This document shows, piece by piece, positions 1 through 64,000 of a stretch of 64,000 nucleotides of DNA. Source of the DNA: Octopus bimaculoides (lineage: Eukaryota); assembly GCF_001194135.2 (NCBI RefSeq), contig NC_068994.1:48054256-48118255 (forward strand), read 5' to 3'. Each line of letters starts with the position of its first letter. The stretch's first letter is position 1. The notes under the pieces are model-generated. The model was not told the DNA's origin. It made no database searches and worked only from the letters and a program-made list of their open reading frames with translations. The translations under genes and the position numbers were made by a program.

Positions 1-718
1 CATTTTATATTATATACACACACACCTCCACATTTTATAAATATACACGCACACTTTAAATATATATACACGCAGTTTATGCGGGTGAAAACGAAAGCCT
101 ATAAGGATATATATTACACGCGCACATTTCATCCCTACACGCACACATTTTATATTATATACACACACACGCACACATACAAACATCGTGTCTACAAATT
201 TTTCATTTGTAGTATGATTGTAGATGGAATTTGCCTTCTTTCTCTTTAATTATTTCCATAGCCAAACTATCGTCGTTCGGCTAAGTGTTTAAGTATTAAA
301 TTCTCCCCCTCCTCTTCATTGAAAAAAATCTCCACCGATGATAATATTAAACGGAAAAGATAAGCAATGTCGACATGATAAAGTGAAGCGCATAAATTAG
401 AGCGGGAAGTCAACCCCCGTCTCTGACAGGAAAACATTTTATGTTTTGGAAGAAACAAAACCCCTAGAAGGAAGAAAACATGTACCAAAGACAGACAACA
501 AAATAAGTGATAAATGAATAGATCACAACTTCTTCGTATTCTCGTTAGAAATAGAGAGATTCTGAAACAAAAATACCGGCGACAAGAGAAAAATATTAAG
601 ACATTCGTCACTGTGGCCTTCCTTCTTTCATTCACTCTCTTTCGGTGTCTTAATTCATTCTCCTGTAAGAACCGTATATGAACCTTCAAGTTTTAACCTC
701 AGATATAAACGAACTCAC

Positions 719-783
719 CTCGTTCCTTCGGGAACATTTCGTACATAGAGGGAAGTGTTTGGAGGTCGAGAGTAGCGCGACAT
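719..783 (-). CDS. SRSF10: Exon 1 of serine/arginine-rich splicing factor 10/12 orthologue (RRM N-terminus); gene continues left of window
   Basis: ATG at 783 reads MSRYSRPPNTSLYVRNVPEGT(R), then AG|GTGAGT donor; nearly identical to recalled human SRSF10/12 start [22 protein letters not shown]. SRSF10 vs SRSF12 cannot be distinguished. Confidence 0.9.
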
Positions 784-950
784 TTTCCCCGTAAAAGCCA
801 AAGCCGTGATATGAACTAACAATGGCGCCCGTCAAGAAATCTGTATCCACGCATGCGCACTAAACCATCCGGCTTTATTGTCCTCATGGCGGGCAAGGAA
901 GAATTATATTTTTTTACTTCATATTTTTATGCGCACGTTACTTTAGGTAA
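784..950. promoter_or_regulatory. CpG-rich promoter/5'UTR of SRSF10 with YY1-like and NRF1-like motifs
   Basis: ACAATGGCG 819-827, ACGCATGCGC 849-858, CATGGCGG 885-892; local CpG enrichment immediately upstream of the ATG. Confidence 0.6.
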
Positions 951-2066
951 ATGAATGAATTGATAAATTATAACTAGTTATAAACATAAACATCATTACG
1001 ATTTGAGGAGGCTAGTAGTAATTTCTTAACAAGAACCAATTCCTTAGAAAGCAATATCTGAGGTGTCGAGGCTAGAATAAATTTTTAATATTTCGAATAG
1101 TGTTCAATTAGTGGAATGGCATAAACGCTGTGGAATTATAAATTCTACAGCGTTTAACTATTCATGTTGCTGCTGTTTACAACAGTGCATTACACCGCCT
1201 TGTGCTAATTTCGTTCAAAAAGGTAGTTAAATGCATTGGCTCCAGACGCTGGACAGAAAATTATACCACACTATGGTATCTGATTGCAGTGTTGTACTTG
1301 ACTGTTCAGAGATATGTTAACCACATACGCTATACAGAATACTATTCTACACAGTGGAAGATTCTAGCAGCTAGGTGGATTGAACTGTTCAGAGTTTACT
1401 ATCTTTTCCATAGACAGTACAGTGCCAGAGAGATGATGATATGAACCATCTGCTCCTTGCTTACTTATGCTCTAGCTTATTGCCTTCACTTCATACTCTT
1501 GAATATTTGTTACATTAATTTCTTCATTAAAGTCAGGGTGGTAATAAAAGTAAAATGAATTTGCTTGGATTTGATCTCAGAAACGAGAGAAGAAACTAAA
1601 TTATTGTAATATGTTTGCTTAAGTACTCCATAGTTTCTACCACCATTGGCAGTTGCATTTACAATATATTTTATATTGACTAGTGTAAAAAGAGATACGG
1701 TGTGTAGTTATAAATGGCCAAGAAGACATAGATAAACTTTCAGACAACTTATGCTTTATCAAATAGTTTAATAAATGTACAAAGTTCATGCAAGAGATAG
1801 TCAAACGGTTTGTCTACATTGAAGTCATGAAGAATAAGGATTTCAGAGAGTAAGTAACATGAAATAGATATCTTCAATGCAGGAAAAGAGTTAATTGAAT
1901 GACTTCTGTTGGGTTTGGGATATCAGAGAGTACAAGAAATAACAGGTGAATCTAGGAGGAGTGTGGAAGTAAGACTGAACTAGAGTAACTGGATGTCTTT
2001 AATGTTAATGTCTAGAATGAATGAAGTGAGGAAAATGGATTCTATGTAAATTCAAACTTCACCAAC

Positions 2067-2537
2067 TAAAAAACAATTACTGCTCAAACCTATTACCAAC
2101 AATTAGAGTGTTTGGATGCTGCTTTGAATAAAAAAAAGGACTGCTTTGGCGAATCATAAGGAAGTGATGTTTCATCATGATGATGCAAAAATTACATCAG
2201 AAAACATCAAAGAACTTGACTGGGAAAAACCCCTCACACACCTTATCAACTGGACCTCACTCATTCTGATTACCATTTGTTTCAAATCTTACAGAATCAT
2301 TTACATGGATTAGTAATCAAAATCCCCCAAGAGGTTGAAACTGACTTCTCTTCCTTCTTCTCATCAAAACCAGAAAAGTTTCTCACCAATGGAATTTAAA
2401 AACTGATGAATAGATGGAAGGAAGTCATCGCTAATGATGGGAATTATAAACAGGATTAAATTTAAATAAAATGTAAAATTAGATCACTTTTTTTCCTTAC
2501 CCAAAATTTGGACATTATTTATGGGATGACTTGATAT
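2067..2537 (+). mobile_element. Degenerate mariner transposase 3' half plus right TIR
   Basis: Frame-broken translation TITAQTYYQQLECLDAALNKKR..VMFHHD..SDYHLFQ.LQNHL..NGI*KLMNRWKEVIANDGNY matches mariner D,D34D C-terminus; ends in GGACATTATTTATGGGATGACTTGA-TA. Possible N-terminal remnant FRQLMLY near 1740. Confidence 0.75.
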
Positions 2538-2707
2538 ATTAGAAAGAGAGATGAACAAGTAAACAGAGTAGTTATAGTAAATAAGGGATTTAAAAAATAA
2601 TATGTGAAGTTTCTTACAGTTGTTTCTAGAATAGCAGAACATGTAGATCATATATCATTGAGCAAAGATTTCCATGTAAGCCAACTATTCCATCTCTGGA
2701 GAAAAAG

Positions 2708-2930
2708 AATTAAGGAATATCTTTAATAAACGATATTAGTAATTACCAGTTTATCAAAGAATTAAAGAACATACTTAGTGAAAGATAATAGTGGTTAGCA
2801 CTTACATGATCAGAGAATTAAGAAAATCCTTAGTGAGAGATAATAGCAGTTTGCAGTTCCATTGTTGAAGGATTGAGGAATATCCTTAGTAAAAGATAAG
2901 GTAAGTTACTAGTTCCATCTTCGAAGAGAT
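2708..2930. repeat. Degenerate ~55-bp tandem repeat, 4 units
   Basis: Recurrent ATTAAG(G/A)A.ATC/ACTTAGT.A.AGATAA core starting near 2708, 2760, 2816, 2872. Confidence 0.5.
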
Positions 2931-3019
2931 AGTCAACACATGTCATAGAAAACTTTGTAAATCCCAAAAAAGAAGTTGCAGAATAATATGCTGCAGAAAT
3001 AAGATAGCAGCTTAAACGA

Positions 3020-3395
3020 GTTATTTTCCTATCTGATACCATGCAAAATGAAATCCTAGAGGCATGTGCTCATAACATCCAACATGAGATAAGAAAAAAT
3101 GATTGAAGATTCCATGTTTATTGATGTTATATGAGATTGCTCTGGCATGGAACGAGAAGAATCAGTTATTGTTGTTATGTTTCTGAAAACCAGGATGTCC
3201 ACATAGATTTTCTCAGCTTTTGTAACCCTCCTGACTACACTTTGGAGACACTGACTAACGTTATTCTGGATGTTTTTGTTGCCTAAACATTTCTCTGGGC
3301 TCAAAATTATGCTGTTTTTGTCTTTGATTTGGCCTGTACTATGAGCAGAAACATTTCAGACATACAAAAGAGATTAAAAGACATATTTTACTTGA
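3020..3395 (+). mobile_element. Degenerate hAT-type (ZMYM1-like) transposase fragment
   Basis: SDTMQNEILEACAHNI..I and FDLACTMSRNISDIQKRLKDIF resemble hAT motifs QNELIE.C...I and YDGASxMSG..SGVQ.RIK; frameshifts and stops present. Confidence 0.45.
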
Positions 3396-3774
3396 ACAAA
3401 ACCACCTTCAACCTCAAGCAGCCACAGAAGAAGCAGACTACTAAGTCAGATGCCGCCACCCACCCCCTTCCAATCATGGCACCCTTCCTTATGCTCACTG
3501 CAAAAGTTCCTGACTAGTCCATAAGCACCATAGATCTACTGACCAGTCCTCCCCCCCCCACATACACACACTGACAATGGCTCAGAAGTAGTAATTGAAG
3601 AAGTTCAAATCTAATCAGGAGAATCAAGATACCACACGTGACATTCACATGATTGCAAGTTCTCCAAGATCATGTTAGGCATGAACTGTCCTCTCCTCAT
3701 CTTACAGAATCCCCCCATCTTCATCATCATCATCATCATCATCATTATCATCATCCTTTTAATGTTAGCTTTTT

Positions 3775-3960
3775 TATGCTCGTATGGGTCAGACAGAATT
3801 TATTGAGGTGGATTTTTATGGCTGGATGCCCTTCCTATTACCAAGCCCCGTGTGTTTCCCGGTAAGATAATATTGGCTAATGACCAAACATCTTTCCACA
3901 GAATATTGGAAATAAAGTGTTACACTTGCATGATGGAAAAACTCATGTATGAGCATCACA
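3775..3960 (-). mobile_element. RTE-LINE 3'-end fragment
   Basis: GCTGGATGCCCTTCCT motif next to a (CAT)n tail; same family as 60840-61030. Confidence 0.55.
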
Positions 3961-3999
3961 TGATGTCAAGGCAAAGAAACAGACACATACATATACATG

Positions 4000-4030
<31 letters not shown>

Positions 4031-4299
4031 GCGTGCGCATGCGCACACACTGGGGCTATTGTAGAAGACGCTTGCTCAAGGCACCATGCAGTGGGGCTGA
4101 ACCTGAAATCTTGTGGTTAGGAAGCAAAGCAAACTTCTTATCACACAGCCGCAACTGCACTTGCCCTCAGGCACCACACATTTCACCACATTGAGATGCT
4201 TGATAAAGTCCTCATTGCATTGTTCTGCTAAGGTTGTCAGTGATGAAGTACTGGACCAACTAGATTCAGCCATCAGTCCTGATAATATCTAACTACCGA

Positions 4300-4510
4300 G
4301 AAGAAAGCAAGCTGGCAGAATCATGAGCACACCAGGCAAAATGCACAGTGGCATGTTGTCTGTCTTTACATTATGAGTTCAAAGCCACCAAGGTCAGCTT
4401 TGCCTTTCATCCTTGCAGGGGGTTCAATAAAATAAGTACCAGTTGAGTACAGGGGTCAATGTAATCAACTTGACCCTTCCTCTAAAACTGCTGGCCTTGC
4501 ACCAATATTT
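4300..4510 (+). mobile_element. tRNA-derived SINE family B (Meta/MESC-like core)
   Basis: AAGCTGGCAGAATC head and TTTGCCTTTCATCC..AATAAGTACCAG core shared with many copies in the window. Confidence 0.6.
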
Positions 4511-4853
4511 CTTCAGTTATGAGATGACATGTCCCCTCCAGAAGCTTTTAGTTCTTTCTTGACCCTGAACATGACTGACAGAGCCACATTCAAAAACCTG
4601 GTGATCTCTGAGTTGCTGTGTTTGGTGGTTGGGTGGTTGACAAGTATGGCATGCCATTTCATTTCATGTGTCAGTTTGGAATGTGCCATGTTGATGCAGA
4701 TGATACATCCGAAAGAGAAATATGAAAGCTAAAATTTGAAGCATGCTCCATAACATTGTATTAGATTATCTTCCATTTATGGCTGGCTAAAACTTGTTTA
4801 TAAATGCAAAGGTCCAGTGGACTCTGTTTATGTTTGTATTCATATATTTGTAT

Positions 4854-4889
<36 letters not shown>

Positions 4890-5396
4890 TCATCATCATT
4901 ATCAGCAGCTGCAGTATTATTATCATCATCATGCATCTGGTGTGAGCTTGACATGTTATCCAAGTCAGTTCTTATTCAGAATTTCTATCCTAGACAGGAT
5001 GGAGGTTCATATCCTGCACGTTCTTTTCCACTTTTGATCTGGTTTCTACATCTCAACACTTCCTATCATGAACTACTTTAAACAGGATACTGGATACACA
5101 TTATCGTAGCACTAGTGGGGTTGCTTTGTACCCCAGAAATTAAAGTGTTCTCATTACTCTATGATGTGTTAATCTGCTCAAGGCAAACCAAGAGAGAGAA
5201 AGAAAGGAGGTGAATAAAGGAGAGAGTGCAAAGCCCAAAGATGGATGGATGAAGAGTGCAAGATTACGATGGTACATAGAGAGTAACTAGGTGGGGGTGA
5301 GAGGAGACGGAGGGGGAGGTCATGACAGAGATGATAATGCAGGTATACAGTGGGAAGAGTGAATGAAGGATGCCAGTATAGAATGGACCTGCAAGA

Positions 5397-5429
<33 letters not shown>

Positions 5430-6139
5430 GGGCAGACAGAGAGGATGAGTGTAAAATGTATTCGGTACAAGCAAATCTGATACAATCACTTATATGTATG
5501 CTTTGTAATGAAAGAAAGAGGTAAGGTAACAAGGATGGAGATAAACATGGGTACTGAAGTATAGGTAGGTCTTGTACCATCCTTTGTTGCATGGCATCTT
5601 GGTACAGTGAATGAAAGAGATGCTTGATACATAAATACAAAGATATATAGATATTATATAACACAAATGTAGAACATAACTAATCAAGCTATACAAAAAA
5701 TTTATTTTTAGCTTTATTCTAAAGTAATTTTGTCGTTATAACATGCAATTCTAGTAACTACAGTATTAATTTTTACTTAGGTTCAGACCCAACTATGTCA
5801 AAGCTGTTGAATATAGCCGTAGAGCCAGTCTAGAAATGCATTCTTGCATAAAATAAATGAATTCAAACAGACTATGTTGTGTTATGTAATCTTTCTTGCA
5901 CAAATCTATACGACCAATGTTATATATTCAGAATATTGATTGGTACATAAACAATCTGAATATTGATTGATTCATAAACCAGCATGATTCTAATTGTACT
6001 AAAGCTGAACAAAACCCAAACACATTGAAATTTCATTTCTTCAGTTCTCTGTAGTGGATATAACCCCAAAATTATTTTAGAACTATGCTAAAAATATATT
6101 ACATTCTGCTAGAGTGATTGTAGACATTAAAAACATATA

Positions 6140-6533
6140 TACTCTTTTACTCTTTTATTTGTTTCAGTCATTTGACTGTGACCATGCTGGAGCACCGCCT
6201 TAGTCGAGCAAATTGACCCCAGGACTTATTCTTTGTAAGCCTAGTGCTTATTCTATCAGTCTCTTTTGCCGAACCACTAAGTTACGGGGACATAAACACA
6301 CCACCATTGGTTGTCAAGCAAGGTTGGGGGGACAAACACAGACACAGAAACATATACACACACATATATATATATATATAGATACATATATACAACGGGC
6401 TTCTTTCAGTTTCCGTCTACCATATCTACTCACAAGGCTTTGGTCGGCCCGAGGCTATAGTAGAAGACGCTTGCCCAAGGTGCCATGCAGTGGGACTGAA
6501 CCTGGAATCATGTGATTCATAAGCAAGCTACTT
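6140..6533 (-). mobile_element. tRNA-derived SINE family A (CORE-like), cut by gap
   Basis: Near-exact reverse complement of the copy at 26429-26850. Confidence 0.8.
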
Positions 6534-6799
6534 NNNNNNNNNNNNNNNNNNNNNNNNNNNNNNNNNNNNNNNNNNNNNNNNNNNNNNNNNNNNNNNNNNN
6601 NNNNNNNNNNNNNNNNNNNNNNNNNNNNNNNNNNNNNNNNNNNNNNNNNNNNNNNNNNNNNNNNNNNNNNNNNNNNNNNNNNNNNNNNNNNNNNNNNNNN
6701 NNNNNNNNNNNNNNNNNNNNNNNNNNNNNNNNNNNNNNNNNNNNNNNNNNNNNNNNNNNNNNNNNNNNNNNNNNNNNNNNNNNNNNGGTTTCAAGTTTT

Positions 6800-7515
6800 A
6801 GCACAAAGCCAGCAAGTTCGGGGAAGGGGCTAAGTCCATTACATCAACCCCAGTACACAACAGATACTTATTTTATCAATCCTGAAAGGATGAAAGGCTA
6901 AGTTGACCTTGGTGGAATTTGAACTCAGAACATAAAGACAGGCGAAAATGCTGCCAAGCATTTCCATCCGGCGTGATAACCATTCTGCCAGCTCACCACC
7001 TTAATAATTCTTTCTACTGGAAGCACAAGGCCTCAAAATTGGAGGAAGGGATTTAGTTGATTACATCGACCCCAGTGTGTAACATGTACTTATTTAATCG
7101 ATCCCAAAAGGATGANNNNNNNNNNGTGTAACATGTACTTATTTAATCGATCCCAAAAGGATGAAAGGCAAAGTCAACCTCGGCAGAATTTGAACTCAGA
7201 ACGTAGCGGCAGATGAAATATCGCTAAGCATTTTGCCCAGCGTGCTGACGACTCTGCTAGCTCGTTGCCTTATCTCACCACTATAATAATAACAATACTT
7301 TCTACTATTAGCACAAGGCCTGAAATTTTGGAGGAGGGGGCTAGTTGATTGCATCAACCCAAATGCTCAACTCAACTGGTACTTATTTCATCGACCCCAA
7401 AAAGGATGAAAGGCAAAATCAACCCTGGCCAAATTTGAACTCACAACATAAAGACAGACGAAATGCTGTGAAGCATTTTGCCTGGTGTGCTAACCATTCT
7501 ACCAGCTCACCACCT
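6800..7515 (-). mobile_element. Head-to-tail stack of three family B SINEs
   Basis: Repeated GGATGAAAGGCAAAGT..ACCTCGGCAGAATTTGAACTCAG..GCCAGCTCACCACCTT units separated by (AAT)n tails. Confidence 0.75.
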
Positions 7516-7549
7516 TAATAATAATGATGATGATGATAATAATAATAAC

Positions 7550-7915
7550 AACAAGAGCACTCAGAGAGCGCAAACCTCTGCCAAGGCAACACCAACATCA
7601 TCTCAACGATTAGCCAGAGATGATTTTTAAAATGAGAATATCTGAAATAAACTCGACTGCTCTCACAAATGAGAACACTGAAAATGAACCTGACCGCTCT
7701 TAAAAACTGAGTAAAAAAACAGGAAAAATAACCCAGAATCCTTGTTTGGTACCAAATAAATCCCAAAATCTAATCAGTTTATGCCAGTCACGAGGCCAAA
7801 TATCCCTGAAGGTTTCATCCAAATCCATCCTGTGGTTCTTGAGATATCTTGTCCATAGACAAACAAACAAACATGACTGAAAATAATACCTCTGCCTAAG
7901 CAAAGGTGGAGGTTT
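7550..7915 (+). mobile_element. Non-autonomous Helentron-associated element (HINE/DINE-1-like)
   Basis: 5' subterminal ACCTCTGCCAAGG (7574-7586), (CAAA)n microsatellite, then 3' stem-loop ACCTCTGCC-TAAGCAAA-GGTGGAGGT (7888-7913) and TT. Confidence 0.6.
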
Positions 7916-7929
7916 CTGATTTAGATACA

Positions 7930-8125
7930 AGGCCAGCAATTTTGAGACAGGATGGGGATAGTGAATACCATCAATCCCAGTACTTGATTGGTAATTCAAT
8001 TTACAAACACTGAAAGGATGAAAGGCATAGTTGACACAGGTAGGTTTTTGAACCCAGAATATAAAGAGCTAGAACAAATGCAAGGCATTTATTTCAATGT
8101 TCTAATGACTCTGCCAATCCACTGG
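7930..8125 (-). mobile_element. Family B SINE, degenerate
   Basis: GAAAGGATGAAAGGCATAGTTGAC core. Confidence 0.55.
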
Positions 8126-8607
8126 CCTACTACTACTACTGCTGCTGCAGCTACTGATGCCACTGTTGCGACTGCCACTGCTCCTGTCACCGCTAATTCA
8201 CTCAACAGAGATATTATCCTGAGGTTTGGAATGATAAATCTCTTCATATCTCAAGAATCTTTCTTTGGATTCTTGTAGAATTTTCTATCTATATGTATTG
8301 ACATTTTTCTATTTAACTTAAGACCAACAACAAATTTTTTCAAAAATTTGCTCACAACTCCCAAATCCTCCCAGATTAGGCATGATGAAAAATACCCTGA
8401 ATTCAAGGCTCCCATCCAGCTTGGAGTAAAATAAAGGGGAGTCACAAAAAGAGGTATTGAAAGACTGGTAGCTGTAATGGAATGATAATAGAATTGAAGA
8501 GTTAGTGTGAGATACAGAATGGTTACCATTTTATGATTTCAAACTCTATTTTCTTTCTCTCTCTCTCTCACACACACACATACATACACATATTCACATG
8601 CACACAA

Positions 8608-8642
<35 letters not shown>

Positions 8643-8811
8643 NNNNNNNNNNNNNNNNNNNNNNNNNNNNNNNNNNNNNNNNNNNNNNNNNNNNNNNNNN
8701 NNNNNNNNNNNNNNNNNNNNNNNNNNNNNNNNNNNNNNNNNNNNNNNNNNNNNNNNNNNNNNNNNNNNNNNNNNNNNNNNNNNNNNNNNNNNNNNNNNNN
8801 NTATTATACAT

Positions 8812-8980
8812 CATTATCATCGTTTAACGTCCATTTTCCATGCTGGCATGGGTTGGATGGTTTGAGTGAAGACTGGCAAGCCAGTAGGCTGCACCAGGCT
8901 CCCATCTGATCTGGCAAGGTTTCTACAGCTGGATGCCCTTCCTAACACCAACCACTCCAAGAGTGCAGTGGGTGCTTTTT
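8812..8980 (-). mobile_element. RTE-LINE 3'-end fragment
   Basis: CATCGTTTAACGTCCATTTTCCATGCTGGCATGGGTTGGA...CTGGATGCCCTTCCTAAC. Confidence 0.7.
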
Positions 8981-10488
8981 AATATATAAGTAAAGTCACA
9001 AATGACAGAAATAGTTTGATGTAATTTTATTTAATAGTAAGAAAATTCTAATTTCACAGATCCCATAGTATTAGTATTATCAAAATCTTTTTGCCTATCC
9101 TTTTTAGTCCAAAGTTTGTCATTAGATTTGATAATAGTTCTCCCTGCTGTTAGAATAATATCAATTTCATTTCTAGTTAGATTAGAGTTTTTCATAGCAA
9201 ATATAAGAGCCTTATTGAAGAGAATTGTATTGTACTATATATCCTAATTTTTTTTCAGAATGATACCATTAAGCTTTTTTTTTATGAGTACTACTGGATT
9301 ACTTGAATCCATATATCAAATAGATATATATATATGAACATATGCACACATGTTTATAAAGATCCAAGTTGATCTATATCTTGTGAGTAAAATTATATAT
9401 TTGCATAAATGGAAACTGTGTGGAAGCTAATCTTATAGACTGTACCAGTAACTTAAAGGCCCTGCATTGTTACACAGTGTCATGCTGACTCCATCTGAGA
9501 ATGATATTAATGGTGCACATTTCTGTAGAACACTCAGCCACTTAAATACTAATTCTGAGCACAGTATCTGGTATATTGATTAATCAAACACAACTAAACA
9601 ATCTCGGTCAGAAATTTTTGAGATCTAATAAGTTTCATATACATACATACATACATACATACATATACTTAAAGGGTTGTTGGTTATGGCTAGTCAGAGA
9701 GTGACCATTGATTTTGTACCTATAAGGTTCTTAGCAGTATAGCTGACTCCTCAGATTTTGTGGCCAGAGGTACATAACCTCTCATAACTCTATAATTTGG
9801 TTAGCTAGGGATGTATGTGTACAAAAATCCTGAAATGAAAGTTTACTGTTCAACAATTTTTCTTTGTGAGATGCAGTTATATCCCTTAGATTGGTTCTTG
9901 GTTCTAGTTGTATTGGAGAAGGGTCAACATTTGGATGATTACTTTTAAGCTGGTCAGCAAGTGGGGAATTCTATGGTTCCAAAAAGAATTTCGTCTGATA
10001 AGGTCATTCACTAAACACTTCTTTTCTGGAGTTTAAACATAAATACATACATATGTATGTGTGTGTGTTTTTATATATATATATGTATAAAGAAAGAAAA
10101 GGATAAAGAGACCAATGGCAAAGGTAGAATTATATTTTATGGATAAAGTCTTACAGCTGTTTCAGGGAAAATCCAATGTATCCCTTCATCGGAGATGGTA
10201 ATAGTAGAAGAATATATAGTAGTATATATATATATATATATAATATNNNNNNNNNNNNNNNNNNNNNNNNNNNNNNNNNNNNNNNNNNNNNNNNNNNNNN
10301 NNNNNNNNNNNNNNNNNNNNNNNNNNNNNNNNNNNNNNNNNNNNNNNNNNNNNNNNNNNNNNNNNNNNNNNNNNNNNNNNNNNNNNNNNNNNNNNNNNNN
10401 NNNNNNNNNNNNNNNNNNNNNNNNNNNNNNNNNNNNNNNNNNNNNNNNNNNNNNNNNNNNNNNNNNNNNNNNNNNNNNNNNATATATA

Positions 10489-10620
10489 CAGTAATCCCTC
10501 GACTATCACGGGTGTTACACTCCAAAACCCCACCATGATAGCTGAAAATCCATGAAGTAGAAACAGTACTGTACTGTACATTTTTTTTTTATTTTCATAA
10601 TTTGTATATATCTATGACTA
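10489..10620 (+). mobile_element. pogo/Tigger-like MITE end
   Basis: TA|CAGTAATCCCTCGACTATCACGGGTGTTAC..CCAAAACCC resembles Tigger-type TIR and subterminal sequence, preceded by TA. Confidence 0.5.
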
Positions 10621-11199
10621 TATATAAATAGTGTAAGAACTATCTACTGCTAGTGTGTTATGGCGGTGTATGCGTAAGATTAAATTTAAGAACGAGCTAA
10701 AAGCAGCTGTTAGTGTTGTACACATTATCGACTTTACATACTCAAAGTATGTGTTTTCTTTGTTTGCTGCGGCATAGTGCTTGGGGGATGACTCCCTCAT
10801 AACACTGGGTGTTAAAACACCTAAAAGTCATGGACAAGTGAGACAACTCAGCTCCCATCAAATTGAGGAGTGATGAATACTGATATTTCACCATTTTTGT
10901 GACTTATCCACACACATGCCTGAATTAAACATGGGATGAATCAAATTGCCAATATATGTATACATATATATATGACTTTCATGCTCTGTCTACCAAACGT
11001 CTTTTGTATGGCCAGATGCCCTTTCTGTCATCAACCCTTACCTGCTTCTAAGCAAGGTAATATTTCCCCATGACCAGACATGTTTTTGTGCAGAACATTG
11101 GAAATAAACTTGTATGATGGTGATGGTCAACCATTTACAACCATTATGCAATATCCAGACAGAGTATATATATACAAACACACACACACACACACAATA

Positions 11200-11350
11200 G
11201 GAAGAGCTTCTTTCAGTTTCCATCTACCAAATCCACTCTCATGGCTTTGGTCAACCTGCAGCTATGGTAGAATACACTTGCCCAAGGTGCCACATAACAG
11301 GACTGAACTTGAAGCCATATGGTTTGGAAGTAGGTTTTGTAACCACACAC
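11200..11350 (-). mobile_element. Family A SINE 5' portion
   Basis: GCTTCTTTCAGTTTCCATCTACCAAATCCACTC..TTGCCCAAGGTGCCAC. Confidence 0.65.
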
Positions 11351-12232
11351 CCCTTCAGTCATTTTGTTACTTCTGCTAATTGTAATTAAAAAAAAAACAT
11401 ACATGATTATACTGATGTATTAATATCTGTCTATATAAGGTATACACACATGTATATATATATATATATNNNNNNNNNNNNNNNNNNNNNNNNNNNNNNN
11501 NNNNNNNNNNNNNNNNNNNNNNNNNNNNNNNNNNNNNNNNNNNNNNNNNNNNNNNNNNNNNNNNNNNNNNNNNNNNNNNNNNNNNNNNNNNNNNNNNNNN
11601 NNNNNNNNNNNNNNNNNNNNNNNNNNNNNNNNNNNNNNNNNNNNNNNNNNNNNNNNNNNNNNNNNNNNNNNNNNNNNNNNNNNNNNNNNNNNNNNNNNNN
11701 NNNGTGCAACAACTACAATGCAATTGCACAAATTATTCCTTGACATTTTAGTTGTTTAGAAATTCTGGCAGAATTCCCTCTTCCCAAAGGTGGATCATAA
11801 TATTCCTGTAGATTCTGCCATTGAAATAAATATTAAACTACATTAAAATTTCTATGGTAGTCCATAAAAAATTTTTTCTTCAAAGTTCTTTAGAGAGGAG
11901 GCATGAAACATTCGATGATTAATAAACTTTATGTTGCTTTTAATCTAATATTTTCCCTATATTCTTTTCCATTTTAAAATTAATTTACATTTTTTTCCTC
12001 AAAGAAAGGGAAAATATTTTGTCCTCTTTTTTTGTTTTTTTATTGAAATCTAAGGTGATAAAGAATATTGCTAGAAAAATATATCCATTTGTATTATTGT
12101 AAAGCAAAAAGAAGTGGAACAGAAGAAAAATAATATTCATTATTGTAGCCTAAATGTGTTATATTTCTACTTCAAAATTTCCCAGGAGTTCTTCTATGTA
12201 GAGTTATACTGAATAATTGTTAGACTAGCAAG

Positions 12233-12272
12233 ATGGCGGGTGCTTGTCAGTTGCTATCCATTGGTTTGGTTG
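12233..12272 (+). CDS. DENND10: DENND10 exon 1
   Basis: MAGACQLLSIGLV, G|GTGAGT; start context AAGATGGCGG. Confidence 0.85.
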
Positions 12273-12869
12273 GTGAGTCGCGGTGGCTTTGTTTTTCTAC
12301 GTATATCTAGCATACATTTTTTTAATATTTTCTCTTCTTTGCCCAGTTAATTCCTTAACCTTACTCACAAATCTATTTTCGTATATATAAGGTCTCCTTA
12401 TAAGTTCTAAATATTCATTACATCGCATCCTCCCCTCTCATCAAGGAAATTCATTGATACACGATTGAAGCGTTAGCAGTCGTCTGTTAAACCCATGTTT
12501 GTTTACTATTTTGTTATTATTATTATCATCATCGTTTTTAATAAATTGGTATCAGTGTTGATGTTTAGAGGAAAGAAAACCTGGATATGACTATTGTTAA
12601 GGAAGAAACATTTCATATCACACACGTACACTCGTAAATACACTTCTAACTGGTTGTATTTATGTACTTGTTTATCATAACGTGGGACTGGGTGTCTAAG
12701 AAGCTAGCTAGCAATGCAAATATGCCTAAGATTTCATACAAAAGGTCAGGTTTATGAATGAAATCAACTGATGCTTGTAGAGGTGTTTTAACGGGTTACA
12801 GAATGAACTTGTAACACACCCCTTCTGGAAAATAAGCTTTTAAAAGTTTTGTCTTCCCGGTTCCATTAA

Positions 12870-12907
<38 letters not shown>

Positions 12908-15900
12908 TATACACATTAAATTTTTTAGCTTTGTTTCAGGTTATGGTATATAAGTAGTGTATATATTCTTATACTGGTTTCATGCCGGGGCACCGCCCTC
13001 AAGGGTTCGGCGGAATGTATCACTTCAAGTACTTTGGGACATAGATATAAACAATAGTGGCTTCCAGTCCGAAAACGTAAACACAGCCGCAAGCATATAG
13101 CACCGAGCTACTTGCACAGTTTTCATCTACCAAATTTCACCAATAGGCTATTAATGAACCCGAGGCTATAAGAGAAGATGCTTGCATAAGATGTNNNNNN
13201 NNNNNNNNNNNNNNNNNNNNNNNNNNNNNNNNNNNNNNNNNNNNNNNNNNNNNNNNNNNNNNNNNNNNNNNNNNNNNNNNNNNNNNNNNNNNNNNNNNNN
13301 NNNNNNNNNNNNNNNNNNNNNNNNNNNNNNNNNNNNNNNNNNNNNNNNNNNTAAACATAATTAAGGGATCAGCAACAGTTGCTTCATCACATACCGAAGT
13401 TCAGAAATAGCAGCTAACGTGCTAAGTTGGAGTTTTAGCATTTTAGCTGCTATTTCTGAACTTCGGTATGTGGTGAAGCAATTGTTGCTGATCCCTTAAT
13501 TATGTTTATAAATGTATAAGAACTTTTAAATAAGTTCTTCACCGATAATGGTGTTTACATACCGAAGGGCTTGGTAAAAATTATTAATTATTAATAACAC
13601 CACATTTATTAATAAATTAATAATCCTTTACCCTTTTATATGTCTGTCAACATGTTTTCTATCTCAAGCTATCTTTATAAAGTTTGTATCTCCAGATAGT
13701 GTTATCTTTTGCATGTCAAGAAATTTTCATATATTTTATATTAGATATCTTTATAGTTTGGGTTTTAAAAAAAAATAAATATTTATATTCTTGTTTCCCT
13801 GGTTCCCAGAGAAAGATAACAATGCTGACAGCCTGTTTGTTTGGTCATATCCATCCATTAGTGGTGAACAGCAAGAGAAATTTCTGCATCGCTGCAATGT
13901 TGCAACAGAGGCATCCCCTCACATAGAGTTTTTGTACAGCCAGTCTGAACGACATTGGTATTACATTTATACAACACAAGTACCTCTGAACTGTCACAGC
14001 TTACCTAAGGTTTGTTTCACTATTATTTTTACTCTACATGATCATCATCATTGTTCTAATATACATTTTACCATGTTGGTATGCGTTGGGCTTGTTGACA
14101 GTATAGAATATCCCTATTTGTCCTAATTTTATGAATCTTGTCTGTGAAGCACAACATCTTGAGATATATGAAGGGGTACAGTAAAGTTCCTGGTTTTAAG
14201 GGTATCATGAAAGGCCTGGTTGAAGGCCCAACCTTCTGAGTTCTTTTACAGAACTTAGAAAAACTAAAGGACCACTACAATAAGTATGTGAATAAACCAT
14301 AATTAACTGATCCTCCTGTATTTTCTTTTACCCAAAACCAGGAACTTTTCAGCATCCTCTCGTACCTCCATCACTTCTTGTATCTTGTCCTTCCTCTGCT
14401 CATTATCTGTTCACATTACATTACATTACATCATCAATTCCAATGCAGTCTTCTCCTCATGCATGCATCAATTAATGCCTTTAATAACCATTCACTCTCT
14501 CATCTCACTTGTAAGTTAACTTTACATTCTTGCCTCATTTCTCTCCAAGAAGGAATAGAAAAAGTAGATGCAGCATGGAAGAGTAAATGAATAAACTAAT
14601 ATTTTACTTTTACAGGTAACCTTTGTGTCTTTGGTTTTAGTTGCCAAAACCTTTCAACCAGAGCAATACAAAGCCTTGTGTGAAGTTCTCAGCAGTGTCT
14701 ACATGAAGTCTGCTAGTCCAGCAACAATGTTACAGTGTTACTTGAATGTTGTGACCAATGGGGAATGTAAAACAGAAGACAAGATGCATTTCACAGCAAA
14801 AGACTTTGATGTCAGGCAAGCTTATGCTGCATCTAACTTGAGAAGTGAGTAAAGAACCCATGATTAACCCTTTAGCATTTAAACCGGCCACATCTGACCC
14901 AAATATTCTACCTGTTTTATGTTGAAGCTGGCCAGATCTGGCCTCTTACACCTACTCTGCAATGTCATTCTAAAAATAATGAATGACATCCTCGAAATCT
15001 CAAAAGTATGAGGTAAGCCATGATGAATTGAGAACAATGTGAATAAAGACACATTATATTTGACAGTAATCTGAATGTTCTCTCCTGGTCTCTCATGTTA
15101 TCACCAATACTGTTTTCCTTACCTAAGTTCAACACCAACCACTTCGTCCAATCCTTCATGTCCAGGATATCTTTTGAAATTTCATTCTGCCCTGCATTTT
15201 TCTTGCAGTTGTCAATTTGCAGATGTTGAAGTAGAACATCAGACACAACAAAATCATTAGTCTCAGAGAATGTGTGAAAGTCATGCACACAGCCAGGCTC
15301 TCCTTATTAAACCCTTTAACAAAAAAGTAAAAACAAAAGATTAAAAAAAACAACAACAAAGTAATATTCATTCAGTAGTCATCAATCTTTTGTTTTTAGT
15401 GTTTGGATTTTACTCAGGTAAAATGTTTTTCACTTCCAGGTGTTATACAAATCTTTGGAGTGGAAACAATTCTAATTTACACTGCACAGTTACTGAAAAA
15501 GTCTATTGTAGTCTACCATCCTAAAATAAGTGAATTGCTGACCTTTAATCGGTAAGTAAATGGTATATTTTTGGTGTGTGTCCAGCATATGAATATATAT
15601 GTGTGTATGTGTATATATATTTTTAAATATATATATGTGTATATGTGATATATTTTTGAAATACAAGGAAGGTGCTGAAAAGTTCCTGGCTTTGGATAAA
15701 AGGAGATATAGGCAGATCAGTTAATTATGATTCTATTCAACATATTCCCCTCTGAGAGTCACACACTTATTGCAGTGGTCCTTCAGTTTTTCTAATCTTT
15801 GTAAAAGAATTTGGAAGGTTGGGCCTCCAACCAGGCCTTTCACGATACCCTTAAAGCCAGGAACTTTCCAGTACCCCCTTGTGTGTGTGTGTGCACTCGC

Positions 15901-18150
15901 ACATGGTTACACATACTCATGCACATATATATATGACTATATAAGAATTTTGTTTTGGTTTTTCAATTTACAGGAGTTTACCAGCACTAGCATGGCACCG
16001 TCAAGACTGGGGCAACTTGTTTCCTTACATCACACTGGACAATACAGATATTGAGACTGATTTGAAAAGTCGAACATCTTATATTGCTGGTTTTACTGAT
16101 GCCTTGATTCAGAACAGGTATTGTTGTCTTCAGTAACTCTCTCTCTCTCTCTCTCTCTTGGCTGGGTAACCAAATACTTCCTCTATAGCAAGACACCTGT
16201 TTCTGCCTCTCTGTCTCTTTGTCACACTCTAATCTTTCATCATCTGACACAAGATCACCTCCTCTAATGCGAGTTCTCACTATGCATTTGGTCTATAGTC
16301 TACACTTTCTGAAAATAGAGGTATCTTCAATAAATCAAGAATTTATTTGATATATCAAATAAATTTTGATNNNNNNNNNNNNNNNNNNNNNNNNNNNNNN
16401 NNNNNNNNNNNNNNNNNNNNNNNNNNNNNNNNNNNNNNNNNNNNNNNNNNNNNNNNNNNNNNNNNNNNNNNNNNNNNNNNNNNNNNNNNNNNNNNNNNNN
16501 NNNNNNNNNNNNNNNNNNNNNNNNNNNNNNNNNNNNNNNNNTATATATATATATATGTATATCAGATATACCTGGTATCTGATATATAATCAAGTAATTT
16601 CATCAATGTAGTGTCATGCCAACCATTTAAAACATACACTCTTATACCATTCATTTCTACTTCATTTTGTAATAGTATTATTATTACATGTTATTCAGTA
16701 TTGAAGTTATTTGTTGCATATCTTTATCATAGTCATTGACACTATATTCCTTTGTATTTCTTGCCAAACAAGTACATCTTCAAAATACATATGATTTGTT
16801 TTCTCTATAGATCTGACCTCTATGATTTACTTGTGAACCTACAGACACGTGAGATCAGTGTTAGTCCAGGGGCTAAAGGTAAGTTGTTATGTTAGTAATT
16901 TCTAGAAAAGTTATTTCATTATTTCTTCTGTTAAATGTGTCTATGATTTCTTGATAGGTCACTGAGGGAGCTTCTTGTCCATCCTGATATATGTGGCAGA
17001 CAAATCTCCCTCAAATTTACTGAATTGCCAGTTATTAGAGCATACACACACACATATTACATATGCTAGTAGAAAACTGGCCAGAGGGCAGTGTTTCTGA
17101 TGTATTGTGTCACTGTACTAGAAATACTTAATGTGAATAGAATTAAAAGACATTGTAATAGTATTTGATATTGTCCTTTACATATTTCAGAATCACTTGC
17201 AATGGGAAAACTACATAAAGATATAGCAATGTTTATGGTGAATTGTGCTGAAGATACAGACTGCTCAGAACAGCAATTAATTAAGGTAAGACAAATCCTT
17301 TATAACAATATCAAGTAGTAACAGTACATTCAGTTGCTTATATACAACACTTGAAGTGGGATGTCCTAGCATGTAGAGAAGTACTTCCCAAAGTGAGTGC
17401 TATTTCCATGCTGGAGATATTGATATTGTTTAGGGGCTGGTTAGTCTACATTACTCCGTAAGGGGCATAGAGTTAGTTTCCTGGTTTCTCTGCTATATAC
17501 ATTCTTCTCTGGATGAGACACTGGTCCGTTGCAGGATTTCTCATTTTTACCAGCTGTGGACTGTAGCAACAAGATATGAAATGTTTTGCTCAAGAACACA
17601 ATGCTTCGCTTGGTAAGGGAATTGAAACCACAATCTTACGATCATGAGTCCAGCACTGTAACCATTAAGCCATGCCTGTATACAATCACTCATCTAAAGC
17701 TGTCTTAACAAACAGCCTGTTGTCTCTGAAGTAGGGACCATATGAGCCAAGGAAAAAAACTTTTCTGTAATCACTCATGCAATATATTTCAACTTTCAAA
17801 CATCTCAGTTATAATAGATGTAATTTGTAATTCTTTTTCATAACGATTTTAAAGACGAATAGAAATGCTCTGTAATGCAGCATTTAGGTGTTCAAGTTGA
17901 TTTTAACTGAATTGTCAGTTTCACTTTAATTTTAAGGAAACACACATATACATGCACATAATTTTTATCTTTTCAGAAAATTTCTGAGAAAACCAAAGAA
18001 TTACTTACCAATTTGACATCCTTGTCAGAAACTGATGAAACTGGGAAATCTTATATAACTTTAGAACTACTGAGAAGTAGGAAAATGCCCAAAAATACAG
18101 AAACCTTTCTCTATAACCTTGCTGTTTGTGAAGGATTGGCCAAGTATTAA
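12233..18150 (+). CDS. DENND10: DENN domain-containing protein 10 (FAM45A); 8 coding exons, 1062 nt, 353 aa
   Basis: Exons 12233-12272, 13810-14009, 14616-14844, 15440-15551, 15974-16117, 16811-16878, 17191-17285, 17977-18150, all GT-AG and phase-consistent. Motifs LFVWSYP, AKTFQPEQY, KDFDVRQAY, IVVYHPKI, LPALAWHRQDW, DLYDLLVNL, AMGKLHKD, TETFLYNLA match recalled human DENND10. Confidence 0.95.
13352..13508. repeat. 66-bp near-perfect inverted repeat (hairpin) in DENND10 intron 1
   Basis: Arms 13352-13417 and 13443-13508 differ at 2 positions; 25-nt spacer. Confidence 0.9.
13810..14009 (+). CDS. DENND10: DENND10 exon 2
   Basis: EKDNNADSLFVWSYP..WYYIYTTQVPLNCHSLPK. Confidence 0.9.
14169..14362 (+). 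mobile_element. Mariner-derived MITE
   Basis: TA-flanked TIRs (..GAAAAGTTCCTGG / CCAGGAACTTTTCAGCA..); interior is a deletion derivative of a mariner C-terminus. Confidence 0.75.
14616..14844 (+). CDS. DENND10: DENND10 exon 3
   Basis: VTFVSLVLVAKTFQPEQY..DFDVRQAYAASNLR. Confidence 0.95.
14864..15077 (+). mobile_element. piggyBac-type TTAA MITE, right end missing
   Basis: TTAA|CCCTTTAGCATT start; same family as 30199-30556 and 50394-50602. Confidence 0.65.
15440..15551 (+). CDS. DENND10: DENND10 exon 4
   Basis: VIQIFGVETILIYTAQLLKKSIVVYHPKISELLTFN. Confidence 0.95.
15664..15881 (-). mobile_element. Mariner-derived MITE, opposite orientation to 14169-14362
   Basis: TA|CAAGGAAGGTGCTGAAAAGTTCCTGG start; interior is the reverse complement of the first copy. 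Confidence 0.75.
15974..16117 (+). CDS. DENND10: DENND10 exon 5
   Basis: SLPALAWHRQDW..YIAGFTDALIQN. Confidence 0.95.
16811..16878 (+). CDS. DENND10: DENND10 exon 6
   Basis: SDLYDLLVNLQTREISVSPGAK. Confidence 0.92.
17191..17285 (+). CDS. DENND10: DENND10 exon 7
   Basis: ESLAMGKLHKDIAMFMVNCAED..QQLIK. Confidence 0.93.
17460..17680 (-). mobile_element. tRNA-derived SINE family C
   Basis: GTTTTGCTCAAGAACAC..GGAATTGAAACCAC..AACCATTAAGCCATG; related copies at 36830-37045, 38280-38545, 42280-42600. Confidence 0.55.
17977..18150 (+). CDS. DENND10: DENND10 exon 8 (terminal)
   Basis: KISEKTKELLTNL..TETFLYNLAVCEGLAKY*; AATAAA signals follow near 18255. Confidence 0.93.
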   Translation, partial: KISEKTKELLTNLTSLSETDETGKSYITLELLRSRKMPKNTETFLYNLAVCEGLAKY

Positions 18151-19029
18151 GTTTTTCCTAAAATTACACCTGAATTAGGAATTTTTAAACCACTTTCAGT
18201 GCATTGCAGCTTGTGGATTTGGAAATTCCAAAAGAAATACTCTTTTTCTTCTATTAATAAAATAAAACCAACAAAAATAACATAATTTGATTCAATCAGT
18301 TCAATACAGATTTCCATTTCATAAACTTTAAAAGAGATTTATCAATTTTTTTTTTGTTACATTTGAAAAAAACTGTATTTTAAAAATTCTGTTATATCAA
18401 AATAATAGCTAAAATATTTGTTGTTGTCCAGGATAAAAACTCAGGGAATTAACATTACAGTGAATTATAATATCACAAAGTAATTTATTTACATTATAGT
18501 ATACCTTGATTAATATTATTCATTGTTTTCTCTTGTGGATCATAGACATAATGATGTCATTTTATGCTTGGATTTGTGAGGCACCATGAGAAAAACAAGG
18601 ATCTAGCATCCTTTAAGGTATGCTCTTAAGATTTGTTGATGAACATGGAGAAATATATTATGGACTGGAAACTGCAACTTTTTAAAATTGTATCGGGTGT
18701 TACTGAGAATAATTTTTTGAAGTTGTAGAGTTAAATCAAACGTGCTCCAGCATGACCACAGCCACTTGGCTGAAACCCATAAATAAATAAATAAATAAAT
18801 AAATAAAATTAAACCATAATTCCCACATCTTTGTTCAGCTTGCTTGTTTAAATTACCAACAAAGTAACTTCAGAAATCGGTGCTTTTCATTAGAAAGAAG
18901 CAGCAATGTAGATAGCTATAGGTAGTATAGCAGTGTGTAGATAGCTATAGGTTTACTAATGACTTAAGTAAAATTCTGTAAATAGAAATTGTACGAAAGC
19001 CTGTCATTTTTATGTAAGCACAGACGTAG

Positions 19030-19735
19030 AAGTGTGGTTAAGAAGCTTGTTTACCCAACCAGGTGGTTTTGGGTTGTCTCCCTATGCAGCACCCAGAACA
19101 AGTGTCTTCCACTACATCCCCAGGTTGAAGAAAGCCTTGTGAGTGGATTCAATAGGTGAAACCTGAAAGAAGTTCAATATATATATGCTGCTGAGACTCC
19201 CTTTGGTCATGACTGACCATGGGATTGCACCTAGAAAGTTACCCTTCCATGTCAAACTGTCCAATCCATGCCAGCATGGAAAGTAGATGTTAAACGATGA
19301 TGATATTCCAGCATGGAAAAATGGACGGAAACTGAAAGAAGCCCGTCGTGTATATATATATATATATATCATCATCATCGTTTAACGTCCGCTTTCCATG
19401 CTAGCATGGGTTGGACGATTTGACTGAGGACTGGTGAACCAGATGGCTACACCAGGCTCCAATCTGATTTGGCAGAGTTTCTACAGCTGGATGCCCTTCC
19501 TAACGCCAACCACATATATATATGTTTGTGTGTTTGTCCCCCCCCCCATCTCTTGACAACCGATGCTGGTGTATTTACGTCCCCGTCACTTAGCGGTTCG
19601 GCAAGAGAGCCCGATAGAATAAGTACTAGGCTTACAAAGAATAAGTCCTGGGGTCGACTTGCTCGACTAAAGGCGGTGCTCCAGCATGACCGCAGTCAAA
19701 TGACTGAAACGAATAAAAGAATGATGATGAAATTT
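19030..19735. mobile_element. Composite: family A SINE (+) interrupted by two opposed RTE 3' ends
   Basis: SINE head 19030-19190, RTE tail (+) 19205-19310, RTE tail (-) 19368-19510, SINE tail 19520-19735. Confidence 0.7.
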
Positions 19736-20199
19736 TGACTTTTTTGCTTCCATTGTTTCTGTGGATACCACAGACAACACTTGATCAGTCAAACAAACAA
19801 ATAAACAATGCAAACAGTGGTAATTAAAATACTTTAAATGGTTGCATATTTTGAATGCAGGAAGAATTATAGTAGAGGTGCACAATGAATTTATTAAATA
19901 TTCCAGCTTTAACAATTTTTGATTGTGAATCTGAAAATATTGAATGCATTTATTTGTCTTTTTTCTCTACAATTTGTATTGGTAAATGTTTTTCATTTTT
20001 TTTTTTATACTTATATGAAGATGCTTCAAATAAACTGCAAAATAGAAATCAATACTTATTGCAGATGTCTTCTTACAAGACAATAATTCAAACTGGGTCC
20101 TTCATAAGAGAAAAACCAAGATAAAAAAAAAAAAATGAAAATAAATAAAAATAAGTAAAATAATTCTTTCTAAATTGGACATTATGGCCAGCAATCTTG

Positions 20200-20856
20200 A
20201 GGGGAATGGGGTATTGTTCAACTGGTGCTTTAATAATAATGATTTCTAATTTAGGGGGGGTACAAGACCAGCAATTTTTGAGGGGTGGAAGTTAGTTGAA
20301 ATCACCAATCCCAAAATGATGAAAGGCAAAGTCAACCTTGGCAGAATTTGAAATTGGAATGTAAAGTTGGAAGAACAGCCACTAAGCATTTTGTCTGACA
20401 GGCTAACAATTGTGCCAGCTTACCATCTTGATAAAACAATCCTTTCTACTCGGGCACATAGCCTGAAATTTGGGGGAAGGGGCCAAGTCAATTACATTGA
20501 CTGGTCCTTATTTCATTGACCTCCCAAAGGGATAAAAGGCAAAGTCAACCTCAGTGGAATTTGAACTCAGAATGTAAAGTTGGGAAAAATGCCACTGAGC
20601 ATTTTATCCAGCATGGTAATGATTCTTATTTCTTTATTGCCCACAAGGGGATAGACACAGAGGGGACAAACAAGGACAGACAAAGGGATTAAGTTGATTA
20701 CATCGAACCCCAGTGCATAACTGGTACTTAATTTATTGACCTCGAAAGGAGGAAAGGCAAAGCCGACCTCGGCGGAATTTGAACTCAGAACGTAACGGCA
20801 GACGAAATACCGCTAATCATTTTGCCCAGCATGCTAACGTTTCTGCCGGCTCGCCA
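20200..20856 (-). mobile_element. Stack of three family B SINEs; last copy young
   Basis: Three successive GAAAGGCAAAG(T/C)C(A/G)ACCT..GAATTTGAA cores; 20630-20856 retains its CpGs. Confidence 0.8.
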
Positions 20857-21684
20857 GCATGGTAATGATTCTGCCTGCTTGCCACCTTAATAACAATAGT
20901 AAGATATTCCGTCTTTCGTTAGCAAACAAATATGCCTCACTTTTCAGAATTAATTTTCTGATAAAAAGAGGTCACAACTCTTGACTGAAGAAAATAGTTT
21001 TAAAAAATACTGTCAAATATAATTTCACACTGGAAAATCTCAGGAGTTCCTTCGTTATTTGATTTCAGGGGTTTATTGTTATTGTTATCGCAAGCATAGA
21101 ACCGAGAAAAGGAGTGGGGCACTTTATTGTTATGCTGAACATATTTATGAGCGTAGCACCTATTCTGCTATGTCTGCTAAGTAACTGACCAATTATCTTT
21201 TGGAAATTAAAAAAAAAATAAAAAAAAAGAACAGAAAAAATAAGATTTAAGTACCTAATTTAAGAGAGAAAGAGTGACATACACTATGTAGTGTAATTGG
21301 TAATGTGGTCCCTTGGCAAGCAATAAATATATGGTTCCAGCATCATTGTCTGTTTTCTGTTGCAAATTGATGTTTAAAATGTTTAATGTCAATTCACATT
21401 GAAAAGCTTAGTTAATTCATTTGTAGTTTTAAATAATTTTATTAGAAAAAAAAGGGAGAGAAGAAAAAAAAAGACTGATGTTGAGTGTGAGTGACTTTTG
21501 AAGCCAGCAAGCCAAACCTCAACCATGTCTCTGTTTTGGAAGAGATTGAGGTATAGTTAAAAGTAGCAGCAATATTGATTAAGAATGTATGACAGGAGGA
21601 CTCAAGGACAATGAGAGAGGTGGATGTGGTGAGAGGCAAGAGCTACAACAAGCTGGGACATAGCAGGCCAGTTCTTAATTCGAG

Positions 21685-21798
21685 TCACTCATTGGGTGTT
21701 TTTGGAGGCGTGTCTTCAGGAGTTACTGGCTTGGGACGTTTTTTCTTCTTGCCACCATCTTGATTGGGGTCAGTCTTTCGTTTTTTCGTATCTTCTTC
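21685..21798 (-). CDS. BRD8: BRD8 exon 20 (terminal, basic NLS-like)
   Basis: EEDTKKRKTDPNQDGGKKKKRPKPVTPEDTPPKTPNE*. Confidence 0.82.
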   Translation of the reverse strand, partial: EEDTKKRKTDPNQDGGKKKKRPKPVTPEDTPPKTPNE

Positions 21799-24700
21799 CT
21801 ACAACATAGAATAGAATACAATATAATGTCTGTGTTCGATAAATACACTAAAATAAAGAATGACTTGCTACCATCTCTAAGACGGAAGACTACCTGAAGC
21901 AGAAAGGGAGCTTCTATTCAACTGAAATAACGAATGGCATGCTGCCTTTATAATGGTTTCAAAATTTGGCACAAGCTCAGCAATCACAGGAGAAGCAGGG
22001 TTAGTCAATTACATTGATCCCAGTGGTATTTTATTTTATCGAACTTGAAAGGATGAAGGGCAAAGTTGACCCCAGAATGTCAAGAATCAAAAGAAACATT
22101 GCTTAGCATGTTGTCTGATGCACTAATGATTTTACCATCCTGCTATCTTCTTTATCATGGAAATATTATACAAAATAGCAATGCAGAAATCCAATCTTGT
22201 GTTATGACATCTTATATGTGAGGGCCAACACTTTCAGCTTCCCGTGATTTTTTTCTAAAGCAAGTCGTACATTATCAGCATTCAACACACATTTCCACCA
22301 AATATTCTTAATCCATTCGTATCCACAGGATGTGTAATGTCAGTGTGCATACACGACAGAGTGTAAGCGCCCTGAGAGAAAAGTCGGATTTAACAAGCAT
22401 CAGATGTGGTGTGCAAGAGAGACGACTGCGTTGGTATGGTCATGTGTTGCGAATGAATGAGGACAGGTGTGTGAAAAAGTGTCACACCCTAGCAGTTAAG
22501 GGAACAGTAACAGTCAGATGTAAGTTAACTATGAGTTGCTTTCCATTTGCACTTCAGGCCCACATTAGTCTTCACTTCTGCACACAATGGTTCATACTGT
22601 GGACGTCTTTAATTTCTAGCCCGCCTCTGTTTCTTTCTTTATTTCCGTTTAACAATAAAAGTTAAAAACATCTTCAAAATACGTACCTTCTCGATATTTT
22701 CCATCCTGCGCGATGGCCGTAGCATTTTTGGTTCCGTTTGCACCATTAACTGTGTGCTCACAAATTGCTGCAAAGAAATGATTATAATACTTATACATAT
22801 GTATGGTGTGTATGTGTATGTACATGTATATGTGGCCACAATTTCCCCCCCATCAGTCATTCAGCACTTCAATGTCTCTTATTCGTTTCTAACATTGGCA
22901 CAAGGCAAAAAATTGGAGATGAAATGTTAGTCAACTATGTAGGATCTGGTACTCAACAGGTACTTTATCATAGTGATCCTGGTGGGATGAATGGCAAAGC
23001 TGACCTCAGTGAGATTTGAAATCATAGTGTGAAGAACTGAATCAACTACTACACAAGGCCAGAAATTTCGAAAGGAGGGTATTAGTTGATTAAACCAAGT
23101 CTAGTACTTAATTTTATTGACATCCCCCACCACAAGGGATGAAAGACAAAGACTTTGGTGGGATTTGAACTTAGCATGTAAAGAACCACAACCAAATATG
23201 TGAGGCATTTTGTCTGATGCTCTAATGGTTCATATAATAATAATAATAATAATAATAATGATAATAGTAATAATCCTTTCTACTATAGACACAAGGCTTG
23301 TAATATAGGTGAGGGGGATAGTCAATTACATCGACCCCGAAAGGATGAAATGCAAAGCTGACCCCAGCAGAAATTGAACAAAAGATGAATGAAATGCCGC
23401 CAAGCTAACAATTCTGCCAGCTCACCGCCTTAGATAATAATATGGAAAACATCAGGATTTGGCTGGGGAAATGCTGTTCACAGAGAAATTGCCACTTGAT
23501 TCAAGAGGTGTAAGTTAATCTGTCTGAAAAATATAGGAGTTAATGTTAGAATTTTATTGACACTAATGGCAAAACTAAACCCACAATAAGGGATTTGTAA
23601 ACAATAGTACACATGACACTAACAGGGCAACGATTCTACGATATAGTGTGTGTCAAATGATACAGGAGTGGGGCTAGGGGATTTTGTGTTGGTGGGGTTG
23701 TGTCAGGGTTTTTTTTTTTAAATAGGTGGGCGATGAAGCATTTTTGGCCGATAGGTGGGCGATATTGCAATTTGGCGCAAAAAGTTTGAGAAACACTGAT
23801 TTAGTTTGTTGCACTACAAATTCTGCTTATCTCCCATCCACCCTAGTAATTGTATAAAAAAATATATACATGTAGTAATAAAAAAAACAACAGTACAAAC
23901 CTCAATGTGTTGCATAACATCATTGTACATCTCTCGTGCCATCTTGTACACATTGTGGTCAGAGCTGTTGTACATTATGGCATTAGTAAACATTAGCATC
24001 ATATCACGTTGGAACTCTGTTGTAGAGCGGATAACACCATTTTCAATATTCTTCTTAATGGCACTTAAGTCCATTGGTCTGAAAATATATAAAAGAGAGA
24101 GAAAAAAAATGTAAAAGTTCTTTTGGGGCTTTTTTTTTTGTGTAAATTCCCTTAATTTTTGATGTCTAATAAAAATGACACAACACAGGACAGAAAAAGA
24201 TCATCTAACTCCCAAAATACAAGAGATGAAGAAAGAGATTGTGTTAATAGTTACCTGTGTACTATACTGTGATAGCCTGGAGCTATCTCCTCTCGAACAG
24301 GATGCAGAAATACATTAGCATACCTAGAGTAATAAAGAAAACAACATACAATAAAAACAATAGCAATAATAGCCCAGCTACTTGGTCATACTTCACACAC
24401 AGAGGCAAAGTGATATTACAAACAGCACACATTAAGTCTGTTAATAGATTCTTACACACAAATGTATATGTTCATTCACATACTCACAAACAACAATGCA
24501 GTCACACACAGACACATACCTGGCCCACAGTCACTTCCTGAGGCTGGAACACCCTCTCTGTTGAGAGGTCTTTTTCTTGCAAGCTACTTGGCAACCTCAC
24601 TGGTGTCATGTAAAAAGCACCTGTGCTGGTGCCATGTAAAATGCACCCAGTACACTCTGTAAAGCAGTTGGCTTTAGGAAGGGCATCCAGTCATAGAAAC

Positions 24701-26595
24701 AATCCCAAAGTAGACAAATAGAGAGCCTAATGTAGCTTTCGGCTTGCCGGCTCCTGTCAAATCATCCAACCCATGCCTGCATGGAAAACAGATGTATGAT
24801 GATGATACACACACACAATAAATGCTCAGTCATCCATACATAAACACAATAATTCATGGATATGCACCAAGAGAGAAAGAGAGGGAAAACAGAGCCCACT
24901 AACTTGTGAGTAGCAGCAGCCCGGTATACTAGCATGATGGACTTCTTCCAAGTGCGGTAAGCTTTTTCATCTTCCGTGTCACTGCTGAGACAGATGAAAC
25001 ATTAGCAATAGAAATGACAAAGCAAACAAACAAATTAAAAATCAAAGAAAAAGAAGAGAAAACATCCCATAACCCATGAAAATGTTGGGTCAACTCTGAA
25101 ATTCTTTTCTTTTCATATTGTGAGTGAAGCACAAGTGTGGTGTGGTCTCATAACTCTTTCTCCCACAAAATATTGCGTTAAGATTGCAGGTTATTGTAAG
25201 ATTCTTCTCATCACTGTAGTTTTAATGAAATAAAGTGCCTACATGCTTCAATTAATTTTAAAAATGAATAATTTTGTATCATCAGAACTAGAGATGGTCT
25301 CAGACAGGCTTTTTATATCAAAATAGTTCACTGTAAAGTTTCAATACTCGAAAACTTTTATTAGCATATTTCTAATGAAAATACACTGCCTATTCGTTTT
25401 TAAAATATTTCGAAAACTAATCAATACAGTAGAATTAACTATTTTATTAATTGATATATTAAAAGCTGATGTAAGCTGAGGTTGAATTTAGACATAAACA
25501 CTAACATGAGATGCTTATTATTGTAAAAACAAGGGTGGTTTCAAGTGAATTAGTATTGAAATGGTGAAGTACAGTGAAATTAACCACACAAATCAGAGAT
25601 TGGGTTGGCCAAGTGGTTACCACCTTTCTGACTGTGGTGCTTTCACAAAGGATAGCAGAGTGAGTGGCAAAGAAATTATACTAAATTAAATCTAGAGCAG
25701 TGATAAGAATTTGGATCGTTTTTGATTCTCCATTTTCTCTTTGCTTTTAATTTGAAATTTTGAAATTGATGAAACTCCACAAATTGAAGTTCAAATAAAA
25801 ACTGGAATTGAAAGGAAAAAATTTCTTTTTAATAACAAAAATATGAAATTATAATTAAAACTCAGAAAACAAATAGAATTGATAAATGCAATGAAACTGA
25901 GAAATAAAAATGAGAAAAATTGATAAATGGAATAAAACTGACATTAAATTTGAATTAAAAAAAAAAAAAGTTTCAGGTTTTCTTTTCTTAGTCTAAGTTT
26001 TGATTATAAAAGCATTTTAATTTTATACAAATTTGGAAAACTAGAAAACCCTTGTTCCTCCCTATTCCAAAAGTAAATGGAACATCCTTTGCCATTGCTT
26101 AGGAAACCAAGGTTACTGTTGTGGATAGATTTGGAGAAGCCTATCACTGAGACTAGTGATGATTCAACTGCTCAAGAGGCCATATTCTAGTGACCATCAA
26201 TATTGTTGTTTCATCCACAGGTACCACCTTAACCACTTCACTCAATCCTCTTGTTTGGAGAACATCAATCCTCTGAAATTCCCTACTGACTTGTATTTTC
26301 ATCTGCAGTTACATAAAGTGAACATCAACTATGTCAATACCATAAATCTCAAATGAAGACTGAACATATCAAGGGTACTGCTCCACCTCTTCTAATTTAA
26401 TCATTAAAAAAAAAAAAAAAGTATACAAAGGCACAGGAGTGACTGTGTGGTAAGTAGCTTGCTTACCAACCACATGGTTTCGGGTTCAGTCCCACTGCGT
26501 GGCACCTTGGGCACAGTGTCTTCTGCTATAGCCTCGGGCCGACCAAAGCCTTGTGAGTGGATTTGGTAGATGGAAACTGAAAGAAGCCCGTCGTA

Positions 26596-26626
<31 letters not shown>

Positions 26627-28382
26627 GTATGTGTGTTTGCGTGTCTGTGTTTGTCCCCCCACCATTGCTTGACAACCGATGCTGGTGTGTTTACGTCCCC
26701 GTAACTTAGCGGTTCGGCAAAAGAAACCGATAGAATAAGTACTAGGCTTCCAAAGAATAAGTCCTGGGGGTCGATTTGCTTGACTAAAGGCGGTGCTCCA
26801 GCATGGCCGCAGTCAAATGACTGAAACAAGTAAAAGAGAGAGAGAGAGAGTAAAGTGCAAAAATAATACACTAAAAACAGAAGATGGTAAAAAAGAGAAT
26901 GGACTTACTAATGTGACAAAGAGGCAGGACTGTTTGGAATGGAATCAGATAGGGCGCCTGACAATGTGGATCTTGCAAGCAGTATGGCATTAGTTGGATC
27001 ATCACTTTCTCTGGCTGAATCGTCTTCAGTCAGCTCTGCCTCACTGTGTTTAGAACTGTTGCCATCTTCTTTCTTCTCATCTTCCTTTAAAAGATAAACA
27101 ATATGGATATGTTTCTTTGTTGTTCTTTTTTTTTTTCTTCTAGCTTTTGTTTCCCCATCTGGTAAGAGCTGAACCTTTGTTCAGCCTCTGTAAAACAATC
27201 CTGACTCAAAGACACTATCAGCATGAAAAGCAACAGCCAAGTAAGCATTATCATATTAAATTAAGCAGACATTTAGAAAGTTAATTAGAAATAACCCATG
27301 CTAGCATGGAAAGCGGATGTTAAATGACGACGATGATGATGATGAATTATGTGGTGAAGAAAAGACAATGTCGGTCAATGACTAACAATTTAATTATTCT
27401 AGCAAGTATGGGAGAAAACTCATTTATGTCTTAGATCACTTCACATAAGTTTAGACCTTTCTGTATTTGCCCAAATAGGGATGAGGGAATGGTTAAAGAA
27501 ATGTTTGTAATATAGTACACGTGTTGTAGAAAATTAGAATATTTTAAAGAATAAATTATAGGAACACCATCCATATAAAAATACAACAGTTAAGTGAGTG
27601 TTGGCATATTTTAATGGAGGGAGCATTAAAAAGCTAATTAGAAATAATGAAGTGAGAAAAAGATAAGTAATTACAACAAAAGCTTCAAGTTCAGATTCTC
27701 AACAGCTTCATCTTTTTGTGTATATGTCTCTGTTACACTAAGTTTTAAGTTGGGAAACTCAACTGAGTCTAGGAAAGATAATTACATAAAAAGGTGTGGG
27801 GTAGTTGTGAAGATGGCCTGAAGAATTCAAGTTAAACTTTTTTTTAGAATTAGAATACTATGACTTCAATCCATAACCTTTGGATTTGGGAAAGCCATAA
27901 AACTTAACCACCCAAACATAGTTGTATGGCCTTACTCACTTCCCACATCTCAAGCTAGTTCTGCTATTTGGCCTGCCCTCACCCTACATTCAGGCAGGTC
28001 CTATGGCTATATTCCCAACCAATTTCAAACCAGTCCTATAACTGCACACACTACATGTATCAGACCAGTCCTACAACTTCGACCCCACTGGCTCATAAGC
28101 AGTAGCACAGCTGGGATGGAGGTGGGATATCTGGGTCTACTGTATAAATTTATAAGGGTGGGGGCAGAAGGCAGCAAACTTAAGGACCACCCTGGGTAGC
28201 ACACACTCTAGCTATGCCACTGTTCTTAAGCCAGTTCTAGGACTTCATTCCCTTCCCTTAGAACTTTGCTCTGCTTTTGCCCAGGGTCTCAAGTCAGTAG
28301 TTAGGTCTTTTCTTTCAGATTTCAGATTAGTCTTACAATTTCATACTCAAGTTTGAACCAGCCCTATGACACTTAGCAGAGA

Positions 28383-28422
<40 letters not shown>

Positions 28423-31400
28423 TCGANNNNNNNNNNNNNNNNNNNNNNNNNNNNNNNNNNNNNNNNNNNNNNNNNNNNNNNNNNNNNNNNNNNNNNNNNN
28501 NNNNNNNNNNNNNNNNNNNNNNNNNNNNNNNNNNNNNNNNNNNNNNNNNNNNNNNNNNNNNNNNNNNNNNNNNNNNNNNNNNNNNNNNNNNNNNNNNNNN
28601 NNNNNNNNNNNNNNNNNNNNNNNNNNNNNNNNNNNNNNNNNNNNNNNNNNNNNNNNNNNNNNNNNNNNNNNNNNNNNNNNNNNNNNNNNNNNNNNNNNNN
28701 NNNNNNNNNNNNNNNNNNNNNNNNNNNNNNNNNNNNNNNNNNNNNNNNNNNNNNNNNNNNNNNNNNNNNNNNNNNNNNNNNNNNNNNNNNNNNNNNNNNN
28801 NNNNNNNNNNNNNNNNNNNNNNNNNNNNNNNNNNNNNNNNNNNNNNNNTATATAAACAAATAAATACAAATATAACTCACAATTATTTGCCTCTTGACAT
28901 TTCGTCTGTTTATTCCTCCCTTTTTTCTACCTGAAAATATATTAAGAAAAATTAGTGTTAAAAAAACACTGGAAAATACAATTTTTCAGTCTACTGAGGT
29001 TAATAAGCTAAAAAATCACAATAATTTTCTTCAGCATTGTTGTCATTAACAACAACACCACCACCACCTCCATTTTAACACCCATTTTTCCTTGCTTGTA
29101 TGGGTCAGACAGAACTCACTGAAGCAAATTATCTACAGCTGGATAATCTTCCTATTGCCAACTGTTATTTGTCTCCAAGCAAGGCAATATTTCACCTAGG
29201 CCAGACTTATTTTCTCAAAACATTGCAAACAAAGGATACAGTATCCATCGGATAATTTGGAATTTTATACAAATTAGACTGGCCATTTCAGTTAAGTCCT
29301 GGTTTGTGTTAAGAACAAATTCAAACTTTTTCTGGCCACAGAAAGATATCTTTCATCTTTTACTTGCTTCAATCATTAGACTGTGGCCATGCTGGGCACT
29401 GCCTTGAAGAATTTTAGTCAAATAAATTGACTCCAGTATTTGTTATTTTTTGGTAAAGCCAGGTACTATTCTGAGTCTTTTTAGCCAAACCAGTTGTTAA
29501 GTGGTGGTGGGGGACAAAGACATACCCAAGACCATATAGTTAGGAAGCCAGTTTTTTAACCACACAGCCAAGACATAAAGGTCAAACACAACAAAAAATA
29601 AAAATAAAATAAGAATTTTTTAAAATATGAAGAACTGACCTCTTCCACGACCCCTTGGGCGGCCAGCACTCGAGGTAGGTTCACTCAATTTGGAAGAAAC
29701 ACTACTGGAGGGGGAAGGTGGTTCATCTTTCATAGATATGGAGATTTCCTCGTCGACACTGATGAACTTGGAGTTGATGGCAGGTGAATCGACACCTTCT
29801 GTTTCAGTAATAGGTTGATCATCACTGCTGTCTTTGCTGGTTTCCTGGAGAAAAGAACATTAGACATGTCAAGACAAAAACGACAAAGTTGCTATAGCAC
29901 CAGAACAGGGGCCCTCTAATCCTCACCTCTTACTTCCCTACACAGTATTTGTTAACAGCTATTTAGACTTAACTACTCGCTACATGGTATCTGTTAACAG
30001 CCATTAAATCTCTACTGCTCACTAAATGGTATCTTTTAACAGCTAGGTGGACTCATTCACTTATGGCATAGAACTTCACTCAGTCAAATGTACTGGACTA
30101 TTCCCTGCACAGTGTCCGTTAACAGCTAGGTGAAGCAAATTATCAACAATTAAGTGCCTCAAATCTAGACAACGCTAATATACCCAGATCCATGATACTT
30201 AACCCTTTAGCATTTGGATTATTTATTCTAATGTAATACTTATTTATTTACGTTGCTTTGATTTCATTATCCATTGTCTTGTAACTTCAGGATTTCGATG
30301 ATGTGACTGTGTATTATTGTAGGGTAGGTGTGAGAGGCTAGATCTAGCCAGTTTGTACATAAAACAAGCATTAGTGTAGCTGGAGGGGGACAGAGGAGTC
30401 AGTCCATCCCAGGAGGCACCACTTTTGGGTCTGCTGTAGGCAATAAGTAAATTTTTGTGGGGGCCCCGGGGGCAGCAAACTGAAGGGTTGCCCAGGGCAG
30501 CACACACTCTAGCTACGCTAGTGCGGATATGGCTGGTTTAAATGCTAAAGGGTTAACTCTGTGAAAAGATACATGCAAATTAACATTTCAACTAATAGTC
30601 CAACACACTATCTCCTCCTAATATGTGAAAATAATTTTGCTGTGAGCAAAAGTCTCTCTTACATCCATCTTAAGCTGAGTTTGAGTCGTCAATGTTGAAG
30701 TTGGGGTTTCTGATTTATGCAGCGACTCCAAGGACACAGTTTCGGCAAATGTTGTGGCGGCTCCGTGAGTGTCTTCTCCTTCTGTCTTTGGTGACAAAGC
30801 CGGAACCTGTTGCGTTTCCTCCTCATCTAGGTCAACATTCGTTGCAGTGTGTAACGTCACCTTTGGTTTAACATCCTCAACAGTCACAGGTTCTTTAGCT
30901 TGTGAATCTAGCGATGACGTGTCCTCATCTTGGATGTTTGGAACTGGGATCTTCTCTTCAATAGTTTCTAAAAGTAAAATAATTAAATAAAATAGATTTT
31001 AAAAACTGAAACAGAAAACTCGTTTGCACCTTAAAGGTCCACTCTTACACCTTGTCATCAAACTCCAGTTCCTCACCAACCCTTTCTTCTAAAATGTGAG
31101 TATTCATATAGCTCCTCTTCAGCAAGAAACCTGTTCTGCTTTGACCCTTTTTCCTGCTCATACTTAACCCCTCTCTACTTCTTACTCTCCAAATGTAGAG
31201 TTCTCCATCCCCACTAGACGTCTGTAGTCTTGCAAGCTGCATTGCTATCTCACTAGCACTGGTAGCATGAAAGAAGCACCCAGAGTACGCAGAAAAGTGG
31301 TTGGTGTTAAAAAGGGCATCCAGCCATAGAAACCATGCTAAACAGATGCTGGAGCACAATGCAGTCCTTGGTTCCACTGTATTCTGTCAGATCATCCAAC

Positions 31401-34400
31401 CAATGCCAGCATGAAACATGGGACATTAAATGATGATGTTTTATCCTAGAAGAATTATTAGTCATGTCTGGTACTTATTCTATAGTTCTCATTTGTTGCA
31501 GAGCTGCTAAGTTATGGGGATAAACAAACCAACACTTGTTGTCAAGTGGTGTGTGTGTGTGTGTGTATGCGAGAAACACACAAACACACAGAGAAAAATA
31601 TGAAATGCATCACGAATTTGTGTCACCCTTGGACAAGGGCTATGCTAATCTCTGTATCATTGCAAATTCGTAAAGCATTCCATATTTTTATATATACATG
31701 ATGGGCTTCCACACAGTTTCCAACAACCAAATTCACTTACCAAGCACAGGTTGGCCCAGGACTGCAACAGAAGGAACTTCGCCCAAGGTGCTGCACAATG
31801 AGACTGAACACGAAACTATGTGGTTGCAAAGCGAGCTTCTTAACCACATAATCATTGCCCAGAAAATGTCATCATGCTTGGAAAAAAGATGGAAAGCCTT
31901 TGATCACATGTCTGCTCTGGGTGTAAGTTGCTTACCAAAATGGTTATCATAAGTTCCAACCTTACTACTACTACTACTACTACTACAACAGGTAGTGCAT
32001 TGCATCAAGGGTTCCCAAGCACATAGCTTTTTCTGTCTGGTTCACAAATAGCATCTTTCCCTTACATGACAATTCAGTGGTTAGCAGTATGGGAATAATG
32101 CAAATATCCAGCAGTTATAAAAGAAAACTTATCAAAACAATACAACAAAATACAAAATACCAACCCCACCAATTCCTTTTATCTTTTACCTGCAGGGTTT
32201 TAGTTGAACAAACTGACCCTCATATTTATTCTATCAGCTTCTTTTAGTGAACTGCTAAGACATGGAGATATAAACAAACACTAGTTGTTAAGTGGTGATG
32301 GTGGTGGTGGGGGGACAGACACAAACACACACACACACAGATACAACGGGCTTCCGCACAGGTCCCATCTACTGAATATACTCACAAGGCATAGGTCAGC
32401 CTAGGGCTATAGTAGAAGGTAGTTGCCCCAGGTGTCATGCGGTGGGACTGAACCTGGAACTACATGGTTGCAAAAAAGTAAGATTCTTAACCATACAGCC
32501 ATGCCTGCACCAATAGAACAAACAAAACATAACACAAGAGCAATGACACTCAGCCCCTTTTTTTGTCCATTCATGCTGCGTAACAAGAAGTTTGCCGTTA
32601 CCTTGCGTCACCGATTGAGGGTCAGTAGCCTGAGTAGTTGTACTTTCAATGGATTCTTCTTTCACAGCTAGCGGATCCTCAATTTCAACTTCCTTTTTTT
32701 CTAAACTTTGGCTGACTGCCAGGCCCGGAGAAGTATCCAGGCCCAGAGAATGTATTTTGGTTTGGTTAGGTGTGCCAAGTAGCTTTGATAATGTAGGAGC
32801 AGCTGGTTTCAACAAAAGAAATAGAATAATAACAATAACAACAACAACAGTACTGATAATTTCTAACTCAGGGACAAGGTCATGCACTTTGAGGAAAAGT
32901 GCAAATGATTACTTGTTCAGTACTTTACTTTAAATGATAAACACAAATAAATGTAGAGCAGTATATTACTTCCTGGAAGGGTCTCCATGCTGGACAGGCT
33001 CAAGGATAAAAGCCAGGCCAATTGGAGGAAATGTCAAGTGACCAAGAATTTTGGCGATTTGCTGTGCTTGAGAAGACATGCTAAGCTAAGTGAATCGTGG
33101 TCATTGCCAGTGCTGTCGACACATAAGAAACATCTGTACTGGTGATGCGTAGAGGCTCCATTCTTACCTTATTGCCAAAAAAAAAAAAAAAAAAAAAAAA
33201 GAGGTGAGGGCAGTATGGCAAAGGTTGGAATGCCTGTAATCCCAAGTTTGTTTGTTCAAACCTAACATAAGATTAAACTTAGTCATATGTACATAGTCTG
33301 CTACAAATGTGTTTGAATTAAACCCCCACATCACCAAAAGAACTTATTTGCCTCCTAGACATACTTTGTTAATAATTTTCGTCTTAATTTAAAATCTCTC
33401 TACAGCAAGGCTGTGTTAAGAATTTGCTTTCCAACCACATGGTTTCAGGTTCAGCCCTACTTTGTGGCACCTTGGGCAAGTGTCTTCTACTATAGCCACA
33501 GGCTGACCAAAACCTTGTAAATGGATTTGGTAGATGGAAACTGAAAGAAGTCTTATACATATATATATGTATGTGTGTATGTATGTATGTATCTATGTCT
33601 GCATGTCTTTGCATCTGTGTCTATTCCCCCATCACTGACAACCAACGTTGGTGTGTTTAAATCCCAGTAACCTAGTGGTTTGGCAAATGATATCAATAGA
33701 ATAAGTACAAGGCTTTAAAAAATAAGTCCTGGGGTCAATTCAATTGACTAAAAAGCCTTCGAGGCAGTGTCCTAGTATGGCTGCAGTCGAATGACTGAAA
33801 CAAGTAACATATAGAAGACACAGCTTAACTTACCAAGTACTGACATTGTTTAATTCAGAGCAAATCAATTTATTTTATATATCATTTTGTGAATAATAGT
33901 GCCACTAGCTACAGGTTTCCAAAGGGACAATCATTTGTTTCTGACATTTATGAAGGAGGAAATGGCAAAGGAGTGAGTGAGTGAGTGCATGCATAACCTG
34001 GGTGGAAAAGATGCCACAAGGTATTTTAGTTCCAAAGAATACTGGTTTACAAATTTTCTTGGTGATGTTTTACATCTTTTGCTAATATTCATCAGTAANN
34101 NNNNNNNNNNNNNNNNNNNNNNNNNNNNNNNNNNNNNNNNNNNNNNNNNNNNNNNNNNNNNNNNNNNNNNNNNNNNNNNNNNNNNNNNNNNNNNNNNNNN
34201 NNNNNNNNNNNNNNNNNNNNNNNNNNNNNNNNNNNNNNNNNNNNNNNNNNNNNNNNNNNNNNNNNNNNNNNNNNNNNNNNNNNNNNNNNNNNNNNNNNNN
34301 NNNNNNNNNNNNNNNNNNNNNNNNNNNNNNNNNNNNNNNNNNNNNNNNNNNNNNNNNNNNNNNNNNNNNNNNNNNNNNNNNNNNNNNNNNNNNNNNNNNN

Positions 34401-34450
34401 NNNNNNNNNNNNNNNNNNNNNNNNNNNNNNNNNNNNNNNNNNNNNNNNNN

Positions 34451-34497
<47 letters not shown>

Positions 34498-37400
34498 TCA
34501 ATAAATGGCAGGCTACTATAGTCTCTGTTCATCAAATTTCACTCACAAGGCACTGTTCAATCTAAGGCTCTGATGGGAGGCATTTGTCTGATGTGCATGT
34601 AGTAGGATTGAACTCGGAATCGTGTGGTTTTGAAATGAACTGTTTTACCACGGAGCCATGCCTGCATCCAGATATGTGATATATCAAATAGCTTCATATC
34701 AAAATCATTTTTGACAACATCAGTGCAAATAATGAGAAACTGAAATTTAAAGGAAGAGCAGACACGTGCAAGAGAAAAGGGGGATGGGTGGGAAGGGAGG
34801 AATTCTATTTGCTAAAGATATAAAGATCTTAAATAATTTAATTATAGCTAAATGAAGAATAGAACAAAAATAAAGACAGCCTTTCTTGCTTCTTACAAAG
34901 GAATTTATGTCATTTATAAAAGCTGTAAATCTGAAGGTGAAACTTACAGGTAGAGGGGGACGTATTATCAACAGAGACCCTGTTCATTACTGTAGGCAGG
35001 TCACCTGAGAGTGCACCAAGAACTGTGGGAGTGGCTGAAGATAGGACTTTTGAAGCTGCCAGAACAGTCATTGGTGGCAGTTGTTGTGTAGAAGTGACAG
35101 TGCTGGCAGTGGAAGAGAGAGTTGATAGTTGAGATGTGCTGAGGGTTGCAATAGCTGGCAGTGGAGTGGTGACAGGTGAACTGTGGTTACTGCTTGAGGA
35201 GACTGGCTTACTGGAAATGGATACGTTCAGGCTCGATGAGCTGGTTGTCACATTAACTGGTAATTCCACTGCGGTCAGCGCTGATGAAGTGGAAAGTGGC
35301 AATTGAAGAGAATGTGTGACTGGAACTTGCAAATGTTGAAGTGCCTGGAAAGCAGAGTGTTCCTGTTCAGCTTCCTAAAAGAGAATTGTCAATATTGTTA
35401 TTACATGTGGTGGTGGTGTTCTGTCAATATTCATAAAAATAAAAAAATATAAAGCTGTGATATATATGGGTATGGCTGTATAAATAAACATTATCTGATG
35501 TACAATAACACCACACAGGTGCTTTTATGTGGCACCACACAGGTGCTTTACATGGAACTGTCACAAGTATGGAGGAGGGGATAAGTTAATTACATCGACC
35601 CCAGTGCTCAAAAAGATGAAAAGCAAAGTTGACCTCAGCGGAATTTGAACTCAGAACATAAACACAGACAAAATGCTGCTAAGCATTTTCCCCGGCATGC
35701 TAACGATTCTGCCAGCTCGAGACCTTACACCAGCTTAATAACAACAAAGTTATTTTATTAAATTCTTGATTATTTTCAGTTAATTACAACACAGGCGGTG
35801 TATGTCAACAGCAATATGGTTGCAAAAAAGGGTTCCAAAACAGGAAAAGGACAAACCTTCTTCAGTTGCTGGAGGCTGTCAGCACTTTTTAATTTACTCT
35901 GTAATAAGGAAGAGAGCAGTGGAGACGACGGTGGGGTCGGTTTGGTTTTCTGTTGCTGTTGCTGCTGTAGTTGCTGCTGCTGCTGCTGTTGTTGTTGTTG
36001 TTGTTGCTGTTGCTGTTGTGGTGGAGGAGGAGGTGGTTGTGGTGGTAGCTGTTGCAACTGTTGTTGTAGTTGTACAGATTGCTGCTGCTGTTGCTGTTGT
36101 TGCTGTGGAGGTTGTGTTTGTTGTTGTTGCTGTTGCTGTGCGTGTTGCTGCTGCTGCTGTTGTTGTTGCTGCTGTTGCTGTGACAGTTGAGACAAAGTAT
36201 GAAGTTGCTGTTGTTGTGATTGACGCTGCTTCTGTTGTTGCTGCTGCTGCTGCTGTTGCTGTTGCTTTTGTTGTTGTTGCTGTTGTTGTTGTTGTTGTTG
36301 TTGTAGTTGCAGCTGCTGTAACTGTTGCATCTGAATATGTTGTAACTGTTTCAAGTGCAACTGTTGCTGCTGCTGCTGTTGTTGCTGCTGCTGTGATGAT
36401 CCCTGTGACACTACCGGCACAGATGTACCAGCTGCCTGAGTTTGCACCACTTTACTACTACTGCTGCTGCTGCTGCTACTACTACTATTGCTGCTGCTAC
36501 TGCTACTATTAGTAGTAGTAGTATTAACCAACTCAGGCTGCTCGGTCACCTGTGGCGTTATGTGTCTCGGTTCAAAGTCTTCAGCTTCCTGCAGAAAGAA
36601 AATTAGAAAAAAAGAGTAAGATAAAACTTGAAACAATTGACTAAAGATTTTTTAAATCCTAAGTCAGCTCTGATCAAGCAGACTTATAATTAAAGGTTTC
36701 CAAGTTTGACTATTTTGTCTTTTTTACAGACATATCATATCTAAGATTACATTAGATGGTTTGAGAGATTTGGTTGCTATTTCTTGCAGGTTGGACAACA
36801 ACGTAAGGGCTTCTTCACTGGCTTGTCCTGTAATTGTTTCTCAGTTTCTCTGGCGTAGACATTTCTACTTGGATGGGACACCGGTCCATCACAGGATTAC
36901 TCAATTTTATCAGTTGAGTGGACTGGAACAACGTGAAATGAATTGTTTTGCTCAAGAACACGAAACCCATAACCTGGTCCAGGAATCAAATCCACAATCC
37001 TACAATCATGAATCCAACACCCTAACCACTAAGTCATGTGTCTTCACAGTTGACCAAAGAGTGGATTTAAATCATTCATAAGAGAAGACCTCGAATGTTG
37101 AGGCAAGACTAGACAAAACAAAAAACGAGGAAATTTTAATAAGACTATATTTACTGTAATTTTCTCGGCTGTTGAAGTTTCTGTTGTGGGTTCATCATCT
37201 TTATCGTCAAACACATCTGTTGATGATGGTGGTCGGCTACGTTTCGGATTCGGACGTTTTATTTTAAAGGAACCTAAAAAAAGAAATAAAGAAGTGAAAA
37301 ACAATCTCTTAAAAAATGCTGAATTGGTAAATGTTGTAATGAGAACCCATAACTAAATATCTTAAAAAGTTAAAGAAGTGATTTTTAAATTCTCAATCGC

Positions 37401-37915
37401 ACAGGCTATAATTAATAGCATTATCCTGCGATTGAGAATTTAAAAATCACTTCTTTAACTTTCTAAGACATCTCAACGCTTCTAAAAGCAAACTTTGTTT
37501 GTTTGTTTACGTTTGTCGTAATTTGAATTTAAATATCTTAAATTTAATTGTCCAAAAATTTCCAGTGGCATTTGAAGTCAGAATGTAAAGATGGATGAAA
37601 CGCCACTTAGAATTTTGCCCAGCGTGCTAACAATTCTGTCAGCTCACCTCATTACTATCATCATTTAACATCTGTTTTGCATGCTGGCAAGGCTAGGGCC
37701 CACACCAGGTACCATTGTCTTTTTTGGCTCTTCCTAAAGCCAACCACTTTACAGAGTGTACTGGGTGCTATTATACATGGCACAATCAGAAGTGTCTTTT
37801 ATGTGATGCCATCAGCAGTGCTTTTTGTGGCACCATCAGCACCAGCACCAATGCTTTTCACATAGCACCTTGCTTTTAATAATAATAATAATGGTGGTGG
37901 TGGTGATGATGATGA

Positions 37916-37953
<38 letters not shown>

Positions 37954-40900
37954 CTTCTTACCTATTGAGGCTAAAGTTCTGTGAGGATCTAAAGAACCTT
38001 CTGTTCTTCCAGTCTTCCGAGAAGCAGCAGCAGCAGCAGCAGCAGCAGCTTGGACAGCGGCATCTTTTACCTTCTTCTCCCTATAAACAATTAATGAGTT
38101 TCATGAAAGACATAGTATTAGTTTGCAAAGTAATAACATTTATTATAGAAAACAATGCAGAAGATGAAAAAGCAGTTTGAGTGTAGGATTAGGATGGTCA
38201 CCTAACAGCTAGAAATAGCAGCAAAAAAAAAAAAAAGAAAAAAAATCTCCTTCAAACTATATCCTGACCTGGCTCTCTGTCAGTTACAAGCGGTTCCATT
38301 GATTTGATCAATGGAAGAGCCTGTTCGTGAGATTAATGTGCAAGTGACTGGGTATTCCACAGGCATGTGTACCCTTAACATAGTTCTCAAGGAGATTCAG
38401 TGAAAGAATGTGACAAAGCTGGCTCTTTTTAATTACAGCTACAACTCATTTTTGCCAGCTGAGTGAACTGGAGCAATGTGAAATAAAGTGTCTTGCTCAA
38501 GGTCACAACGTACTTCTGGGAATTGAACACACAACCTCACAATACCCTCAAACTATACCCTACTGCCTTAAATAAGGAAAGGATATGTTAGATAGTTTAA
38601 CCATAGATTCTCCTAGAAGAGACAGTCTGATCATGACTGGAATACATTTGGACACAGGTCTGCTTTATCAAAGATGACCTGGGGCTAAATAACATGCTCT
38701 GCTTTTTTCTTGAGTGCCTTTAGCAGAGTTCACTCTGTGACAAGCACTGAAACGAGATCCCTGGTTCCCTCCTTGCCTACACTTATACTACAGATGCTGC
38801 TTAAGATGGCCAACAGCAGCATCAATCTCACCAGTCTGAGAAGGCATGCAAATGTCATGAGCTCTACTTCTCGTCCTCTTCTGAATAATTTGTTAAAAAA
38901 AAAAAACTTGACCAGTCTTTGAGTCTATTAAATTACTTGACCTTTTTACATGACCAGAAATATCCATCAATGCATGGCTAACACACAAAATATACCCACA
39001 GAATCATACATACACACATAAATATACATGCTAAAATACATGCACTCATACTCACAAAAACACATACACATACAAATATACACACAAATATATATAAAAA
39101 CAACACAAATACACACACTAAAACATACATTCACACATAAATTTACACACAAAATGCTGGTGGCATGTAAAAAGCACCATTTGAGTGCGGCCGATGTCAG
39201 TGCCGCCTGACAGGCACCTGTGCCGGTGGCATGTAAAAAACACCATTCAAGTGTGGTCGATGCCAGTGCTGCCTGACTGGCTCCCATGCCAGTGGCATGT
39301 AAAAAGCATCCACTACACTCTCAGAGTGGTTGGCGTTAGGAAGGACATCCAGCTGTAGAAACCTTGCCAAATCAGATTGGAGCTTGGAGCAGCCTCCTGG
39401 CTTGCCAATCTTCGGTCAAACCATCCAACCCATGCCAGCACCAAAAGCAGATGTTAAACGACGATGATGACACGCATAAACACATACACTAATTAACAGA
39501 AGTCGATCAACAATATTACTTACTGGACCATGGCTTCCCATACTTCTTGGATACAGTCATCAAACTGGCCGTTTTTTATGCATTCAATTTCTCGTTTTAA
39601 CTTTCTGGTATATAAATAGAGGGAGTCAATAATGAGTATTCCATCACACACACACACATGATGCAATAGTTTGATATTTTTTAAAAAACTACAAGATAAC
39701 TATATTAAGATTCCATCTATATAACTCATTGCATCCAAGTTCCATCTGTATAATTTAATACATAATTGGTTCCATGAAAAAGCACCTAGCACACTCTGTA
39801 AAATGCCTGGTGTTAAGAAGGGCACCCAACCATGGAAACCAATCTAAAAATGAAATACATGAGTAAGATGTGGTTTCCCCACCATCTAACCCATACTAAC
39901 ATAGAAAGCAGACATAAAACTATGAAGCTGATGTTTCATCTATAGAACATATTACTTATGAGCTCCATTCCAACTCATTAAATATGAGTCCCAACTATAT
40001 CATCATTGTTTTAATGTCCACTTTTCCATGCTTACATGGGTCAGACAGCATTTGCTGAGGCAGTTTCTTACACAAATAATATTTGACAAGACTTAGTGAA
40101 AAATATTGAATGTCTGAAAACTTCCCACCATCACCAGTCTTTGCTTGCAATAATACTATTGATACAGTTGCATTTTAATTGGCATATATAACTATAAGGA
40201 ATAAGAAATAATGGGACTGGCTACAAGATATTTTTTATGGATTAGTCAAAGGAAGACAGGGAGCTTTTTTTCTCATTTTCTGTCTTATATTGGTAGTCAT
40301 TTATGAAAATTTTACCCAAACTTCTGATAAATTTGAAGTTTCAGCAATTCAAGTAATAGTTTAAATAAGTAAATGAGCCAACAGTTATAACCAGATCACG
40401 AGTTAAAAACAAAGTACAAACTTCCATATTATACAAACCTGTATCTGTTTTCTTCTTCAACGATAATTTTTTTCAATTCTTCAAGTCGATCCATGGTGAG
40501 TTTGCGTACAATTAATTCACCAGGAGTTTCATTAGCTTCTTTATCACTACGTTTTCTTCTAGAGGAAAAATGTCAAAAAAAAAGACAAACAAACCAAAAC
40601 AATATAATTTACTCTATTAAGTTTATACAGTGGAATACAGCTCAAATATCAGGGATCACATATAAACATCCTTGACAAGATTCAAAACAAAGTCATTTGA
40701 CAGACTGCCGAAAGACCTGACTCCCACCATTAAGTTACAACTACTAGTTTACAGAAACCGTCTTTTCTCTCCACTTCTTTTGTTACAACAATGACCTCTT
40801 CTCTGAACCTAAAGATTCAGTACAATCTCCTCCTATGAATCACTTGCCATCTCCACTCTTCACACTGACCCTCCCAAATTATTGTAATGCTTATTTGTTC

Positions 40901-43900
40901 ACATTGTTTTGAATTAATCATGTATTATCTCATAGCTTCAAGATTTTGATGATGTGGTAGTATATTTTTAGAGTGATATTGTAGGGATAGGTGTGAAGGG
41001 TCGGATTAAACACCAAAGGGTTAATGACCATTTTTCCATGTTTGCATGGGTCAGAAAGAATTCTTTGAGGCAAATTTTTCCATGGATGGATGCCCTTCCT
41101 GTCATTAACTGTCACCTGTTTCCAAGTAAGGTAATATTTCTCCATGGCCAGACAAGTTTTCTCAGAAGACTAGAAATGAAGGGCACCACTTGTATCACAG
41201 TGACATCTCATTTATATCTATCATGTAATATCAACACACACACACACAATGGTCATTTTTTAGTTTCCATATAGTAAATCCACCCAAAAGACTTTGGTCA
41301 GCCTGGGGCTATAGAAGACACATGCTCAAGGTGTCATACAGTAGGACTGAACCCAAAGCCATGTTGCTAATAATACTTATATTTAATATACATCACATCT
41401 TGCATACAACAGTATTTTAGGTCACAGACTTCCAGCAGGCAAATCACTGGTTCACTGCATTAACAATGTTAAGAATAATGAGGAAGTGCACATGCAACTT
41501 GAGAGAGAAAATACAAGGGTTAGATTTCTTTTGCCAAGGGCCATATCTTTTGTGGATATACACAAACACATTGAAGGAGGTAATGATTTTAACTAACATT
41601 TGGTAAGGATAACTACAGAAGTTTTTACTTACTTTGGGATTTCCACTTTCTCCAATAACTCTGCATACAGTAAGGCACAATTCTGGAATGAAGACAACAT
41701 TTATTCTTACCAGAATCAGTGTTTTCTTGGTATTGAATATAATGACTTTATTTTTTTTTTTTACTTTGCAACTGTACACTTGACAAAATAGGGGCTCATT
41801 TGGATACCCTATTTTGTACTGTTCACCCCAACCAATGTCATCTGGATGTGGTGCTAAGCGAGACCCATTAGACAAATGGAAGGAAGAGAATCATCATCAA
41901 CAAATGTCAGTTTTCTATGCTGGCATGTGTGTGTGTACGTGTACATATATATGCATAAAAAATGAAAAATTGTGCAAAGTTCAAGTTTACCTTTTGAGAG
42001 AACCAATCTGCAGGTCGAGATCCTCCTTCAGCAAATGCTTTAATTGCACGACTGACAGACATCCTAAATAGAAAATAATAATTTTTTTTTGCAATCCATT
42101 AAAGAGATTTGGAGTGCACTTGCCAGTATTGACATTAAATGGTATATGAGTTTTTCTCTTTATATGAAGAGCAAAGAAAGGCCAATGAATTTAGAGATTT
42201 TATATGTGGTTATATAAGATTTGTGAGGGTGTGCGATACATGAGCAGTGAGTGCAGAGAAGTATATTAAGTGTAACCTGGATGAATGGCTCAGTGTTTAA
42301 AGCATTGAGCTTACAATCATGAGATTATGAGTTCAATTCCCAGATGGGCTACATGTGTTGTGTCCTTAAACAAGGCATTTTATTTCAAGTTGCTCCAGTT
42401 CACTCAGCTATAGAAATGAGTTGCAATGTCACTGGTGCCAAGCTGTATCGGTCATTGCTTTTCCCTTGAATAACATCAGTGGCATGGAGAGGAGACATGA
42501 GTGACTTGGTCTTCCACAAAAATCTTGCGTGGACTTGTGCCTCAGAAAGAAACTTTCTAGTTGCAATCTCATGGTCATTCATGACCAAAGGGGGTCTTTA
42601 CCCCACCCCCACTTACAAGGTGTGTATGGTAATAATAATGATACATGAGCAATGAATACACAGGACTATTAGTGACATATGTAAGACATGTGATAGTGTA
42701 TTGTAGTGAAACATAAGTGACTGTAGAGGTCTGTTTGTAGTGTGTAAAAAGTATGAATGGTGTATGACAGTGAACAAGGACTATGAGATGTTTAAGAAGT
42801 GCGATAGTTTTTAGTGGTGAATGTAGAACACAGTATGAGATGCAAGTAAAATCATACACAGAGAAAAGTTGACAGACACACCCAAATGACGTCATGCAGA
42901 CAGCCACAGACAAATGAGAGATCACACAGGAGAAAAATAAAATAAGAAGAAAATTTTACCAGTTCTGGTCACCATTCTTCATAACAGAACAGGCCAGCGA
43001 AAGTTGTTCTTTGATTGACCATTTGTCTAACAGAACATGTTTCCCTTTGTGTTCTGGAAATAAAGTCAGATTTTAAAAAAATAAAATCATTTACATACAT
43101 TATTGTCATAGAATATGAAAAGAACCAATAACACATTATACAATATGCTGCAGTGTATTTAGTTACATTTATTTACATCATGAGTTCAAATCCTGCTGAA
43201 GTCAGTTTTGACAAAATAAAGTACTAGTTAATTACTTGGATCAATATAATCAACTATTCTCCTCCTCCAAATTTCTGGCTTTTTACCCAGGGTAGCAGAT
43301 TAGCAGAATCATTAAGGTGTCAGGCACAATGCTTTATGTTATATATCCCAGCTCTTTACATTCTGATTTCAAATCCTGCCATAGTCAACTTTGCCTTTCA
43401 TCCATCCAGGAGTGATAAAATGAAGAACCAGTCAAGTACTACAGTTGATACAATCAACTAGCTTCTCTGCTCAAAACCACTAGCCTTGTGCCTAAATTAG
43501 AAACATTTTTGTTGTTTTATTATTATTATTATCCTTCCATTTCCAGGAGTGGTGTATAATTTGCAAGAGACTTGGCTGTTATTTCTAACAGATCGAGTTA
43601 CCCGTAGAAGTTTCCTTGAATGTTACTCCAGCTCTACTAATTCTGTTATGATTTCTAAAATAAATAAAGCACAAGACCACAAATTCTTAAGTGGGGACTA
43701 TATGCGACTGTGTCGATTCTAGTGTTTGTAGCAACCTCTAGCTAGAACAATAAGGTTCCTCAATCTGCTAGAAATATCATCCAAATCCACTCAAAGCACA
43801 CTCTACTGTGTCCAAAAAAAAAAAAAAAAAAAAAAGGAATAACACATTGGATACCATAAAAGGACCCAATAATCAAAGGCTGGAACGCTTTTGACCATAA

Positions 43901-45327
43901 GTCAAATCAATCAGATTGATTTAGGAGCCAAACAACAACAAAAACAACTTCTGAACAGTTATCGCTTAATTAACTACACTCGAAAGGTGTAAGCCCTTCA
44001 TAAGAGGCCGTGCAGTGGGATCGAATCAGGAACAATGTTGTTGTGATCCCACCGAATAGAAAAAATGAAATTTTAGTTTTCGGTAGTCACTTAGAACCAC
44101 ACAATACAATATGTCCTCTTTTAAGGGTTTCATTTATAAGAAACAACCTACATGGTCCCTCGATCTGTTTGGAATAGCAGCCAACCGTCACTAAGATAAT
44201 AATCTATCATCAGAGAAAAAAAAGACCAGATAGCTATGGTTCGAAGACTAGATTACTTAATCGGGGATTGACGTAATTGCACAACAGCATAGAAGCATCG
44301 TCGTCAGCTTGTAGTGATTTCAAATCGCAGTTGCCGAAAGCTAATTTCCATAATTTATATGGCTAATTTTGTTATGTTGTATCTAAGAAAACTTTATCAT
44401 TAACTAAAACAATGTATGACTCATTTTTTAAAGATATACATATTTTTCTTTAATATGATTTAGGCTTTTCATTCGAAACAGTCGGTTTCGAGTGTTGGAA
44501 TTGAGAGGGAAACTGCATTGCGTCGAAAGAAAGAGTTTTGTCCCTTATTGTTTTGAGTATTGCGTTCGCGTTCGATTTTTGCTTTTCATTTCACTGAGGG
44601 AGGTTGATATAAAAATAAATACCAGAAATACTGAATCCAGCAACTACTCTCTTAATATGTATAAATATATATAAAGGAATATCAAACTTGAATGTCTATA
44701 TATATACAATATACGAGTTATCAACCCAAATATCCTCGCATTTCTGTGTGTAAACGGCGCAATGCAGTTTTCTTCAATTGGATGTATGTGAATGTGTGGT
44801 GGAGTTTACTTCATAGATGCAGAAAAGTGCAAGGAATTGGGCGGGGTTGGTTTTTTAAAATCTTGTTTTATTTGTTTTATGCAACGGGAATAACCATTCT
44901 GAAAGAATTTTTGATAATTTTTCGAAGAAAGTATCTGAAAAGTGATTGCTGAATTTTCTTCAACAAGAGATTTCAGTTTTTTAAATACTTTTGCCTCCCC
45001 TTCCTTCTAATTCCTTACCCTTTTCATTAAGTAGTGATAGCTATTCCGTAACTCAGCTGTGTGTGTATGTGTGTGTAAGTGAGCGTGCGTGCGTGCATGC
45101 GGATTTTGGTAGTTCAATGGTAAACAAAAACATGAGCGCTCATACATATACTACAATAAAAGGATGATTATGTACAATAGACACAGTAATTAGGGGCGGA
45201 AGACTTAAATTTCAATCGGATATCTAAATTTTGAAAAAACACTACAAGAGAAAATGCAAACTGAATATATAAATATAGAAATACAAAGATAGATAGAGCG
45301 AGTTTACTCACTAGGAGCGGTAGCCAT
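21685..45327 (-). CDS. BRD8: Bromodomain-containing protein 8 (NuA4/TIP60 subunit); 20 coding exons, 3255 nt, 1084 aa
   Basis: Phase-consistent GT-AG exons. N-terminal WSIKEQLSLACSVMKNGDQNWMSVSRAIK..RPADWFSQK, central APTLSKLL, SDSIPNSPAS, WKKSIMLVYRAAA, and bromodomain YANVFLHPV..APGYHSIVHRPMDLSAIKKNIENG..EFQRDMMLMFTNAIMYN match recalled human BRD8. Confidence 0.95.
22345..22505 (+). mobile_element. RTE-clade LINE ORF2 C-terminal fragment
   Basis: SALREKSDLTSIRCGVQERRLRWYGHVLRMNEDRCVKKC contains the RTE hallmark RRLRWxGHVxRM. Confidence 0.8.
22687..22767 (-). CDS. BRD8: BRD8 exon 19
   Basis: QFVSTQLMVQTEPKMLRPSRRMENIEK. Confidence 0.92.
22880..23430 (-). mobile_element. Stack of three family B SINEs
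   Basis: Three GGATGAA..CAAAG cores separated by (AAT)n tails. Confidence 0.7.
23700..23798. mobile_element. hAT/Charlie-type MITE end
   Basis: Ends AAAAAGTTTGAGAAACACTG, the reverse complement of a CAGTGTTTCTCAAAC-type TIR; no partner end seen. Confidence 0.4.
23901..24078 (-). CDS. BRD8: BRD8 exon 18 (bromodomain)
   Basis: PMDLSAIKKNIENGVIRSTTEFQRDMMLMFTNAIMYNSSDHNVY..HIE. Confidence 0.97.
24255..24323 (-). CDS. BRD8: BRD8 exon 17 (bromodomain)
   Basis: YANVFLHPVREEIAPGYHSIVH. Confidence 0.95.
24904..24984 (-). CDS. BRD8: BRD8 exon 16
   Basis: SDTEDEKAYRTWKKSIMLVYRAAATH. Confidence 0.95.
26429..26850 (+). mobile_element. Full-length young family A SINE
   Basis: tRNA-like head with A box (TGACTGTGTGG) and B box (GGTTCAGTCCC), CCTTGGGCAAG-type CORE-like segment, internal (TA/TG)n, purine-rich tail. 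Confidence 0.85.
26909..27084 (-). CDS. BRD8: BRD8 exon 15
   Basis: EDEKKEDG..ESDDP..ALSDSIPNSPASLSH. Confidence 0.92.
28100..28223. mobile_element. Short MITE with CAGT(A/G)GC..AGCT TIRs
   Basis: CAGTAGCACAGCT..AGCTATGCCACTG; same family as 30369-30523. Confidence 0.5.
28881..28930 (-). CDS. BRD8: BRD8 exon 14
   Basis: GRKKGGINRRNVKRQII; supplies the required phase 1 to 0 bridge; donor GTGAGT. Confidence 0.8.
29640..29844 (-). CDS. BRD8: BRD8 exon 13
   Basis: ETSKDSSDD..MKDEPPSPSSSVSS..AGRPRGRGR. Confidence 0.88.
30199..30556. mobile_element. piggyBac-type TTAA MITE carrying a nested MITE (30369-30523)
   Basis: TTAA|CCCTTTAGCATTT..AAATGCTAAAGGG|TTAA; inner TIRs CATTAGTGTAGCT / AGCTACGCTAGTG. 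Confidence 0.8.
30663..30967 (-). CDS. BRD8: BRD8 exon 12
   Basis: ETIEEKIPVPNIQDED..QTQLKMD. Confidence 0.85.
31460..32510 (-). mobile_element. Two degenerate family A SINEs (31460-31850, 32180-32510)
   Basis: GCCC(A/C)AGGTG..GACTGAAC..TGGTTGCAA head segments in reverse orientation. Confidence 0.65.
32602..32802 (-). CDS. BRD8: BRD8 exon 11
   Basis: SAPTLSKLLGTP..PQSVTQ; symmetric phase 1-1, 201 nt. Confidence 0.88.
33405..33810 (+). mobile_element. Family A SINE
   Basis: GGCACCTTGGGCAAGTGTCTTCTACTATAGCC..AATAAGTCCTGGGGTC. Confidence 0.8.
34948..35374 (-). CDS. BRD8: BRD8 exon 10 (S/T-rich)
   Basis: EAEQEHSAFQALQHLQVPV..VDNTSPST; donor GTAAGT. Confidence 0.85.
35570..35722 (-). mobile_element. 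Family B SINE
   Basis: AAAGTTGACCTCAGCGGAATTTGAACTCAGAAC..TCTGCCAGCTC. Confidence 0.7.
35857..36588 (-). CDS. BRD8: BRD8 exon 9 (poly-T/S/Q/P, 244 codons)
   Basis: EAEDFEPRH..poly-Q..PPSSPLLSSLLQSKLKSADSLQQLKK; CAG acceptor, AAG|GTTTGT donor, phase 0-0. Confidence 0.85.
37155..37273 (-). CDS. BRD8: BRD8 exon 8
   Basis: GSFKIKRPNPKRSRPPSSTDVFDDKDDEPTTETSTAEKIT. Confidence 0.8.
37360..37468. repeat. 36-bp perfect inverted repeat in BRD8 intron 7
   Basis: Arms 37366-37401 and 37427-37462 exact; 25-nt spacer; extends ~6 more bp with one mismatch. Confidence 0.9.
37998..38080 (-). CDS. BRD8: BRD8 exon 7 (poly-Ala)
   Basis: EKKVKDAAVQ(A)9SRKTGRTE; phase 2 to 1 fits both neighbours; weak donor GTTCTT. 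Confidence 0.75.
39155..39470 (+). mobile_element. RTE-LINE 3' UTR with ~65-bp internal tandem units
   Basis: Three GTGGCATGTAAAAA(G/A)CA units, then GGAAGGACATCCAGCTGTAG and ..GTTAAACGACGATGATG tail. Confidence 0.75.
39524..39604 (-). CDS. BRD8: BRD8 exon 6
   Basis: KLKREIECIKNGQFDDCIQEVWEAMV. Confidence 0.9.
40439..40558 (-). CDS. BRD8: BRD8 exon 5
   Basis: RKRSDKEANETPGELIVRKLTMDRLEELKKIIVEEENRY. Confidence 0.93.
41633..41682 (-). CDS. BRD8: BRD8 exon 4
   Basis: NCALLYAELLEKVEIPK. Confidence 0.9.
41991..42063 (-). CDS. BRD8: BRD8 exon 3
   Basis: MSVSRAIKAFAEGGSRPADWFSQK. Confidence 0.95.
42280..42600 (+). mobile_element. tRNA-derived SINE family C
   Basis: TGGCTCAGTG A box, GAGTTCAATTCCC B box, GTTGCTCCAGTTCACTCAGCT core. 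Confidence 0.65.
42960..43053 (-). CDS. BRD8: BRD8 exon 2
   Basis: KHKGKHVLLDKWSIKEQLSLACSVMKNGDQNW. Confidence 0.95.
43150..43500 (+). mobile_element. Two family B SINE copies
   Basis: TTCAAATCCTGC..GTCAACTTTGCCTTTCATCC. Confidence 0.6.
45312..45327 (-). CDS. BRD8: BRD8 exon 1
   Basis: MATAP, A|GTGAGT. Confidence 0.8.
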
Positions 45328-45620
45328 GTTACACTCGGGTCTGCGAGCCGAATGGAAATGTTCTAGTCGCACGATCACGTTAATTAAGCATGTAAGATAA
45401 ACAAATTCGATTTTGTTTGTGCAAGTATGTGTTTTGTTTTAAACGACTTAGGAAGGAGCGATGCGTTTCTATTTCCGTTTTGATCGCGACCGTTCTTAGG
45501 CTTTAATCGTGTAAGGGATCTGATTGTTTCCCCAGTATAGTCGAGTGGAGTGTATTTGTCACGTGACAACCGGTAATTGTTAATATGGCGGTTGTACAGA
45601 GTTGGTAGCCGCCATATTCA
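45328..45620 (-). promoter_or_regulatory. BRD8 promoter/5'UTR with palindromic E-box and paired YY1-like sites
   Basis: GTCACGTGAC 45558-45567; AATATGGCGG 45582-45591 and CCGCCATATT 45609-45618; CpG enrichment ~44.0-46.4 kb. Confidence 0.6.
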
Positions 45621-47009
45621 TACTTTCACTTCCACTCCTTCTTTTCTTCTTCCCAATTTGAATAACGTACACCTTTTGGTTTCATTGTAGCTGGTGGACA
45701 TGAAAGTATATTCTCATAGTCTTCTCGATATCCAGCTTCAACATCAAAATTATAGAATTAAACGAAACAGAATGTTTTAACGAATTATAGTATAATTAAA
45801 ATTTGTGGGTGACTAAAAAAAAAATTTAAGGTATATACGAATAGTACCAATGAAAGATAATTGATAATATTTTTTAAAGTTAACATTTGTGATAAATTAG
45901 ATTTTCAATTATTATTGATAAAAATATTAGACATTATATCAATTCGAAAGAGAGAACGGTAATACGGACTTGAACTGCAGCTTCTCGAATGCCAGCTCAT
46001 ATTGGTGCTTCTTGAGATCTAATACCATTTACAATCAAATCTTAGCACATACTTTCTAATTATTAATTTTGTTTCAATAAAATTATATTTTTTCAATCAT
46101 TCGAATACAGAAAAAGTCTCATGTTAGAACTAAAACTTCAAGTCTATCTGAATATTTTATTGTCCGTTTCAACATTGTCGTTTCGATGATGACCTAGTCT
46201 TGGATTCACACTGTGAAGAATTAACGTCTGTTATGTCCTCCAAGTTTTTTAAAAATAACTATTCAAATAGTAGTTAGACATTGTGACCGAAAAGTGTGAA
46301 ATATTTAAGTATTTCACATACAGGAATGAACGCGATGAGTTTAATTTACCGTGGGATGCACTTCGTTTGAGAATGAGAAAGAAAAAGTGTTATCGCTTCG
46401 ACAGTAAAATAACCATACATACTCGAATGGAAAAGTAAACTAATATAGGCTTCTTATTTCTGATTAAAGAATTAAAAGAAAACAAAATTATCTTTCAAGT
46501 GTGCGTCATTGATCAAAACTAACATTACTGTAGTGCTCTATTCTTGCTTGGACTCAACTCAATGGTAGTTTTCCTAGGATGTAAAGCATTTCAAACCAAG
46601 ACCATGCCATATATNNNNNNNNNNNNNNNNNNNNNNNNNNNNNNNNNNNNNNNNNNNNNNNNNNNNNNNNNNNNNNNNNNNNNNNNNNNNNNNNNNNNNN
46701 NNNNNNNNNNNNNNNNNNNNNNNNNNNNNNNNNNNNNNNNNNNNNNNNNNNNNNNNNNNNNNNNNNNNNNNNNNNNNNNNNNNNNNNNNNNNNNNNNNNN
46801 NNNNNNNNNNNNNNNNNNNNNNNNNNNNNNNNNNNNNNNNNNNNNNNNNNNNNNNNNNNNNNNNNNNNNNNNNNNNNNNNNNNNNNNNNNNNNNNNNNNN
46901 NNNNNNNNNNNNNNNNNNNNNNNNNNNNNNNNNNNNNNNNNNNNNNNNNNNNNNNNNNNNNNNGACCAACAGTACACTTAGACTGTGAGGTTCCCAATCT
47001 TATTTATGG

Positions 47010-47890
47010 ATCTTACCTTTTGGCCGGCACATTTAAAAAATAATTTTTTGTAACTAAACACTTTCAAAATTCGTATACTTGTAGAATGTGTCACATAAAA
47101 CATCATTTACTCTTGGCGTTTTTGAGAAAATTGCGTATTTTCGAAGTTATTTCGTGTTAAAGTTGTCGTATTTCGGTAATTTCAACCAATCAATGACGTC
47201 TATTGAGGTGAACACAATTACTGCTGTCGTTTGTCAACAGAACGTTCCGGCGGTGTATATTTAGTTTGTCACTGTTATTTCTGACATATTTCATTTGAGA
47301 TACACGTGTGTATAATTTAATCGTTTCAGTTATTGGTTATTTTTTTCCATTTTTTCAGTTTGTTTTGTTTGGGAAATTATTTTCGTTTACTTTTTGTTTG
47401 TAATTTGAATTGGGTTCAGTCCACAGCTGCACTGTGGCTCATCCCCAGTTCTTCTACGGTTGTGGGTAACCACAAGCTATCTTTCTTTTCCAGCTTGTTT
47501 ACATACTGCGTAACAGTTTGTTTCCGCAGTGATCGCTTCAAACAAGCATGCTGCAAAAAAATAATAATAATAAGTCTATTGGTTTCGCTTCTTGAGTAAG
47601 ACTGTGAGTAGACCCTGTCTTCTCAGAAAAATTGTAAATAAAAACATTAAAAAAGTTTTTACTCCATTCTGGTGTAAATCACCCTGTTGCCGCTTTCAGT
47701 TTCTTCAGAATCGCTGCTTTCGGGTTCGGATACAGAAATATCCGATTCATTTTCGTTCACCATGTGTTTTTGTACCTCTTTCATTCTTTTAAATATATTT
47801 GTGTAGGAATTGCCAATTTCTTCTTCGTGCCCTTATTTACAATTATTAGTGCAGCTTTTCCTTTTTCTATGCTTCTCTGCCTATACTGCT
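47010..47890 (-). mobile_element. piggyBac-derived element with transposase remnants
   Basis: Acidic MVNENESDISVSEPESSDSEETES (47763-47690) and frameshifted LFEAITAETNCYA/QYVNKLEKKDSLWLPTTVEEL (47550-47440) resemble the PGBD motif IVxETNxYA..WxPTTxEEL; CpG-rich. Confidence 0.45.
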
Positions 47891-50213
47891 GCCAGGGTCG
47901 ATAAATTAAGTACCAGTTGCTTACGAGGGTCGATCTAATCGACTGGTCCCGTCCTCCAAAATTTCGGAATTTGTGCCTAGACTACAAAAAAAAAAAATTG
48001 ATTCAATCACTATTTGTATCCTGCTTGTATTTCAATGTATCCTGCTTGAAAATTTATTGCACAACTGTTAAATAATTTCAACCTGTGCCTGATCTCTGTG
48101 TACTTCCATGCAATGAATGTCACATTTGCTTTTTAAAGTGTAATTTATCCTGCTTGTATCTTTCAATGTATATTGCATTAAAATTGATGTAATCTTTATC
48201 CGCTTTTGTTTTTCCTTTTGTTTACATTGGGTGCATGCCCCGTTATGGGTTATGTTAGGATTAGAGCTATGGTTTAGAATTAGCATCAGATAGCATGCTA
48301 AAGTTTAAATGGCCACATATACTCTATGCTAAAGTGGCACTAAAGATTTATTGAAACAGTTTACGTATCAGAAATTAAGTCATGAAAGTGTTAGCAGTGT
48401 CAACACACTTCACATTTCTATATTTCTGCAGGCAATGAAATAAAATACTAGATAAGGAGTAGGTCAATATAGCCGACAAATTATGTCCTCCTATGAAATT
48501 TTTGGCTTTGTACCTTTGTTAGAAATTCTTGTTAGTACTATTATATAGTGTGAGGAAGAGAAAAAATGATGTTCAGAGAACATCTGCAGGCTTTCCTAGA
48601 CTGTTAATATGAATGTAGATGATGTCTTTTTTTCAACTTTTGTAAATTGTCTGATGAGAAGGTGATTCCTTGCGGAGGTTGCCATTCTGGAGAGAAATGA
48701 TTGGATAAAATATTTAGTATAAGGTTTGAGCTGTGAGACATGTTAAAGATGATGATGTGGGCTCAGTTTGATATAGTATACAGCTTATTAATTCACAAGA
48801 ATAGTAGCAGGTGTTTGGGGTTTGTTTTGTCTCTGTTTTATTTGAACAATTTGACTGGATACAGGGGTCTGTATCCTTGGCTTTTGCATTCCTTCTGAGA
48901 CGAACGGCAAGAGCTGTGCCTTCAAAACTGATAAGATTGACGTAGTTGATCTTGAATGATATGTGGATGGCTGCAGAAGAAAAAAACATGGGCATAGGAA
49001 TTTCATAAGGCTGACAATCTGGTAAGAAAGAAATTAATGCTTGGTTTGCAGGTGAATTACAACCTACGTGAGCTTCGAACCTTTCATCGCCAGATGCTGT
49101 AACATGGTTTGTATCCAATATAGTAGTACTAGCACTATTGGGATAATGGCCTAAAATATGCAGTACCAGTGCGATAAAATAAGATAATGCAGCAGCAATA
49201 AGAATGTAACTATCTCTCAAACACCAACAATATTCCAAATGAACAAACCAACCCACTCTCTCCAACTTCACTATGAAATAACACAAACTATATACACTCT
49301 CTCGGTTCAGTCCATTCCTCACAAGAGGCTACCTTGACTCTCATCACAACACTGAGAGTGTAAGAGGTGACTTGTGGTTACTAACTTTATTCTTAAGCTT
49401 CTCTTACTGCTGGAAACCACTTCTGCCTGGTACTGGCATTTATGTGAACAATGTAGACAATAGACAAGTATCAATTACCATAATACATGAATACTTTATT
49501 TATTAAAATTATCTTCAATTGTGAAGCACATGAAGAAGAGAAAGTAGATGAAGGAGAAGAAGAGGAAGATGAAGAAGAAGAGAAGGAGGAGAAGGTGATG
49601 ACCAGTAAATGGTGAAGAAGAAGAAGAAGAATAGGAAGAGGGGTGAAGATGAAAAGGGAAACAAATCCCTAGAACTTTACTGGTATTTAAATAACTGACA
49701 CCAGTGCTTGACTGGTATCTGTTTTATGTCATTTGGTCTTAGTTCAACAAAGGAATGTAACTAAAAAAAATTCTACCAGGCATTTTGTATGGCATTCTAA
49801 TAATTTTGCCAATCCATTACCTGAAGAAATATAAAATATAAAAAAGAAAACAAATATCTCCAACAAAGTATGAATAATAATAAGAATGAAAAAGAACAAT
49901 AAAAAAATTAATTGCATTTATTGCATATAATTTGTAGACATATTTATTTAAAATTTACATGGGGATGGGGAGGGGGATGAAGAAGTGAGACCAAAAATAA
50001 AGGAAAGACAAACAGCATTGTAAGTCTGTAAATATACATCTGCAGTCCACATTATGTTGAAATAATGAGAGAAATTAACGAGAAATAAATAATTTAATTT
50101 CAATAAGAACTGGTTGGAAAGATGTTGGCTGTTAATAGTTCCCCACCTAATTACAAACAATGGGAATAGCAGGTGTGTTTAGGCTTGCTGAGTAAAGAGT
50201 AAGAGAGAGGGCA

Positions 50214-50309
50214 TCAAGATATCATTGGATATTGGTAAAGAAGGTTCTCCTGTTGAATTGGTGCCAAATTAGTTCCACTTTTGCGTACATCACATGTGAT
50301 TGAGCGGAC
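50214..50309 (-). CDS. ARMH3: ARMH3 terminal exon
   Basis: [31 protein letters not shown]. Confidence 0.9.
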   Translation of the reverse strand, partial: VRSITCDVRKSGTNLAPIQQENLLYQYPMIS

Positions 50310-53300
50310 CTGGAAGGTTTGAGAAAAGAGATTAAGGAAAGTTAGTCTTTGAGTTGTCAATGAGTGCATATGTGTGTGTACTTATAATTGTAGTTAACCC
50401 TTTAGTGTTCACATTATTCTGCCAAAATTGATGCTTTTTTATCCACATTGCTTTGAACTAATCATGTATTATCTTGTAGCTATGAGATTTTGATAAGGTA
50501 GCTGCTAATTTTTAAAACCATATTGTAGGGTTGGTGTGAGAGACCAGATCTGGCCAGTTCTAACATAAAACAGGCAGATTACTTTTGGCCAGTTAGGGTT
50601 AAACTCTCTCCAGATCATCTATCATCAACAGTAGCCAACTCATCACTAGCTTATTTTTTTGTGTGTCAGATATTGTATATTTATGACTATATAATCCACT
50701 GTATCCTTTCTAGGGTTAGATTTGAGGAAGATTTGGCTGCTATTTCTAGCGGATAGGACCACATAGCTTGTTATTTTCCAATCTTTCAACAATGGTAATA
50801 CACTTTCAGTAAAATTGAGACAGCATATTATATATGTTTATTTTTTTTAATTAATTAACCATCATATAACACTAAATCAAATGTACTTGGGCTTGCAAGA
50901 GTAAGTATCACTACCATTACCATCATTAATCACCTTGACACTAATATGTTAACGTCAGTTATTCTATCAGAATATTTAGAAACTGGGTTAAGAAATTGGT
51001 AATGAAATACTCACAAGTTGAGTAAAGAAAGCAGCTTCTCTTGGTTTCTCTGAATATCTGTCAAACTGATCCAAACTATCTTGTAACTTCAGTGTGAGAG
51101 TATCATAATTACTCTGTACCACTTCCAATACCTTCAATAGTTGCAAAATATAAGATAGTGAAAATTATTGGTAAAAGGCCAACCTTTGAATAGATTAAAT
51201 ATAGTATTTTGCTAGTTACTTCATACTTCAATGGTGGGACAAAAAGCGAAGTTGATTGGACTAGGATTTGAATAAAAAGATTGGATAAATGTTCATGGTT
51301 AATAAAATTAGGTGAGTGAGCTGGCAAAAATGTTAGCATGCTGGGTGAAATGCTTAGTGGTACTTCATCTGTCTTTATGTTCTGCGTTCAAATTCTGCCA
51401 AAGTCTACTTTGCCTTTCATCCTTTCAGGGTCAATAAGAGCACCGGAGTTGATGTAATCAACTTCACTACTCCTGGGTAAGAGTAGAAAAACTGCATCCC
51501 TCTGCCAAATCGTGTTGATCTAGTGTGGGCAGAACAGGCTCAACAAACCTGTATGACCTCAAGTCATTCTCTGATGGAGAGAATATGCTGAAGCCTTCAA
51601 CTGACTGGACTGAACATGGGTGATCCAATCCAATAAAATAAGGTGGTTTTAAACTTGCCTGACACAATGGTGAAAATAGAAAAATAATATACATGCAAAC
51701 TTTGTCATTTCCTCATTAAGAAAGAGGAAGAGGAATAAAAAAAAAATTTCATTAATTTTTGGGAGTGGGATTCTGGTATTTGTCAGTTTGAGAGTCCCTA
51801 TTGTAAGGCATTTCCTGACAAAACACCACCATTTTGAGAATCGCTGGTGAGATGAATGTTCTGTATTCTCTTCCAATGGCTGGTCTGTTTCTGTTTGCTT
51901 ATTGTTACTGTTGAGATTTAGTCTCAGATAAGCTTTGATACAGTAAGGTTGTATTCAAAGGATTTCCAGCTGAGACCATCCTTTACTTTTCTTTCAGATG
52001 CAGTATATCTATGACTACATTAACTACAATGGTTGGTAGCTGATAGGACTCAAATAGGATTTTGAGTGGGCCCCCCCCCCCCTAACTGAGCTCTTGTTCA
52101 TCAATGTCCAAATATTCATCAGCTTTTTTCTTAGCAAATAAAAAAATACAACAGTGTTTCTACCTGTTTCTCTGTTAGAGATGATAAATGGTTCTGTGCA
52201 GCCCAAGAATCCACTTTAGGGGAAAAATGGTTAATAATGGCTCTGAAAGACAAAGAAATATAGCAATATTAATACCAGATACACACAAGTGTGTGTGTGT
52301 GCATTTATGTACATATATTTGGTAGAAAATAGAGGATAACTAGAACTCAATACAGGAGTATATGTTTTTATTCTTCAGAAGTTATGTAAGTGACTAAAGA
52401 GCCAAAAGTTGGAAAGAATACTTTTAACAAAAAAAAAAAAAAAAATTAAATGATAACATTCTAGTTGTGGGCGCGGGCCTCCTTAGTCTACTGGCTACCA
52501 ATATTTTTTAGACCCAGTCCGCCATTATATATATACACACACACATACATACATAACAACACATACTATTCCTCATGTAGACATAATGTTTGGGACGTAG
52601 CAAAAATTAAGAATTAAAAATTAAAAATTTACAGAAAGGAAACTATTAGAAGTTGAGGCGTATATGACTTCATAAATAACAGTGTTGCTGGTGTGTAAAT
52701 AAGATAGTTTTTGATTCAGAATTGAAACTGGATCAGAAATCAGAGAGAGAGAGATCTTGTTTAGTGACCATCAGGGAGTTAACATCAGACTACAGCATAT
52801 TCTTTTCAACAAACTCACTTCTTCCAGTTAAGCAATTTTAGGCAGGAATTGAACTCACTTCCTATACATGTAGGTGTATGAAGTTACCTGATATTTCCAA
52901 GGTGGTTCTTCAATTTTGCTGCAGAATCTTTCCATTCCCCTTCATTGGTGGTGTACCTTAAAGCTGGGGAGTGAGAGAGACAAACAGAGAGATTAGCTGG
53001 TCAGATTGTAGTAGTAGTAGTAATAGTAGTAGCAGTGGTAGTGGTAGTGGTGGTAGTGTGCTTCAGACAAGATCATGGAAGAAGTTACTGTTTATGTACA
53101 CACACACAAATGCCTTCACACATACATACTGACATGCACACAGCCACACACACATGCAGACACCTGCACACACATTCAGATGTATGCAAACATAAACACA
53201 TGAGATTTTTTTTTTTTTTCTTGAAACAAACGAACAGATAACCAATGAACCAACCAACCAACCAACCAGCCAACCAACCAACCACAACCAACCAACCAAC

Positions 53301-54473
53301 CAACCAACCAACCAGCCAGCTAACCAACCGACTGATCAATCAATCAGCCAACAGACCAATGGAACAAGTAAACCAACTCACCCATAGAATAAACATTGTC
53401 AAAGACCTGGTGCATTCGAATGATTTCATAATAGAGTTCATCATAACTGGTTGGGTTAGGTAAGAACGTGTCACCATAGGTGATAAATAAGTTGAAGATG
53501 TTGACGACCTGTAAGAAATTACGGCATCAGAACATTATAATACGAAAAACAAGAAAATTTTAAAATGCAATTTTTTTTAATCGTCATACAATGGTGTTAC
53601 ACCAAGTGATGGATTGATTCTACCACATTTTGGTCTTGCATCTAAGCTAATTATTTTAATTAAAGCCAGTGAATGTAAGAATGAATAGAATTACAGAAAA
53701 ATAAAAAGCCTTATGTTATTTAACCCTGTTACATCATGTTCCTGCTATAGTGGGAATAGATTGAACATCATCTCTGCTGGATTCCCAATAAAACGATAAT
53801 GAAGAACACACATAGAAAAGGAAGATGCAACCAATTCTGTTCATTAGTTTGCCTGCAATCATTAATCTTAAGCTGTATATATATATTTTTCTTTTTACTC
53901 AGGAGCCCAGGTGGAGCGTATGCTTATCCATAGGAAATGCTAAACATGAAGTTAACAGCTAAAAACTTATTTTCTTTAAAAGATGACGATGATGGGGAAG
54001 CTTTCATTCATGTCTGTTTGTAACTCAGTAAACTAGAAGAAAAGTATTTCTCCAATGTACCTTCGATGCAACATGAAAGATATTGTGTTTCTTCACCAAA
54101 TAGGACTCATGGCTGAGAACAAACTTGAGCAGGTTCATTAAAGCTGGAAATCAAAAAGAAACTGTAATTAACCAAATGCCAGAGTAGCAGAGGCTACAGT
54201 CATGTGACAGCAGCATGTGAATTTGAATTAATGGTGATATGTGGTGGACAGTAGTGGTAGTTGTAGAGAGTGTGTGCTGTATGTGTGTATGTGCGTCTCT
54301 ATCAGTTTCTATTTATGCATAAGCATACACATATATATTCTCTGAAGAATTTCTGATAGGAAATTTCTTACATGTTTATGCAACATGTAAAACTTTGTCG
54401 TGCCTGTTAGTAAATGAAACATATGTAATAGTGAATAAAAAACACCCCAAAATTTTCCAACATCTCCTTTTGT

Positions 54474-54504
<31 letters not shown>

Positions 54505-57500
54505 CTAATATAGGTTCAAATTTTTTCCAAAAATTTCATCAGTGGCCAGAGATAACACGTTTTTAAAAAATTCCGTTAGCTTGCCTTCCTCATTTTCAGC
54601 ACGACGTGTATTCATAGTGATGTATATTGGATGTGGTGATGGACAATTTAAAGTCTATTCTCAGCATATTGGCAGAGAAATCTTTTTTCTTTTGCCCTTA
54701 TTTATAATTATATATATAAGAATGCATTTATGTGTTTGAGTGCACCAAAAAGTTACTGACACAGAATTGGAATCAACAGTGAGGTGCTTAACCTGTGTTC
54801 TGACCTAATCTGACTTGGTACTGACACCATACTGCACTACATCTAAGATGAAGTTGGTTTTAACTGTGTGAACACTAATAACATTATTCACCAGCCCCAC
54901 ATTTTACAAAAACTACAGAGCCATTGACATTCCATTCCTTACCAGTCCAGAGGTCTTTCCAAGAATACTGTAAGCGCACTCTGCATTTCTTTTGGTAACA
55001 CAGCACTCGATGAATGATTCCCAAACAGCGTCTGGAGAGTGAATAAAATTTAATTAGAGAATTGGTGAAATAACGAGCTTTATTATAATAGAAAAAATAT
55101 AAAATGATTATAATATTCAAACTTTTCTTCTGAAACTTGGTCATTCCCATTAAAGTGATTGGAAAGAGAGAAGGCATATATTCTACAGTACAAACCCAAA
55201 GGAACTAGATAAAAGTTAACTGCATGGAAATCCTATCAATAAAATTTGAAATTGAAATGGATTCTAAACAATTTAAATTGAATGGAATAACAGTCATAGT
55301 TTAGGTATGAGTAAAATAGTATTCTTTATCTGTGTATGTTTAAATATTAGTAGATGTTATAATTATCTAATTAAAATTGCTCCAGACATTATGTAAGGTT
55401 TTAAATATCTAATACTCATAACTGGAGAAGAAGAAAAGGAAAATTGCATGCACCCAGTACACTCTGTAAAGTGATTGGTATTTGGAAGAGCATCCAGTTG
55501 TAGAAACCATGCCAAAATCAGACTATGGAACTGGTACAGCTCCTGGCCTTGACAGCAGGGAAAATGAACGTATAATGATGATGATGATGTACATTGTACT
55601 AACAATATTCTGGGTTATGACAAATTTTGTATGAGAACACAAACCAAAGTGTCATTTTCCTATAGATCAAAACGAAGTGAAACAACACACATGATTTTCT
55701 TTGTAATAACAGAACAGTTGATGAATATCGTTTCATATCCTTGATGAAACTATTTTAATCATATGTAATACATGCCATGCTGTATATTATAGACATGTAC
55801 AAAAATTTCTATGAAATATACCCTTGCCCAAACTACTATCAATTACACACAATTTTCTTTTTCTTCCCTACTGATTAATATAGATGTATGAAACAATTAA
55901 AGTATGGAGCAATTTTAACAACTACTAACATACATTGTGTTCTTCCCCAATCTTCCCTTTGTTCATTTGTGTTACATCTGTTTTTCCATACTTGCAGGGG
56001 CCAGAGGAATATGTTATATGGGGCATTGTTTTACAGCTGGATGCTGTTCTGATGCTAAGCCTTACCTGTTTTTCAAGTGAGGGATAACTTAACTCCACAC
56101 GGCTTTGAAGGTGTGATGTGACAGGCGAAATTGAAAACACCACCCACTGTACTTTTGATTAAGCAGTCACAGACGTAAACAAACACACAGATATGCATGC
56201 AAATACACACACACATAAACACATGCACACACACACACACACACATGCAGCTATTGCAGCTGGCACCTCACATCTAGTTATTCAAAATGATGTGTCCAGT
56301 CTAATAATTGGGAACATGAAATTCGAATCATTAGATGTGAGGTGTCAGCTATAGAACTATAAGCAACTCTTGTCCCTTGATGCTGAACACTGTTTTGAAC
56401 TTCTTGACCCTACCCACACACACACAAACATAAATTGGCAAAGCCTATTCCCTCTTTGCTAGCTCTAAGGAAAGGGATGTAAAACAAGTAACTAAAGCAA
56501 ATAATAAATATCAAAAACAAATACTTACAGATGCAACTCAGAAGGAAAGTTCTTCATTAAATGACTGAGAATGAATTCCACCATCAGATCTGGAAAAAGA
56601 TTTTTAAAGCAAATGACATTGTAATTTAAGACAGTTCTTTATTCAAGATTAAATACAAGGACAATTTTTATGTGTGTGTGTGTGTGAGAGAGAGAGGAGA
56701 GGGAGAGTGAGAGAGAGAGAAAGAGATGAATTATCCACTCTCTCTTGCTTCATCTACTAAAATATTGCCAATATCTTCCTTTCATTGTCCCCCCGCCCCA
56801 AGTGGGGTGAAAAGGAAAACTGACTTTGAGAGGTTTTGAACTCAGGATCAAGAGAACCAAAATCAAATATTGTAAAGTATTTAGTTTAGGACTCTACAAT
56901 AACATGGTCATTTCTTCACTAACCATTTGGCTTAAATAATAAAATTATAATGAAGATGAATCATACATAGGCAAAAGGCTAGCTGCTTGCTCTAGAATAT
57001 TACTGGTACCAGTAGAACTTGAAATCAGATTGAAGAGCGCTGAAACTATATACTGTAATGCATCTAGTCTGATATGGCACAATAGCAAAATCATGTCAAC
57101 ATATTTAATATATGAAAACATTGGTTTCAAATTTTGGCACAAGGCCAGCAAGCTCAGAGGAGGGGGGGTGAGTCAATTACATTGACCCCAATGTTGAACT
57201 GGTACTTATTTCATCAACCCTACTGAAAGGATGAAAAGCAAAGTTGACCTTGGTGGAATCTGAACTCAGAACCTAAAGAAAGATGAAATGTTGCTTAAGA
57301 ATTTGCCTGGTGTGCTAATGGTTCTGACAGTTTGTTGCCTTAATGAACCAAAATATTGATTTTATTTTTTTACATTGGCACAGAGCTCCACATTTATCAG
57401 AGAATGGAGTAGAGTTGAAGATAGTGACATAAGTACATCATTCTTATGATACTGGTACATAAAAGTACTGGGCATGGGTACTTTTATGTGGCACTGGGAA

Positions 57501-60500
57501 GGGTGCTTCAGAGGTTGGGCCTCACAGAGGGGATGACAATGGACCAAGGCTTCTGGTGATTTGCTGTGCTTGAGAAGATATGTCAAGCTAAAACATATCC
57601 GTATGTCCTTTACGGCCATGCCCTCACTCCCTCTCTCAGATGAGATGTCCTTGTCTTGCAGCCTGGCAGGTATTGGTGCCATGTAAAAAGCATCTGTGCC
57701 AGTGAACAGTAGTAACAATAGGTTATGGGGTTGGCATACATACTCAGCACTAAAAATAAAAGAAAACAAAAACAGTAGTAGCAGCAGCTGCAACAGTAAT
57801 ACAAAGCCAATGAGGGAGTTTCTATGTCATTACTTGACATACTAGAAATATCAGCCAAATCACCCTCAAATTACACCCTACCACCTTAAAAGAGAGATCT
57901 GCATCAGGGTTGCATGTAGCTCAATAACACTACCAGAACACATTGTATAAGGTAGTCCTAGGCTCACTATGTCTACTGATGGCTGGATCAAAGCTATCCG
58001 AGATGATAAATCAACTGCAACAACAAAAATATATGAGAACAACTTACCAAGAAGTGCACAGACCAACGGACGACACATAGGAAATTGGTCTACATTAACC
58101 TTCCGATGTCGCATAGGCTACAAGACAATACAGTAGAGGTGTCAGAGTCTTTTTTGAATTAACAATTACAAACAAACCTAACTGGAAAAAAGAAATACAT
58201 AGAAGTAAATAGATAAATAAAACTCACCATTCTGTGCAATGGAACACGAAATGTCATATTATTATCGGTCATTAAAGAATTGGCATACTGATCCTGGAAT
58301 TACAGACAAAACACCAACATTAATGTTAACACCTAAAAGTATTGCATTTACTGTTTTCTAACATCTATTTTATCACACCAACAACAGTAGAATAAGAGAA
58401 ATTGAGAGACTGCAGCTAATTCTTTGCAACTGGATTACCTCCTTTATACTTTTAACCACACAGCTACGAAGTGGGAGTAGTTCCCGTTTTATTGTTAACC
58501 AGAAAATTCCATATCTTTACTTACCTCAGCAATGCAATTGAGTATTATTAAACATAGTTTAGCATTGTTATATCTAGTTTCATCTGAAATAAACAAAAAC
58601 ATAGTGAATCTAAAATATAGTTTACAGTTAACAACAACCACAATTCAGATTTACTTTATAAAAACTAAAAAATACCACAATTGAGTGAATTAAATGTCAC
58701 AGGCGAGTTCAATTTTATAGCATGCATTTTGTGGACAGCAGCATTGTTGCAACATAGGTTGCATCACTGGTGCCTTGCATTACCAATGGTGAGAGTGACA
58801 AGGGAGTGTTTGTACAACTGAGGCAGAATAAATACCACCAAAAGGTATTTTTGTTTGACGTACTGGTTTTACAGACAATTCCTTTGCCAATCTGAATATC
58901 TGTTATACATTCTGCAGAGCTTGTGTCAGCTAAATTTCATGCACAAGACATTGATCAACTGAAGGTTATGGCAGAAGATACTTGCCCAAAGTGCAATGCA
59001 GTGAGATTGAACTCAGAACTCAGAAGCACTGATATAAAAGGTATCAGGGTACCATGGGGTACCAATCTGAGACAACAGTCTGTTGTGATAAAATCTTTAC
59101 CTTTTGTGTCCTGCATAACGATGGAACTGTATTCTAGAAATGTGACCAACAAGTTGGTCGGCTGTTTCGTTGGTTCATCTGGATTTAATGTGGCATCTGA
59201 AACTGGAGAGAGTGACATATGATAAGATTATTTGACGTAATGATAAAGTGAGATGGATGTGGAGATATAAATACTGAGAAGGGAAAACTGACAGAAAGCA
59301 GAGAAGTGGCACACAGGTCAATGAGGTGTGACACTAGACAGGAAAGAGAAGTGGAAGATAAGACAAAGACTTGTGGCACAGAGTGGGGTGACTGGGATAT
59401 GATCCAATGAGGATGCATAGGGTGGGAAAGTAGGCAATGAGATGTAGCTCAGAACAGAGAGGTGGAACATGAAACATGCAGGGCAAGGAGATGGGACAGG
59501 AAAATGGGACAGGAAAATAGGACAGGGGAACAGGGTGCTACAACACTGGACACAAACACACACACACACCCCTGGTGTAATGTTTATTTCAACTTTTTTT
59601 AGAAAGATGTCATAATAGTTTTCAAACCAACTACCACAGTAGCTATTTAGAGCTAGATGGACTCTAGCAAACTGATAACTATTTACAAATAAATTGATTG
59701 TACCACCACATGGTGTATAGTTGAATGAACTGTACCATCTAATGGCACCTATAAAGTGTACCGCTGCAATGGAGTACACATATGTACAGACTTTACTTTC
59801 TCATGTACCTATCTACAGTAAGGCAAACTATTTAACTGTGGATTTATTTACAGCTAAGTGGACTGTACTATCCCATGATCCATATTTCCTGCTGATGGAC
59901 TAGAGCACTTCAGAATTGACTGTCTTAACTAGACATGAGACAGCTTTTAATTGAACACTGGTAAATTTGGTCCAGATGGACTATATGTAATCTGAACCTT
60001 TCCCCCCTTGTTTTATTTTATTTTTTTTACGGAATCCTACGTTTTAGGCTATGGAGATGCCGATTCTGAAATTTTTTTTTCAAAAATCTCAATTTCAAAA
60101 TTTCGNNNNNNNNNNNNNNNNNNNNNNNNNNNNNNNNNNNNNNNNNNNNNNNNNNNNNNNNNNNNNNNNNNNNNNNNNNNNNNNNNNNNNNNNNNNNNNN
60201 NNNNNNNNNNNNNNNNNNNNNNNNNNNNNNNNNNNNNNNNNNNNNNNNNNNNNNNNNNNNNNNNNNNNNNNNNNNNNNNNNNNNNNNNNNNNNNNNNNNN
60301 NNNNNNNNNNNNNNNNNNNNNNNNNNNNNNNNNNNNNNNNNNNNNNNNNNNNNNNNNNNNNNNNNNNNNNNNNNNNNNNNNNNNNAAAAAAATTAATAAA
60401 TAAGGGGGGGAAAGGTTCAGATTACATATAGTCCGTCTCTACCGTAAATTTCGTAGTGCTATCACTGCTTGAAGCAGTAAGCTGTTACTGAGAAGACAAT

Positions 60501-62586
60501 GAAAATGCAAGAAAAAAAAGCAAACTTACCTTGTTCTTCTGTTGGTAATGAGGTAGGGAATGCTGGAGATGCAGGTGGTGTTGCTGGTGTAGATGGTGTG
60601 TGTGCCTAGTGAATGATGGTTTATAAAACTTGATAAGTGAATTAGCTAACGAAATATCTCATGTATTCATGATAAACAAATATCTCATCACAATACAACA
60701 TGTATAAACTTCTACAGGTTTCAGTCATTGACTGCAGTTATGGAGTCATATTGCCTTCATATATAGATGACATAGAAATATATTAATTTATTACAGTTTT
60801 TTTCCTCTATAAACACCCTTCCTGATATTTTGTCTTCGAGCGGGTGACACGTAAAAGCACCCACTACACTCTCTGAGTGGTTGGCATTAGGAAGGGCATC
60901 CAGCTGTAGAAACTCTGCCAAATTAGATTGGAGCCTGGTGTAGCCATCTGGTTTCACCAGTCCTCAGTCAAGTCGTCCAACCCATGCTAGCATGGAAAGC
61001 GGACGTTAAACGATGATGATGATGATGAAACCCACCCTGGCACCTCATCACCATCACCTCTTTCCAGTCTCACCTTAATTACTCCCATCCATTCTTGTAT
61101 AATGCAAGTAGCCATGTATCTCCTCTACAGCAAGAAGAAAAAAAAGTCTGTCCCTGCCCCATCCTTCATATTTTAACCTTTCATCACCTAGCATAATGTT
61201 AGTGTCCCACACAATCAAAAGGATCTTAGTCTTGCAACCTCACAGGAGCTGGCTCCACAAGAAAAAAAGCAACCAGTACACTCTGTAAAGTGGTAGACAT
61301 TAGGAAGGACATACAAATCAAAGGAGTTGCAACGACGATCATTCTATCTTTTTGGCTGCTATTTCTAGAGCAGGTCAGGTGACCATGTAAGGACTCCCTC
61401 ACTAGCTTGACTTTATACTAAGTTTGAAAGAATCATAAAGTTTTTACATTTTGAGAAACTAAAAATTGTATTGTACTGCTGAGTTACGTATCTTAAATGT
61501 GTGTGTGTTAGCAGGTTAGTGTGGATTTCATTTTTCACTTCCTTTTTACACAATGCCTTACACTACTTGTATACAATTTTTATACCTTTAATAAGTCAAG
61601 CAAAGAAAGACAGCAATGAAAGCTAGAATTAAACAGAATAAAACACAAACATATAGAAAAGTAGGCATTAAAAAGCATTACAAGAAAAGGGTACACAGGC
61701 ACAGATTTTGGGAATCATGGAATTCTTGCAGTGTCCTGACAACTGATACAGGTAGTTTATTGCATACTTAACAAGTCTGAGTGTGAAATAGTGTTTCTGA
61801 AAGTCATGGGTGCTGTGCTATGTTTTGATTTTAGAAGCATGTCCATGAGGTGGCCAAAGTTGTTGTTGGAAAGATGGTGGATAATTTTGAGGGTTTCTAT
61901 TAAATCTGCTACTATATGGTGAAACTTTAGTGTGTTGAGGCCCAAATAAGTAATGTACTCAAGATGTGATAAGTGACTGAGAAAGAGTAATTGCCTGATT
62001 ACACATCTCTGGAAAGCTTGTTATATTGTACTATATATGTGGATTCGTGGTTTACTGTGCGTGTGTTTGTTCATTTTTCTGTCTTTTACTTTGTGTAGCT
62101 ATCTGGTTGAAATTTACATTGTGTAAGAAAAATAAATGAAGAAAACTCCAGATAATACTAACATGTGTCAGAGCTGTGATGAAATTACGATTTAAGTGAA
62201 TAGCTTCATAAAGGGCCAGTAAGATGGAATCATTGGCTCTGAAAATATATGAAAACATACAAAACAATACAATTCCTAATAACGTTTAATTATAAAAATA
62301 TAATAACAGGATTTTTTTAAACATTGAATGGCTATGAAGGTCCACCCATGTAAAATGGGAATCAAAGAGGTTCATAGGCAAAAGATGGTTGTGAAACACT
62401 GTATTAGACTATGACTGATAAGAAAGACCAGTTGGTCATAGCTGAAGCACCTTTAATTACAGGACCTGCTGGATTAGTAAAAATAATTATAAAATAGATT
62501 AGTCCCCTCCCCCCGAAAACTTAACGTTTTTATATTTACCTGACTGATTCCACTGTCTTCTCTTCTGCAACAAACATGTTACCAAC
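50214..62586 (-). CDS. ARMH3: Armadillo-like helical domain-containing protein 3 (C10orf76/UPF0668, DUF1741); C-terminal 15 exons, 405 aa; 5' part not in window
   Basis: Phase-consistent GT-AG exons. [90 protein letters not shown] match recalled human ARMH3 from ~residue 278 onward. Confidence 0.95.
50394..50602. mobile_element. piggyBac-type TTAA MITE
   Basis: TTAA|CCCTTTAG..AGGG|TTAA; interior homologous to 30199-30556. Confidence 0.7.
51015..51131 (-). CDS. ARMH3: ARMH3 exon
   Basis: [39 protein letters not shown]. Confidence 0.96.
51310..51465 (+). mobile_element. Family B SINE
   Basis: GTGAGCTGGCAAAAATGTTAGCATGC..TTTGCCTTTCATCCTTTC. Confidence 0.7.
52164..52242 (-). CDS. ARMH3: ARMH3 exon
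   Basis: [26 protein letters not shown]. Confidence 0.95.
52888..52963 (-). CDS. ARMH3: ARMH3 exon
   Basis: [25 protein letters not shown]. Confidence 0.93.
53243..53345. repeat. (AACC)n tetranucleotide microsatellite
   Basis: Directly visible; one of many (TA)n, (CA)n, (GA)n, (CAT)n, (AAT)n tracts in the window. Confidence 0.9.
53382..53508 (-). CDS. ARMH3: ARMH3 exon
   Basis: [42 protein letters not shown]. Confidence 0.97.
54061..54143 (-). CDS. ARMH3: ARMH3 exon
   Basis: [28 protein letters not shown]. Confidence 0.95.
54943..55031 (-). CDS. ARMH3: ARMH3 exon
   Basis: [29 protein letters not shown]. Confidence 0.96.
56529..56589 (-). CDS. ARMH3: ARMH3 exon
   Basis: [20 protein letters not shown]. 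Confidence 0.95.
57120..57340 (-). mobile_element. Family B SINE
   Basis: GAAAGGATGAAAAGCAAAGTTGACCTTGGTGGAATCTGAACTCAG. Confidence 0.65.
58048..58117 (-). CDS. ARMH3: ARMH3 exon
   Basis: [23 protein letters not shown]. Confidence 0.95.
58228..58293 (-). CDS. ARMH3: ARMH3 exon
   Basis: [22 protein letters not shown]. Confidence 0.95.
58525..58583 (-). CDS. ARMH3: ARMH3 exon
   Basis: [20 protein letters not shown]. Confidence 0.95.
59101..59196 (-). CDS. ARMH3: ARMH3 exon
   Basis: [32 protein letters not shown]. Confidence 0.95.
59969..60443. mobile_element. MITE with ~45-bp TIRs and 8-bp TSD GTAAATTT; interior in a gap
   Basis: Left GGTCCAGATGGACTATATGTAATCTGAACCTTTCCCCCCTT matches the reverse complement of the right end; TSD at 59961-59968 and 60444-60451. 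Confidence 0.85.
60530..60605 (-). CDS. ARMH3: ARMH3 exon
   Basis: [25 protein letters not shown]. Confidence 0.88.
60840..61030 (+). mobile_element. Young RTE-LINE 3' end
   Basis: GGAAGGGCATCCAGCTGTAGAAAC..GGAAAGCGGACGTTAAACGATGATGATG; further copies at ~11000, 24560, 27295, 29080, 31255, 37660, 41030, 55445. Confidence 0.8.
62163..62238 (-). CDS. ARMH3: ARMH3 exon
   Basis: [25 protein letters not shown]. Confidence 0.95.
62540..62586 (-). CDS. ARMH3: ARMH3 exon (first in window)
   Basis: [15 protein letters not shown](R), cf. human VGSMFIAD. Confidence 0.85.
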
Positions 62587-63379
62587 CTAAAAATAACATA
62601 AATAAATATTTGTTATTTTGAAATGAATTCAATAAAATATTCCACAAGTGACTATGTTAGAAACCAAAATTTAACCCACAATTTTGGTTTCTACTTGATC
62701 AAATGTAATTTCAATTTTTGTCTTTTAATCATTTCAATACCAAACCACTTGAGGCTGTCCCTTGTTCTTTGATATGGAATTTCTATTTTAAAGAGATTTA
62801 AATTAAAACTTTCTATCAAAATTTCTCATTATTTTATGTTCCAAACACCAGGTTAATAACGACAAAGAATTTTACTAAATTTTTCATTATTTTCAAAATT
62901 AATTGAAACAACAGAAATGTTGTAAGAAAAAGCTTAACAGATCATTAAGGACTACATTATCTAATGTTTCATGTTTTTTTTTTCAAAGGTAAGACACATT
63001 GTATGAAAATAAAAATAAAAGATAAAATAATGGATGGTCACTTTTGAAATGTCTTGGATCAAGATTGACCTGGGAAACAAACAACTATGAATTAGAAATT
63101 TAAAAAAAAAAAAAAAAACATTGCTGCAGTCATCTCCCCTGATTCCTCGCTACCCTCCAACTCTTCAATTCGCTGACATACAAACGTAATCAGACAATTC
63201 CATCACAACATTTCAAATGAATTAATGTATTAAGTAAGAAACAATTGAAACTTCGAATTTAAATAACATTACTCCAATGTCACTCCAATAACATTCCTCA
63301 GGAATTAATAATCAAAGAAATTTCAGCTGACAATATGCAAATGAGAAATATCACCTGATGTATCATAAGATAAAATGTA

Positions 63380-63900
63380 CAAGTTAAAGTCGCAAAACAC
63401 CAATAATCGATCCTTCTGTGTTCAGAAGAAATGATGAATCGGGTTATCACGTACTGATATGTGAGACATGTCGCCGTTTACCTTGTTACGACTATACGAC
63501 ATGACACCCTGTCTGATTCTCTGAATTAACTAACCAAGAAGGATCACTAACCGGTTGTATCAGATACTGGAGCCGATCTTAGACTTACCGGAGCTAAAGT
63601 AATTCTTTATACAAGAGCGTCGAAGTATAAATGTTTATTTAGCCTGGATTTTTGGCTAGTCTTTCACTTAGCTGAAATAGCGCATCTGCTCACGCCACGA
63701 CTACAGGACACTTGACAGATGTTACTACTCCGGGTCTGAGTAGACCTGGGTCCAAAGTGGTTAAGAGGTGGTTCCCACTTCCGGGCGAAGGTAAAGAATA
63801 CGCACACGCGATGTTTAGGGTTACGCCAAAAACGGATGGTGTACGTATTCTTTACCTCAGCCTCACGACCGAAGGTAGTTTAGCGTCATACCCAATGTTA
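63380..63900. promoter_or_regulatory. CpG-rich promoter-like or structured-RNA island upstream of the mid-protein ARMH3 exon
   Basis: About 28 CpG in ~510 bp by hand count versus ~1 in 62581-63120; ETS-like CACTTCCGG 63776-63784; consensus minus-strand donors at 63588 and 63481. Confidence 0.55.
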
Positions 63901-64000
63901 TAAATAAAGTTATCGAATATATATGTAAACAACGTTCAGTCCAAAGTAGAAGTTACCACATGGAAAAGATATACTACATCCACTCAACTTCAAATAAACG

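What the first reader, a model, noticed from the sequence alone, without database searches (positions are those of the whole stretch)
63380..63900. Promoter-like CpG island where ARMH3 should be mid-gene: internal start or split gene
Seen: the most 5' ARMH3 exon here (VGNMF) corresponds to about residue 278 of the human protein, yet ~0.8 kb upstream CpG density jumps to the level of the true promoters in this window. The minus strand has a consensus donor CCG|GTAAGT (63588), an acceptor TTCAG| (63521) and a 39-nt exon ending AAG|GTAAAC (63482). Its ATG (63502, MSYSRNK) is in frame with VGNMF. Known: invertebrate gene bodies are methylated and CpG-depleted, while 5' ends are not. Inference: an internal promoter making an N-truncated DUF1741-containing isoform, a fissioned ARMH3, or a nested independent transcription unit.
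Basis: partly seen in the sequence, partly recalled or inferred. Interest (0 to 1): 0.7.

Follow-up and report, generated by a model that had tools for sequence, protein, structure and literature searches.

The report
Octopus U13 snoRNA gene inside ARMH3 intron

Summary
The window is Octopus bimaculoides (100% identical to CM046614.1).

**The CpG patch is real.** At 63345-64000, CpG o/e is 1.13, against 0.23 in the rest of the ARMH3 body. The patch is bounded at about 0.9 kb and ends about 245 bp beyond the window.

**ARMH3 is not split.** It is a full 692-aa gene in three Octopus species. The preceding exon lies 1.1 kb past the window end, so the patch sits in a 2.5-kb intron.

**The patch contains a U13/SNORD13 gene.** Rfam finds it on the + strand at 63409-63518, antisense to ARMH3 and above the gathering score. 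The orthologous site in O. vulgaris also scores above it, and O. sinensis carries the same sequence. The gene has:
- C and D boxes;
- both 18S helix-45 antisense elements (8 and 13 perfect pairs);
- the family's internal stems;
- the 3'-flank stem typical of independently transcribed pre-SNORD13.

It is the reverse complement of U13's 3' third. Its acceptor, upstream donor and reading frame are lost in O. vulgaris and O. sinensis.

**The patch looks like a germline-unmethylated island.** CpG sites there are retained between species far better than in the rest of the gene (25/36 vs 30/80).

About 730 bp of the patch 3' of U13, including a strong single-copy hairpin, stays unexplained. Intronic antisense SNORD13 genes in molluscs are already reported, so interest is low.

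The parts
63409..63518 (+). U13 / SNORD13 box C/D snoRNA gene, antisense to ARMH3
   Evidence: Rfam RF01210 scores 49.1 bits (gathering score 46), E = 4e-7 for the whole window, with the full model 1-104 matched. The orthologous site in O. vulgaris scores 49.9 bits. O. sinensis has the same sequence as O. vulgaris.
63409..63416 (+). 5' antisense element GAUCCUUC, complementary to 18S GAAGGAUC (3' side of helix 45)
   Evidence: Exact 8-nt complement, extendable to 11 pairs with G.U pairs. The 18S 3' end was typed from general knowledge. The element is invariant in three species.
63431..63437 (+). Box C (AUGAUGA)
   Evidence: Aligned to the C box of the Rfam consensus. It is the only UGAUGA in 63100-64000 on either strand.
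63447..63464 (+). Stem II hairpin, UCACGUA / UAUGUGA
   Evidence: Present in the MFE fold. The T>C change at 63460 in O. vulgaris and O. sinensis turns a G.U pair into G-C. It sits at the same place as UCAC...GUGA in the Rfam consensus.
63467..63502 (+). Stem III (CAUGUCG / CGACAUG), which encloses the internal antisense element
   Evidence: Present in the MFE fold. The Rfam consensus has AUGUGCC / GGCACAU at the same place, so the stem is kept with a different sequence.
63480..63492 (+). Internal antisense element ACCUUGUUACGAC, complementary to 18S GUCGUAACAAGGU (5' side of helix 45)
Evidence: 13-nt exact complement, unique in the window. Invariant in three species.
63513..63516 (+). Box D (CUGA)
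   Evidence: Aligned to the D box of the Rfam consensus; located.
63532..63545 (+). 3'-flank sequence that pairs with the U13 5' end (analogue of pre-SNORD13 stems IV/V)
   Evidence: Inverted repeat 63409-63422 / 63532-63545 (I15). GAUCCUUCU pairs with AGAAGGAUC over 9 bp in the MFE fold. In O. vulgaris and O. sinensis the C>T change gives a G.U pair. The feature is described for pre-SNORD13 in PMC9670809.
63335..63376 (+). Candidate promoter elements: octamer ATGCAAAT (63335-63342, -74 to -67) and A/T-rich GATAAAAT (63369-63376, -40 to -33)
   Evidence: Read from the sequence. Both are identical in three species. The octamer is no more frequent in the window than chance (7 found against 6.8 expected). 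Promoter function is inferred only.
63345..64000 (.). CpG-undepleted patch. It continues about 245 bp beyond the window (L003 about 14150-15050).
   Evidence: CpG sites are retained between species at 25/36 here against 30/80 in the rest of the ARMH3 body.
63784..63862 (.). Strong hairpin of unknown role inside the patch (24-nt arms, 31-nt loop)
   Evidence: I2. Folding gives -40 kcal/mol with z about -6 on either strand, in both species. It is single copy in the window and loci. The loop has a 14-nt indel between species.
62539..62586 (-). ARMH3 exon encoding residues 286-301 ([16 protein letters not shown]). The host intron runs from 62587 to beyond the window end.
   Evidence: tblastn with P0121, 100% identity. 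The intron is L003 13300-15807.
63482..63520 (-). It is not an exon; it is the antisense of U13 positions 74-110 plus 2 nt.
   Evidence: Its coordinates overlap U13. Its acceptor, the upstream donor and its frame are not conserved.

Best explanation
The 2.5-kb ARMH3 intron between the exons for residues about 266-285 and 286-301 holds a single U13 (SNORD13) box C/D snoRNA gene on the strand opposite to ARMH3.

**Shown.**
- The RNA has C and D boxes.
- It has the two antisense elements that pair with the 18S rRNA 3' end on either side of the helix-45 loop.
- It has the family's internal stems.
- A 3'-flank sequence masks the 5' antisense element in a 3'-extended precursor.
- ARMH3 itself is intact.

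**Inferred.**
- Because it is antisense to its host, U13 cannot be released from the spliced intron. It must be transcribed from its own promoter, probably snRNA-type Pol II with a capped 5' end, as in vertebrates and insects.
- The RNA then forms a C/D snoRNP that opens helix 45 so that NAT10 can acetylate the cytidine of the CCG motif.
- The CpG-rich patch is the footprint of a small island that escapes the germline gene-body methylation which has depleted CpG across the rest of ARMH3. It escapes because it carries this nested, active promoter and transcription unit, and possibly a second element 3' of U13.
For: **Source and host gene.**
- The window is 100% identical to O. bimaculoides CM046614.1.
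- ARMH3 is 692 aa in three species.
- All exons are mapped, and exon 11 ends at L003 13299.

**U13 identity.**
- Rfam RF01210 scores 49.1 and 49.9 bits (gathering score 46) at orthologous sites in two species. O. sinensis has the same sequence as O. vulgaris.
- Complementarity to the 18S 3' end is 13 nt and 8 nt exact, flanking the UUCCG loop.
- The GGGU/ACCC stem and stems II and III appear in the MFE fold and in the Rfam consensus.
- The 9-bp stem between the 5' end and the 3' flank matches stems IV/V of pre-SNORD13 (PMC9670809).
- None of the 4 differences between species touches a box or breaks a stem. One turns G.U into G-C in stem II. One lengthens the 18S pairing. One weakens only the G.U extension of the 5' pairing. 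One is an indel in a loop.

**Arrangement is a known one.** PMC9226516 reports SNORD13 homologues in Mollusca. Many are intronic, in sense or antisense orientation, and antisense ones require independent transcription.

**The island.**
- CpG o/e is 1.13 in the patch against 0.23 in the gene body.
- The patch is bounded in both species.
- CpG sites are retained at 25/36 in the patch against 30/80 in the gene body. There, 44 of 50 changes are TG/CA. Fisher p = 0.002.
- O. bimaculoides methylates the bodies of constitutively expressed genes but not promoters (PMC9476566).
Against: - No expression, cap, TSS or methylation data could be consulted, so independent transcription and hypomethylation are inferred.
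- The island is lopsided. On the U13 strand it starts only about 60 bp (shoulder about 300 bp) upstream of the U13 5' end and runs about 730 bp past the 3' end. U13's promoter alone does not obviously explain all of it.
- The octamer upstream is not above chance, and no octopus snRNA promoter was available for comparison.
- The three species are 90-98% identical throughout this intron. Plain conservation therefore says little about constraint on U13.
- Genome-wide copy number of U13 and of the patch was not measured.
- The 18S sequence used was typed from general knowledge, not taken from an octopus record.
Confidence: 0.78

Rival explanations
1. The patch is an internal ARMH3 promoter. Its transcript, with or without the 39-nt exon, splices to the VGNMF exon and yields an N-truncated ARMH3_C-only protein.
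For: The CpG level is promoter-like. In O. bimaculoides the splice-like strings and an in-frame ATG do exist. A transcript running divergently from the U13 promoter would travel in the ARMH3 sense direction toward the exon 750 bp away; that is inference.
Against: The proposed exon lies inside U13 on the other strand. In O. vulgaris and O. sinensis the acceptor AG is GG. The upstream donor is deleted in O. vulgaris and is AT in O. sinensis. A 1-nt deletion shifts the frame in both. The 90% protein cluster holds only three 692-aa proteins. The only gene called across the ARMH3 range in L002, L003 and L004 is ARMH3 itself.
Confidence: 0.06
2. ARMH3 is split here into two genes.
For: Only that the window ends before the N-terminal exons. 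Split annotations of ARMH3 do occur in other molluscs (Biomphalaria pfeifferi 511 + 207 aa; Mytilus coruscus fragments).
Against: Exons for residues 1-285 lie directly upstream in the same orientation in all three Octopus genomes. The flanking exons have matching splice phases...ANM|gtaagt and ag|VGNMF. Full-length 684-698-aa proteins from transcript-sized Logan contigs of unnamed source (89% identical to the window's exons) also exist.
Confidence: 0.01
3. Most of the island belongs to a second, undescribed unit 3' of U13, and U13 merely sits at its edge. That unit could be a hairpin small-RNA precursor (miRNA or hpRNA) or a short non-coding transcript with its own promoter.
For: About 730 of the roughly 900 bp lie beyond the U13 3' end. 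There is a 24-bp hairpin with z about -6 in both species. Its arms carry fewer changes than its loop, which has 5 substitutions and a 14-nt indel. A 77-nt stretch just before it has a single difference. The region is single copy.
Against: No Rfam family matches it. Background identity is already 90-98%. The strand cannot be assigned. No small-RNA data were available. The search of a paper's supplement for the arms was uninformative because the positive control also failed.
Confidence: 0.2
4. The patch is a young or unmethylated CpG-rich repeat or transposon fragment, and the U13 match is a dead retro-copy carried along with it.
For: Other CpG-rich patches in this window (19300-19800, 20600-21000, 26400-26870) are multi-copy repeats. 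Octopus transposons are largely unmethylated (PMC9476566). A decayed U6-like copy exists at 31594-31694.
Against: There is no second copy in the window, L002 or L003. The patch is at the orthologous site in three species, so it predates their split. U13 is complete with perfect antisense elements, and its substitutions keep the structure. There is no poly-A tail or target-site duplication next to U13 (by reading).
Confidence: 0.06

Closest known systems
Vertebrate SNORD13 (U13), Rfam RF01210
   Same: Box C/D architecture, a 5'-terminal and an internal 18S helix-45 antisense element, the GGGU/ACCC stem, stems II and III, and the 3'-flank stem that masks the 5' element. It is a separate gene rather than an intron-processed snoRNA.
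   Different: It is nested antisense in an intron of a protein-coding gene. The stem III sequence differs (CAUGUCG/CGACAUG against AUGUGCC/GGCACAU). No recognisable vertebrate PSE or 3' box was found. Cap and polymerase were not tested.
Invertebrate SNORD13 homologues (Or-CD1 of insects; candidates in Mollusca and other phyla; PMC9226516)
   Same: Intronic location, in sense or antisense orientation, with independent transcription despite lying in an intron. Outside Diptera both antisense elements are retained.
   Different: I could not check whether the octopus/ARMH3 locus is in that paper's list, because no supplement text is held. The link to a CpG-undepleted island inside a methylated gene body does not appear in the passages I read.
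Yeast snR45 / snR4 and plant snoR105/108/146 acetylation guides
   Same: The same logic applies: two antisense elements bracket the target cytidine and expose it to Kre33/NAT10.
   Different: There is little sequence similarity. These belong to other families, not RF01210.
Intragenic unmethylated CpG islands that mark nested or alternative promoters in genomes with gene-body methylation
   Same: A bounded patch of about 0.9 kb with CpG o/e about 1 inside a body with o/e 0.23, and slower CpG decay.
   Different: The unit it marks is a snoRNA gene, not an mRNA start. Methylation itself was not measured.

Membership tests
U13 / SNORD13 (Rfam RF01210) | Covariance-model score at or above the curated gathering score over the full model | tested here: met
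   49.1 bits in the window and 49.9 bits in O. vulgaris against a gathering score of 46, with model positions 1-104 matched.
U13 / SNORD13 (Rfam RF01210) | Box C (RUGAUGA) near the 5' part and box D (CUGA) at the 3' end | tested here: met
   AUGAUGA at 63431-63437 and CUGA at 63513-63516, both aligned to the consensus boxes.
U13 / SNORD13 (Rfam RF01210) | Two antisense elements complementary to the 18S 3' end on both sides of the helix-45 CCG | tested here: met
   GAUCCUUC (63409-63416) and ACCUUGUUACGAC (63480-63492) are exact complements of GAAGGAUC and GUCGUAACAAGGU. The 18S sequence came from general knowledge, not from an octopus record.
U13 / SNORD13 (Rfam RF01210) | Internal stems I-III as defined in PMC9670809 | tested here: met
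   The MFE fold gives GGGU/ACCC, UCACGUA/UAUGUGA and CAUGUCG/CGACAUG at the positions of the consensus stems. There is one G.U to G-C change between species. With only two distinct sequences, the covariation support is thin.
U13 / SNORD13 (Rfam RF01210) | 3'-extended precursor whose flank pairs with the 5' antisense elements (stems IV/V) | tested here: met
   9 bp between 63409-63417 and 63537-63545. The stem is kept with a G.U pair in O. vulgaris and O. sinensis. The feature is described in PMC9670809.
U13 / SNORD13 (Rfam RF01210) | Independent Pol II transcription with a trimethylguanosine cap | not testable with these tools
   Only indirect support. The antisense orientation excludes processing from the host intron. 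The 5' antisense element sits at the extreme 5' end. There is no T-run right after box D.
U13 / SNORD13 (Rfam RF01210) | Required for ac4C in 18S helix 45 by NAT10 | not testable with these tools
   This needs ac4C sequencing of octopus 18S and a loss-of-function test.
Alternative first exon / internal promoter of ARMH3 | Splice sites and reading frame kept in close relatives | tested here: not met
   In O. vulgaris and O. sinensis the acceptor AG becomes GG. The upstream donor is deleted (O. vulgaris) or becomes AT (O. sinensis). The ATG-to-donor stretch carries a 1-nt deletion in both.
Alternative first exon / internal promoter of ARMH3 | Transcript or annotated isoform starting here | tested here: inconclusive
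   The 90% cluster contains only the three 692-aa proteins. No RNA data are on hand.
Unmethylated CpG island | Bounded region with CpG o/e near 1 in a depleted background | tested here: met
   o/e 1.13 against 0.23. The limits are L003 about 14150-15050 and L002 about 28100-29450.
Unmethylated CpG island | Lack of germline methylation | tested here: inconclusive
   By proxy only. CpG retention is 25/36 against 30/80 with TG/CA decay outside the patch, p = 0.002. No bisulfite data were read.
microRNA precursor (for the 63784-63862 hairpin) | Hairpin of about 30 bp with arms more constrained than the loop, and mature 21-23-nt reads | tested here: inconclusive
   The hairpin is present, and the arm and loop changes fit the pattern. 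Read evidence is not available. No Rfam mir family matches.

The most novel reading that the evidence does not exclude
The island is a compound small-RNA locus. Besides U13 it would carry a second, undescribed, independently expressed element: the conserved single-copy hairpin at 63784-63862 and the 77-nt block before it, for example a cephalopod-specific miRNA or hpRNA. Alternatively, the U13 promoter fires divergently and gives a low-level N-truncated ARMH3 transcript. In either case a nested snoRNA promoter would carve an unmethylated window out of a methylated octopus gene body, and other transcripts would exploit it.
Probability: 0.15. Interest if true: 0.4.

Novelty: new member of a known kind. 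Interest (0 to 1): 0.15.

Why it matters
The practical value is in correcting the annotation.
- A promoter-like CpG patch in the middle of an invertebrate gene need not mean an alternative mRNA start or a split gene.
- Here the patch flags a nested, independently transcribed snoRNA gene.
- Short exon-like ORFs can be mirror images of conserved RNA elements. In this case MSYSRNK is the reverse complement of the 18S-complementary guide.

The locus adds a cephalopod example to the SNORD13 genes that guide 18S helix-45 acetylation. It also suggests that CpG-undepleted islets inside methylated gene bodies could be used to find independently transcribed small-RNA genes in molluscs. No long-standing question hinges on it.

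Tried and rejected
1. **False species lead.** A first protein search with a 171-aa patchwork query returned only short fragments and pointed to Biomphalaria. The B. pfeifferi locus L001 shares only exon-level similarity with the window and has no U13. A 409-aa query then gave Octopus.
2. **Plain conservation as evidence of constraint was dropped.** Background intron identity between O. bimaculoides and O. vulgaris is 90-98%. U13's 97% is therefore not exceptional.
3. **Octamer ATGCAAAT upstream of U13.** It occurs 7 times in the window against 6.8 expected, so it is suggestive at best.
4. **The U6-like hit at 31594-31694 as a promoter comparator was rejected.** It looks decayed.
5. **Supplementary list of SNORD13 homologues in PMC9226516.** No supplement text is held.
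6. **Search for the hairpin arms in the supplements of the octopus miRNA paper PMC9699675.** There were no hits. miR-1 and let-7 controls also gave none, so the result is uninformative.
7. **Open frames inside the patch.** No Pfam match. The frames are broken by indels between species.
8. **Second copy or tandem remnant of the patch.** None found in the window, L002 or L003.
9. **Permissive Rfam scans of the patch in both species.** Only U13 and sub-threshold chance hits appeared.
10. **tRNA scan.** None found.

Full report
**Where the window comes from.** The window has 36% G+C, a global CpG o/e of 0.34 and eleven runs of N. A 409-aa query assembled from the ARMH3 exons on the minus strand matched a 692-aa ARMH3 of Octopus vulgaris (P0121) at 99% identity. 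Its 90% cluster also holds the 692-aa proteins of O. bimaculoides and O. sinensis. The O. bimaculoides locus (L003, CM046614.1) is 100% identical to the window's minus strand. Window position equals 64000 - (L003 position - 14394). The O. vulgaris locus (L002) aligns at about 90-95%. A first lead to Biomphalaria was an artefact of a short query.

**The observation.** CpG density does jump. 300-bp windows between 63401 and 64000 hold 15-17 CpG, against a mean of 3.35, and only 0.8-1.5% of windows reach that count. CpG o/e is 1.13 for 63345-64000 against 0.23 for the rest of the ARMH3 body in the window. The TG+CA excess disappears as well, at 0.95 against 1.34. With the full locus in hand, the patch is bounded at L003 about 14150-15050. 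That is about 0.9 kb and ends about 245 bp beyond the window. It is bounded in O. vulgaris too. These are CCG|GTAAGT at 63588, TTCAG| at 63521, 39 nt ending AAG|GTAAAC at 63482, and ATG at 63502 in phase with VGNMF.

**ARMH3 is whole.** tblastn with P0121 maps 26 coding blocks in L002 and L003. VGNMF is residue 286. The preceding exon (...TGWFSAIANM|gtaagt) ends at L003 13299, which is 1.1 kb past the window's end. The patch therefore lies in a 2508-nt intron (L003 13300-15807). That intron is 6.2 kb in O. vulgaris because of a 3.6-kb insertion. ARMH3 is the only gene called across its own range in L002, L003 and L004. Fission is excluded.

**What is in the patch.** Rfam finds U13 (RF01210) on the + strand at 63410-63518. 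The score is 49.1 bits against a gathering score of 46, with E = 4e-7 for the whole window and all families.
- The orthologous site in O. vulgaris scores 49.9 bits. O. sinensis has the same sequence as O. vulgaris.
- The RNA has box C (AUGAUGA, 63431-63437) and box D (CUGA, 63513-63516).
- It has a 5'-terminal GAUCCUUC and an internal ACCUUGUUACGAC. These are exact complements of GAAGGAUC and GUCGUAACAAGGU at the 18S 3' end, on either side of the helix-45 UUCCG loop (the 18S sequence came from general knowledge).
- The fold gives GGGU/ACCC, a stem II hairpin, and a stem III that encloses the internal guide. All three sit where the Rfam consensus has them, and stem III has a different sequence.
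- The 5' end pairs over 9 bp with a sequence 19-27 nt past the mature 3' end. Thalalla Gamage et al. describe exactly this for pre-SNORD13 as stems IV/V, a 3' extension that masks the 5' guides (PMC9670809).
- None of the four differences between O. bimaculoides and the other two species touches a box or breaks a stem. One converts a G.U pair to G-C in stem II. One lengthens the 18S pairing by one pair. One weakens only the G.U extension of the 5' guide's pairing. One is an indel in a loop. In addition, a C>T change in the 3' flank gives a G.U pair in stem IV.

The 39 nt (63520-63482, minus strand) are the reverse complement of U13 positions 74-110 plus 2 nt. MSYSRNK is the mirror image of the 18S guide and stem III.
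- In O. vulgaris and O. sinensis the acceptor AG is GG.
- The upstream GTAAGT is deleted in O. vulgaris and is ATAAGT in O. sinensis.
- A 1-nt deletion falls between the ATG and the donor.

The splice model and its frame therefore exist only in O. bimaculoides, as expected for chance strings.

**How it most likely works.** U13 is antisense to ARMH3, so it cannot be cut out of the spliced intron. It must have its own promoter. Bortolin-Cavaillé et al. make the same argument. They found SNORD13 homologues in Mollusca and other phyla, many of them intronic in sense or antisense orientation. They also showed TMG-capped, independently transcribed intronic SNORD13 in insects (PMC9226516). The rest is inferred: the RNA assembles into a C/D snoRNP and holds helix 45 open so that NAT10 can acetylate the CCG cytidine. 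Upstream of U13 there is an octamer ATGCAAAT at -74 to -67 and an A/T-rich GATAAAAT at -40 to -33. Both are identical in three species. However, the octamer is not above chance in this window, and no octopus snRNA promoter was available for comparison.

**Why the CpG patch.** In O. bimaculoides, methylation sits on the bodies of constitutively expressed genes and is absent from promoters (PMC9476566). I tested the footprint this predicts.
- Among CpG sites present in either O. bimaculoides or O. vulgaris, 25 of 36 are kept in both within the patch.
- In the rest of the ARMH3 body, 30 of 80 are kept, and 44 of the 50 changes are to TG/CA. Fisher p = 0.002.

The patch has therefore escaped the methylation-type decay that shaped the rest of the gene. 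That fits a nested active promoter region. Direct methylation data were not available.

**What stays open.** The patch is lopsided. On the U13 strand it begins about 60 bp (shoulder about 300 bp) upstream of U13 and runs about 730 bp past its 3' end.
- That part holds a 24-nt-arm hairpin (63784-63807 / 63839-63862) with -40 kcal/mol and z about -6 on either strand in both species.
- The hairpin's loop carries 5 substitutions and a 14-nt indel, while its arms are nearly unchanged. A 77-nt stretch before it has one difference.
- It is single copy in all the octopus sequence held.
- It matches no Rfam family, and its open frames match no Pfam family.

It may be a small-RNA precursor, a foldback remnant, or part of the U13 transcription or termination zone. 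A supplement search for it was uninformative because the controls failed. Background identity in this intron is 90-98%, so conservation alone cannot settle the matter.

**Verdict.** The feature is an intron-nested, antisense U13/SNORD13 gene with a small CpG-undepleted island around it, inside an intact ARMH3. This arrangement is already described for invertebrate SNORD13 genes, and Rfam finds the gene at its curated threshold. It is a new member of a known kind at most, and of low interest.

Noticed in passing
window 31594-31694 (-): U6 snRNA match at 53.8 bits (gathering score 44). It lacks the 5' stem-loop, begins inside a TATATATAAAAATA run and is followed by a (CA)n tract. It is probably a decayed U6 copy rather than a working gene.
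   Followed up: partly
window 63784-63862: Strong single-copy hairpin (24-nt arms, 31-nt loop, -40 kcal/mol, z about -6 on both strands). It is conserved in O. vulgaris with a 14-nt loop indel. No known family matches, and its role is unknown.
   Followed up: partly
window 19300-19800, 20600-21000, 26400-26870: These CpG-rich patches are multi-copy repeats, with several copies inside the O. vulgaris ARMH3 locus L002. CpG richness alone does not mark promoters in this genome.
   Followed up: partly
window 35776-36636 (-): A 286-aa open frame dominated by polyglutamine (CAG/CAA) runs, probably an exon of a Q-rich protein.
   Followed up: no
L002 23945-27548 (O. vulgaris): An insertion of about 3.6 kb makes the host intron 6.2 kb in O. 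vulgaris against 2.5 kb in O. bimaculoides. A further 104-nt indel lies inside the CpG patch (L002 28790-28893).
   Followed up: no
L001 (Biomphalaria pfeifferi JASAOG010000049.1): ARMH3 is annotated there as two adjacent genes (511 aa and 207 aa), which looks like an annotation split. The orthologous intron (L001 about 4073-5097) has no U13, so the U13/ARMH3 nesting is not shared with this gastropod.
   Followed up: partly
window 45201-45700, 47001-47400, 501-1000: These are the other strong CpG-undepleted patches in the window (up to 20 CpG per 300 bp). They are presumably promoters of neighbouring genes and were not examined.
   Followed up: no
window 6534-60385 (11 sites): Eleven runs of N (10-422 nt) are assembly gaps. 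One (60106-60385) lies inside an ARMH3 intron.
   Followed up: no
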